Shown here piece after piece: positions 1 through 64,000 of a stretch of 64,000 bases of DNA. The notes beneath the pieces are model-generated. The model saw only the letters and a list, made by a program, of their open reading frames with translations. It was not told the DNA's origin and searched no databases. Position numbers and translations under genes: made by a program. Each line of letters starts with the position of its first letter. Position 1 is the stretch's first letter. Source of the stretch: Macrostomum lignano (taxonomy: Eukaryota); assembly GCA_002269645.1 (NCBI GenBank), contig NIVC01001039.1, positions 63,372-127,371 on the forward strand, in the 5' to 3' direction.

Positions 1-2
1 CG

Positions 3-533
3 ATGCACCTGGTCGTGCTGAGGCGCAACAATGTGCCGATACCCGACAGGCCGCCCCCTGTTGCTGCCGGCTACGAGCCGCTGTCCGACCAGGACGAGGC
101 TTCGCCGCCTCCGGCGATGCCGCCGCCACCGCCAATTCACCAGCAGCAGCCGCCGCCAGAGCCGTCAGTCTTTGGCGGAATTCCTCCAACCGGTGTTGGC
201 GTGCTTCATCCGACCCCTAGGAAACCGACAGCGCATCAGCAGCAGCATCTCCTGCAACAGCACGCCGACCCGTCCGCTCCGACTGTGCCGCCACGAGCTG
301 CCAACTATCAGCTGGCGTCCTCCGCTGCTGCCGCCGCCGCTGCTGCCGACGCAGCCGCTGTTGCCTCCGGCCAGCCGCCTAATCGGGAACGCCTGCTAGC
401 GGCGGTGAAGGCTCAGAAAGAGAAGAATCACACCCTGGTTAGGCTCAACAATGAACTGGCTGTCGAGCTCAAGGAGGTCACCGAGCAAAGGATTGCCTTG
501 GAATTGGAGTTGGAACGGCTGAAACCGCTTTAA
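3..533 (+). CDS. REPS1: 3' coding end of REPS1/REPS2-like protein (end of EH domain, Pro-rich linker, C-terminal RalBP1-binding coiled coil); 5'-truncated by window edge
   Basis: HLVVLRRNNVPIP resembles the EH-domain end of REPS1 (HLVVARKNGYDLP). The C-terminus KAQKEKNHTLVRLNNELAVELKEVTEQRIALELELERLKPL aligns by eye with the REPS1 terminus ([41 protein letters not shown]). The Met at position 3 is probably internal. Confidence 0.8.
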   Translation: MHLVVLRRNNVPIPDRPPPVAAGYEPLSDQDEASPPPAMPPPPPIHQQQPPPEPSVFGGIPPTGVGVLHPTPRKPTAHQQQHLLQQHADPSAPTVPPRAANYQLASSAAAAAAAADAAAVASGQPPNRERLLAAVKAQKEKNHTLVRLNNELAVELKEVTEQRIALELELERLKPL

Positions 534-716
534 CAGTCCCTAGTCCTTAGTCTCCCGTCACTACTCACTGCCTCAGTTATTTTTTGCCTGACAACCAGAT
601 TATTAGTGCGGCATAACTAGATACTAGATCAATTGATTCTTATTGTACAGTTTGTAGCTGCTGTCTGAAAATTATATTTTCTTTCTGGAATTCTTCCTAG
701 TGTGACGGACGAACTA

Positions 717-1403
717 CGGTTGGAATTCTGCTTTGATTTCCGGTAGGAATTCTGCTCGATTTCTGGTTTGAATTCTGCTTGATTTCCGGTTGGAATTCTG
801 CTTTGATTTCCGGTTGGAATTCTGCTTTGATTTCCGTCTACTTGATTATCGGTTGGAATTCTGCTTGATTTCCGTCTACTTGATTATCGGTTGGAATTCT
901 ACTTGATTACCGGTTGGAATTCTGCTTGATTTCCGGTTGTAATTCTGATTGATTTCCGGTTGGAATTCTGCTTTGATTTCCGTCTACTTGATTATCGGTT
1001 GGAATTCTACTTGATTACCGGTTGGAATTCTGCTTGATTTCCGGTTGGAATTCTGATTGATTTCCGGTTGGAATTCTGATTGATTTCCGGTTGGAATTCT
1101 GCTTGATTTCCGGTTGGAATTCTGATTGATTTCCGGTTGGAATTCTGATTGATTTCCGGTTGGAATTCTGCTTGATTTCCGGTTGGAATTCTACTTGATT
1201 TCCGGTTGGAATTCTGATTGATTTCCGGTTGGAATTCTGCTTGATTTCCGGTTGGAATTCTACTTGATTTCCGGTTGGAATTCTGATTGATTTCCGGTTG
1301 GAATTCTGATTGATTTCCGGTTGGAATTCTACTTGATTTCCGTTTGGAATTCTGCTTGATTTCCGGTTGGAATTATGCTTGATTTCCGGTTGGAATTCTG
1401 CTT
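717..1403. repeat. 23-bp minisatellite (GGTTGGAATTCTGCTTGATTTCC)n
   Basis: Direct tandem copies with period 23 (GGTTGG at 1089, 1112, 1135). Confidence 0.95.
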
Positions 1404-2055
1404 TATTGATTCGTTGTCTTGCTGCTAATCATAGATTTTGAAAAATATTTGCCTCTGTAGCGGTAAACTTGTTGGAAAACTCTGACTGTATCTGTCTGAT
1501 TTATCTGGTCTAGCTAATCATAAAAGTGCAAGCTGTCTTTTTAGATCCGAATGAAAATCGTGCTCTTGGTATTCACCGTGTGCACCTGGCCATATGGCCA
1601 TGCTTTAGTCAGATTTTTCTCCATCCCTTGTCTTCAAACTTGCAATGCCAGTCTGTAAATTATTATTTATATTATCTTGTTGAATAAATGCGTTCACCTA
1701 ATCAGCTTATTAATCTCACGTTTTAATGAGTTTTTTGAACTGATAAATATTTTGTCATCAATTGTACTGACTGTACCCCACACCTGATCTCACGTTTGTT
1801 ATTAATTTGAAGGCCTATTTTATTTTGATATCCGTTGATTGTTGCATTAATTACCCTGTCATCAAGTTATAAGTGTTATTGCTGCAACCAGCCACCTTTA
1901 GCTGTCTTGCAAACAATTCAGCGCATTGCCTTCAATAATTTGTCTTTTGTCTGCTTTTGCAAACCCTAGTGCGCAGTTCTCCATGACTAATTGTGGGCAG
2001 TGCGCTGGCACCTGTTCATTTGTAGAATAAATTTGGGTCTCATGAGTTTTATGGG

Positions 2056-2755
2056 ATTCTAATAGTACTGTATAGGGAATTATTATGCCATTCTAATAGT
2101 ACTGTATAGGGAATTATTATGCCATTCTAATAGTACTGTATAGGGAATTATTATGCCATTCTAATAGTACTGTATAGGGAATTATTATGCCATTCTAATA
2201 GTACTGTATAGGGAATTATTATGCCATTCTAATAGTACTGTATAGGGAATTATTATGCCATTCTAATAGTACTGTATAGGGAATTATTATGCCATTCTAA
2301 TAGTACTGTTACTGTATAGGGAATTATTATGCCATTCTAATAGTACTGTATAGGGAATTATTATGCCATTCTAATAGTACTGTATAGGGAATTATTATGC
2401 CATTCTAATAGTACTGTATAGGGAATTATTATGCCATTCTAATAGTACTGTATAGGGAATTATTATGCCATTCTAATAGTACTGTATAGGGAATTATTAT
2501 GCCATTCTAATAGTACTGTATAGGGAATTATTATGCCATTCTAATAGTACTGTATAGGGAATTATTATGCCATTCTAATAGTACTGTATAGGGAATTATT
2601 ATGCCATTCTAATAGTACTGTATAGGGAATTATTATGCCATTCTAATAGTACTGTATAGGGAATTATTATGCCATTTTGATAGTACTGGATAGGGTATTA
2701 TTATGCCATTGTACTAGTACTGTATAGGGTATTATTATGCCATTCTAATAGTACT
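2056..2755. repeat. 34-bp minisatellite (ATTCTAATAGTACTGTATAGGGAATTATTATGCC)n, about 20 near-identical copies
   Basis: Unit starts at 2056, 2090 and onward. Confidence 0.95.
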
Positions 2756-3769
2756 AAAAGTACTTTAGTATGGAGAATCTTCGTTCCATACTCCAGTCCA
2801 AATTTTAGATTGTTAACTGATTTCTGACTGGCAGGCTAACAAACTAACCATTGATTTTTTGTGCAGTTGAAATTTATTTTGTTCTGCAAACTACTGAATC
2901 ACACGTTCTCAGTAGTCACTATTGCACTCGATTCAATTAATAATTAATAATCAATTGCCCGACACTCAAATCTCCCAGCTACAGTCACCGTACTCTCTCT
3001 CTTCCTTCTCTGTGTTTCATAATAATATTCCCAAGTGTAAGATTTTGGACCAGGATAAATTCAGATTCTCGATTGTACGCGGCGGTAGCGGCTTTCGCAC
3101 CTTATTTATTATCCTCATCAATGCAAGCACTCTCTCGTTAAGATTTAATTGAACTTATTACATGCTTATTATATTACAGTACTATGGTACAAATATATAC
3201 ATATAGAGCTCAGATAGAGACTATAATTATAACCCTTGGAATGTTGCGCAGACCTGTGCGAAGTCTGCAAAGCTTACTTTAGGCGTTCACAAATAGCGTA
3301 ACTGTTATTGCTTTGACAAACTTTTATTTATTTTGATTCTTCGTAATAAGAAAAACTGTCTGCTCTACTTATGAGTAGCATCCATTGTATGGGATGCTTG
3401 ACCTTCAAGGCTTTCTGTATCAGCGTGTGTCGCCAATGCTGCTTCTTAGTGAGTTACAATTTAGCGCAAGTGGAACTCTACATCTAGCAGAAATTGTAAA
3501 ATTTCTAGCTCTTTGCAAGTATATCTTCAACTTTAAAAGATTGACTAGCAATCTAGTGCCCCCTTCGGGGCGCGCAATATGCAAGGAGCAAAAATCATTC
3601 ATGGAAAACAGTTAAAAAAGCACATTTTCTTAAGAATTCTTCAGTTTTAAAATCACCTTATTCGAGTAAAATTGTCACGGTCAAAGTCAAAGATGTTTGT
3701 TTGCTATGAATCTCTTTTTTTCAAAAAATTAACAGACGACAAAATGAAGCTTTCACAATGATAACAGAC

Positions 3770-4400
3770 ATTCCCCCTAAACAGAAAACATCCCAAGACA
3801 GCAAGCATCCCCCAGCTGATAGCAAGCATGCCGCAGATAACAAGTATCTCCCAGATAGCAAGCACCGCCCTCCAAGAGTAAGCAACCGCATATCATCCCC
3901 TGATAACAAGCATCCCCCCCCAGATAGCAAGCATTCCCTGATAGCAAGCATCCCCCAGATAGCAAGCATTCCCTGATAGCAAGCATCCCCCAGATAGCAA
4001 GCATTCCCAAGATAGCAAGCATCCCCTGGTAGCAAGCATCCCCTGATAGCAAGCATCCCCAGATAGCAAGCATTCCCCAGATAGCAAGCATCCCCCAGAT
4101 AGCAAGTATCCCCCAGATAGCAAGCATCCCCCAGATAGCAAGCATCCCCAAGATAGCAAGCATCCCCCAGATAGCAAGTATCCCCCAGATAGCAAGCATC
4201 CCCCTGATAGTAAGCACCCCCTGATAGCAAGCATCCCCTGATAGCAAGCATCCCCCCAGATAGCAAGCATCCCTGGATAGAAAGAATCCCATACATGTAG
4301 CTAGTACCCCTCTCTCCCAAATAGCAAGTACACCCCCCCCCTAGAGAGCCTAAGATATCAGCATCCCCAGTGAGCTTTGGCAATCAAAGACTCCCTTGTA
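3770..4400. repeat. degenerate ~19-21-bp minisatellite (CCCCAGATAGCAAGCAT-core)
   Basis: Recurrent GATAGCAAGCATCCCC; it explains the periodic ORFs on the minus strand. Confidence 0.9.
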
Positions 4401-5098
4401 AGCCATGGTTTAAACTCTAACTCTCCCTTTGACCTGCCTTTGGCTTGGTGCACCAACAACTTCCAATTGATCCTTGGCATCTCAGCAACCGGCCTCCATG
4501 AGTCAGCCCAGGTGGCACGAAGTACTTTAGAAGTACTTAACTAAGTCTTATCGCAGCAAAAGTAAATTTTATTACTGTGTAGTTTTTAAATAAATATATA
4601 AATAAATATTTTAATTAAATATTTTTAAGTAAAATTAATAAAGAGATTTAAGTGACACGCGCACCTGAGAACAAGAAGAATACGAGCTATGAATGGACCT
4701 ACAATTTGCCAGAGGGAGTAGTTTTGGAGTGCAAGCAAGCTTCGTAAAAGTCAAGGTACGAGTGGTACATGTACCTGATCGGTGGCTGTAGACTGTTTGG
4801 CTGTCAAATGCATAAAAATTATGGCCGTTCAACAAACTGTCCTGTCAACCTCCCGAGAATTTCGCTTTAATATGTCTCATAGTTTAATGTGAGTTCTTAG
4901 AGTAGAGGTTTGCGTTTTTTTCTTGTGAGATTTTAATTTTGACCAATTAGGCTTACCTTAAGTCCCACAATCACTGCTAATCGCAAAGAACTTTTGGAAC
5001 TCTTAATTTTAGCTTTAACTTCGAATGCATTATGTTCTTGACTTTGTCCTGCGAATTATTATAAATATCTAATGATAGCAACACTTACTTTATTGGAT

Positions 5099-5422
5099 TC
5101 CCTTCCCATATAAACTATCAGAGGGTGTCCTTAAAGGGGCCGTTTTACATGTACTCTTCCTATACATGTGCAAACTATAATGCTAGCTTATTGATGACAC
5201 TATTTGTTTGCATTAATCTAATCTAACTTATTTTGTTACACAAAGAAACAACCATCTCATACATCCCTTCCCATATAAACTATCAGAGGGTGCCCTTAAA
5301 GGGGCCGTTTTACATGTACTCCTCCTATACATGTGCAAACCATAATGCTAGCTTATTGATGACACTATTTGTTTGCATTAATCTAATCTAACTTATTTTG
5401 TTACACAAAGTAACAACCATCT
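5099..5422. repeat. 165-bp tandem duplication (2 copies)
   Basis: TCCCTTCCCATATAAACTATCAGAGGGTG...AACCATCTC starts at 5099 and again at 5264, near identical. Confidence 0.9.
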
Positions 5423-5905
5423 CGGATAAAAGGAGATTAACTAGGCTCACAAATCTTTCTTTGAAATTTTAGTCTTACAACTTAAGCTCCGTCTATTTTA
5501 GACCTAGCCCAGTTTTACGAGAAAAACTATTTAAACAATACACAGATAATAGAGACCTAACTATATAATCATACTTCAATTCTTAAGCCTGGCTCGTTTA
5601 TTCGAAGGAAGAATGCAGTTTGAGCGGGTCTTTAGCTTGCTTTCTTGCTTTTTGTTCTTTTTCTTGTCCAGACTCCACTCCAGACCAAACCTACAGCCAG
5701 AGTTGTCACGTTCATATCAATTCTGCTTTATCCTGCTTTGTCTGTTGAAATTTGCGTTGTTCGGTTGGTTCATTTCAACTTCTTTCGTTCGAGTTTGTAG
5801 CTTTCTTAGGATTAGCAGGCTGCTATAGAACAAATAAAACTTGCAGTTCTACTTAGAGTAGAAGTGCGCATAAAAAATGATAGAAATTTAACATAATTTT
5901 ATCAG

Positions 5906-5957
5906 CCAATAAGAATACGATTCATAAATTATGATAATAGAAACTGCGCTATATAAA
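5906..5957 (+). promoter_or_regulatory. CCAAT box (5906-5910) and TATA box (TATATAAA 5950-5957) of histone H3 gene
   Basis: Motifs in the usual order about 140 and 95 bp upstream of the H3 ATG. Confidence 0.6.
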
Positions 5958-6033
5958 CACGCGTTTTCTCATCACCCCGCCATTCACCATCCCCTTGTTG
6001 GCAGAGAACTATTAAATTCATTTCGCTTTGTAG

Positions 6034-6456
<423 letters not shown>

Positions 6457-6560
6457 ACTTTCCAATCGTATCGCAACGTATCCCGGTGATCCTTCGATTG
6501 GTTAGCTTCGTCTCGACATCGGCATATAACAAAAGTCCGTCCATAGCAAACTGAACGCTA

Positions 6561-6584
6561 AAACGGCCCTTTTCAGGGCCACCA
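6561..6584 (+). terminator. Histone 3' stem-loop (AAAC GGCCCT TTTC AGGGCC ACCA)
   Basis: Perfect 6-bp stem/4-nt loop at 6565-6580 with canonical AAAC and ACCA flanks, 108 nt after the H3 stop. Confidence 0.92.
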
Positions 6585-7310
6585 CACTAAATTGATGTTA
6601 AAATCGCCTGCTTAGTTTAGTCAACTCAAAACCCCCTGCCTAAATTTGTATAGAACAGCTGCTGAGCTGCAATTATTCTGTTTACTCAAAACAGGCAATG
6701 TGCTACATTATTGTATGTTCGTACAGAAAAATTTACGGAATGTCTGAATAAAAACTTTAGGTAGAGCTCGGGATCTTAGCTTCATGCACATTAGAGTATT
6801 TATTGTAAGTTACATTACTTACATTGAAGTTTGTTTAGGATTAAATTCTGTACTTCGTGAACCTCTTGCTAGTTGACATTTTGTACGGTAATAAAACGGT
6901 CCTTTTAAGGCCCGTGAAGGAATTGCTATTCACAATATACTAAATCTCTAATTAATAGCTGAATTTAGGAGGGCTGGGCCCGCTGGAGGTTAAGGAAGTT
7001 AAAGTAAACATTGTCATGTCATGGTGTACGCTCATTTTTCAACGCTTCGAAGTCAATTTAATAAGGCTACTAAAAATTCAATCATGAAACAATGTGCTTG
7101 AGCTTGTGCAATATAGACTAAGGTAGACAATAATTATTTTTTCACTAGTGGCGGAGCCACTCGCTTCATGCAGCACTTTTTAATATCAATTTGGTTGATT
7201 AGCCAGGTGTTAAGACGCTGGTCTTGTCCATCGTCGAACCTTCACAACGTAGAAAACTTAGACAGCAGCCACATTCACAAGATCGAAAGGGGATGTCAAC
7301 TTAAGCACCA

Positions 7311-8503
7311 GAATGAAGCCCGAAGTTCAGCTCCGGCCCAAACCGACTGCAATCGATAACTTGTCGGCCCAGACGACTAGAATCGCCGAGACATCCCATC
7401 CGGCTCCCTTCCTTGGGGTCCCAGGGGATAAAGGGGATAAAATGGGGATCTCATGTCAACTTAAGGCTCTGGAATGGAGCCCGAAGTTCAGCTCCGGCCC
7501 AAACCGACTGCAATCGATAACTTTTCGGCCCAGACGACTAGAATCGCCGAGACATCCCATCCGGCTCCCTTCCTTGGGGTCCCAGGGGATAAAATGGGGA
7601 TCTCATGTCGACTTACGGCTCTGGAATGGAGCCCGAAGTTCAGCTCCGGCCCAAACCGACTGCAATCGATAACTTGTCGGCCCAGACGACTAGAATCGCC
7701 GAGACATCCCATCCGGCTCCCTTCCTTGGGGTCCCAGGGGATAAAGGGGATAAAATGGGGATCTCATGTCAACTTAAGGCTCTGGAATGGAGCCCGAAGT
7801 TCAGCTCCGGCCCAAACCGACTGCAATCGATAACTTTTCGGCCCAGACGACTAGAATCGCCGAGACATCCCATCCGGCTCCCTTCCTTGGGGTCCCAGGG
7901 GATAAAATGGGGATCTCATGTCGACTTAAGGCTCTGGAATGGAGCCCGAAGTTCAGCTCCGGCCCAAACCGACTGCAATCGATAACTTGTCGGCCCAGAC
8001 GACTAGAATCGCCGAGACATCCCATCCGGCTCCCTTCCTTGGGGTCCCAGGGGATAAAGGGGATAAAATGGGGATCTCATGTCAACTTAAGGCTCTGGAA
8101 TGGAGCCCGAAGTTCAGCTCCGGCCCAAACCGACTGCAATCGATAACTTTTCGGCCCAGACGACTAGAATCGCCGAGACATCCCATCCGGCTCCCTTCCT
8201 TGGGGTCCCAGGGGATAAAATGGGGATCTCATGTCGACTTAAGGCTCTGGAATGGAGCCCGAAGTTTAGCTCCGGCCCAAACCGACTGCAATCGATAACT
8301 TGTCGGCCCAGACGACTAGAATCGCCGAGACATCCCATCCGGCTCCCTTCCTTGGGGTCCCAGGGGATAAAGGGGATAAAATGGGGATCTCATGTCAACT
8401 TAAGGCTCTGGAATGGAGCCCGAAGTTCAGCTCCGGCCCAAACCGACTGCAATCGATAACTTGTCGGCCCAGACGATTAGAATCGCCGAGACATCCCATC
8501 CGG
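7311..8503. repeat. Alternating 161/152-bp tandem array (313-bp higher-order repeat) embedded in the left TIR
   Basis: Unit anchor GAATG(G/A)AGCCCG at 7311, 7472, 7624, 7785, 7937, 8098, 8250, 8411. Confidence 0.95.
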
Positions 8504-8794
8504 TTTCAAGTGATGAAGCTCTATTCAATTCGAATATCGCATTAGCGTGTGTATTTTATTTCAGCTATTATATATTGTTTGCATTGTAATATTTCCGTCG
8601 TTTATTTTTCCGGATTTTAGAGAATGTTTTCGCGGTTTTGATTTGACCACTTTTGGGCGAGAGATTTTCGATACTGTGCGTCAAGTATTTGTAGCATTAT
8701 TTTAAGTGATATATTAATGAAGTTAAGGTTTTGGTCAGTTTTTCTTTCTTAGTTTTATGACAGGTGCAGATTTGTTGCAGATTGCGTTTTATAC

Positions 8795-11746
8795 TTGCTA
8801 GTAATGTCCGATTTTACTTGCTCTCAATGTGGTCATCAATTCAGCAAAGCAGCCAATTTGAACCGACATCTCGAAACGACTAGATGTGGTCGCTGCTCAT
8901 CTGAATCGTCTGGAGCCTTCGCGCCTCCGAGAAACGCACGAGAGGCGCTTCAGTTTCTTGCGGTCGGTGGTAAGTATGTGAAAGTTTTTTTTGAACCCAA
9001 ACCTTTTTCCACGAACCGCAAATGAGAAGGAGTTCAAACGTATTTGCGGTCTTAGCTATAGTGATTTCGATAGCTTCTCAGAAATGTTACCAGAAGTATC
9101 TCGCCTTCGTATTTTGACAAAGCCGTCTCGAATATTTTTGTACCTGAAGAAGCTTCGCCAAGGTTGCAGCTTTCAATCATTAGCTTTCGATTTCAACATT
9201 TCTGCCCAAAGAGCATGCAACATTTTTTGGGAGATTGCCAAGGAGCAGTACCTACGGGATCCATATCAACCGAGGTCGATAGCGTCGACTCCGATTCAGA
9301 CTCTGCTTGAGGAAAATGTAGTACGCGATCAATTTATTCTCGGTGTATTTCACACACTACTCAAAGGCAAGAAGCTTGTTCTTCTAGTGGGTGATCATAC
9401 TTACTTTTATCTCCCTAAGAGCAGCTCACACCACACGCAAATTCGAACTTACTTTTCCGGCAAGAAAATGAATGTGAACAAAAAAATGGCGGTTGTCAAC
9501 AGTAGAGGAAAAATTATCTACACCGCTCCCCTTACCGCCGCTATCTCGCCAACAATGGGCGATGGGAATTTGACTGCAATGCAAGTTGACATGGAGGCTG
9601 AAGGACTAATAGAGCCCACTTTGTTGCGCATTCTGTGCTCTGTACAGAAAGATTATCACGTTATAGGCATTTTCGACAAAGGTTACAGCCACCAGCTTTG
9701 TTCACCAACTTCGGTTAACTTCCGCGACTTTATAGAGACTAATAGTAAAGGCTGCACGACGCTTCTATTTCCGACCAGTCCAGGTGACCGAGTTCTAAAC
9801 GAGCAGTTTGAATTTGTAAATAATGAGGCTCCTGTTGGTGACCGATCAATACCAGGAAAGCTTACATCAATCGAAGCAAATACAAGTCGCTGCGCTACGC
9901 TTTTCCGTTATCTCGTAGAATGTAGCTTTGCTGCAATCAAGCAGGACAAATGCATAAATGAGCGACAGGAGCCGTACCAATGGCTACATGCCCCAGAGTT
10001 TACCGAACGCAGCCGGCTCGATGTTGTTATTGAAAACTCCATGGCAAAATTCAACCGTTCGCATCCAGGATTTCAAGCTACAAGGAGTCTGCCGCCGTCA
10101 TGGTCAGATTGCTCCATTTTCGAATACGGACGGAACTTTGCTAAACGTCTTTTCATTGCGAATGAGCTAGACGAAATTGAGCAACTTGAGTACAATTGCG
10201 ATTTGACTCGAATACCAACGAGTTCTACCCGAAAATGGACAGCAGTGGATCCCCTGGACCCTGAAAGTTCAGGGTTCCCCAGCGTTGACGAAAGAAATCT
10301 GGAAGAGCTTAGCATCGGCCCATACCACGTTCTTCAGTCAAAACGCTACATCGAAAACGTCAGAGTTCATGAGGTACTCAGTAGCTACGCTGGAGACTCG
10401 TGGCGCGATTTCGAATTGTTGATTTCTGAACTGCCAAGCCATTTAAAATGCTGGAAGTTTCATCAGCGAGCGCCACCAAAGGGGTGGAGCAGTAAGTTTG
10501 GAGAATGGAGGCCATCTTGGATATATTTAGCCGTTCTTCATTCCCGTCATCGGTCAAAAACTTACCGAGTTGTCCTTCGTATTTGCGAAACTGCAAGCGG
10601 TAACCGATTCGGATTTCGTGACTCGGGGCTGCTGCGTCTGCATGGCTACTTTTCATCCTCAAAGGCCGGAAGCAGGACAGCAGGGTGTGACAGTCATGTT
10701 ATGGCTGTGGTTAGAATGCTAGGCTGTTATGCATATCACCCCGAAAGCTACAACATGTGCAGCAGCAGCTTCCGATTTATTGACAGTGCTTTGCCAAAAG
10801 CACTGATTGCCAATCTTTACAATGATCAATCTGGTGGTCATCCAGCTCCAAATGCACCTCGCAGAGACAGTGCTGAATCGCAGCAAGATGAACAGAGGCA
10901 CAGTTCAAATGCTACTGGTTCATTGAATTCGCCGAAGAAGTTATTTGGGTTGCCAAATAATGGCCTGCAGTGCTACGCAAATGCAGCAGTGCAATTGTTT
11001 CTCTGCCTGCATTCTAATGGATGCATTTTAAAAGAGACTAGCAACGACCAAGTCCATCGAGAGCTGCTTCGTCTTCTGACGGAGATGCAACAGCGGTCTG
11101 CAACAGTCACTCCACTGTTAACGGCAGTTCGGTTGCAACATCCAGATTCATTTCAAACAAATCAGCGCCATTGCGTCAACGAATTTGTTCAAACGCTTCT
11201 AATACATCTGGAATTTCTGTCATCAGATGCTTTCACAGAATTTTCACTCATTCAAACTTGTCGAGATTGCCAGCGCACAAGTGCTGAAGTTCCTGTTGGC
11301 ACAATCGATAACAGAGTGATTTGCATTCCTCTCTGTCAATTTGAGCGCTCAATGCAATTGTCAGTTTAGACAAAATCTTCTGCGCTTTTGTCGCTCCTCA
11401 AGTAGTGAAATGTTCGGACGCCAATTGCCTGGGCGATTGTAATCAAGAGATCGTAGTAACACCTGGAAAGTTTACCCTGATTTATCTTGATCGTGCTAGT
11501 ATGGATGGCCACCTAAAGCTTCAAACTCCTGTAAGCTTTTCTGCAAGGTCAGCGGGTGTTTCTACACTTGGTAAGCCAGTGGCCACAATATCACACCATG
11601 GAAACCGACTGAAATCGGGACATTTCACAGCAAGCGTACTGAGCTGTGTGTGGACGAGAATTGACGACATGAAAGTTACGTCAGACTATAACCCGTTCGT
11701 ACGTGAGCCTGAGTGCATCGTGCTCGTTGCACTTTTAAACTCGTAA
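8795..11746 (+). CDS. Transposase-USP fusion in three frame segments: C2H2 finger (8795-8990), HTH + DDE_Tnp_4-like + degenerate SWIM + USP Cys box (8991-11369), USP His box (about 11345-11746)
   Basis: CSQCGHQFSKAANLNRH (C2H2-like); IFLYLKKLRQGCSFQSLAFDFNIS (HTH_Tnp_4-like); catalytic GDHTY / FDKGY / LVECSF; KAGSRTAGCDSH; GLPNNGLQCYANAAVQ; HHGNRLKSGHF...WTRIDD. Joining the segments needs two single-base frameshifts. Confidence 0.8.
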
Positions 11747-12867
11747 AAGCATTTTTAGCGAAAATACAATTGTTTTAAGCGAGTGTACTGTACGTTTTGT
11801 ATTGCAGATTTTAAAGGACATGCAGATTAAGAAACAATGTCATCTCACGCATTCTTTACGTACCATAGGTTACATGTGAAGATAATTCAGACTGACATCA
11901 AATAACAAAAGCTTTGCATTAGTTCTTTCAATTTCTTTTAGACTCACAATTAGCTAAAAACTGGAAGTATTTTTTACTGAATCAAAGAACTTAAACCCAA
12001 AAACCGTTTCTTAGGACTGAGAAACTTTTGCAATTATGATTTTACTAAGCTATGCGTGAGAGGCGTTACTTTATTTGCTTAAAAACGTGTGCTGCTTTGC
12101 ATGACATGCTTTGTTTTTATTACTTTGATAACTTGTACAGCTTTGCATGACATGCTTTGTTTTTATTACTTTGATAACTTGTACAGCTTTGCATGATATG
12201 CTTTGTATCTATTACGTCATAACTTGTACAGCCTTGCGTGATATTCTTTATTTTACCAATATACATGGTTTCGGTTTATCGTCAAAAGTTCTGCTTACTA
12301 ATAACCAAATGAATTTACCAGTTAATTTTTTCAAACTGAGTTTCCAGATCGGCATTTTTAACACTGTTTCGATACGAACAAATCATTTTTATTACTTAAC
12401 AATCAATATATAATAGCTGAAATAAAATACATCCGCTAATGCGATATTCGAATTGAATAGAGCTTCGTCACTTGAAACCGGATGGGATGTCTCGGCGATT
12501 CTAGTCGTCTGGGCCGACAAGTTATCGATTTCAGTCGGTTTGGGCCGGAGCTGAACTTCGGGCTCCATTCTGGTGCTTAAGTTGACATCCCCTTTCGCAA
12601 CGCAGAAAACTACACTGCATGGTTCTTGTTACATCCTATAATCTACATTAAACCTATAAAATGATTGATTTATGATTGTAAAATTAGATAGCTGCTCGAA
12701 TTCTGAGCTGGTACCTTTGTTGCTGCAAATGATCGAACTCCGCTGGAAACTTTCCCGGCTGGCAAAGTTCGTAGACCAAATTCATATAGCGTTTTTAGTA
12801 GGGCAAATGCTTGTCATTGGTTCTGTGCTGCTTTTACCTGCCTATTTGTGGATGTACTAGCTTTCCA

Positions 12868-14340
12868 CCAGTGGGTTGATACGGGACTGATACCTGTCCA
12901 TCAGTGGGTATGCTAACTGTCCATCAGTGGGTGTGATACCTGTCCATCAGTGGGTATGCTAACTGTCCATCAGTGGGTGTGATACCTGTCCATCAGTGGG
13001 TATGCTAACTGTCCATCAGTGGGTGTGATACCTGTCCATCAGTGGGTATGCTAACTGTTCATCAGTGGGTATGCTAACTGTCCATCAGTGGGTATGCTAA
13101 CTGTCCATCAGTGGGTATGCTAACTGTCCATCAGTGGGTATGCTAACTGTCCATCAGTGGGTATGCTAACTGTTCATCAGTGGGTATGCTAACTGTTCAT
13201 CAGTGGGTATGCTAACTGTTCATCAGTGGGTATGCTAACTGTTCATCAGTGGGTATGCTACCTGTTCATCAGTGGGTATGCTGACTGTTCATCAGTGGGT
13301 ATGCTAACTGTCCATCAGTGGGTATGCTGACTGTTCATCAGTGGGTATGCTAACTGTCCATCAGTGGGTATGCTAACTGTTCATCAGTGGGTATGCTACC
13401 TGTTCATCAGTGGGTATGCTACCTGTTCATCAGTGGGTATGCTACCTGTTCATCAGTGGGTATGCTACCTGTCCATCAGTGGGTATGCTAACTGTCCATC
13501 AGTGGGTATGCTAACTGTTCATCAGTGGGTATGCTACCTGTTCATCAGTGGGTATGCTACCTGTTCATCAGTGGGTATGCTACCTGTTCATCAGTGGGTA
13601 TGCTACCTATCCATCAGTGGGTATGCTACCTGTCCATCAGTGGGTGTGATACCTGTCCATCAGTGGGTATGCTACCTGTTCATCAGTGGGTATGCTACCT
13701 GTCCATCAGTGGGTGTGGTACCTGCCCATCAGGTGTGCTACGTACCTGCCCATCAGGTGTGCTACGTACCTGCCCATCAGGTGTGCTACGTACCTGCCCA
13801 TCAGGTGTGCTACGTTACGTACCTGCCCACCAGTGGGTGTGATATCTGTTTATTAGTGGGTGTGATACCTGTCCATCAGTGGGTGTGACACCTGTCTATC
13901 AGCATGTGTGCTACCTATCTATCAGTATGTGCTACCTGTCCATCAGACTGTGTGCTACCTGTCTATCAGCGTGTGCTACCTGTCTATCAGCATGTGCTAC
14001 CTGTCTATCAGCATGTGCCACCTGTCTATCAGCATGTGCCACCTGTCTATCAGTATGTGCTACCTGTCTATCAGTATGTGCTACCTGTCTATCAGTATGT
14101 GCTACGTGTCTGTCAGTATGTGCTACCTGTTCTATCAGTATGTGCTACCTGTCCAATGTCCATCAGTGGGTGTGATACCTGTCCATCAGTATGTGCTACC
14201 TGTCCATCAGTATGTGTGTTACCTGTCCTTCAGTGGGTGTGATACCTGTCCATCAGTATGTGTGTTACCTGTCCATCAGTGGGTGTGATACCTGTCTATT
14301 AGTATGTGCTACCTGTCTATCAGTATGTGCTGCTACCTGT
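12868..14340. repeat. 23-bp minisatellite (CTGTCCATCAGTGGGTATGCTAA)n grading into 21-bp variants
   Basis: CATCAG at 13083, 13106, 13129; from about 13880 the unit becomes CTACCTGTCTATCAGCATGTG. Confidence 0.95.
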
Positions 14341-15074
14341 CCAGTAGCATGTGTGCCATTTCCAGTTGCACACAAAGTTGTTAAAAGAACAGAAACAAAG
14401 AATGGAAGGCGAAGCATTTCCGAGAATAAACTTGAAAAGAAGATATAAGCAACGGTAAAAACGCATGTTACGCATGTAATTTGCAGAAGTGGGAGGTGAT
14501 TATTAAGACAAAAAACACACAGGGGATTGCTGTAGAAAGGACAAATGCGACTTAGAATTGGTGCAAGTTGGCAAACGACAAACTGAATATAATAGTACGC
14601 ATAAAGTATTTTCTTGTAGCAAAACAATGCCAAGTGAAATATGAATATAAGCAAAAATGAAATAAGGCAGAGAATAGATAAACTGCGATACAGGCGATCA
14701 CTGTTCGCTCAGAGGCTATTGCGAGAATATAAATGGTGATAATAAATAAATCTAATTAATGCAACGGTAAACTAAATAGCAAATTTTATAGACTGGGACA
14801 TTTAAATGCTAAGATGAATAATGTTTCTATACCTCTCAGAAAGTCACTTAATATAGTATTTAATGTAAACTAAGCATTACTTCAAGCGCATTTTGCACTT
14901 TTGTTATTGTCGTAAATATTTAATATTTATCTATATTTAATAGACGCTGGCGCAGTATGGAGTTCAGTGTATGCAAAGTTTTCTAGGGCCTGGACTCTTT
15001 CAGGGGCGCTAGGAGTTTAGAGTATTTATTAAAATTGAAAAAGCAGATGCGAACTTGAATCACAAGCCAGAGAG

Positions 15075-15545
15075 CATAGCTCCCAGCTTGGGAATGGGAA
15101 AGGGATGGGGAATACTATAGGGACTGGGATGTATCAGGGATGGGATTAGGAATGGGGAATGGGGTGGGATTAGGGAGTGGGGAATGGGATTCATTGGGGA
15201 TGGTATTGGGAATGGGGAATGGGATGGGATTAGGAATGGGGAATGGGATGCATTGGGGATGGTATTGGGAATGGGGAATGGGGTGGGATTAGGGAGCAGG
15301 GAATGGGATGCATTGGGGATGGTATTGGGAATGGGGAATGGGGTGGGATTAGGGAGTGGGGAATGGGATGCATTGGGGATGGTATTGGGAATGGGGAATG
15401 GTGGGATTAGGGAGTGGGGAGTGGGATGCATTAGGGATGGGAATGGGATTAGGGATGGAGAATGGAATGAGATTAGGAATGAATAATCACATTAGATTGG
15501 TAATTGGGAATGGGATAGGACTGGGGATGGGAAATGGGATGGATT
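15075..15545. repeat. Degenerate GGGAAT/GGGAT-based simple repeat
   Basis: Purine-rich short-period repeats with a higher-order ~60-bp recurrence at 15230-15410. Confidence 0.85.
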
Positions 15546-16122
15546 GAAATGGCATGGAATGGGGACGTCATTGATGAGACGGAGACAATGAATAGGATGG
15601 GATTACGGGAATAGATGTAAGTTGGATGAACTGCTCAAATAAGATGAGTCTTGCTTGCTACAATGTGAGCTACAGGCATCTCTGAATCCACCGAGTAACG
15701 TTGACGCGACACCATTGTTTAAGCTGTAGAGAGTAAGATTTGGAATACTAAAATGAGAAGGCAGAGCCGATAAAAAGGCTGACTGGCTGGCAAGTTGTGC
15801 TTCACAAAGACGCTCATAGCGTAAGAGTACACTTACTAGGCTACAGCAGTTTAGAATTGAAACGGGAAGCCGGCAGGATAAATTCGCCTATAAAATTTTA
15901 AAATGAATGCAACAACAATAGTAAATTGAGCTTTTGTATGCAGGTAGGCATAATATAACACTGATTTTCGAAAAATAGGATCGGATATACACAAAAAATT
16001 ATTCTAAAATTGGCTTAATAAAAAAACGAAACGAAACCGGTAGACGTGAAGAATGAGTTGAAAAGCAGGTATGTAAAGCGTAATTAAGAAGTGTTTCAAC
16101 TGTGGCACAGAGCAAAGCTGGT

Positions 16123-17097
16123 TCAGCGACTGGGAGCCTCTTTGGCCAAGGAGGACAGAAATCCCAGCAGCTGGCGGTGGCTGTCGCCCCTGCTAGCCCG
16201 GACCAGATCTCTGTGCAGCAGCCTGTTAGTGCGGGCCAGCTCCCACAGCCGCTGGCCGTGCTGCTCTGGCGACACGGCCTGTTGAAACCGGCGATTATTG
16301 CAGTACATCTGCCACTGCGGCCGCTGGTGCTGCCGATGCTGGTAAGAGTTGACGAACTCCTGTCTGCGAACAAATTGCTGCTGCTGGAAGCAACCACGCT
16401 GTGGCTGATGGTGGAACTGCTGCTTCTGGCGATTGTAATAATTATAAGCACCGCCGGGTGCATAGCCATAGCCGGGACACCTGGAGTTGCCGGCAAAGCT
16501 GCTGCCGAAGCAGTGCGTCAGATTTGTACGACGGTTGGCGCCGATGCCACCTCGACCGCCGCGACAACCAGGCCCGGCGTAGCTCGGTTTGTCAGCACTA
16601 GAGTCCGAAGCCTCCACCGCTGCCTCTGCGTTCACCTCAGCCGGCTCCGCTGGAAATTCTGTTGATGTTTCTTCTGGCCGCTCAACAAAAGCCTCATCAG
16701 CCTGCAGCTGCTCATTGGCTGGCTCGGCCTCCGTTTCAACTGCAGCTTTGAACTCTTCTTTTACAGACTTCTGGTCCGCTTTCTCGGCTGATTTCCGGTC
16801 CAAACTTCCGGCCGCTGAACGCGACAACGAGCCGACAGTCTGCGGCGGCCGATTCTCGATGAACTCCAGCAGCCGTTCGATCTCGTCTGCCCCGCGGTGG
16901 CCGGCCACCTGGTTGGCTGGGAAGGACCGCCTGACCCCAGCCTCCTTCTTCTCTTTGCGCCGCTTTGCATAGCTAACCGTATTGTTGTTGGCGTCGAATA
17001 GTAGCGTCTTGGTTGGAATGCTAGAGATCACCAGCTTGAGAAATGAGCCGTCCTGCTGCAGATCGCAAGAAGAGCCGCTGGCCGCTTTGTTTGCCAT
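16123..17097 (-). CDS. Uncharacterised 324-aa protein (basic motif, GHRGADEIERLLEFIE helix, acidic E/A-rich middle, Q/Y-rich low-complexity tail)
   Basis: Long GC-rich ORF with protein-like composition; splice acceptor TTCTTACAG 42 nt upstream of the ATG (AG at 17140-17141); TGA at 16123-16125. Family not recognised. Confidence 0.7.
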   Translation of the reverse strand: MANKAASGSSCDLQQDGSFLKLVISSIPTKTLLFDANNNTVSYAKRRKEKKEAGVRRSFPANQVAGHRGADEIERLLEFIENRPPQTVGSLSRSAAGSLDRKSAEKADQKSVKEEFKAAVETEAEPANEQLQADEAFVERPEETSTEFPAEPAEVNAEAAVEASDSSADKPSYAGPGCRGGRGGIGANRRTNLTHCFGSSFAGNSRCPGYGYAPGGAYNYYNRQKQQFHHQPQRGCFQQQQFVRRQEFVNSYQHRQHQRPQWQMYCNNRRFQQAVSPEQHGQRLWELARTNRLLHRDLVRASRGDSHRQLLGFLSSLAKEAPSR

Positions 17098-20000
17098 GGT
17101 CCAATATTATAGCTGGTAGCGAAAGTTGAAACCGAAATGCTGTAAGAATTTTCATTTTGACCTTTGACATTCATTATAGGCGTAGCACAAGGAATAAGGT
17201 TTATTTCATAAAAAAATCATTGTACTTTTTTTACCTACAATAGCCTAGGATTCTAAGAGCATTTGTGCATTTCTCATAGCATACCCAGAACACAGTGAAG
17301 AATACTATTTTATGGCTTCTAGTGATTTTGAGCGGATTACAAATAGTATTACATGGACATGTATGCAAAATATATAAATAAACTTTTTTTTAAAAAACTA
17401 GTAAATATTTATTACTAGTCAAAACAATGACAAAATTGTATTTTTTATTACTTGAAATTTAATATAGGCCTATAACCTTAAAAGAAATTATATATATTCA
17501 AGATTATAATAGTCAAGATTATTCCCTGTGTATACTAGATTAAAAAGTAATTATTTTCTGGTTTGTATACTAGAAATCTAAATCTAAAATCTGCTAAAAG
17601 TTTTAATTTTTATGTACTTTGATTAACCTTTATTCATATCTAACCTAATCTATACAAGTTAATATTGTATGTTTAACATTTTTTTACTTGTAAGTTGAAT
17701 CTCAAAAAAATTCAATTATATTTAAGTATATAAATTTTGTCTCCATTTGTTTGTGCATTGACAGTCTTATGACCCAAAAAGATGTCTCTATTCAATTTAT
17801 TAAATGTTAAGCTAAAGGTCTTTTTTTGTACATATTACATGCAGCATTTTTATATATTTGCTACATGCTTCAATGAATTAACAATTTAAATTTAACTTGT
17901 ATTAGATAATAAAAGATATTCATTTTTCTATTAACAAACTGAATACATATGGCAATGCCTTAGTTTTCAACATTGGACTGAACAGCTATATATAGCCTTT
18001 AGATATGCTATACAATAAGTGCAAATAAGCTTTTGGTTCAATATCTGCTTATAAGGTAGGTGTAATCATTTATTAGTTATAAGATACAAACATAGTTTCA
18101 AATAACTTATATTATATTGCCTTACAGATGCATTAAGTTTTTATATATAATTTTAGATTGGCAATTAGGGAATACAAAATCTAAAGTTCTGCCAATCTTG
18201 GGATTTTTAGGATTGGGGTATCCCAGACTTTGAAAATCCTAAGATTATTGGGATCAGGATATCCTAGACTTTTCCTATCCCAGGATCTCAACAAATTGGG
18301 CTGGGATCATAGGATTGAGAAAGTGTCTAATTTTTTTTGGTGCAATTTTGGCTTATGAAGCCATCTAATCTGATTTCAAATGGCTTTTAAACATATAAAT
18401 AGAATAGAATAAAATATTTTGCAAACAAGAAACTGATAGTGAGCTCTAAATTAGTGTGATATATAGACTAGCATATAGACAAGCTTTTTTATATGCCAGT
18501 ATCAGCTCAGGAAAATCACACCTGGTTGTGATAAAACTTGGGGAATGATAGCTTAGACCTATGGCATGAGATACTAATAACAAGATAGGAGATCAGACCT
18601 CACACTCCTAGGGGCACCCACCCTAGATGGAGAATTGGTAGCTTTGGTTATAGTCTAATAGCAAGGTTTAACAAATTGGTTGAAATATATTTTGTGACAA
18701 AGTTGTATAATATCTATGTAAAAAATGTATATTCACAATAATGGCAAAAACACACTTAATATAACACATTGAAAAATTCAATTTGGATGCATAGCATAGG
18801 ACTTGGTTGAGATTGTGTAACTATACTGTTAACTTTAATAGAGACTGGTACTAACTAGAATACCTAAAAATTGATTATGTCTAACTGCTTTGTGTTCTTT
18901 AAACTCTAACTGACTTAGTATAGATATTGAATTATAAGTGATATAAATTTTATTTTTATCCAATAAGAGCTAGCCTAGATATAAACAGGCTGACTTGCTA
19001 ATGTAGCAACTTGAAGTCAAATCTTAGTTATGTATTTTTTATAAAAAGCTTTTAACACAGAGCATTATCATATAAAGGAAGCACCATGTAAAGCATAAAA
19101 GACTAAAATATTACTATACTGGTTGAAAAAAAGATTATTGCATTAGCTGAGACATGGATTATTGCACTAGTAGAAAAAAGGATTTATTGCACTAGCTAAA
19201 AAAGGATTATTACTTTTAATAAGAAAATGACTATTATACTATTTGAAGAAATTGCTATATTCACTTTTTTTTCTAGGGGGATTCTTGCTATATAGGGGAT
19301 AGGCTAAGGATGCTTGCAATCTAAGTGGGGATGCTTTTTATTAGGGGGGATACTTGCTATCTAGAAGAATTGCTAAGATGTTGAGGCTTATAAAGGATTG
19401 CTAAAATTTCTAGGCTTACTAGGGAATCTTTGAGATTTCAAGATTTACTAGGAGAATTGCTGAGGTGTCAAGGCCTATTAGATGAATTATTAAATGAGAT
19501 ATCAAGGCTTACTAAGGGAATAACTAAGATGTTAAGGCTTACTAGGGGAATCAATGAGATGTCAAGGATTATTAGGCCTTAAGAGAATTGCTAAGGCTTT
19601 GAGACCTATTAGAGGAATTGCTATTACTAAGTTAAGGCTTTTTAGAATGGTTTAAATATCAAAGCAAATAGGATTTCCTAAATATTTTTTGTCTTTTGCT
19701 TATTGGATATCTTATTATAGGGGGATAACATGGATAGTCTATATACTAATTTTGTGTTGTTTGTCTATCTGTCTTTCTATTTGTCTATCTATCTTAATTT
19801 TTTTGAATTTTCTGGCCAATTTTTATGAAGTTTTATGATCTTTTGCAATTCTCATTGTAGGCTTGCAATTTAATTGTGGCATTGATCAATATTATCATTT
19901 ACCAACTAGTCTAATAGATGATCAATGAAAGAGTAAAGGTTATAAAGCTAGCTTAAAATTTATCAACACTTAAACTGTTTCAATCTTGTTTGTATTATAT

Positions 20001-21383
20001 TATCTTATGACATACATAGGGCCTAGAGAAAGTAGGCCTAGTGTAGTTGCAGATAAAGACAGTAGCTTAATTTTTTAGAGCCATTTCAATGAAAATATAA
20101 TATAGTTTAGGCCTACTTTTATTGTAATAAAAGCCAGAAAAATAGACCTAGGCCTACTTTTAAAAGTTTTTTTCCTTTTTAAGACAAAACATTTGGCAAT
20201 CTTGCAGTTTGTTTTACATAATTATTTTAAGTTTATTTAAACTTTTACAAATTAGGCCCTATTATTGGCACATTAGATTGACTTAATTACACAAAAGAAA
20301 CTGCAGGATTGCCACATTTTTCTCTTTTTTTGAGTGTATTCTTGCCTAAAATTTTATATAATTTTATTCCAAAGTTTTTTATTGCAAAAATCTATTTAGG
20401 GCTAGGCCTAGTTTAAGTTTTCACTAAATTTGCTTTTTATATATATACTAGCAAATCATGAGACCCTTACTGAAGTCCTTACTAATGTTAAATCTGTCTA
20501 GACTAGATTGGGATCTATAGGCCTAATAAAAAAGAAAGTTTGATATAAAATGGCATTAGATTAAGTTTTTACTTTACTTTAAATTTGAATAACATATACC
20601 TTATCCTTAGTTACTACTCCTTTGGAGGATCTCCTCTTCACTATATAATGGATGGTAGGTCTTTATTATTGACAATACTGTTATACATACAAAAAATTTA
20701 TTCAGAGTTTAGACTTAGGGCCTAGGCCCATGCCACATTGTCAATTGACATTGTTATTAGGCCCTACATCATTAGGCCTAATTAACCTAGCTCTATAATA
20801 ATGTAATGTTTAAATGACTAAAAACAAGACAGTACAGTAGTACTAGTATACAATAGGCGGCACTGCCGCAGGCTTCGACCAAGGCCCTAGCTTTGTATCC
20901 GCCATAAACTACAAATAGATTGTAAGACTGTCGAATATGATGACATGACACAACAAATGAATGAATGATGTATTTGAATGCTTGATAACAATGTATAACG
21001 ATAGGTTTGCGCGACTTGAAGTAATGATGCAATAACACTAGGCTAGCAAAGTAAAAATTCTTTTCTGCTATTAAAAATGGCCTGTACAAGACGACATGCT
21101 TCGATTGATCCCGCTGCGGCCCACCGGCGCTAAGACCGCGGCGTCGGCTCTGATCAAATTATCTTTTTTGTACAAACAATTGCTTAAAGATTTCTTTAAT
21201 CAACATACATTTATGCAATAAAACAAACCTATATACAAAAAACAATTGTTTTTACTTTTTGCTACAGATTTAATTACCTATTTATAGTTACATTAAAATT
21301 AACTTTTTTAATTTAAAAAACCTTACATAAACCCTTTAGTTTAAGCTATTCTAAGAAAATTAGCTGAATGTCAGGACTCAGGA

Positions 21384-23936
21384 CCCTAGATGAAGTTCTG
21401 TTCACTCATTCTTGGCAGATCTGTTCTTACTTAAATTTCTTAACAGATCTGTGAATTTTGGTTAACATTCTTAACAGATCTGTTTTTACTTAAATCTCTT
21501 AGCAGATCTGTATCTGCTTTTGTCTTACAAGATCTTACTGCAAATCTTTGCAAGCCATTTTTTATTGTTTGGTACGTTAAAAACTTTCGTGATTTTTTAG
21601 AAAATACTTCTTAGGTAAAGAGAAAACAAAATTTCCAACTGTATATCAGAAAAAAGACTTTCATATATTTTCACATTTTTCTGCTGGATCTTGTCAGATC
21701 AGTTCTTGCAGATCTGTACAGACCAGTTTTGAAAAGTGTCTGAATTGTTTTTTCCACAAAATATTTAACTTAATAGTAATTACGTTTGTTTAATGATTTT
21801 TATTTATTTTAGTTGTTCTTTTGGCAGCCAACAGTAAATGAATTTGTTTAAATATTATTTCCGCAGTTCTGAACATAGTGCACCCATATGGTTGGAATTC
21901 TCGCTCTTGCAATTTATCCATCCATCTCAGTTCTTTCTTTTGACTTAGCCGAATACGTAATTTTTAATTCCTTAAATTGTTTCATAGTGTGGTATCACTA
22001 TTTTTTAGCCATAATAACTTTGTTGATTGAGTATAGCTATGGCTTTAAATGAAGAGCAGATCGCGTCATCAATTAAAAAAAAGTTTGACATAATTGACAG
22101 ACTGACTATAAAATGTATGCTATATATATATCTATATCTATATATATATCTAGGCTTGTCTCCTACTCCCAGGCCTATAAGTATGAGTAGGCCTAGGCCT
22201 ATGACTTTGTTCTATGCTTTAATAAAAACAGAATGCATGTCTAGACCTAGCGATATTGTCCATTAATAATTCATTATTCCATTACCATTAATAATTCAGA
22301 AATTCAGTTACATAGATCAGTATTTTTGTAGTCTTTTGCATTTCATTAGGCCCTATATTATATTTATACATACATACCTAGTTCTAGCCCCTAGGCTAGG
22401 GCTAGGCTAGTTCTAGTGACCTAGCTAGTAAGTAAATCTTAATTAAATAGGTCTACTTTGTTTTTGTTTGTTTTATAAATGCTTATCTAGATTTATAAAT
22501 AGGTAGACTGACATATCTATAAAACTTGGTTTTAATCCCTCCTTGATTTTAAACACTTAGGTTAAGAGTGTAATGTCTACTTTTAGTAAATAGTGTTATA
22601 ACTAGGCTTATCATTTTTATTTTAAAATAAAATAGGCCCTATTCTACTAAAAATTGTAATTGCTATATAGGGTATAGTTTTTATGAATTATAATTAAACC
22701 TGGATGCTTAAATATAGGCTTATGGTTGTTAGAAAGTTATCTTAAGCCTTGACCTACTATTTGAAGAATATATATAGGCATATTAAAATCTAAAAGTATT
22801 TATGCTAGATAGGCCTAGATGAATAATATGAAAAATATAGAGTAGAAGAAAAACATAGGTCTAAATTTAATTAGACCATAGAACTTTTACAAAAGTTATT
22901 ATTCTAACTATTTAAAAATATAACAACAATATTTGTTTTATATTTTAGTTATTTTGAATTGAATATTAATGTTTATAATCCCAGAACTTTACTACAATTT
23001 TCCCTTTCATTCATGCTACTTTACATGGTCAATATGGCATTACTACTTATGGGTTCCAAGCTTGTCTTTATACCAAGTGGCAAAGTGGCAAGCATCCTAT
23101 GATTGCTAAAAGAAAAAATGAAGCCAGCCTAAAGTAAAAATGCAACATGATAAAGAGCCCTAAATTATTACTAAGAGCTCTTATAGACCTACTTTTATTG
23201 ATAACAAAGTAAGCTTTCTAGCAATATTGACTTTAAAATCTTTCAGTACTGGACTCTTTCAGTTTCAATTATTTGCAAACCAATTTAATTGTACATTGTA
23301 GTAAAAGATGCACCTGGTTTTTTTTCAAATGTTTCTGCTTCTATTTTTTAGTTGCTAAAAGTATTGCTCACCCTAATTTCATTAGTCCATTGTACCATTA
23401 GTATTTCTTCTATTGAATGTGTGCTTAACTTTTGTTTTGAAGTTGACTTATTTTTTGCTTGTGCTATTTCCCTTGTGCATACAAGTTTTATTTCATGAGC
23501 ATATGTGTATTTGTTTACATTTTCACAAATAAATATGTCTACTTTATTTTGATTGTTCAATGACATTTGCTTTTGTTCTGGCAGCTTACTAGCACAATAC
23601 TAAAAGTGCAGAATCAAATAAGAAAGTCCTGTCATAACTCGTGTTCTTTATTGGAATTAGATTAGTGCATTGGGGTTTTATAAATGGATTACTAAACAGA
23701 TCTGGGAAGATTTGATAAGACGGACAATGCATTCAATTGGTAAAGCTTAATACATCTTACAAGATCTGCCCAGATCTTCTAAGATCTGCTTGTGCAGACC
23801 GTGCAAGATCTTCCTGCAGATCTTGTAAGTTCTGCCTATATATTTAAATAGTGCAGATCTGTTACGTTCTTGCAAGAACGTAGCGAGAAGCTCCAGACAG
23901 ATCTGCTAAGAAATGGCATGACGATTTCATCTAGGG
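21384..23936. mobile_element. Non-autonomous CMC/EnSpm-type DNA transposon (2553 bp)
   Basis: Perfect 11-bp TIR CCCTAGATGAA / TTCATCTAGGG; 2-bp TSD GA; many subterminal CAGATCT(G) motifs at 21416-21722 and 23696-23905; no ORF. Confidence 0.8.
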
Positions 23937-24477
23937 GAGTTAAGCAGACTTTTTACCTCATGGACCAGCTTCAGCTAGATAAAGAATCTAGCTCATGGCT
24001 GCGAGTCAGATGAGAGGGGGAAGGAGAGGGAATAGAAGAGTTAAATGAAAATGCATGCCCTGATTAGGGTTCATCTTTGGTATCCAAAAATTAAATCTTG
24101 AACTCTTGAGAATAAGATTTTAACTTCCCGTTACGTCTGAAATGTTTATTCACAATGCAGTTTCTTGCATTCATTTTTTGTGGTATTGATTCGTAAGAAT
24201 ATTTGGTAAAATATCATATATAAAAATCAGCAACCCTGCTTTTACTTGACTCGTACAGGAATGAATTACAGGTAGCTGCAGGGGGTCCGGGCATCGATGC
24301 AGCGTGCAGCGAGGAGGCGCGTTACATTGCCGCCAATTTCGCTACCCTGGGCGAATTAGAACCATCGGCGTGCGCATTTAATGATGATGTTGATAAGGAT
24401 AATAATTAAAAAGAATAAAAAGAATAATAAAAAAGTTAGAAACGAAGAATTGGGGTCTATGACATTTGCTAGCAGGT

Positions 24478-24660
24478 AATCTGCTAGCCGAAGTTTGCTA
24501 GCCGAAATCTGCTAGCCGAGGTTTGCTAGCCGAAATTTGCTAGCTGAAGTTTGCCAGCAGGAATTTTGCTAGCAAGGATTTAGCTAGCCGAAATCTGCTA
24601 TCGAGAATCCACCAAAACCGGCAAGCAGCAATTTGGCTAGCCGAACTCAGGCAGTTGTAG
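24478..24660. repeat. Degenerate GCTAGCCGAA-core tandem repeat
   Basis: About 8 imperfect copies of TGCTAGCCGAA. Confidence 0.7.
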
Positions 24661-25579
24661 TTAGCTAGAGACAATTTTGCTTGTCCAATTTCCCAAGAAT
24701 TTCACTAAATCCTCTATAGCGTCGCTCCACTTTTACCAATCCTCTTCAAATTGGACACAATCAATTTTCAACTATTTTGACACAATCGTATAAAGTTTAG
24801 AGTCTCGAAGTTAATTCTGAACGGTACTGTGTACTTTTAAAGTTAGTCTGCTTTTCGTAAGCGAGACAGCCACCCCAACCTCCGCCTCTCTCTCCTTCCT
24901 GGCCACTGGACAGATGTGTGTGAAAGGCCGTTTAAAATTAACTAACTTTCATGCAGCTGGCATTAAGTTTGCTCCACGTACAGCGATTGACTTCAAACTT
25001 GATACAATTCTTCATTGACTCATTATCTAGCTAAATATACATGTAGTCTCAACTTTGTACCTCAATTAGGACAGAAACTGTAGGCAAGTGAAGTTTGTCT
25101 GCTTTTTCTGTTGTGCCTCTCATCGGACTCATCCAGCTCATTCCCCCAGAGCAAGGATCAGGTGATAGGGCTTAATGTACATAGCAAATGTACAGTGCAT
25201 GTTTTGGAATAACTTTATTAGAGTATTCTGTCCCCCACAATGACAGACTTTCCAAGCACTTGAACTGATGCTGATGCTTTTAGTTATAAAATATTTGGGA
25301 TTTTTTACCCACTTCGATCTCTGAATTTTTTAGCCAAAACCACGCATTACCATTGCCAGAAAACAAGCAATCTTTTGACACCGGTTGCAACAAGTTCGGT
25401 CAGCATATTTTCTTTATATCTGGGTCACGTGTACATGTACACGCATGTATAGCTGCGAACGAAAAACTGAGTTTAAAGATCGTAATGTGTTACGTACTTT
25501 TTAGTAAGTGACGTGCGCAAGAATTTTAATTGAAGTAACCTGGATGCGAAACTCTAACTGAGGCACCAATATCTGATTT

Positions 25580-26293
25580 CTTGGTGGGCGCCCCTGTCTC
25601 TTGATGGGCGCCCCTGTCTCTTGATGGGCGCCCCTGTCTATTTGGTGGACGCCCCTGTCTATTTGGTGGGCGCCCCCGTCTCTTGGTGGGTGCCCCTGTC
25701 TCTTGGTAGGCGCCCCCGTCTCTTGGTGGGCGCCCCTGTCTCTTGGTGGGCGCCTCCGTCTCTTGGTAGGCGCCACTGTCTCTTGGTAGGCGCCACTGTC
25801 TCTTGGTAGGCGCTCCTGTCTCTTGGTGGGCGCCCCCGTCTCTTGGTGGGCGCTCCTGTCTCTTGGTGGGCGCTCCTGTCTCTTGGTGGGCGCCCCTGTC
25901 TCTTGGTGGACGCCCCTGTCTCTTGGTGGGCGCCCCCGTCTCTTGGTGGGTGCCCCTGTCTCTTGGTGGGTGCCCCTGTCTCTTGGTAGGCGCCCCCGTC
26001 TCTTGGTGGGCGCCCCTGTCTCTTGGTGGGCGCCACTGTCTCTTGGTGGGCGCCCCCCTGTCTCTTGGTAGGCGCCCCTGTCTCTTGGTGGGCGCCCCTG
26101 TCTCTTGATGGCGCCCTGTCTCTTGGTGGACGCCCCTGTCTCTTGGTGGACGCCCCTGTCTCTTGGTGGGCGCCCCTGTCTCTTGGTAGGCGCCACTGTC
26201 TCTTGGTGGGCGCCCCTGTCTCTTGGTAGGCGCCACTGTCTCTTGGTAGGCGCCACTGTCTCTTGGTAGGCGCCACTGTCTCTTGGTAGGCGT
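25580..26293. repeat. 20-bp minisatellite (GCGCCCCTGTCTCTTGGTGG)n
   Basis: Direct tandem copies. Confidence 0.95.
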
Positions 26294-26866
26294 CCCTCTG
26301 CGTGCGCCGCCGCGCTCACTAGAACACAATGGTTGTTCCACTCTAGATTCCAAGCTAGAACTGCTAAACGATCAGCAGAGTAGAAGAGCTGAGTCATGAT
26401 TGGCTGTCCAATTCCTTTCATAGAAAACTGCAGCAGGCGTGCAGAAACAAGTGCGGACATGTGGGCGGAATTGATGCAGCCGGCTCAATAATCAAGTAAA
26501 AATGCAGCCGCTCATTCCTCGCCCATGATCTGGCCCATGGCAACCGGTCCATCTGCATTGTCTTGTCTCGTTTTATGCCGAAGCAAATTTAAATTTGGAA
26601 ATTTCTCTCCCAGCTCTTTTCGTTACCCGCCTGCTGCATGCTTTTACTATAGGAAACAATTCTTTTGTTGTTTGTTTTGTAAAAAGCTGCAATCATGTCG
26701 ACATCGACGCCGTCACCCACTCCGAGCACTTCGCTGACCATGCGGCAGATCCAGCAGGCCACTCAGTGAGTGCCGGTCTTTTTGCGAACACTGTGCAATG
26801 CACCTGTGCCATTTCCATTTCTTGTTGCTATGCTGTTTTTTTACGCTCCGTAGCTGCTCAAATACC

Positions 26867-27565
26867 AATGTGCTGCTCACACACCAGTGTAGCTGCTCAC
26901 ACACCAGTGTAGCTGCTCACACAGCAGTGTAGCTGCTCACACAGCAGTGTAGCTGCTCACACAGCAGTGTAGCTGCTCACACAGCAGTGTAGCTGCTCAC
27001 ACAGCAGTGTAGCTGCTCACACACCCCCCAATGTAGCTGCTCACACACCAGTGTAGCTGCTCACACACCAGTGTAGCTGCTCACACAGCAGTGTAGCTGC
27101 TCACACAGCAGTGTAGCTGCTCACACACCAATGTAGCTGCTCACACACCAATGTAGCTGCTCACACACCACTGTAGCTGCTCACACACCACTGTAGCTGC
27201 TCACACAGCAGTGTAGCTGCTCACACACCACTGTAGCTGCTCACACACCAGTGTAGCTGCTCACACAGCAGTGTAGCTGCTCACACACCACTGTAGCTGC
27301 TCACACACCAGTGTAGCTGCTCACACACCAGTGTAGCTGCTCACACAGCAGTGTAGCTGCTCACACACCAATGTAGCTGCTCACACACCAGTGTAGCTGC
27401 TCACACACCAGTGTAGCTGCTCACACACCAGTGTAGCTGCTCACACACCAGTGTAGCTGCTCACACACCAATGTAGCTGCTCACACACCAGTGTAGCTGC
27501 TCACACACCAGTGTAGCTGCTCACACACCAGTGTAGCTGCTCACACACCAGTGTAGCTGCTCTCA
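26867..27565. repeat. 20-bp minisatellite (CACACACCAGTGTAGCTGCT)n
   Basis: Direct tandem copies. Confidence 0.95.
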
Positions 27566-28079
27566 CCTGTGCCATTGCAGTATTGTATATATTATAAAAG
27601 TATTTCTATATGTTGAAATTTTGAGCAAATGTCGAAACCATTGAGAAGACTATTTGCTTTGAGACTGAATCACAATGGGGGGCTCAGACTCATGGCAGAT
27701 TGTATTATCTTTTGGCCTACAAAATCAGACAAAGAGAATACATTTTTCCTGAGCATATGGTTCCGACAGTTGAATATGCTCTCTTTGCAGCTTCACATTT
27801 TTTGCACACGCGAAGGCTCAGTTCCGCCGTTTGCAGCTATGAATAAACGAGGCTGAGAAGGACAATAGAAATTGAATACAGAATGCAGGACTACACAGGT
27901 AGCTGCGTATTAGGAACATTGACATGGAGGTTGTAGAGAGACAAAGTGGAGTTCAACAGGAAGAGATTGGGAGTGAATGAGAAAATGAGAATAGAGATAA
28001 GGGAGTCGTAATATGGAGAAGAGAGATGGAACTGAGAATAGATATAAGTGAGCTGAGAAATGGAGAAGAGAAATGAAGA

Positions 28080-28430
28080 TGAGAGTAGAGATTAGAGGAA
28101 TGAGATAGGAGATGAAATATGTAAAGGAGAGTAGAGATAAAGGGAATGAGATAGGAGATGAAATATGTAAAGGAGAGTAGAGATAAAGGGAATGAGATAG
28201 GAGATGAAATTTGTAAAGAAGAGTAGAGATAAGGGGAATGAGATTGGAGATGAAATATGTAAAGGAGAGTAGAGATAAGAGGAATGAGATAGGAGATGAA
28301 ATATGTAAGTAAATGAGAGTAGAGATAAGGGGAATGAGATAGGCGATGAAATATGTAAAGGAGAGTAGAGATAAGGGGAATGAGATAGGCGATGAAATAT
28401 GTAAAGGAGAGTAGAGATAAGGGAGCCGAG
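28080..28430. repeat. ~46-bp purine-rich tandem repeat
   Basis: GAGTAGAGATAA...GAAATATGTAAAGGA recurs at 28129, 28175 and onward. Confidence 0.85.
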
Positions 28431-31400
28431 ATACAGTGTATAGAAAAGTGAGAATGTTGATTATTAAGGGTTGTAATAGCCTTAATTTTCTATTAGTTTC
28501 ATAAGTTTCATTAGTTTCATCATGTCAGGCAGAAGCTGCGGGCACTCTGCAGAGATGGAAGACACTGCAGCTACAGACTCTTCACTTTCTCAGGCACTCT
28601 ATATAGCGGCAGCTACAGGGAGAGATGGAGGAGTGAGAAGAGGTGATGAGAGTAAGGATGCTGAATGTACTCAAACTAGCTTAAACAAAGTATCGGTTTT
28701 AATCTAATTAGAAGGCCCAAACAGAAGCCATACAGATGTAGTAGTACAGAATCTTGCTTTTCTACACAATTGCCTTTTTTCTCTGCAAAGTCCCCGGAAA
28801 AAGATGAACTTTTCTGAAAAAAGTTTACTCTGAATTGTGATGGGTTTCGACCTTCGGGCTCCTTGTTAGGGAAGCCTTCCAGCCTCAGGCTCAGAAATAA
28901 ATCAATTAGAGACCTGGCCCCCCACTCCTGTCAGATGGTCAGCCCCATGGTAGCTTGATCGTGTGGCGAGCAGTCTAGGTCCTATAGACTCCTATCGTAG
29001 CTAAGAGAGGGACAGCGAGAGACGAGCAGGGAGAATTTTGAAAGTAGAAATTAGCTAATCCGCAGATCAACTAACTTGCTGCCACCAGCCCGTGCGCCCT
29101 GGCTCACCACACCGGGACTCTCGAAATCGGGCTTCCGACTAGAAGGGGCTTTGCACTTACCTGCCAACTAGTGTCTTTTTGCTGTCAATCTCGAAGTCAT
29201 AGCCGATGATAAGGGACACTGCTGGGACTAGATCGCGTTGGCCGTGCAGGTACAGAGGGGACTTGTGCAGGGGATTCTTGCGGTGGCGAGTCTATGGGGT
29301 AGCTACATGTACTATTACATTGCTAAATACGAAGATATGTACTTTTAGCCTTCAACGCGCCAACTAGCCTCTCATAGCGCTGATGATAGGCTAACTCGAA
29401 CTTCAGAGACCGCATGATTCATTTACCCGAGCCGCTTGGCTACCCTAGAGTGCACAAAGTACATCTCTGGCGCCGATTCTGCACTTTTGGCAGTTTTGCT
29501 CACTGATTTGTTAGATTGGTCGACTGAGAACTGCCTTGCCATTGGTCCACTGTGACCGGCGCCTACTAGCTTAGCTACTCATCTGAGCCATCGGCGAACA
29601 AAGAAATAAAGCCGACAAAGATAACTGTTAGATTTAACCTTCTCCTTAGTTCTCTTCACACTTCAGATCGAATTGGAGTCTTAGACTACTAGCAGTATTA
29701 TTGAATGATTTCTGCCTCAGCAACAGCACTACTGAACAAAATGAGCAAAAGTGTGCGCCTAATTCAGCTACTGCAACAGGGGACAGAAAAGGGATCACCC
29801 AATCAAGCAAGTCTAGGTAGCCTCTCACCCAACCAATCAGAAACTCAACAGCAGGAGACCAGGTATTCCACAGTGACCGAATCGGCTCGATGCTCTGCAG
29901 CTGTAGACTCGGGATGATGCTGTCACAATCTTCGCTGTTAGCTAGCAGGTGATGCTCTTAACTGGATGTTCGCTGCTGTCGACCGGGGGACTCGTCCTTG
30001 ATGATGATGGGGGAAGTTGCAATCCGGGGATCAAGAAACGACGGTCGTGCTCCGGGAACCAGAAGTTGCGCGCTGGGCCCGAGCCAAAGTAAGAAGAAGT
30101 TGAGTCCGAGCGGGCCAAAAACTCCGGTTTAAATAGCCGCCAACTGGACCGCAGTTTGTTATAACGGAACACGTCGATTCTGATTGGCCGAGCCGTTTTG
30201 TTAAAGTGAGCGCCGAATTTTCTGATTGGCTAAGCTCGTTGCCACCCAGAATCACGTGACCGAGAGATCCTATCAGTTCCCACAGGGTCGTAAAAAGATG
30301 ACAGGTGCGGCCATAAATCACTCAAAATCGCAACAAAATGATTTATGACTTTTCGCGTAGGATTGACAGAAATTAATGAAAAAATATACATTAGAAAGCT
30401 CTTATTAAATAGAAAGTGAAGATAATGAAGAGAAATCGCTAATCGCTAATCCCAAGGTACTTTTAGGGGTAAAACGCATAGCTGTCAAAGCTGTCACACG
30501 CTTGAGTGAATCCGAACAATAGGCTCTGACCTCATAAATCTTGATGGCCTGTCAAAATGATGAGAAAAAAGCTACCGCCCGCATCCTCTCAGACCATCTG
30601 GCGCCCGCTTCAACACTGAGTGAGGCGCAGGTGGCTGTCAGATCAGCTTCGAAAGCGATGATTTATGACCCAAAAAGCTGCGCCTATGTTATTATGACTA
30701 CTAGTATGGCCAGACATTATATCTAGTATAGATTCTATGAAAATTCGCAGAAAAAGGATAAAAATGCCCACTGCCCACTGTTAGTAGGCAAGTAAGTTTA
30801 GAGCCCATGTGCTAGCGCGGGATTTGGGAAAAAGTGCGTCCTCATCAATTGAGAGAAGTAAACATTACAGACTGCAATTAAGCACGTACATTCAGTGCAT
30901 GCATTCTTAGCCATTGTATGCGCAGAGCTACGCAAGATCACAATAAACGGCACGCACACTTATTGTCTCCATTTAGTTTGGCAAATTTACACAATTGGGC
31001 CTCCTTTTGGTCATGGGGATCTTTAATGCCCCCCGCAGCCATGCATTGCTATATTGTTGCACAATATGGCTTGTGTCTTTTCATTGACGCTTTGCCCCGG
31101 CTTATTATTGTCGCCAGAAAAGAGTATACAAAAATACATGTAATATGCTTCTATAGTAACGCCAAACCAAAATTTCCGGTACGTCATTTTATACCAAGGG
31201 TTTTTGACAGAGCTGGAACCATGCAGCACACGCGGTTACAGTTGCAAAAGACGGCCGCAGAGTCTGAGAAAGCTGATGACAGGCTTTTACATGTATATAA
31301 ATGTATAGTAATATGGGTGAAAACTTTTGCAGTGCCTCCTCGTATGCATGAAATAACATAACATATGCATGTACATTTTATTATACATATACATGTTTGA

Positions 31401-33072
31401 CCATTTAATTCTTTATTATCACTGCGGACATATGATCTCGTGCACCCTGACTTCCCCTGGATGGTTTCCCCTTTCAGATAAAGCAATGATATCAAATTTC
31501 AACGGAGGTATAAGTGCCTCCCAACGTACGATCCCCTCAAGCCCAGGGAGGCAGCTGTTTGATCCCAGCTCTGCCCCTGCATGACTTGCAGGCGCTTGAG
31601 CTGATCCATCCAGGCTGCTGGTGCCTGCCCCTCCCGCCTGTTCTGCGAGCGCTTGCGCGCAAGGGGCCTCCCCTCTTCGTCTTAATTGCACTACGTGTAC
31701 ACTGAAACACTGGAAAAATAGTTGGTAATTCAACACTTGTTGTTTTCCTTTCATCCAACTCCAACTTCTAAGAATAAAAGGCTTTGATTATTCCTAGAAA
31801 ATCCAGCATAGGATAAAAGAGAATTTTATCAAATTGTATTTTAATATCGAAACCAGACCCATGGATTTCCTAAAACAAATTTTAAATTTTTAAACGAGCA
31901 ATAAAAAAGAAACTCTGGGTGTTATAACCAAGATTCAAGTTTTAAGTTTTAATTTACAAGTTATACAGAGTTTAACGCGATAATAGAGATATTTAGTTAC
32001 ATAATTTAGTAATTGTTTGTTTAAAACATTGCTAAGGTAAAGTTTACATTTTCTTCTTTTAAAAGCAACCGATCTGTGCGTTTTTTCTACGAAGGACTTG
32101 ATGTACGTAATTTAATATTTATTAACTATTAGCGTCTTAATCTTAATCTAGCCCTATTCTACTAAAGATCTGTAGATTTGCTTTGCTAAAGAGTTGTACT
32201 TCATATTTATATTGGGTCAACTTAACGGTTTATATTGAGAAGAGCAAAAAAGGCATACCTGTTCCCTGTATTTGGCTGTATATTATTTAAATTCAGTCCA
32301 TTGTCGGTCGCTTATGAGCAGTAGAATAACGTGTTGTTGGGCCCTTTAGGCTGTAGTTTTAATATGACTTCAAATCCTAGAATTTTTATTGTTTCGTTTA
32401 AAATGAAGTAGTATTTTTGCTACCTGCTTCAGCTTTTCTTGAATAAGATTAACGTGAAACCAATACTGGAAACAAACGTAATGACTTATACTATCACGGC
32501 CACGGCACGAATATAGAGTAGACTATTGAAAACTTAAGATTTTATATATCTAATATTAACTTAGACACAAGAATTTTTAATGCGATATTTCATACGTTTC
32601 ATACAGATAGCGAAGACTAAGAGATAAATTGTATGCAAGTTTAAGTGTGTAAAGTGTAAGCCTATTTCATAGAGTATATTTCGTATTTTGCTGCACAATA
32701 AAGTCTCATTGTCACTTTGATCTTAATTGAATCATAATATGCCTAAATCACCAAAATTACTTACATTACTTGAATCAAAAATGGCAGAAATTTCGTGAAT
32801 TAAAAATTAGTTTCAATTAATAATACTAAATTGTAGTGATGGAATTAGTATGCTGATTGGTTTTATTTATATATATTACTGACTTTTTGGCTTAAGATTT
32901 TTTTACTTAAAGTACTATTATCCATATGACAAAAATGGGTAGCATCTTGGCTGCCTTGGATAGATTCACAAATTTATCTATGGATGGTTATGCATTTTTG
33001 TTTGACTGAGAGTGTTGCATAAAATAATTAACAATGCTGTAAACAATTTACAGGGTCGCTAAAAAACTAAAA

Positions 33073-36000
33073 ATGGGCCGCAAGAAGAGCGACAAGTCGG
33101 CCCGAAGTGAAGAACAGGAGGACAAGGTGAACGGTGAGTTGCAGAAAGTGAGTTCTTTAATACCAGTCCTGAAGCTATAAAATCAAAAGCTGCAACTCAT
33201 TCACCCATCATTCAGAGTCCTACCAGCCAACTGGAAACTTCCAGTCAGACTTCGTTGAGCTGTGCAAAGAAATGAAAATGTACCGGCCGCCACCCGTGTT
33301 CTTGCGACCCAAGAGGCCTTCTTCGCCTATTCAGGTTAGCAGTGTTGAAGTTTTGCTGGCTGAACTGATGCCCGTCTGAGTGTACACGACTGACGATAAG
33401 GAAGTCAAGACCTCTGTACACCATGTACACCATGCGTACAGTATTGGCGCTTGCATGTGCTCAGGAGCCAGCGGAATTGGCAGAATTGCCTCAGCGCTGG
33501 TTGTGGGGTGATGTCGCGATGCTGTACACGAAATACTCGATTTGTGTTATTGTGTTTCCCTTAACTTGGCTCTAAATAGACAAGAATGTCTCAAGAACAA
33601 CTCAAGCAGAATGAAGGACGGGAATTGCCATAACAAATTTTGTGCTGAAAAATGAGAACCTCCTATCTCCGTAATGTATTTTTTGGTAAAACCTGCAACC
33701 TATAATTTTCCAAGAAACGTAGTGTCTCGTCCTTCTACTTGAGTGGTCCTTGGGATGTCTATGGCCAAACCAGTAGCTACTTTCTACCGTACACAGGGCG
33801 CATTACGACGTAAAAATATACGAGTATATACAAGGCGAAGCCGGAGCCAATAAGCGTGGCCTAAGCCGGTTGCGGCCATAGAAAAGTGTAAAGCAACTGA
33901 GACCCGAAAAGGGCCGTTTTATGAAAGTGAAATTTATTTAGTTACATGCAGTTTCGCTTGAAATGTTGTTTCAGAACGAGCAGCAAACTCAGGCGCCAAC
34001 CAACCGGAAGGCCAAGGAGGACAAGAAGGCCTCCATGGCCCAGCAAATGTTTGAACCGGAAGAGGAGACGCCGGAAGAAAAGGGTGAGCAAAATACTACT
34101 TGTTATTGAGTTTGCGAGATCAAGGACACAATTTGAACCCATAATGGGCCTCGGTTTATGAGAGACACCGGAGTCCCACCTGTTGTAGGGGGTATCCCAC
34201 CTGTTTGAGTCTCACCTGTTTCAGGGGAATCCCACCTGTTTAAGTCCCACCTGTCGGAGGGGACAGCCACATGTTGCAGAGATCCTGGAGTAACATTGCA
34301 TGCAATTTAAATTAAGCTAATTGAGTTCTCATTGGTTCCGCCTCCCCGTGCTCAAGACCCTGACGTGCTGGAAGAATGCAGCAGCCACCAGGCTGTTGAC
34401 GATGCAGGTAAACAGAGACAACTTTATTGGACATCCACGAGCAAGATGAGGGAGCATTACAGGCCTGCTTCCAGTAGTTTTTTATTCATAGCCAATGCAA
34501 GCCAAAGATTTAAAGTGAAATCTTCTTTACCCACAGATACTAAAACTAGATGGGCCACTTAGGCATAAGTGCATAGTAGTAAAACAACTTTCTACTTCCA
34601 GTTCAGTAGAAAACAGGAATATATAAGCTGTTTTATAAAAAATAAAGCAAGCCACGCTTGTAGACGTAAACAAATATCTAATTGGTTCAGCCGTAATGTA
34701 CATTAGCCAGCGCGCCACTGAAATGTAAATAAATGTACACGCGACTATAAAACCGAGGAAGGCAATAAAAATTGAGTGGGGTAGAAGAGGTCTTGTTGAA
34801 GGGTTCGGCTAGGGTGAGGGGCCAATAAACGGGTCTTGCCTAAAATACATTAAAATGCTTCTACGAGAAATAAACTTACTACTGAACGGAAGTAGCTTAC
34901 ACGCCAATTGCTTGTAGGATGAGTGGCTCATCTAGATATTACAGTATCTGTTGTTTTTGCCTTCACCGCGAATCAGTCACTAAAATGTATATTCACGTCA
35001 CCGAAATCATTCTCACAAATAATCGAGTATGGCAGCATGTATCCAAGCGTAACACTTACTGACATGAAGTTTTCAACAGATTTTTTACAATTCACTACTG
35101 ACGCATACTACTTATAGCTCGTAGTCACCAAAGCCTGCAGACTTCGAGAGTGAATTTTGGAATGCATCGAATTTTTACTCAAACCCAAGTTTTCTCGAAT
35201 TCCTTGACTAGCATTTGTAAAATAATTTTCATCATTGTAGCGACCATTAAATAAAGTTAAAACCCCAACCATTCTACTGAAGAGTAGCACATTTTGAATA
35301 CGGCCTACATACCGAAATTTTCCTTGCCTAACAGCCGTTATCGAGCAGCTGGGCTTCAAGCCGAAGACGTTCACAGTGAAGTACTACTTGGACTTGATGA
35401 AGCCCTGCGTCCACATCGACTTGGAGAATCCGGACAAGCCGGACACCGTGTCCGAGGTGCACGCCAAAAACTGGAAGCTGGAGTTGCCCATGCTTAAAAC
35501 TCTCGGCCGCTGTTTTGAGAAGCTGAATCGGCTGCACACCATTGTGTGAGATTTCTGTAGCTCTGGTGCCACTCTGCAGGGGTCTGACCTGTGCCACTCT
35601 GCAGGGGTCTGACCTGTGCCACTCTGCAGGGGTCTGACCTGTGCCACTCTGCAGGGGTCTGACCTGTGCCACTCTGCAGGGGTCTGACCTGTGCCACTCT
35701 GCAGGGGTCTGACCTGTGCCACTCTGCAGGGGTCTGACCTGTGCCACTCTGCAGGGGTCTGACCTGTGCCACTCTGCAGGGGTCTGACCTGTGCCACTCT
35801 GGTCTGACCTGTGCCACTCTGCAGGGGTCTGACCTGTGCCACTCTGGTCTGACCTGTGCCACTCTGCAGGGGTCTGACCTGTGCCACTCTGGTCTGACCT
35901 GTGCCACTCTGCAGGGGTCTGACCTGTGCCACTCTGCAGGGGTCTGACCTGTGCCACTCTGCAGGGGTCTGACCTGTGCCACTCTGCCACTCCACAGGGG

Positions 36001-39000
36001 TCTGACCTGTACCATTCCTCAGGGGTCTGACCTGTGCCATTCCTCAGGGGTCTGACCTGTGCCACTTCAGCAGACTCAGGGAACTTCATCTCATCAACTA
36101 ATTTGATTTTGCAGATTCTGGCGAGTGGCCGCCAGCGCTGAAGTCATCGCCGAGTTGGCGGAGCTGCTCCGCCAGCTGGACTCTGTGCGCTGTCTGTCGC
36201 TCGAAGCAAATGGTCACGTGACTGACGAGAACTATGCCGACCTGATTCGGGTGGACAGCAAGTGAGTGCAGGAGCTCGGCTTTTCTGATTGCAGGTTTAG
36301 GATTTCTGATTGCATATTTGGGATTTCTGATTGCATATTTGGGATTTCTGATTGCATATTTGAAATTTCTAATTGCATATTTGAGATTTCTGATTTGCAT
36401 ATTTGAGATTTCTGATTGCAGATTTAGGATTTCTGATTGCAGATTTGGGATTTCTGATTGCATATTTGGGATCTGATTGCAGATTTGGGATCTGATTGCA
36501 GATTTGGGATTTCTGATAGCAGATTTGGGATTTCTGATTGCATATTTGGGATCTGATTGCAGATTTGGGAACTGATTGCAGATTTGGGATCTGATTGCAG
36601 ATTTGGGATTTCTGATGGAAGATTTGGGATTTCTGATGGAAGATTTGGGATCTGATTGCAGATTTGGTATTTCTAATTGCAGATTTGGGATTTCTGATTG
36701 CATATTTGGGATTTCTGATTGCATATTTGGGATCTGATTACAGATTTGGGATTTCTGATGGAAGATTTGGGATCTGATTGCAGATTTGGGATTTCTGATG
36801 GAAGATTTGGGATTTCTGATGGAAGATTTGGGATCTGATTGCAGATTTGGGATTTCTAATTGCAGATTTAGGATTTCTGATTGCATATTTGGGATTTTTG
36901 ATTGCATATTTGGGATCTGATTACAGATTTGGGATTTCTGATGGAAGATTTGGGATCTGATTGCAGATTTGGGATTTCTGATGGAAGATTTGGGATTTCT
37001 TATTGCAGATTTGGGATTTCTGTTTGCAGATTTGCAATCATTGCAACCCTCCCTGTGATCATTGCAACCCTCCCTGTGATCATTGCAAACCTCCCTGTGA
37101 TCATTGCAAACCTCCCTGTGATCATTGCAAACCTCCCTGTGATCATTGCAAACCTCCCTGTGATCATTGCAAACCTCCCTGTGATCATTGCAAACCTCCC
37201 TGTGATCATTGCAAACCTCCCTGTGATCATTGCAACCCTCCCTGTGATCATTGCAAATCTCCCTGTGATCATTGCAAACCTCCCTGTGATCATTGCAACC
37301 CTTCTGCTAACAGCTAACAAGTTTATGATTTATAGCTCCTATACTTGAACATACAATGCTGATGATCGTTTTGATATACGAGAATTTTCTATAGCAATGC
37401 ATCTCCATCCTCGTCCAGCCTCACCAAGCTGCAGCTCCGCTTCAACCAGATCACGGATGCTGGTGCAGCGAGAATTAGCGAGCAGCTCAGCGGACTGCGC
37501 GACCCGCCATCGAAGCTGGTGTCGCTGGACCTGTCCTCCAACTGCGTGCAGGACGGCGGGGCCACGGCTCTGGCTCAGGTCTGCAGCTTTGCAACCCTTT
37601 TGAGATCATTTGCAACCCTCTATGAGATCATTGCAACCCTTCTGGGATCATTGCAGCCCTCCCTGTGATCAGTACAACCCTCCCTGTGAACAGTAAAACC
37701 CAGCTCCCTGTGATCATTACAACCCTCCCTGTGAACAGTACAACCCTCCCTGTGAACAGTACAACCCTCCCTGTGATCAGTAAAACCCTCCCTGTGATCA
37801 GTAAAACCCTCCCTGTGATCAGTAAAACCCTCCCTGTGATCAGTACAACCCTCCCTGTGAACAGTACAACCCTCCCTGTGATCAGTAAAACCCTCCCTGT
37901 GATCAGTACAACCCTCCCTGTGATCAGTAAAACCCTCCCTGTGATCAGTACAACCCTCCCTGTGATCAGTAAAACCCTCCCTGTGATCAGTAAAACCCTC
38001 CCTGTGATCAGTAAAACCCTCCCTGTGATCAGTACAACCCTCCCTGTGATCAGTAAAACCCTCCCTGTGATCAGTACAACCCTCCCTGTGATCAGTACAA
38101 CCCTCCCTGTGAACAGTACAACCCTCCCTGTGAACAGTACAACCCTCCCTGTGAACAGTAAAACCCTCCCTGTGACCAGTACAACCCTCCCTGTGATCAG
38201 TACAACCCTCCCTGTGAACAGTACAACCCTCCCTGTGATCAGTAAAACCCTCCCTGTGACCAGTACAGTAAAACCCTCCCTGTGATCAGTAAAACCCTCC
38301 CTGTGATCAGTAAAACCCTCCCTGTGATCAGTAAAACCCTCCCTGTGATCAGTACAACCCTCCCTGTGAACAGTACAACCCTCCCTGTGATCAGTAAAAC
38401 CCTCCCTGTGATCAGTACAACCCTCCCTGTGATCAGTAAAACCCTCCCTGTGATCAGTACAACCCTCCCTGTGATCAGTAAAACCCTCCCTGTGATCAGT
38501 AAAACCCTCCCTGTGATCAGTAAAACCCTCCCTGTGATCAGTACAACCCTCCCTGTGATCAGTAAAACCCTCCCTGTGATCAGTACAACCCTCCCTGTGA
38601 TCAGTACAACCCTCCCTGTGAACAGTACAACCCTCCCTGTGAACAGTACAACCCTCCCTGTGAACAGTAAAACCCTCCCTGTGACCAGTACAACCCTCCC
38701 TGTGATCAGTACAACCCTCCCTGTGAACAGTACAACCCTCCCTGTGATCAGTAAAACCCTCCCTGTGACCAGTACAACCCTTTTTAAACAGTAAAACCCT
38801 CCCTGTGATCAGTAAAACCCTCCCTGTGATCAGCACAACCCTCCCTGTGATCAGCACAACCCTCCCTGTGATCAGCACAACCCTCCCTGTGATCAGTACA
38901 ACCCTCCCTGTGAACACTACAACCCTCCCTGTGATCAGTACAACCCTCCCTGTGAACAGTACAACCCTCCCTGTGATCAGTACAACCCTCCCTGTGATCA

Positions 39001-42000
39001 GTACAACCCTCCCTGTGATCAGTACAACCCTCCCTGTGAACAGTACAACCCTCCCTGTGATCAGTACAACCCTCCCTTATGATCATTGGACTCCCATTCA
39101 GCCACTGAAATCTCATTTTACAGAGCTACGTAAAAGCATTTCCTGGCTGCCCAATGCTTGCATGCAAAGCCAATACAAACAATGGCATCCCTCTTGACAG
39201 GCTCTGCGCACCAACCGCACCCTGATCCACCTGTCGCTGAGCAACAATCGCGTGTCAGACCGGGGCGCCACCGCCCTCGCCGAGTCCTGCTCCAGGTTCT
39301 ACCTGACGCACGAGGAGACTGTCGAACGCCGCAGGCTTCTGTCAACCGCAGCGGAGAGACGCACAGGACTCAGCGTGAGTGACTTGAGCAGCGGTGACGC
39401 GAGCCAGTTCACCGCTTCGCATGCCACCCTGCTCACTCAGTCAGTTTTCTCTGGAAGCACCGCCACCCGATTAGTGAGTTATTTGAGCCGTGCCAATATC
39501 GCTGCGAGTTCGATCGCTGCAAAGCAGACTTTAACGACGCAACTCTCCCCCTCACTCACACTCGAAAATTTGTTAAAACGCATCGTTTTAAGTCGGCCGA
39601 GGTGAGGCTGTCGAACCAGAGGCGCCAGTTCAGTGTTCTATGTGTATTTTATGTCTCCTTATGTACATGTACATTGTAAACTGCTATTCTAAACTTGAGT
39701 TCTAACTGGCTAAACTGAACTCTTCACTTTTTTATCTTCTCCACGATTCGAACAATATCTGCATTTTCACTGTTTTCTTATTTACGGTTAACCATCCGGT
39801 TGGTTTTATGGCCTTCATAAACACAACTCCAGGGTCCAATAAGCTGCCCTCGTCCAGGACTAATAAGCTACCCTCTCCAGGGTCCAATAATTATCTACCC
39901 TGATCCAGGGTCCAATAAGCTACTCTCATCCAGGGTCCAATAAGCTACCCTCATCCAGGATCCAATAAGCTACCCTCATCCAGGGTTCAATAAGTTACCC
40001 TTATCCAGGGTCCAATAGGCTACCCTCATCCGGGGTCCAATAAGCTACTCTTATCCAGGATCCAATAAGCTACTCTTATCCAGGGTCCAATAAGCTACTC
40101 TCATCCAGGGTCCAATAAGCTACTCTTATCCAGAGTCCAATAAGCTGCCCTCATCCAGGGTCCAATAGGCTACCTTCATCCAGGGTCCAATAAGCTACTC
40201 TTATCCAGGGTCCAATAAGCTACTCATCCAGGGTCCAATAAGCTGCCCTCATCCAGGGTCCAATAAGCTACCCCCATCCAGGGTCCAATAAGCTACTCTT
40301 ATCCAGGGTCCAATAAGCTGCCCTCATCCAGAGTCCAATAAGCTACCCTGATCCAGGGTCCAATAAGCTACTCTCATCCAGAGTCCAATAAGCTACCCTC
40401 ATCCAGGGTCCAATAAGCTACCCCCATCCAGGGTCCTATAAGCTACCCTCATCCAGGGTACAATAAGTTACTCTTATCCAGGATCCAATAAGCTACTCTT
40501 ATCCGGGGTCCAATAAGCTACCCTCATCCAGGGTCCAATAAGCTACCCTCATCCAGGGTCCAATAAGCGACCCTAATCCAGGGTCCGAAAAGCCGGCATT
40601 ATCCAGGATCCAATAAGCTACGAAGTACCCTCCCTCATCCAGGGTTCAATAAGCTACCCTCATCCAGGGTCCAATAATTAAGCTACCCTCTTCCAAAGAC
40701 AAAAAGTGCTCAGACGCTCCCGTCCTCCAGGGTTCCAATCATGGACCGCAAGAGCTAGCAGAGGTTGAGTTAAAAAACATTTACACGAGTATAACCGAAT
40801 TTTAATTTTGGCACACGTTATTTGTTCGATTTTCTATGCCTGCAACAGCTAACAATTAGCAATTGTCTGTTTCAATTTCTATTTTAATCTCTTTACAGGT
40901 ACATGAAGTGATTGATTTTTCTTAAATTTCTTGCAGCCAGAAAGCTGTCAGAGTCGGCCCTCGTCATCAGCAGTGACGGTCAGTAGCGCAACCAGAAATT
41001 TTTCAAGGGGGGGGGCGGATTCTGAGGGTAAAGTCACGGGAGGGGGGGCGGCGGAGGGGTGGCTCTGTTTTTGGCGAAAATTCGCTTGGTCCCCCTTTGA
41101 TTTTTTTTCGGTCCCCCGCCTAAGGGGGGGCGACCGCCCCCCCCCCCCGCCCCCCCCTGGTTGCGCCACTGGTGACGGTAGCTATAATTTAGTACAATAT
41201 AATAACATGACAGTGGCGCCCTGTTTTGTTGCTTAACTATCTGCTTGAGGAACTATAGACATAATTCATTTTTAAGTTGCAATACAGTTTCTGTTGCATT
41301 TTAATTGCTATAAATGCTAATTGATAAATAATTATTTGTTTTTAACACACTTGCTAATATGCATTTGCGATGAAAATAAGCCTAATTTGTTTTGTATTTA
41401 ATTTTAGTTTGAAACTATAAAAAAGTAGAGTAAACAATTCAGTTAGCAACTATAATAGCGCAGCAAAGAAGAGTACATAAGCATTTTATAAAAATAAAGC
41501 CAGCTAAAATGACTTCGATAAGTTTAGAAGCCCAAGCTTGCAGGCGTAAACAATTTGCTAATTGGTTCAGCAATAATGTACATTAGCCAGTCCACTGAAA
41601 TGTACATGGCAGCTTTGGGCTGGAATTCCGAGAAAGGCAATAAAAATTGGTGCGGAGCGGGTCGGCGGCGGGGGGGGGGGTAGTGTGGAAAGGCGCGGTT
41701 GGAGTGTTTAAGCGGGAGCACGAGAATTTCCTACAGGATGTTTTTCCGCCTAGGTTTCCCCCGCGAGATTTTCCCGCAGCGAGGAAAACCTCAGCGGGAA
41801 AACTTCTTGCTGGAAAATGTCATAGACCCGTTTAAGCTTGGGGGTAAGAGCCAATGAGCCTCGGCCTTTTGCCTTCTTAATTGCTCTTGCAGACTAAAAC
41901 TTTACATCTGTTTGTGAACATAATTCTTTTAATTTGAGAGTAATTACGAGATTAATGAGAAAACAAATTACTTTAACAAAAGTTCATTGCGTCCTGGATT

Positions 42001-45000
42001 TGCAGAGGCGACAAGTGAAGTTCACTTTGAACTTTTCTTCGGAGTTGCCCTCCGAGAATGAGGCCTTGGTAACGAGAGGAAAATTAGAAACAAAAAATCC
42101 CTTAAAATTTCACTTTTGATTTACTTATTGAAAAACAAGACTAAACAAATGCATGACGCAAGTACTCTTTGTTATTCTGCATTGTTTGACAGGGCTAAAC
42201 GATATTTATTTTTGCGCAGCGATTTAAAGCTATCACTAAGCTTAATTATAAGCTAACTGCATGAGCTTGCTGGAATCTAGTAGTCCATTCATTAAAAATC
42301 CATGGCCCGTCCTTTCGCCTCTCGAGCAGCCCCCGCCCAGTCGCCGCGGCGCCGCCGACCGGCCAGTCAGTGTCCGGTCCGGCCAGGAGAAGCTCGGACG
42401 GACAGGCGGCACCGGCAAAACGCCTGGAAAAGGAAAGAAGGTACGCGTGATGTTAGGCACATGTTAGTGAGCTCTTTTATTATTATATTACTTGCCCTTC
42501 TAGATTTTTGTAATCAGAGTTCCTGACACGTACTTCAAGTACAATGCTGAGAGTACTTGATGTACTTTCGTTTAGATGTGAACCGTGTCCCTGTCTCAGA
42601 TTATCATCTCACTACCATGTTTATAATCTCTCTCCCTCCCATCTCGATCTTCCTCCCACCTCAGTCTCATTTCCATCCCATCTCGATCTCACCTACATCC
42701 CATTTCTCTCGATCTCATCTACTATCCATCTCGATCTCATCTCAGTCACATCTACCTTTCATCTCTGTCTCATCTCCCCTACTCTACCTTAATTGCAGGA
42801 CGACAAAGCAAAGCCAGAAGAGAAGGCCAAGAACAAAGCTCAAAAAGAAGATTCTAAAGCCAAAGGAAAAGGTGAAAAGTTATTCTGAGATGTCGTCATT
42901 AATTTAATTCATTATTTTAGCTGTAGTAACGTAGAATATTTATTCTTTATCTTCCCAATTTCTCGCACAATTTCCTTATCCTTTACTGTAAGTAGCGTAG
43001 TCAATAAAATTTAATCGCTACTAATTTTTAACTTGTGCAACTTTTAAATGTTTCTACTGCTTGTAAAGTTGAAATGGAAAAGGTTTGTTATAATTGCGCA
43101 TTAAATCAGCCCCGAAATTTTTCGACCTCATTGGCTAATTTCTCCTAATTAAAGAAGACAGAACAGCTTTCCAATTTTACATGTGCACGTATACACCGAA
43201 TCCGCAGGTGCTCAAGCCTCGGAGAAGGATTCGAAAAGTTCAGCAGCCACTCTGAAGTCCGGCAAAGGAAAGGGCGGCAACAACAGCAGCAGCAGCGGTG
43301 GCGGCCGCGTGAAAGTCTCAACGCCCCTGCAGCTGGACCAGGAGGTGAGCGGCTGATCTGTTTCTACTACTGAACTGTCTGTTCAGTAGCAAGTTAAGAA
43401 AATAGTTGCTATAAATATCAGTTTGCTATAAAAGTTTCAAGAGACGACGTCCAAGTATGGGGCTGGATAGCTCAGCGGTTAGTAGTGCGATTTAGTACCT
43501 GAGTTCGATTCCCTGTGCAGCCACTTTGATTTGGGGCTTGTGCACAAAAATTTACTTGCTGGGCGCTTGTAGAGCGAGCGATTTTGGCTCCGGCCCACGA
43601 CAGTCAACATCGGGAAGTCTGGAAGTTCAAGAGAGAAAAGACGCATTTTCGACAGATGGGTCAAAAGTACCAGAGACTTTTTTAGGATCCAGGATCTTTA
43701 TTGAACGCAATGCAAGTTTAAAATTTGTTCTGTTCGCCGCAATTCCAACAGGAGTCGCAGCCGCCCGACTCTGACCATCCACTGCTCGAGCGAGTGGACA
43801 CGGCCTACGCGCCTGGATACCTGCTAGTCCCTGGCAACCACGTGCTGGCACTGCTCAATCTATCGAGTGCGTCCACTTTAATCCAGATGCACTTTTGTAC
43901 TGGGCGATGCTTTAAGCGTCCTCATGGACAGCTTGAAGTAGGGGGATAAGCTACACTTGATTTTCTTAGAACCGAGCTGAAGGTCGCTAATTAAGGATCG
44001 TCTATGGACTTAATTCAGCGCTATGCGATCTCTAGTATAGCTTTTTGCGGCCCATTTGGGCCTACGCGCATTTATTTTAATCCAAGATACGTTTGCCAAT
44101 GTAACGGAGCTTTTGTCTATGGTAGCAAGGCTGGCACAGCGGCATTTAATTTGGTCCAACAAGCATCAATTTGGTCCATACATAGCGCATTTGCAACTGC
44201 TGAGAATTGTGGACCATATATGCTAGGCTGTTGAACAAATGCCATTGGCTTGTGATCGAAGCACTCGACAGAGTACTTCGCACCCAAAGTACATTGCAAG
44301 GTTGCTGAATGTAAAAGAAAATATGGTATGCAGCATCCATCAGTGCGTTGAAACTCTGCCGGCAGAGATTGCCTGCGAAAGGATGACTATCGCCAAGGCA
44401 AGTTGTGAGAGCCTCAGGTCCAGCTGCTACTCAATGCAGTTGAGACGAAGCCTTTGTTGATATTGCAGAACATGCAGCAGAAGATGAAGGAACAGTTGCA
44501 GTTGGTTATCAGATTTTGACTATTACCAGAGCTCTGGAAAAGCGACTGAAAATTGTTGGTATAGAGACGCTGACATTCCAGCAGTACGCAACAACCTGCA
44601 GACGGTTGCGAGAAGGCAAGAATTTCCCGAATGGCTCACGAGTGTTTGGACCAAATTGATGCTTGTTGGACCAAATTAGATGTCAACTGGTCCTGTCAAC
44701 TGGTTAATTGGCCTCGTTTCGAGTTCTCAGGCTTCGTTTTAGTGAGGCTTGGCCATAGACGCTTATGTGATGGGGCTTCCGACATCTGTAGATTAAGTAT
44801 ACAATGATCTATACCAATAATCTTTGCCTGTTCTTTTGGTGTCTATGGCAAAAAACTTTGGACGCGTTTATCTAAGGCTTGAGAACCGCGTCCTCATCCT
44901 TTCTCTGCCATTTGCCTTCTGCCATAAAGGTTATATACTTCTTTAAACGTTCTATATTGGCTTCCAGCTCTCATTTCTAAGAAAATCGAGTGTAAGACAA

Positions 45001-46727
45001 TAAGTATAAAACTATTAACGCTTCAAATGAAATATGGAATTACAGAAAATATGAAATTTAAATTAAACAGCTTGGAATTAACTGAGTGCTAATATATGGC
45101 ATTCGGTGTCAAAATTCAGGATAAGTTGGTATCTCATCATCATGCCACGCGCTGACACAAAAAACCCTGCTCAATCTTTATCTGGCTTGCATGCAGGAAA
45201 CCAGATCACGGACAAAGGCGTGCTGCAGTGGAAGACGGCCATTAGTTACCAGCTGGCCTACATGAGCAAGCAGAAGGTGAACGGCACGGGACTGATGAAG
45301 CTTCTGCTACAGGTGAGACGGAAGCTGTAAAGTCCCCCACTATGATCTTATCCTGAAATTTTTTTGAAATTTTATTCGAATTTGATTTTAAGTTTCAAGC
45401 CGACTTTCACCGACTCTCAGTTCTCTGTCTACTTTTAGTTCAGTAGCAATGAAGAATACATAAGCTATTTTATAAAAATAAAGCCAGCTGAAATGACTTC
45501 GATAAGTTTGAAACCCAAGCTTGCAGGCGTAAACAAACTTGCTAATTGGCGTTCAGCCATAATGTACATTAGCCAGTTCACTGAAATGTACATTGCAGCT
45601 TTAGGCTGGAGCATTGAAGAAGGCAATAAAATTGCATGGGCGGTGGGGCACCTGGGGTGGTCTACCCCCGATTCGCTGAATCCCAATTTGCCGATTCCTG
45701 GTTCGCCGAAATTCCCGAGTCGCCGATTCCGGATTTGCTGAAATTCCTTATTTGCCAAATTCCTGATTTGCCGAAATTCCTCATTTGCCGAATCCCGACT
45801 TGCCGATTTCCTGGTTCGCCGGAATTTCTGATTTGCCGAAATTCCTCATTTGCCGAATCCCGATTCGCCGATTCCTGGTTCGCCGGAATTCCTGATTTGC
45901 CGAATTCACTATTCGGCCAATTCGAAATGGAAATTTTCGAAAATTCGAAATTTCTTAAGTATTAAGTATTAGTAAGTATTAGATAGTATTAGTATTTATA
46001 GTAAGTCACTTTAGAAATAGTAGAGTAAATGATAACAAGCAAAAATGTACAAAAAGTTCAAACAAAGAATGGCCTATCTATTAGCTAGCACAGGCCACAG
46101 GCATTACCAGATATTCGACGTAGTACGAATTGGCCGAATAGTGAATTCGGCAAATCAGGAATTCCGGCGAACCAGGAATCGGCGAATCGGGATTCGGCAA
46201 ATCAGGAAATTCGGCGAATCAGGAAATCGGCAAGTCGGGATTCGGCAAATCAGGAAATTCGGCGAATCAGGAAATCGGCAAGTCGGGATTCGGCAAATCA
46301 GGAAATTCGGCAAATAAGGAATTTCGGCAAATCGGGAATAGGCGACTCGGGAATTTCAGCGAACCAGGAATCGGCGAATCAGGATTCGGCGAATCGGGGG
46401 TAGACCCCTGGGGTAGAGATTCTGTGTAAAAAGACGCGATTTTTGTAGAGCCAATGAATAAGCCGTGTCTTTATAAAAATGCTTGAAAATGTTTCATACT
46501 ACTGAGCTGGTAGTAGCTTACAGGCAAATATGCTGCTGAGGGTCTCGATCATCTAGCTGTAGTAGTACTAGTTATCCATGTTCAATCAAATGCCAGCAAT
46601 TGCCTCTCCCTTGCAGGGAAATCCATTCTCGACCGAGTCTGAGAGCTACAGAATTCTCCAGCAGGCGATGAGCAGCAGAGATCCGGTTGGCAGTTCCAGC
46701 AACACTTCCGGAAATGTTGATCAGTGA
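33073..46727 (+). CDS. LRRC71: LRRC71-like leucine-rich repeat protein, 15 exons: 33073-33133, 33216-33334, 33975-34083, 34357-34407, 35335-35545, 36115-36261, 37395(or 37419)-37578, 39201-39374, 40937-40978, 42327/42330-42440, 42799-42871, 43208-43344, 43752-43866, 45197-45312, 46617-46727
   Basis: All GT-AG junctions are phase-compatible. Peptides YQPTGNFQSDFVELC, LQLRFNQITDAGA, ALRTNRTLIHLSLSNNRVSDRGA...FYLTHEETVERRRLL and HPLLE...LVPGNHVLALLNLSRNQITDKG match my recollection of LRRC71 (FELTHTEVVERRRLL; HPLL...MPGNKVLLHLNL). Confidence 0.85.
34592..34895. mobile_element. ~300-bp MITE-like dispersed repeat, copy 1 (further copies near 41438-41900 and 45430-46520)
   Basis: Inverted ends CTACTTCCAGTTCAGTAG / CTACTGAACGGAAGTAG. 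The core TTTTATAAAAATAAAGC...AATGTACATTAGCCAG...GGCAATAAAA is shared with 41486-41650 and 45468-45634. No TSD resolved. Confidence 0.65.
35563..36065. repeat. 25-bp intronic minisatellite (ACTCTGCAGGGGTCTGACCTGTGCC)n
   Basis: Direct tandem copies filling LRRC71 intron 5. Confidence 0.95.
36283..37302. repeat. Two abutting 21-bp intronic minisatellites: (GATTTGGGATTTCTGATTGCA)n then (ATCATTGCAAACCTCCCTGTG)n from about 37036
   Basis: Direct tandem copies in LRRC71 intron 6. Confidence 0.95.
37592..39085. repeat. 21-bp intronic minisatellite (ATCAGTACAACCCTCCCTGTG)n
   Basis: About 65-70 copies in intron 7, related to the 37036-37302 array. Confidence 0.95.
39822..40700. repeat. 25-bp intronic minisatellite (ATCCAGGGTCCAATAAGCTACCCTC)n
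   Basis: Period 25 (CAGG at 39931, 39956). Confidence 0.95.
40981..41171. mobile_element. hAT-type MITE, 191 bp
   Basis: TIR CAGTAGCGCAACCAG / CTGGTTGCGCCACTG (one mismatch); exact 8-bp TSD GTGACGGT at 40973-40980 and 41172-41179. Confidence 0.9.
41714..41829. mobile_element. 116-bp palindromic MITE with GGG...CCC ends
   Basis: Exact 8-bp TSD GTTTAAGC (41706-41713, 41830-41837); imperfect ~36-bp TIRs. Confidence 0.75.
43461..43523 (+). pseudogene. tRNA-derived sequence (pseudogene or SINE head) lacking a full anticodon arm
   Basis: A box TAGCTCAGCGG; B box GAGTTCGATTCC; GGCTG/CAGCC acceptor-stem pairing; only about 63 nt long. Confidence 0.6.
45659..46406. mobile_element. Foldback-like non-autonomous element (748 bp) with ~290-bp TIRs built from tandem TTCGCCGAA-type subrepeats; GG termini (Merlin- or MULE/FB-like)
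   Basis: GGTCTACCCCCGATTCGC / GCGAATCGGGGGTAGACC; exact 8-bp TSD CCTGGGGT (45651-45658, 46407-46414); AT-rich spacer at about 45950-46110. Confidence 0.88.
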
Positions 46728-49609
46728 CTTGTTCGATTAGCAGACATGAAGATAGGACAAATGTACTTTTAAGTTATAATTTAAGTTTCCCTGCAGAAGC
46801 ACTTCTTGTCACAAAAATCCATGACTTATGTCACAGCGTCACTTTTTGCTTTTATTTTTGTTGCTTATGCACTACTAATTACATGTTTAAAGCTCTAAAA
46901 ATGTATTGCAATAATTCTCACGAAAAGGCAATTTTATACTCTCTTTGTTGAATATCTTTATTGAACATTTAACTTTCCTCAAATTAATACACGTACTTTT
47001 CACTTTATTGTTATGATTTTTAAAAATATATATTTAATAAGGCTTCTCCGTGTACTTGCTGGTCTGGGAGATGCAGCTACAGTTGGCTTTAGCTGCATAT
47101 TTTTTTCAAAAATGAATGCCAGAGAAATGGTTGTCATGGTCTCAATTTCCATGCATCAGAGCATAACTTCAACAGTTGCCTTAAAAACGGTACTTTAAAA
47201 TTTATTAAATAATTGAAGCCTAGTAAATAATGCATGAGCTTTAGCTATACAAATATGCACTTGTCGTGCATGCTTGTGCAGCTTTTACGGTTTTGGATTT
47301 CCTTATCGGTTCTTGCTGTCCATTGTTAAACTGCCAATTTTTATCATACAGCTGCCTAACTGTGTACATGCACGTTTGCATAGCAGAGATACGGATAATA
47401 TATACATGCAGTACATGTACATGCATGCATGCTCGTACACTCAAAAGAATTAAAAAGTCGCCACCTTTGAGAGTGCGCAGTAAATTCTAGTTCAGTATTG
47501 ACTTTTGAGTGACGCAACTTGCGCCACGAACGCAGAGTTGGGCTGGGTGAAGGAGGGATTGGGAAGAGCGGAAGCCGAGGGCGATCAGCATAATTGGATG
47601 GATTGAAGCTTCCGCCCGATTTTCATGTTTTTTCAAGAATTCAATGTGCTTGTACATTTCAACTCCTAGTAGTGTTGATGAAATCTGCATCTGAATTAAA
47701 AGTATAACTGTATATTAAGCTTCTTGCAATGCGAAGATAAAGATATGCAAAGGTTTTCTCAAAAGACTACTGCTACGAGCGTAAGCAGAAGGATGGGAAT
47801 AAAACAATGGAAATTTTGGCGAAAAATTTATTATGGAGAATGGAGGTTTTGGCTTGATCAGCACAAGAGGATCCAATGTTCATCTTTTGAGTTTTGACAT
47901 GACTTGCTTTTCAGGAATCCAAGTTAATTTAAATAAATTGATATCGCATATATCAATTTAAATTATTTAAATATACGATATTTATATATACGATATAATT
48001 GTTACCAGAAATAAAATAAATGGCACAACTTGATGCATTCGTTTTAGGAAAATTTGTTATCGTGCTTAGCTAATAAATAATCTACATATAAGTCTAGTAG
48101 TACTAATTTTATAGTCTGTGCACTCTGTAGTGCCTTCATTGAAGTAAAATAAAAGGCTTTAATTGTTTTGGGCTAATATAGGCCATATTATTGACAACAA
48201 CCTAGTCTAGTCAATATTTTCTGACTTGTCTGATTTATTAAAAATTGTAGTTAAAAATCGATTGTGTTACACAATCATTCAATCAATTTGTGTAAACATA
48301 TTTTCTAAGTTACACGTCAATAGGCTACACGTGCACCAATTTTGAAATTGTCGCAAACATTTAAAATTCAACGACAGCTTATTATTTAATATTTTGAACA
48401 TAATGAAAAATTTAAGCAACTATTGGGATAAATAGTCGTTTTCTACCTACGAACTTTATTCCTGCTTACCCAGAGTATTTTTTATATTTATAACAAAATT
48501 TACCGTATAGTTGCTTACTGTTGATTGTTAGGGAAAAATTGTAATATAAGAAAGGCAGTTTTTTTCAAAAAATGTTTTCTTATTTTATCTAGCAGTTTAA
48601 ACTGTTTCGAAAAGTGGGAGGCAGGAAATAGCAGATATTTAATTTTGCTCTTCATGTGATCTTAATGAGCACTGGGTATATTGACTAATGTCTATATTTA
48701 ACCGAATCGAATCACATTCTTATCATCGATCTTTCTAGTTCCGTTCCGATCTAGCATTGAAGTTTCAGGACGAAGTTGAGCAAAGAGTAAACAAAGAAAA
48801 CAATGTTAGGCTACCAGTTGTGTGTATGATTGCGACTGTTCTCATATTTAGTTAGTTTACATCTGAGATGTAACATCTCAAACAAGTCAAATGCATCCTG
48901 CATATGTAGTCAAATTTTAGTGACAAAAATACTGCTATACAATCTATAATTCTATTTATTTGAGTTTATGAAGGTCTGCATTAAAATTAGCGGCTAAATT
49001 TATTATACATGTCCTTTGTCTTTGACAAAATTTAAAGAAATAAAATTTCTTTAAAAATATTAAAATAAAATATGAATATATATTTATCATTGAAGTAATA
49101 TGGTCATTTAATCTATTGTGTTCTTGTTTGCTGGCAGATAAAAATGTTTGAAAAAAAGTAGACTATAGTCAAGTATATATATTGTAAAACTTTTTTTCCA
49201 TAATGATATATTGTGATTAATATAGAAAGATAAAAGTTATAGTGAAATATTATTTTTTATATATAATTTGGACTTTGGTTTATCATATTTTAAATAAATA
49301 TAATAACATATATTATATTATATTTAAAATTGATAAGAAAATAAGTTTAACTTTGACCATTTTACAAACAGTCTTTTTTAATAAATGACTTCAATAGTCT
49401 ATATTGGGCACCAGTCTATTAATAAGCATTAATCTATTAATAAGCATCATTAATAAACATTAAGATTTTTATTAACAAACTGCCATTAAGATTTTTTGAA
49501 CTAATAGATTAACAAATTATTAGCATTAATAATTTTGTAAGTTAACAACAAATTCATTGTTAATGTTAATGGTAATGTCAATGACCAAGTCTAAAGAGAA
49601 GTTTTTTTT

Positions 49610-49920
49610 ATTAGAGGCAGGGGGTTTGTGTGCACCCTGGTGCACTTTAAGTGACATAGGCACACAACTGGTGAGAGGCATTACTGCCCATTCTGCCAAC
49701 TCCCCTGAGCAGGCATACAAGCACACGGATACGTACACAGGCACACACTCACAGGAGTATACAGCGCCCCTAACTTTATATTATTGTTAGGCTTGTACAC
49801 TTCACTGCGCCTTGGAGGGTTGGCTCTCAAGGCCGTTATTTGCATGAGCAAAGCCAAGCTGAGATTCCAATTCAGCCCCAAATTAATGTGATTACACTTG
49901 GAATCGAGCCTGGGTCACTG
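49610..49920. repeat. Dispersed repeat; second copy at about 59115-59610 (with a different middle)
   Basis: Both places share ATTAGAGGCAGGGG...GCAC and CAGGAGT.TACAGCG...TGTACACTTCACTG...GCCAAGCTGAGATTCCAATT...CACTTGGAATCGAGCCTGGG. Confidence 0.7.
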
Positions 49921-51668
49921 GTACACCAGAGCAGCTGCGCTACTGCTAGGCTTCTAAAGAGAAGTTACAACATTATGAATATATTTGAATTTACCTAAAT
50001 GCCCAATTAATCTCTTTGTTTATAATAATGATTATGCAAATGTAATAACTTCTTACTAATGAACTCTATAATGAATTAAAATTGTGAACTCTATTTCTTG
50101 CATATGAGCACCAATTGCTTTTTTCACTTCTTTCCCAATCTTTTGTAACTTTCTGTTATGTTTGCTAATGCTACTGAAACAACCTTATTCATATTTCATT
50201 ATTGACTATTTAGCTTTCAAGTTTCAAATAGATAAGTTAATTCTTTTACCATATGTTTACTTTTAGTAGTATTATATATACAAGTTTTTTAAATTAATAT
50301 TTATTACTTTTTTTAGCTTGTAAATTGCTTGGATGACCTCTGTGTTTTACTAAAAAGATGGAAAAGCAAAGGTAGTGCATTATGAAGTTTGTTTTAGAAA
50401 AAGTGCAACATTTCTATATTTTCTATGTTAACTTTAATGGATTAATGCTTATTAACTCTTAACAAAACTAAGAGTTAATAAGTTAAGATTTTTTGTTTTA
50501 ATGCTAACACTTTTTCCATTAATGGAAGTTAAGATTTTCATTAATAGTGCCCAACACTCAATAATTTTTTATTTATTGATTTTTTATTTTTATATTGAAT
50601 GATTTATGAATTATGATTTATCTACTATTTATTTAATGGATAGGCCTAATTGATAGACTGATTAATAAAATATAAACAAAAAATTAATCTGTAGTTTAGA
50701 AAGATATTTAGAAGATATTTAGATGTTTTTATACTTTTAATATAGTCTATATAGATTTTCCAAAATGGTCTTTTGCCAAAATGGCTTTTACCAAAGTGGT
50801 CTTTCACTAAAATGGTTAGCACCCTTTTAATAGACAAGTTAGACAAGTATAGCAGATAAACTAGCAATAGAGAAAATGACTATCAACCATTATAAAATAC
50901 CTTTCTATATCCTATTTGATTTTTTCTTTATTAAAATTAGTGCAAAGCTATTAGCAGTCCACTAATATTCTATTTTGTCTGCACTAGCTAAAATTTGGTA
51001 AAAAATTGTTTAAAATCTTATGGCTATGTCTATTGGTAAGATAAAAGAATCAATAAGTGAGTAGTGCCTAATAACTTGTTATCTTAGTTATTCAACTATT
51101 AAATAATCGAAAAAACAACAGTAATTGACAAAATAGAATGTGATTTGATAACTATAAGTGGAGGGTGCCAATAGTAATTTAATAAATGAACCAAATAATC
51201 ATCAATAATAGACTGTAGTGTCTAATAAATATCTTAACTGAAATAAATTATTATGCAACTGATTGTTTTGCATTTGTTTATTTTATCTTATTTATTCTAG
51301 TAAAATTTTCTTTATTCAAAACAATGCTGAGTATGATTTTTTGACTTAAAAACCTAGGAGAATCAAAAATGTCTAAGAAGCTTAAATTATACAGCTAGAC
51401 ATGTTAGATATTGTTGCTTTTGCAAAAAGCTGGGTATTGAAATATGGTATTGGAATTAGTGTATTAACAATATTCAAAATTTGGGTATTCGAGTTTAAGG
51501 TATTGGGTAATTACTTTTTTATAGATTACATGTATTGAAGTATCACTTTTAACTAACTGTTAGCTAAAGAACTGTTCATATTGACAATGTGAAACTTTAG
51601 GCTTATAAAAGGGGCTAGTGGGAGTTTCCAAAACCAGCAAAATTGTGCCCACAATAATTTTGCTGCAG

Positions 51669-54600
51669 CCAATAGCAACAGCAACAGTCGCGGCCTCCAG
51701 TGTCGCAGCAGCAGCAGGCGATGCCTTTCGGGCTGCACAGTACCGCCACCACTGCCGCCGTCAGTGCCGCACTGTGCATGCAGTTCGCACAGTTGCTATG
51801 CACAGACTCCCGGCAGGCTACGGCTTCAGCATCAGCGGCCAGCGTCCGTGCGTTGTTAGCGCAGTTGTGCCTGGCAGCGCCGCGCAGCACGCCGGCCTGA
51901 AACCTGGCGATTACCTGCTGGGCGTCAATGGCCAGCCAGTTGATGGGGCTGAGCACGAGCGAGTGGCTGCATTGATTGGCGCCAGCGGCGACTCTCTGGC
52001 GCTTCAGGTTGTGTCAGTGAGTTGGTCAACTTTTGTAGGGAACGTAGAGGTTTTGATAATTCAGAGGGTCTAGGGAATTTAGCTTTAGCTGTTGGAATTT
52101 TGATGGTGTGAGCAATTTAAAGGGTGTAGGTAATTTAAAGCGTGTGGGGAATTCAAAGCGTGTGGGTGATTTAAAGGGTGTGGGGAATTTAAAGCGTGTG
52201 GAGAATTAAAGCGTGTGGGGAGTTTAAATAGGTATAGGGATGGGGAATTTAAGGATGTGGGGGAATTTAAAGCGTGTGGGGAGTTTAAAGGGGTAAAGGG
52301 GTGGGGAATTTAAAGGATGTGGGGAATTTATTGGGTGTGGGGAATTTGTAGGGTGTGGGGAATTTATAGGGTGTAGGGAAATTAAAGGCTGTGACTTAAA
52401 AAAAAATCAATGGCGGAACGGATTTTAGGGGCTGGGGGGAAGCTTCTAAGACGTAGGAAGCTTTTGGGCATTTGGGACTTTTTGAGAAAGTTGATGGCAT
52501 TGCAATATTTCGAGCTCAGTCTGAGGTTCAAAACAAGGCTCAGTCTGAGGTTCGAAGCCCACTGTTACTTTGGACTTGGCGGCCCTCATCAATATGACAA
52601 CAGAATTCGTGAGCACTACTCAGAGCGAGAACTCATTCTTAATCTGTGATGCCGAGCAGGCCGAGCCCAGCCTCCTAGGCGCCTGCTCAGACAATGATGA
52701 AGCGGAAATGCCGCATCAAAAGCTGGCACAGCAACAGGCGCCGCCTCCGCCACCACCGCGGCATCAGCACTGCGGCGCCATCGGGCCGGAGCAGCGCTAC
52801 GAAGACGCCGCCGCTGCCACTGCCCGGCTCTGTCGGGCGAGCTGGCGGGCCGCTGGCTGGTCATCCACGTCGCCAGCCTGCAGCTGCCGGTCCCGGCGCC
52901 CGCTGACCGGCTGCGCGTCGTTCGCTCGGCGATCGCCAGCGCCCGCGCCGCGGCCCGCCTGCAGCCGTCGTCGCCCTCGGCCTCGCCGTCCTCACTATCG
53001 CCGTCGTCTTCGACCTCGTCGACGAAGCCGACGCCGACTCCAGCAACTTCCGCGGCGGGCCAGCCGACCCTTCTGGAGGTGACGCCGCGCTCTGTCAGCC
53101 TCGCCGACGCCCGAGGCCGCTCGCTGCTCAGCCTGCCAGCAGACAGTCTGGCCTTCGTCTGCGCCTACAACGAGGACGCCCGCTACTTTGCTCTCCTCAC
53201 CGTCGCTGGCGCGGTGCACATCTTCCGGGTCAGCGGCCGCCTAGCCGATCATCGGCGCCGCGGTCACGCTCGATGGACGGCGGCGTTCGGATTGAACTGC
53301 CAGCCGGACGAGTCCGCTGGCTGCTGCACCCAGCTGCCTCAGGTGGCGGCTCCCATCGTGCACCGGCTGGTGCGCCTGTTCGCCGACAAGGAGGCCGCGG
53401 CGCCGCCCAGTCTGAGCTATCCGACCCCGCCGCCGTCTGGCCCGCCGGCTCTCAATCGACAGCAGCGCCAGCTTCGTCGACCGTCGGTTCCGATACACGT
53501 CGCCGACTCTTCATCGGGCACCCTGACTGGCCTGGCGGCATCGTTGAACTCAACAGTCAGGACGCTGGCCTCTGGAGAAGTTGTTCAAGGGCAGCAGCAA
53601 AAGACGGATGTCGCTCCGTCGACGCGATGGACAACTGGACTCAGTGCGCTCTCTTGTGAGGTACAGATTTACGCTCGTACCTGTTATTATATTGGTGACT
53701 GGGATTCCCCTAACTGGATTCCTCTAGCTGGGATTCTCCTAGCTATAATTCCCTAATTGGATTCCCCGAACTGGGATTTTCCTAGCAGGGATTTCCCTAA
53801 CTGGATTCCCCTAGCTGGGATTCTCCTAGCTGATATTCTCCTAGCTGGGATTCCCCTAGCTGGATTCCTCTAGCTGGATTCCCCTAGCTGGGATTCTCCT
53901 AACTGGAATTCCCCTAACTGAATTCCTCTAGCTGGGATTCCCCTAGCTGGGATTCCCCTAGCTGGAATTCCCCTAGCTGGGATTCTCCTAACAGGATTCT
54001 CCTAACAGGATTCTCCTATCTGGGATTCCCCTAATTGGATTCCACTGTCAGGAATTTTCCTAACTGTGATTTCACTGACTGGGATTCTATTTAACTGGAG
54101 CTCCACTGACTTGAACTCCACTGAAGAAACCAAATCTTAGCTGACAGAATGATATGAGGTAGTGTTATTATTGTAAAGCGGAGAAAACTGCCGCTTTTTT
54201 TGCGCATCAGGCAGCAAGTGTCCAATGCCGAAGAGCTAGTTTCCCTCATAGCTGACCTTTTAACTAATATGTCTCACTTAAAAAGCAATTACAAATTAAC
54301 GCTAGGTAACTAATTAAGTAAAGCCAGCGGCCTCGCCTCTCCATACCGCAGAATCTGGCCAGCAGCGCCTCCTCCGATGACGCCGAATCGCCGCCAATCG
54401 TTGCCGACAATCAGCGCCGACGCAGCGGCGGCGACTTCGGCGTCGGTACGGGAATCGGCGCCAAATTCGTCCCGGCGCCGCCGCCGCTGCTGCGCCGCCG
54501 GCCCCAATCGGCGATGGCGTTCGGCTCCGGCGTCGTTGATGCGCCCGACGCCATCGACGATACAGCCGCCACTGGCGGTCCCTCCGACTGGTCGGCCGGG

Positions 54601-57600
54601 CTGGACCGCCTGCTGGCCGACCCGACTGGCGTCAAGCTGTTCGCCGAATTTCTGCGCGGCGAGTTCAGCGAAGAGAATGTCGCCTTCTGGCTGGCTGTTG
54701 AGCGGTATAGGGCGATTGAGGACCAGGAGGCAGTGAGTTCGGGGCTGGGGATGAGTAGTGGGATCGGGACTTCGCTAGTTGGGATCGGAACTTTGGTAGT
54801 TGGAATCAGGACTTTGATAGTTGGGATCAGGACTTTAGTAGTTGGGATCAGGACTTTGATAGTTGGGATCGGGACTTTGCTAGTTGGGATCGGGACTTCG
54901 ATAGCTAGGATCGGGACTTTGGTAGTTGGGATCAGGACTTTAGTAGTTGGGATCAGGACTTTGATAGTTGGGATCAGGACTTTGATAGTTGGGGTCGGGA
55001 CTTCGATAGTTGGGATCGGGACTTCCGTTAGTTGGGATTTGGACTTCCGTTAGTTGGGATCGAGACGTCGATAGTTGGGATCGAGACGTCGATAGTTGGG
55101 ATCGAGACGTCGATAGTTGGGATCGGGACGTCGATAGTTGGAATCGGGACGTCGATAGTTGGGATCGGGACGTCGATAGTTGGGATCGGGACGTCGATAG
55201 TTGGGATCGGGACGTCGATAGTAGGGATCGGGACGTCGATAGTAGGGATCGGGACTTTGGTATTTGGATCAAGACTTCCGTTAGTTGGGATCGGAACTTC
55301 CGTTAATTGGGATCGGGACTTCCATTAGTTTGGATGGGGACTTCGATAGTTGGGATTTAGACTCAAATAGTTGGGATCGGGAGTCAGAGAGTTAGGACCG
55401 GTGACTTATGAGTTCGGATTTTATGATCAGGGCTTAATAAATTGGGATCGGGAAACTCCGGCATGGAAACCCAGCAGTCACTGGAAAATAGTGTCGGATG
55501 CGCTGCTCCCATCCGCAGCTGTCAACCGAAGCCGCCCGCATAGTATACGACTTCATCGGCATCAACGCGCCGCAGTGCGTCAATCTGGACGGCGCCACGG
55601 TTGAGCAGCTTCGCGCCGATATTCTGGACGCCAGTCGGCCGCCGCCAAGTCGACACGCGTTCGACAAGGCGCAGCGGCACATCTACGATCTGATGCGGAT
55701 GGACAGCTACGCCAGGTTCCTCAAGTCCAGCTGCTACCGGGAGGCTGTGGCCGCGGCCGCAGCACAGCGACAACAGCGACCGTTGACTATCGGGGCCGAG
55801 ACTCTCGACAACGGCGGCGGGGCCAAGCGGCGCGGCTTCTTGGCGAGCTTGGTTCGCGGTGAGCTGGCCTTGCCACGGTCCTTACTCTCAGAGTCCCGAT
55901 CCCTACTCCCAGTCCTGATCCCTACTCTCAGAGTCCTGATCCCTACTCTCAGAGTCCTGATCCCTACTCTCAGTCCCGATCCCTACTCCCAGTCCTGATC
56001 CCTACTCTCAGTCCTGATCCCTACTCTCAGTCCTGATCCCTACTCTCAGTCCCGATCCCTACTTTCAGATTCCCAATCCCTGCTCTCGGAATCTTGATCC
56101 CTACTTCTTAGTTTTTAATCCCAAATTTGAGTCCTAATTTTATTTAAATTCCAATCGCTTCTTAGCGCTTATTTCGGAAGGCCCCTTTTACTAGGAATTA
56201 AAAATTGTGTAAATTTTTGGCTACTAAAACTTATTAAACAATTGTTTATACAGGCCGCACGCTGAGACGCCACTCCGATCAGCAGCAGCAGCACGGATCT
56301 CGGTCACCGTCACCTCCGTCTGCATCAGCGCTGCCCACCGCTGCGGGCTGCTGCCGCGTTCAGCTGGCTGACGGCTCCTCGGCTCTGCTGGACGTTCGCG
56401 GCGCAGCCGGCCAGCAGCAGCGCAGCCTGCGCGAGGCCCTGCTAGATCTCTGCGAACGGCGCGGCCTCAACTTTGCCGCCGCTGAAGTCCGCGTGCTCAA
56501 CGACGACGAGCCCGACGGTGTCAGCGGCAGCGGCGGTCTGGACGCTCCACTGTCGGCGTTCGCTGGCCGGCAAATCCGGATGGAACGGCGAGTTCTGTTC
56601 CGGCTAGAGCTGCCAGCCCCAGCCGGCCGGTGCGTCGGTGTCCGAGCTCGGCCAGCCAAATCGCTGCGTGACGTGCTGCGCCCGGTGTGCGGTCGGTACG
56701 GCCTCCGCCTGGACCGGCTCGTGGTCTGCCGCGAGTCCGGCTTCGTGCCGCTGGGCCTGGACGCTCCGGTTGACTGCGTTGACGGCCTCCGCCTGTGCGC
56801 CCTGCCCAAGGAGGACTTTGTCGGTGAGTTGTGCGGCGTCTGTGGAGCAGGCAGACAAGAATGTTGCTCCCTGTTTCCGGGGGCGCAGTGAGATCATGCT
56901 CTTTCCCTTATTAGATGGGGTCGTTCCTAACCAAAGAGAAGTCTCCGATTTCGCTTTAAAATATTTCGCGTATGCAAAAAGCCGCCTATTATGATTTATT
57001 AACCGTTATAGTTACGTAACTTTAACCGCTGTGCTAAGCTAATCAATTAACCTAATTAATTAATCGTTAATCCTGTCACTATTTCGTTAACGCTTCGACC
57101 CAGCGGATTTATTTGGCCGTATTTGCTTGCAGATTTTCACCTCTTTGGCGACAACAGGGTGCCGCCGCGCCGACGGCAAAACCACCAGCAGAAGTCGGCC
57201 GCCAGTGCGGTCAAAAGATCTAGCATTGGCCATGCGGTGCACAGGCTGCTTAAAAGCTCCTTTGCCTAGGCCTGTCTCTTTCATGTGCCCATAGTCGTCT
57301 CTCATTGGCTGACAACCGGTGCTTGCACCCACCTCACTTCGTAGTCATCTCTCATTGGCTGATACCCGTGCTTGCACCCACCTCACTTCGTAGTCGTCTC
57401 TCATTGGCTGATACCTCGTGCTTGCACCCACCTCACTTCGTAGTCGTCTCTCATTGGCTGATGCCTCGTGCTTGCACTTAGTGCTGTAATATTTAATGTT
57501 TTCTTCTTTTTTGTTTGTCCGCGATTTAATAGCAGTATTTTTAGCAAAAAAGTGGTTACAAAAATTCAAGTCGACGCATTTTGTCTTAACTTTTCTTTTT

Positions 57601-59082
57601 ACTAATAATGCATTTTTGTAACATCCTGTTGTTTTTACGAGCTTGCGCGGCTGATCGAATTATAATTTCCAAGCGTTTTATGAAATTTTTAGAGAGCCTA
57701 TTTGCTAAGAATATAAAGCTAGAATTTTATGATTGCTTTCATGCCTCCTACACGCAGCACGTTAAACTTTTTATGCTCTATTAGAATACGTTTCTACCTA
57801 AAAAGATCGCTGCTCCTCAGCTGCCCCAGTTCCTACCTGCCCCAGTACCCACCTACCCCAGTTCCCACCTGACCTAGTTCCTATCTGACCCAGTTCCCAC
57901 ATGAACCAGTTCCCATCTGACCTAGTTCCTACCTGCCCCAGTTCCCACCTGCCCCATTTCCCACCTGCCCCAGTTCCCACCTGACCCAGTTCCCACCTGC
58001 CCTAGTTCCTACCTGACCCAGTTCCCACATGACCCAGTTCCCACCTGACCCAGTTCCTACCTGCCCCTTCCCACCTGCCCCAGTTCCCACCTGACCCAGT
58101 TCCCACCTGACCCATTTCCCACCTGCCCCAGTTCCCACCTGACCCAGTTCCCACCTGCCCTAGTTCCTACCTGACCCAGTTCCCACATGACCCAGTTCCC
58201 ACCTGACTCAGTTCCCACCTGCCCTAGTTCCTACAAGACCCAGTTCCCACATGACCCAGTTCCCACCTGACACAGTTCCCACCTGACCTAGTTCCTACCT
58301 GCCCCAGTTCCCACCTGACCCAGTTCCCACCTGACCCAGTTCCCATCTGACCCAGTTCCCACCTGCCCAAGATCCCACCTGACCCAGTTCCCTATCAGAC
58401 ATCAATGTTAAGATTTACTATCCAGTAATGTGTTCTATTGCAATCTTACAGCAGCTTCACTATTTTATAATCCCCATTGCCTCAGCAATGATATTTTCGT
58501 GTATATTTTTAACTTACTACTAACAGTAAATACGCGAGAATGTTTTCCCAATGCGAATTCAGTGAGTTTTTTAACAGGCTTCATTTAAAGCTGCCAGCTC
58601 AAAAGTTCGTCTAAGAGTGATTTAATTCTTTTATTCGTCAGCTTCTCTAGCGGCTCTGTTTCCATGGTTGTTACAAGTAATAGATTGGGTCGTTAGCTCA
58701 TTTCAAAAAGATAAAAAATTTTAAATTCGACAGGCTAAGTGCAAAGGACGTTTATTGGATTTCAATTAGCAGTTTCGCTAATGCACGAATCACGAGCCTT
58801 TAAAAGGGGGTTTTCTAAACTCTATTCCATTTCTCAACTGATTGAGTACATCAGGCATCCATAACATAATTTTCAGACGATGAAGATAAACTCGCTGCAG
58901 CTGCTGATGAGCGGCCACGCTCGCCACCGCCGCCGCCTCCAAGGCGTTGGCAACTGCCGCCGCGGACGCCCTCGCCGCCGTCGGTATTCAAAGACGCTGA
59001 CAGCGGGAGCGCCGCTGCTGCCCGAGCTCTGACACCGTCGCCAACTACGCACGAGCTGCTCATGCCTGTGCCGGACTCCTGA
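51669..59082 (+). CDS. RGS12: RGS12/loco-like regulator of G-protein signalling (PDZ-PTB-RGS-RBD-RBD). Exons 51669-52016, ~52660-53660 (one frameshift), 54352-54732, 55519-55858, 56254-56823, then terminal exon 57133-57269 or 58877-59082; first exon not identified
   Basis: PDZ: GYGFSISGQRPCVVSAVVPGSAAQHAGLKPGD. PTB: RYFALLTV...HIFRV...AFGLNCQPD. RGS: LLADPTGVKLFAEFLRGEFSEENVAFWLAVE and FDKAQRHIYDLMRMDSYARFLKS. RBDs: CCRVQLADGS...ERRVLFRLEL...KSLRDVLRPVCGRYGL. Splice phases are consistent. Confidence 0.9.
52110..52390. repeat. ~18-19-bp intronic minisatellite (GGGAATTTAAAGCGTGTG)n
   Basis: Imperfect tandem copies after the PDZ exon. Confidence 0.85.
53697..54110. repeat. ~15-bp intronic minisatellite (CTAGCTGGGATTCCC)n
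   Basis: CTAGC at 53811, 53826, 53841, 53856. Confidence 0.88.
54760..55400. repeat. 21-bp intronic minisatellite (GATAGTTGGGATCGGGACGTC / ...CAGGACTTT)n
   Basis: Direct tandem copies. Confidence 0.92.
55870..56110. repeat. 19-21-bp intronic minisatellite (CCTACTCTCAGAGTCCTGATC)n, the reverse complement of the 54760-55400 family
   Basis: Its reverse complement GAGAGTAGGGATCAGGACTCT matches GATAGTTGGGATCAGGACTTT at 18/21 positions. Confidence 0.85.
57300..57475. repeat. 49-50-bp tandem repeat, about 3.5 copies
   Basis: CTCATTGGCTGA...CACCTCACTTCGTAGTC at 57301, 57351, 57400. Confidence 0.9.
57822..58392. repeat. 16-bp minisatellite (CAGTTCCCACCTGACC)n
   Basis: Period 16 (58081, 58097). Confidence 0.92.
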
Positions 59083-59976
59083 ACTCTACTGGGTTTCGGG
59101 GCACTTTTATTGGGCTACGAGTACTTTATTAGAGGCAGGGGGCTGTATGCAACCTGGCGCACTGTGAGCGACAATGTAAAAAACTTTTACCTAAACACAA
59201 TGACAAGTCAAAACGGTCATTATTACACCATTCGGTGACTCCACTGGCAGATTTTTCTAATTGATAAAAGCAGGCATACTGCTATGATTTTAAATTAAAC
59301 TAATTAAAAATTTATGACTAAGATATAGACTCGCCTATTCTCTTATCTGATTTTCAGTTCAACTGTCCCTCGCCACACGTAATCAATGTACATCATACTC
59401 TCTACGCAAATGACCAATCAGTTCACCCACCCCATTCCTCGTCCAATCAAATCAAATTACACAATCACACAGGAGTGTACAGCGGCCCTGACTTCATTAG
59501 TCATTAGACATGTACACTTCACTGTGCCTTGGGAGCAGAGCCAAGCTGAGATTCCAATTTAGACCCAAATTAATTTAAACTGCACTTGGAATCGAGCCTG
59601 GGCCACGGCCCTCTTCTATTGGGCCAAGTGATTTATTGCATTTTTGTTAATATAATGCAGCACTTCTACTTTGCCAATTGTTTATCTGTGATCTACTTAA
59701 TATTTTACTCTTGTTTTAAGCTGCCTTTAAAAACAGTTATTGGCTAATTTTGCCGTTTTGTCATATCATTATACTAATAGTAGTAACAGACAGGTGCTGT
59801 TTCTCTGTTTTTTGGTATATATATTTAATAAATCTTTGTGAGTAAAAAGTGTCTGGCGTTCGAGTAATTATGTATGGGCTTATTTTGCTCTTTTAAATCA
59901 TTTGCAATTGCATGAGATTTCCTGCATACAGTCTAGTTAACAGTAATGGGACCGATTGCCAAACGAGTTGACAGCC

Positions 59977-61133
59977 CTACTGTCTGCAGCTGATGGCGGC
60001 CAGGGCGGCGGCTGGCAGCAGCAACCAGGAGAGGCCGGGCAGTCGCTCAGCGGAGTTGCACAGGTTTCCTTGGCAACAGTGCTGCCCGTTGCCACTGGAG
60101 TCTATGGCCTGAAGGCAGGCGCTGAGGCACTGGCGGCTGACCAAGCTCGACACTTTGCTTTTCTGGAATTGGAGTTTCCGCGTCACAATTTTGTCTTTTC
60201 TTGCAATGCTGCGCTGATCACAAACTTATCATCAGCAGAAGTATTCACATTATTTATTTCTTTGGACAGTTAAATTGGGACTCGTTAAACGCTTTTGACA
60301 AGATGAAATTTGTTTTCTCCGACTCAGCGCGATCGGCTTCCTCTCTCTCTCTCTCTCTCCCACTTTCTCTCTCTCGCTCTCGCTCTCTCTCCCACTTTCT
60401 CTCTCTCTCTCTCTTTCTCTATCTCTCTCTCTCTCCCTCTCTCTCCCTCTCTCTCCCCCTCTCTCTCTTTCTCTCTCTCTCTCCCTCTCTCTATCTCTAT
60501 CTCTATCTCTATCTCTATCTATCTCTCTATATCTCTCTCCCTCTCTCTTCAGTCATTTTTTAACGTGTCAGCGTCCGAGATTGGAGGTGCCTTCCTGTCC
60601 CCCCCTCTCTCTCTCTCCCTCTCTCTCACTCTCTTTCTGTCTCACGCTCCCTCTCTCTCTTTGTTTCTCTCTCTTTAAAATTTATTATTTATTTAAATTC
60701 GAAATTTCGGAGAAACATTAACTAAATTGACTTATCAGTCTTTTTTCAACGTGTCAGCGCCCAAGATTGGAGGTGCCCTCCTCTCTTCCCATTTCCCTCT
60801 CTCTCGGTCTCTCCCCTCTCTCCCTGTTCGGGCACAACATTAAAAAATGCCTCTTGTAGGTTTCCCCCTTGTTAGTTCCTCAGGTCATAAAAGAGAGCAA
60901 GCACTCACTCCGCAGTAGGTGCAGTTGGTCGCTGTGGACACTTCGCTCATTTTGAAAGTCTCGCTGCACAGCGTGCAGGTGTAGCAATTGATGGCCTCGG
61001 CAGTCAGCATGAAGGCTATGAGGAAGTTTGGTTGGTTAGTCGGTTTTATCGGATTTCATCGCGAAATTCCCGGTGTCCCCCAGCTCTGTCTCTTACCCCC
61101 GAGCAGCAGCAGGAGAACCAGTCCGAGTCGCAT
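59977..61133 (-). CDS. Ly6/uPAR (three-finger) GPI-anchored protein, paralog A; exons 61133-61097, 61015-60909, 60162-59977; 109 aa
   Basis: Signal peptide MRLGLVLLLLLGAFMLTAEA; 10-Cys domain INCYTCTLC...CTYC...RQCLSAC...HCCQGNLCN; hydrophobic GPI-type tail; GT-AG sites with phases 1 and 0. Confidence 0.88.
60341..60675. repeat. (CT)n/(CTAT)n microsatellite in the Ly6 intron
   Basis: Directly visible. Confidence 0.95.
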
Positions 61134-61494
61134 TGTGCTTGCGGATCTGTGTTTAGATTTGGCAGCTCTTCGGAAAGTCTTCAGGATTGTGAACTTTGTT
61201 AGAATAGCAGGAACCGGAGCGCCTCCTCGTATATACACGAGGTTTGGCTCTGGGCGTGGCTGTGGAACTGCGCGTGCAAGCAGCTAGTGTGTGAAATTGT
61301 CCGCTGAGAACTGTGGGTGAAGTCTGCGAAAAACTCAACTCGATGTGAATTCCCCACGGTCCACTTTCCACGGTTGTACCATTTAATTGGCTATTATGCA
61401 CGGTTTCTGCATGGGCGTAGTCGGCTTTCTTTAATGTGTGGTTGCCAGCAATATGGGACCCCAGCAACCTAGAGCGACAGTAACGGCAACCGCC

Positions 61495-61995
61495 AGAACC
61501 GAGGGGCGCCGGTAATGAGCGCCAGAATTGAGGGGTGCCAGTAATGACCGCTAAAATCTTGGGGTGACATCGTAATGAGCGCTAGAATCGAAGGGGCGCC
61601 AGTAATGAGCGCCAGAATATTGAGGCACCAGTAATGAGTACTAGAATCTTGGGGCGCCAGTAATGAGTACTAGAATCTTGGGGCGCCAGTAATGAGTGCC
61701 AGAATCTTAGGGCGCCAGTAATGAGTACTAGAATCTTGGGGCGCCAGTAATGAGTACTAGAATCTTGGGGCGCCAGTAATGAGTACTAGAATCTTGGGGC
61801 GCCAGTAATGAGTACTAGAATCTTGGGGCGCCAGTAATGAGTACTAGAATCTTGGGGCGCCAGTAATGAGCGCCAGAATCTTAGGGCGCCAGTATAGAGA
61901 GCGCTATAGAATCTTGGGGCGCCAGTAATGAGTGCCAGAATCTTAGGGCGCCAACTAGTAATGAGTGCCAGAATCTTGGGGCGCCAGTAGTGAGC
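61495..61995. repeat. 29-bp minisatellite (GGGCGCCAGTAATGAGTACTAGAATCTTG)n
   Basis: Period 29 (61681, 61710). Confidence 0.93.
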
Positions 61996-62925
61996 GCCAT
62001 AATTGCACCAAGGAGAAATTGTGTGCATATTTGTATAACATTTCGTAAAACAGTTCTCCTCCTAAGCCCAGACCTCTGAGTCTGCTCTGAGGCTAACACC
62101 GTCCTCCCAGCCGACCCACTGAGCCCGGTAGGATCTGCTGACTATTAATTAGTCTACATGTAAAATCGCAAATCTGCCTGAAGTGCTGTGTTCTCTCTTC
62201 TTTGTTATTTCTTTCCGACGGGATCCTCACCTCACCGAAGGCTGAGACCCGAAGTGACTGGTGACAGCACTACCAACGCTACTGAGAAGGCTTCCGATTG
62301 CAGAAGACGGAGAGCCTACAACACTGTGCTAGCGCAGCCAGAGAAGCACAGGTACAATATTTGGTGCCAGCGGTGGGATACTGAAGGCCTAACAAACCAC
62401 CCAAGCGCAAATCAAATACAACAAAAGAGAAAATAGCCGTGTTCTGATAGGCTTAAATTAGTGTATAAATGGGGCGAAACCATCCTTTAACGCGATAATG
62501 TACGCGACCTTACTATTAGTAGCTAAGTATGTATAAAAAGTCATATTTTTGTCATCAGGCCCGATTTTTATTTCATTATCATTCATTGTTATAATAAAAT
62601 CTTAATTGATTTGCCTCTGAGATGGAAAAATTGAATTTCCCAACAAGACGTTGACGAGTTTATTTGATAAAATTAAAAAGGTGCTTTATATATTTGTTTT
62701 ATAGTTCCCAAAAGATGTTTTAATATTTGGGAATAATATAATTTATCGTTATGGATCAAATATAGTCTCAATACAATAACAATTATTGTTATGTGTTATA
62801 CAAAGTACATTGATACTCGAAATCTTATTATAGCCACCAAATACTACAGCAAGTGTCTCTTGTGTTATTATCAGGCGTAGTCAGTTATCATAATAAGTCC
62901 CTTTGAGGTCGAGTTGGCAGCCCAA

Positions 62926-63435
62926 TTACTGCCTGCAGCTGATGGCGGCCAGGGAGGCGGCTGGCAGCAGCAGCAGCAACCAGGAGAGGCCGCGCAGGCG
63001 CTCACCGGAGTTGCACAGGTCGCCTTGGCAACAGTGCTGCCCGTTGCCATCAGAGTCCGTGGCCTGGGTGCAGACACTGAGGCACTGGCGGCTGATGACG
63101 CTCAATGCCTTGCTTTTCTGCAATTAGAGTTTTGCGTCACGAGTTCGTCCTGCATCAGTGCTTATTGCAAGCTGCTATCGATAAAATCTAGCGAGGACTC
63201 ACCCCGCAGTAGGTGCAGCCGGTAGATGTGGACACTTCGCTGCTCTTGAAAGTCTCACTGCAGAGAAAGCAGGTGTAGCAACTGATGGCCTCAGCGGTCA
63301 GCATGGAGGCTGCGGGATTTCAACCGGGAAGGGGTGGAGTTTAAAATGATTATAGATTACTGCTATCAAATAAGATGGCTATTAAGCTACAAGGAATTTA
63401 CCTCCGAGCACAAGCAGTAGCAGGGCGACGCGCAT
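62926..63435 (-). CDS. Ly6/uPAR (three-finger) GPI-anchored protein, paralog B; exons 63435-63402, 63309-63203, 63117-62926; 110 aa
   Basis: MRVALLLLVLG...ISCYTCFLCSETFKSSEVSTSTGCTYCGKSKALSVISRQCLSVC...HCCQGDLCN. Same intron positions and phases as paralog A, with an identical 107-nt exon 2. Confidence 0.88.
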
Positions 63436-64000
63436 TCTGTGGCAGGCGCAACAGCGAACGGCAAAATATGGCTATGGAATTGAAGGCTGTTGAAGCTCGG
63501 CTTGGCTGGGTGCCGTTGCCGCTCAGCTCGGGTAATTATATACACCGCCAGCGGTTGCTATGGAGCCTCATGGGGTTGGTTGCACCATTCAAGCATCCAT
63601 GCTTCTAAGTGTGTGCAGAGGCGGGTGATGGCTCCAGTTTTCTGTTACGCAGTTCTGTAATTGTCCTATTGGACTGGCATTCTATTTTCAAAAATAATTT
63701 GACGCAGTTGCAATTGCAAATAAACTCAGAATCTGTGGGACTACAGTATAACAAACCCATAGCAGGCGCCTCATCTAGCAAAAATACAGAAGTGATAGCT
63801 AAGGTTTCGGGCTCGCCTTGACAGGCGGTGTTCCATTTGAGGTCGGCTATTGTGTGCACTCGTGAGGAAAGCTGTAGAAACAGAAACGAATCTCTCTAGC
63901 CCCAAACGAAGGCCCCCAAAACTCTCAGGTATGGATAGGTGCGCACATGAATTTGAAAAGACAATTATAATTTCCAGGGCCACTGCTCCTGATAATTTTG

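What the first reader, a model, noticed from the sequence alone, without database searches (positions are those of the whole stretch)
7289..12592. Spy/PHIS-like transposon whose transposase is fused to an apparently active ubiquitin-specific protease
Seen: ~190-bp TIRs with GGGG/CCCC ends, no TSD, and a palindromic empty site cgAAA|TTTcg. The reading frame runs C2H2 finger, HTH, DDE (GDHTY/FDKGY/VECSF), SWIM-like, then a USP-type domain. That domain has a Cys box (GLPNNGLQCYANAAVQ), a Q..EF motif (QRHCVNEF), Zn-ribbon pairs (CRDC, CSDANC) and a His box (HHGNRLKSGHF...WTRIDD), so Cys, His and Asp are all present. Established: insertion at AAA|TTT without a TSD is the hallmark of Spy elements (PHIS group). 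Proteases carried by transposons are usually Ulp1/SENP (e.g. Zisupton, some MULE) or OTU (Helitron, Ginger). I do not know of a C19/USP domain fused to a PHIS transposase. Inference: the element may encode its own deubiquitinase to stabilise the transposase, or to strip ubiquitin marks (H2AK119ub, H3ub for DNMT1 recruitment) that silence or block target chromatin.
Basis: partly seen in the sequence, partly recalled or inferred. Interest (0 to 1): 0.88.

Follow-up and report, generated by a model that had tools for sequence, protein, structure and literature searches.

The report
Cut-and-paste transposon carrying a deubiquitinase
A 5.3-kb DNA transposon that sits in AAA|TTT without duplicating its target encodes a transposase fused to a ubiquitin-specific protease, an arrangement also found in distant relatives and not described in any paper I could search.

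Summary
Window 7289-12592 is a DNA transposon. Its terminal inverted repeats are 98% identical at the outer ends, and the right arm is about 203 bp. The ends read GGGG.../...CCCC and the flanks read AAA|TTT with no direct repeat.

One gene (8804-11746) encodes about 980 aa in this order: a C-x2-C-x12-H-x5-C finger, HTH_Tnp_4, a DDE core (D197/D291/E372), a degenerate SWIM-like motif and a USP (Peptidase C19) domain. The frame-corrected USP domain scores 44 bits against Pfam UCH (cut-off 23.9). Its predicted fold matches only USPs, and Cys723, His940 and Asp954/955 are present.

The fusion is not a one-off. Three distant relatives (955-1119 aa, 22-24% identical) carry it in single intact ORFs. 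A 51%-identical family carries it too.

Four qualifications apply:
- This copy has two 1-bp frameshifts, one inside the USP.
- The transposase belongs to a PHIS lineage with D(~93)D(~80)E spacing, not the published Spy spacing.
- The AAA|TTT behaviour rests on one full copy plus one related left end.
- What the deubiquitinase does is inference only.

No searchable paper describes a USP in a PHIS element. Repbase and Dfam could not be checked.

The parts
7286..7288 (.). Left half of the target site (AAA), host DNA directly next to the element
   Evidence: Sequence. The palindromic flank cgAAA|TTTcg is picked up as a 5-nt extension of inverted repeat I2.
7289..7403 (+). Left outer terminal inverted repeat, starting GGGGATGTCAACTTAAG
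   Evidence: 113/115 identical to the reverse complement of 12478-12592. The terminal 17-mer occurs only at the two ends of the element.
7293..8503 (+). Array of 8 tandem units (alternating 152 and 161 bp). Each unit is a copy of the outer repeat plus a spacer and carries an internal copy of the terminal motif (GGGGATCTCATGTCAACTTAAGG)
   Evidence: Tandem Repeats Finder gives period 161 x 7.7 copies and period 313 x 3.9 copies at 98%. Unit starts are 7293, 7453, 7605, 7766, 7918, 8079, 8231 and 8392.
8411..8591 (+). Last array unit running on into the inner part of the left terminal repeat
   Evidence: 181 nt, 94% complementary to 12390-12570.
8804..11746 (+). Single transposase-USP gene, about 980 codons after correcting two 1-bp frameshifts. 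ATG at 8804, TAA at 11744-11746
   Evidence: ORFs 8795-9025, 8991-11369 and 11405-11746. Frame analysis. The colinear uninterrupted homologue P0001 shows that the first break is a mutation and not an intron.
8813..8878 (+). N-terminal zinc finger, C-x2-C-x12-H-x5-C (C2H2-like)
   Evidence: Pfam zf-C2H2 E=4e-5, 24.3 bits against a cut-off of 25.2. The same spacing is seen in P0001 and in ORF1 of L011.
8985..8992 (+). Frameshift 1: a T8 homopolymer with one T too many relative to the open frame
   Evidence: P0001 reads straight through the same position (...KVRQFLNPNLFP...).
9114..9230 (+). Helix-turn-helix of PIF/Harbinger-type transposases (HTH_Tnp_4), aa 104-142
   Evidence: Pfam HTH_Tnp_4 at 23.8-24.2 bits, below the cut-off of 27. 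29 of 72 homologues match this family.
9393..9920 (+). DDE catalytic core: D197 (9393-9395), D253, D291 (9675-9677), R368 and E372 (9918-9920). Spacing is D(93)D(80)E
   Evidence: D197, D253, D291, R368 and E372 are at least 90% conserved in 72 homologues. 44 of 72 homologues hit Pfam DDE_Tnp_4. Spacing.
10449..10736 (+). C-terminal transposase region containing a degenerate SWIM-type motif (GYFSSSKAGSRTAGCDSHV at 10644-10700)
   Evidence: The family motif C..C..G.R..GCC.H was found in 66 sequences (the window protein plus 65 homologues). The window copy and L001 have lost the first two Cys. There is no Pfam SWIM hit.
10941..11743 (+). USP (Peptidase C19) domain: Cys box with C723 (10971-10973), QRHCVNEF, zinc-ribbon pairs CRDC (11259) and CSDANC (11411), His box with H940 (11621-11623), D954/D955 (11663-11668)
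   Evidence: Pfam UCH 44.3 bits, E=2e-11. PDB profile search gives USP2 at E=1.6e-19. The AlphaFold model (pLDDT 71) matches only USPs in Foldseek. The triad is conserved in six domains.
11345..11366 (+). Frameshift 2: a 1-bp loss inside the USP domain, between the first zinc-ribbon pair and the second
   Evidence: Frame 0 ends at the TAG at 11367-11369. The USP continues in the next frame from 11345. Joining the frames raises the UCH score from 23.8 to 44.3 bits.
12094..12254 (+). Subterminal 46-bp tandem repeat (3.5 copies) in the non-coding 3' part of the element
12390..12592 (-). Right terminal inverted repeat (about 203 bp), ending ...CTTAAGTTGACATCCCC
12593..12595 (.). Right half of the target site (TTT), host DNA
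   Evidence: Sequence.

Best explanation
WHAT IT IS (shown). This is a recently inactivated autonomous copy of a cut-and-paste DNA transposon of the PHIS superfamily (PIF/Harbinger-ISL2EU-Spy). It sits between AAA and TTT without a target-site duplication, as Spy elements do. Its transposase belongs to a separate, deep lineage that I call 'group A'. Group A has D(~93)D(~80)E spacing and a C-terminal SWIM-type motif. In several branches of group A the same polypeptide ends in a complete ubiquitin-specific protease domain.

HOW IT MOST LIKELY WORKS (inferred).
1. The N-terminal finger and HTH bind the terminal repeats. The left arm offers 8 repeated copies of the binding region.
2. The DDE core excises the element and re-inserts it at AAATTT.
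3. The tethered USP acts as a deubiquitinase wherever the transposase sits.
4. The most likely job is removing ubiquitin from the transposase itself or from proteins at the donor or target site. This would protect the transposition complex from ubiquitin-dependent degradation, extraction or silencing.

This would be the same strategy as the OTU and VTD deubiquitinases of Helitrons. It also parallels the Ulp1 proteases of MULE and Ginger elements and of a related PHIS transposase found here (P0109).
For: ELEMENT. Terminal repeats, unique terminal 17-mer and AAA|TTT flanks. The related family L001 has the same terminal motif, G(A/G)GGATGTCAACTTA, directly after AAA.

SUPERFAMILY. Of 72 homologues, 44 hit DDE_Tnp_4 and 29 hit HTH_Tnp_4. 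The group-A members P0006 and P0007 pass the DDE_Tnp_4 cut-off. D197, D291 and E372 are at least 90% conserved.

USP IDENTITY..

FUSION IS OLD AND KEPT.
- Intact single ORFs of 955-1119 aa carry transposase plus UCH in P0009, P0024 and P0044. P0044 is seen on 14-19 contigs from Tara Oceans and other samples.
- The L001/P0014 family shares the architecture.
- USP-bearing members fall in at least three separate branches of a neighbour-joining tree.

CATALYTIC COMPETENCE. The His-box residues (H223, G225, G231, H232 in domain numbering) and D247 are invariant in all six domains. The catalytic Cys is present in all five domains that cover it. dN/dS in the P0009 family is 0.42-0.47 for the USP and 0.16 for the transposase.

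PRECEDENT. Active VTD deubiquitinases and OTU domains occur in Helitrons, and their authors propose that they protect transposition proteins from the proteasome (PMC9741609). Ulp1 and OTU occur in Ginger (PMC2836005). P0109 is a PHIS transposase with a C-terminal Peptidase_C48 domain.
Against: - This copy cannot make the full protein as sequenced, because of two frameshifts, one of them in the USP.
- The no-duplication AAA|TTT behaviour rests on one complete copy and one left end. No empty site was found.
- The window protein itself does not reach the Pfam DDE_Tnp_4 threshold.
- The published Spy spacing D(79-80)D(44-62)E and the terminal motif GGANNNNG are not matched.
- Selection on the USP is weaker than on the transposase. 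In the one testable pair it is only marginally different from neutral, with 16.5 synonymous against 31.5 non-synonymous differences.
- Close relatives P0003 and P0005 do without a USP, so it is not essential to this kind of transposase.
- The His-box part of the AlphaFold model has low confidence.
- Nothing here identifies the substrate. It could be ubiquitin or a ubiquitin-like protein.
Confidence: 0.55

Rival explanations
1. The USP serves mainly as a ubiquitin-recognition or targeting module. It tethers the transposase to ubiquitinated chromatin such as H2A or H2B ubiquitin marks and so steers excision or integration. Catalysis would be secondary.
For: The fingers zinc ribbon is kept: CRDC and CSDANC in the window, with equivalents in P0009 and P0014. 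USP21 bound to an H2AK119ub nucleosome and USP7 bound to a nucleosome are among the structural matches, so nucleosome engagement by such cores is possible.
Against: Cys, His and Asp are all retained across very divergent members. A pure binding module would not need that. The structural matches are generic to all USPs, so they carry no specific signal.
Confidence: 0.15
2. The domain acts on a ubiquitin-like modifier (ISG15, FUBI, NEDD8 or similar) rather than on ubiquitin, or acts as a processing protease.
For: The best Foldseek matches are USP18, which is ISG15-specific. USP36 bound to Fubi is also in the list. The core is small, about 265 aa, like USP18 and USP2.
Against: The ranking differences among USPs are marginal (E 7e-10 to 4e-7, TM about 0.5). 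The sequence profile prefers USP2, USP15 and USP12. No ubiquitin-like domain was detected by Pfam in the protein, and by inspection it has no conserved Gly-Gly cleavage site: the 'AVGG' at aa 53-56 is not conserved in P0001.
Confidence: 0.1
3. The USP is a passenger: a host gene fragment captured by the transposon that is decaying neutrally and plays no part in transposition.
For: This copy has a frameshift in the USP. The USP evolves faster than the transposase: 34% against 51% identity to the nearest family, and dN/dS 0.42-0.47 against 0.16. Some relatives lack it.
Against: It sits at the same position and in frame in at least four families whose transposases are only 22-51% identical. These have intact 955-1119 aa ORFs and a complete catalytic triad. 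Transposon USPs resemble each other more than they resemble the best PDB USP: the window domain scores 27-30 bits against P0044 and P0024, but 16 bits against USP12.
Confidence: 0.07
4. The element is not Spy-like in its integration chemistry. AAA and TTT would be the outermost bases of the terminal repeats, or the palindromic flank would be a coincidence, and the real target and duplication would differ.
For: There is only one complete copy. The inverted repeat does extend 5 nt into the 'flank', and AAA also precedes the L001 end. So AAA could belong to the element.
Against: If cgAAA/TTTcg belonged to the repeats, the next bases out (..agat | caac..) still show no duplication. L001 shares AAA but not the 'cg'. 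AAA|TTT without duplication is exactly the documented Spy behaviour, and Spy is the sister group of ISL2EU within the same superfamily (PMC4122938).
Confidence: 0.1

Closest known systems
Spy transposons (PHIS superfamily; e.g. Spy-6_BMo of Bombyx mori, cgSpy of Colletes gigas)
   Same: Insertion between AAA and TTT with no target-site duplication. Terminal repeats of variable, sometimes long, length. A single ORF. An N-terminal HTH followed by a DDE_Tnp_4-type core (PMC4122938 and PMC11304231).
   Different: - Spacing is D(93)D(80)E, against the published D(79-80)D(44-62)E.
- The terminus reads GGGGATGT..., not GGANNNNG.
- The protein is about 980 aa, against about 500-700 aa.
- It has an N-terminal zinc finger, which most Spy transposases are said to lack.
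- It carries a C-terminal USP domain that no Spy or PHIS paper mentions.

Weaker homologues found here, which I call 'group B', do have the Spy-type spacing D(79-80)D(47-53)E and form a separate clade.
ISL2EU transposons (PHIS superfamily)
   Same: The published sister group of Spy. Terminal repeats begin with GG. The target is A/T-palindromic (A|AT|T). The transposase is long and has a zinc-finger N-terminus (PMC4482050).
   Different: ISL2EU makes a 2-bp AT duplication, has a THAP finger and carries a second ORF with a YqaJ exonuclease. None of these is present here.
Helitrons and Helentrons carrying OTU or VTD deubiquitinase domains
   Same: The deubiquitinase is built into the transposition protein of a DNA transposon. 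VTD domains were shown to be active, and their authors propose that they protect transposition proteins from proteasomal degradation (PMC9741609).
   Different: The transposition mechanism differs (rolling-circle RepHel rather than DDE cut-and-paste). The protease class also differs (OTU or VTD rather than USP/C19).
Ulp1 (Peptidase C48) proteases in Ginger1, some MULEs and Zisupton, and in the PHIS relative P0109
   Same: A papain-fold protease of the ubiquitin/ubiquitin-like system is carried by, or fused to, a DDE transposase. P0109 shows DDE_Tnp_4, a SWIM motif and a C-terminal Peptidase_C48 domain in the same superfamily (PMC2836005).
   Different: C48 enzymes are SUMO/Ubl-type proteases with a different fold family from C19 USPs. 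The USP and C48 fusions lie in different clades of the transposase tree, so they are independent acquisitions.
Cellular minimal USP cores (USP2, USP18, USP12/46, USP21)
   Same: The fold has thumb, palm and fingers. The Cys box, QxxxxEF, two CxxC-type pairs, His box and Asp are all present. Profile search gives E=1.6e-19 to USP2, and Foldseek gives E=7e-10 to USP18.
   Different: Identity is only about 15-20%. The domain is very compact, about 265 aa. It is fused to a transposase instead of to cellular targeting domains. No particular cellular USP stands out as the donor.

Membership tests
Spy group of PHIS transposons | Insertion precisely between 5'-AAA and TTT-3' with no target-site duplication | tested here: met
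   Flanks are cgAAA|GGGG...CCCC|TTTcg, with no direct repeat of any length. The related L001 left end also follows AAA. This rests on one full copy only, and no empty site was available.
Spy group of PHIS transposons | Transposase with D(79-80)D(44-62)E spacing (PMC4122938) | tested here: not met
   The window protein and P0001 have D(93)D(80)E. The whole close group has D(92-96)D(74-102)E. Weaker homologues have the Spy-type D(79-80)D(47-53)E.
Spy group of PHIS transposons | HTH motif at the N-terminus of the transposase | tested here: met
   HTH_Tnp_4 covers aa 104-142 at 23.8-24.2 bits, just under the Pfam cut-off of 27. 29 of 72 homologues match it.
Spy group of PHIS transposons | Terminal consensus 5'-GGANNNNG-3' | tested here: not met
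   The terminus is GGGGATGTCAAC in the window and GAGGATGTCAAC in L001. GGA appears only from nt 3, and the 8th base of that register is A.
Spy group of PHIS transposons | Groups with reference Spy transposases in a phylogeny, apart from ISL2EU, Harbinger and IS5 | not testable with these tools
   No Repbase or Spy reference protein sequences were available. The papers' supplements hold none.
PHIS superfamily (DDE_Tnp_4 / IS5-like transposases) | Homology to the DDE_Tnp_4 catalytic domain and the HTH_Tnp_4 domain | tested here: met
   Met through intermediates. The window protein misses the DDE_Tnp_4 threshold. Its homologues P0006 and P0007, aligned to it over roughly 480-600 aa, pass it. 44 of 72 homologues match.
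PHIS superfamily (DDE_Tnp_4 / IS5-like transposases) | Signature D(19-29)K(29)D(18-40)D(11-19)P(18-28)R(3)E | tested here: inconclusive
   D197, D253(37)D291 and R368(3)E372 fit, and these residues are at least 90% conserved. The segment between the second catalytic D and R is about 40 aa longer than the published range, and the K spacing is off by 2-4 residues.
ISL2EU | 2-bp AT duplication in A|AT|T, a THAP domain on the transposase, and a second ORF with a YqaJ exonuclease | tested here: not met
   The flanks are AAA/TTT. There is no THAP hit. No second ORF of 60 aa or more lies outside the transposase frame and repeat arrays.
PIF/Harbinger | 3-bp TWA duplication and a second ORF encoding a Myb/SANT protein | tested here: not met
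   No TWA direct repeat at the ends. Single coding region only.
Ubiquitin-specific proteases (Peptidase C19, Pfam UCH PF00443) | Match to the family profile above the curated threshold, over the whole domain | tested here: met
   44.3 bits against a cut-off of 23.9, covering profile positions 2-237 of 254, after correcting one frameshift. The uncorrected N-terminal half alone scores 23.8 bits.
Ubiquitin-specific proteases (Peptidase C19, Pfam UCH PF00443) | Cys box with the catalytic Cys, His box with the catalytic His, and Asp/Asn as the third residue | tested here: met
   C723 lies in GLPNNGLQCYANAAVQ, H940 in SGHF, and D954/955 in WTRIDDMKV. These are conserved in all comparable transposon-borne USP domains.
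Ubiquitin-specific proteases (Peptidase C19, Pfam UCH PF00443) | USP fold | tested here: met
   The AlphaFold model has pLDDT 71 and pTM 0.74. All 50 top PDB matches are USP catalytic domains, with TM about 0.5. The His-box region is modelled with low confidence.
Ubiquitin-specific proteases (Peptidase C19, Pfam UCH PF00443) | Isopeptidase activity on ubiquitin conjugates | not testable with these tools
   Needs a biochemical assay.
SWIM zinc finger | CxCxnCxH metal-binding signature | tested here: not met
   The window has GYFSSSKAGSRTAGCDSHV, so the first two Cys and one of the CC pair are lost. 57 of 66 motif-bearing sequences keep the full C..C..G.R..G.C.H pattern. There is no Pfam SWIM hit.

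The most novel reading that the evidence does not exclude
Group A is a deep, undescribed clade of PHIS transposons. It would be marked by D(~93)D(~80)E spacing, a SWIM-type motif and AAA|TTT insertion without duplication. In this clade an active USP-class deubiquitinase would be an integral, ancestrally acquired part of the transposase. That would make it the first USP dedicated to DNA transposition. It would also imply that hosts control cut-and-paste transposases through ubiquitination, and that the element carries its own countermeasure.
Probability: 0.35. Interest if true: 0.75.

Novelty: new variant of a known kind. Interest (0 to 1): 0.62.

Why it matters
Transposons are known to carry proteases of the ubiquitin system: OTU and VTD in Helitrons, and Ulp1 in MULE, Ginger and Zisupton. 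What these proteases do for the element is largely unknown. I found no report of a USP, the largest class of cellular deubiquitinases, in a cut-and-paste element.

Here the deubiquitinase sits on the same polypeptide as the transposase. Intact natural versions of 955-1119 aa exist. The nearest characterised relatives, the Spy elements, already work in human-cell transposition assays (PMC11304231). The question 'does a transposon need to remove ubiquitin in order to move?' therefore becomes directly testable by comparing wild-type, Cys-to-Ala and USP-deleted transposases.

The finding also widens the PHIS superfamily. It adds a lineage that shares Spy's unusual duplication-free integration but has a differently spaced catalytic core. 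It further shows that PHIS transposases acquired ubiquitin-family proteases at least twice, C19 here and C48 in P0109.

Tried and rejected
1. INTRON AT THE SECOND FRAME BREAK. The only frame-restoring GT...AG candidates start at a poor GTCAAT site, and they would delete conserved USP sequence. A 1-bp loss fits better. The first break lies in a T8 run, and P0001 reads through it, so it is a frameshift and not an intron.

2. MORE COPIES OR EMPTY SITES. The window holds no second copy and no paralogous flank. A scan of metagenome contigs with back-translated peptide patterns gave 196 pattern matches, none confirmed by tblastn (two earlier attempts failed for lack of conserved columns). A scan with the terminal 14-mer GNGGATGTCAACTTA gave 120 loci, all chance matches, with no blastn or tblastn similarity to the element.

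3. ELEMENT ENDS IN RELATIVES' CONTIGS. No convincing terminal repeats were found in L002-L013, L134-L138.
- The Tara contigs for P0044 are colinear to their ends, so they seem to be one locus seen in many samples.
- L012 lies wholly within L011.
- L138 starts and ends inside its own terminal repeat.
- A 10-nt inverted match in L013 extends outward, not inward, and I dismissed it.

4. PROTEIN SEARCH WITH THE USP-DOMAIN ALIGNMENT. The word-indexed search returned nothing. The same search with the whole-family alignment added only P0002 and P0016. No donor cellular USP could be named.

5. REFERENCE SPY SEQUENCES. None are held in the papers' supplements, so a direct phylogenetic placement against Spy and ISL2EU was not possible.

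6. ONE-OFF HOST GENE CAPTURE. Considered and rejected because the fusion recurs in distant relatives.

7. DOMESTICATED HOST GENE. Rejected for the window copy, because its terminal repeats are 98% identical and it carries frameshifts. It is not excluded for the P0044 locus.

Full report
1. THE OBSERVATION

Window 7289-12592 is bounded by inverted repeats. Arms 7284-7403 and 12478-12597 are 98% complementary over 120 nt. Arms 8411-8591 and 12390-12570 are 94% complementary over 181 nt. Inside the element, 113 of the outer 115 nt are identical between the two ends. The 17-mer GGGGATGTCAACTTAAG occurs exactly twice in the 64-kb window, at the two ends and inverted.

The right repeat is about 203 bp (12390-12592). 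The outer ~115 bp plus a 37-46 bp spacer has been amplified into eight tandem units (7293-8503, alternating 152 and 161 bp). Only the last unit runs on into the inner part of the repeat. Each internal unit keeps a slightly altered copy of the terminal motif.

The host bases next to the ends are AAA on the left and TTT on the right. The palindrome extends to cgAAA|TTTcg. No direct repeat of any length abuts the ends. On base composition I estimate AAA/TTT flanks at roughly one in a thousand by chance. The window holds no second copy and no empty site.

2. THE GENE

Three ORFs on the + strand (8795-9025, 8991-11369, 11405-11746) form one gene broken by two single-base frameshifts.

- The first break lies in a T8 run at 8985-8992.
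- The homologue P0001 reads straight through this point, so it is a mutation or sequencing error and not an intron.
- The second break lies between 11345 and 11366.
- The only frame-restoring intron candidates there use a poor donor site and would delete conserved sequence.

The corrected protein has 980 aa.

3. DOMAINS, FROM N- TO C-TERMINUS

- Aa 4-25: a zinc finger with spacing C-x2-C-x12-H-x5-C. It scores just under the Pfam zf-C2H2 cut-off. The spacing is conserved in P0001 and in relatives' upstream ORFs.
- Aa 104-142: HTH_Tnp_4 at 24 bits against a cut-off of 27.
- A DDE core with D197 (GDHTY), D291 (FDKGY) and E372 (VECSF). These residues, plus D253 and R368, are at least 90% conserved across 72 homologues.
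- Around aa 614-632: a SWIM-type motif. Across the family it reads C..C..G.R..GCC.H, found in 66 sequences. This copy and L001 have lost the first two cysteines.
- Aa 713-980: a USP domain.

4. THE USP DOMAIN IS REAL AND COMPLETE

- Without frame correction only its N-terminal half is seen, at 23.8 bits against a cut-off of 23.9.
- After joining the frames, Pfam UCH scores 44.3 bits (E=2e-11) over profile positions 2-237 of 254.
- A profile built from six transposon-borne USP domains hits 104 PDB sequences at E up to 0.01, led by human USP2 (E=1.6e-19). USP15, USP12, USP21 and USP18 score around E=1e-15 to 1e-16.
- An AlphaFold model (pLDDT 71, pTM 0.74; the His-box region has low confidence) matches only USP catalytic domains among its 50 best Foldseek hits: USP18, USP2, USP47, USP21, USP35 and others.
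- The Cys box (C723), QRHCVNEF, both zinc-ribbon pairs, the His box (H940) and D954/955 are present.
- The catalytic residues are conserved in every comparable domain, even though these domains share only about 17-34% identity.

5. THE FUSION RECURS IN RELATIVES

An exhaustive HMMER search of 1.84 billion representative proteins gave 126 hits. Several carry the same fusion.

- P0009 (1048 aa), P0024 (955 aa) and P0044 (1119 aa) are single intact ORFs. The transposase is followed by UCH above threshold.
- P0009 and P0044 come from clusters of 20 near-identical members in ENA and Tara Oceans assemblies.
- The closest family is P0001 on contig L001, 51-53% identical. L001 breaks off exactly where the USP begins.
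- The fragment P0014 overlaps the L001 end at 88% identity over 75 aa and continues into a full USP domain.
- L001 also shows the same terminal motif, GAGGATGTCAACTTA, directly after AAA.

USP-bearing members fall in at least three separate branches of a crude neighbour-joining tree. The families of P0003 and P0005 end after the SWIM motif and have no USP downstream.

The transposon USP domains resemble each other more than they resemble the best PDB USP. The window domain scores 27-30 bits against P0044 and P0024, but 16 bits against USP12. P0009 is too divergent to judge. A single old acquisition with later losses is the simplest reading, but repeated capture is not excluded.

Within the P0009 family, dN/dS is 0.16 for the transposase and 0.42-0.47 for the USP. 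The USP is constrained, but more weakly.

6. CLASSIFICATION

Of 72 longer homologues, 44 hit Pfam DDE_Tnp_4 and 29 hit HTH_Tnp_4. The close relatives P0006 and P0007 are among them. The element therefore belongs to the PIF/Harbinger-ISL2EU-Spy (PHIS) superfamily.

The homologues split into two groups by catalytic spacing.

- Group A is the close group. It includes the window element, with D(93)D(80)E, and spans D(92-96)D(74-102)E.
- Group B is the weaker group. It has D(77-86)D(44-53)E, mostly D(79-80)D(47-53)E.

The Spy paper gives D(79-80)D(44-62)E (PMC4122938), which matches group B. Both groups share the C-terminal SWIM-type motif.

Measured against the published Spy definition:

- The element meets the target-site criterion, the single ORF and the N-terminal HTH.
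- It fails the spacing and the GGANNNNG terminal motif.
- It has none of the ISL2EU features (AT duplication, THAP, YqaJ ORF).
- It has none of the Harbinger features (TWA duplication, Myb ORF).

I therefore call it Spy-like in integration behaviour and a member of a distinct PHIS lineage by its transposase.

7. HOW IT PROBABLY WORKS

Shown: a DDE transposase of the PHIS type is covalently linked to a USP domain whose catalytic residues are kept across deep divergence.

Inferred: the USP removes ubiquitin at the place where the transposase acts. The most plausible targets are the transposase itself or proteins at the donor or target site. This would counter ubiquitin-dependent degradation or silencing.

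The inference leans on three precedents:

- Active VTD deubiquitinases and OTU domains occur in Helitrons, where the same role has been proposed (PMC9741609).
- Ulp1 and OTU domains occur in Ginger elements (PMC2836005).
- P0109, found here, is a group-B PHIS transposase with a C-terminal Ulp1 (Peptidase_C48) domain. It shows that this superfamily recruited a ubiquitin-family protease a second, independent time.

Rival readings are a ubiquitin-binding targeting module, specificity for a ubiquitin-like modifier, or a neutral passenger. They are scored in the report sections. No computation here can separate the first two.

8. STATE OF THIS COPY

The terminal repeats are 98% identical and the frame is open apart from two single-base shifts, so the copy is young. 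As sequenced it cannot produce the full protein, and one shift truncates the USP. Both shifts could be assembly errors, and one lies in a homopolymer. Only other copies can tell.

9. NOVELTY

The three Spy/PHIS papers never mention ubiquitin, protease, UCH or USP. Six full-text searches combined transposon terms with USP, deubiquitinase, UCH, Ulp1 and OTU. They found no description of a C19 domain in a cut-and-paste element (and reads 60, 61, 77). Repbase and Dfam could not be searched, so prior cataloguing cannot be excluded.

I rate it a new variant of a known kind: a known transposon superfamily and a known strategy (a transposon-borne deubiquitinase), but a new protease class and a transposase lineage that appears undescribed.

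10. SOURCE ORGANISM

It is unknown but eukaryotic. The window is packed with minisatellites and has a PDZ-domain ORF. The only named relative is a UniRef protein of the flatworm Macrostomum lignano, which contains a 50-57% identical transposase fragment. Most relatives come from marine plankton metagenomes.

Noticed in passing
window 7293-8503: The left arm carries eight tandem copies of the outer terminal-repeat segment (alternating 152 and 161 bp, 92-98% alike). Each copy has an internal terminal-like motif, GGGGATCTCATGTCAACTTAAGG. The right arm has one copy. This could be a stack of extra transposase-binding sites or a product of unequal exchange.
   Followed up: partly
window 12094-12254: A 46-bp tandem repeat (3.5 copies, 89% matches) lies in the non-coding 3' part of the element, just inside the right terminal repeat.
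   Followed up: no
window 1-64000 (e.g. 717-1407, 2049-2755, 12891-14343, 25579-26297, 26850-27566, 36282-37034, 37613-39085, 39828-40621, 57821-58392): The window is unusually rich in minisatellites with 15-50 bp units. Tandem Repeats Finder gives 44 rows at score 200 or more, with arrays up to 1.5 kb. Most long 'ORFs' in the window lie inside these arrays. The region looks gene-poor and repeat-dense.
   Followed up: no
window 51618-52073 (+): This ORF encodes a PDZ domain (Pfam PDZ, E=3e-16). It is probably an exon of a host gene, and it is the only clear host coding sequence I saw.
   Followed up: no
L011:202-1944 and L012:115-1893 (upstream of the P0009-family transposase-USP gene); L002:1568-2932: Relatives have a second ORF (454-592 aa) on the same strand, ending about 60 bp (P0009 family) or about 430 bp (P0044 family) upstream of the transposase-USP ORF. 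In the P0009 family it has the same C-x2-C-x12-H-x5-C fingers and long acidic low-complexity tracts. Its N-terminal ~180 aa are homologous to the N-terminal extension that is fused to the transposase in P0003, P0004, P0005 and P0007. The P0044-family ORF1 shows no detectable similarity to it.
   Followed up: partly
P0109 (930 aa): A related PHIS transposase with Spy-type spacing D(86)D(44)E carries a C-terminal Ulp1 protease domain (Peptidase_C48, E=7e-10) after DDE_Tnp_4 and the SWIM motif. This is a second, independent fusion of a ubiquitin-family protease in this superfamily. Two of 72 homologues hit C48.
   Followed up: partly
L002-L009 (Tara Oceans and other ENA contigs carrying P0044): All eight contigs are 99.4-99.9% identical and stay colinear to their ends, apart from length variation in a GGGATT-type minisatellite downstream. 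This looks like one locus of an abundant planktonic eukaryote seen in many samples, not many transposon copies. The intact 1119-aa transposase-USP gene there could be a single-copy or even a domesticated gene.
   Followed up: partly
P0016 and P0010: P0016 is a UniRef protein of Macrostomum lignano named 'DUF3480 domain-containing protein'. It contains a 50-57% identical piece of this transposase. P0010 (2393 aa, with THAP and PRP4 hits) contains a 55% identical piece. Both look like gene models that have swallowed transposon fragments.
   Followed up: no
L003:1-245 and L004:1-60: These contigs begin with a perfect 55-60 nt hairpin-like inverted copy of nearby sequence. This is probably an assembly artefact at a foldback.
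   Followed up: no
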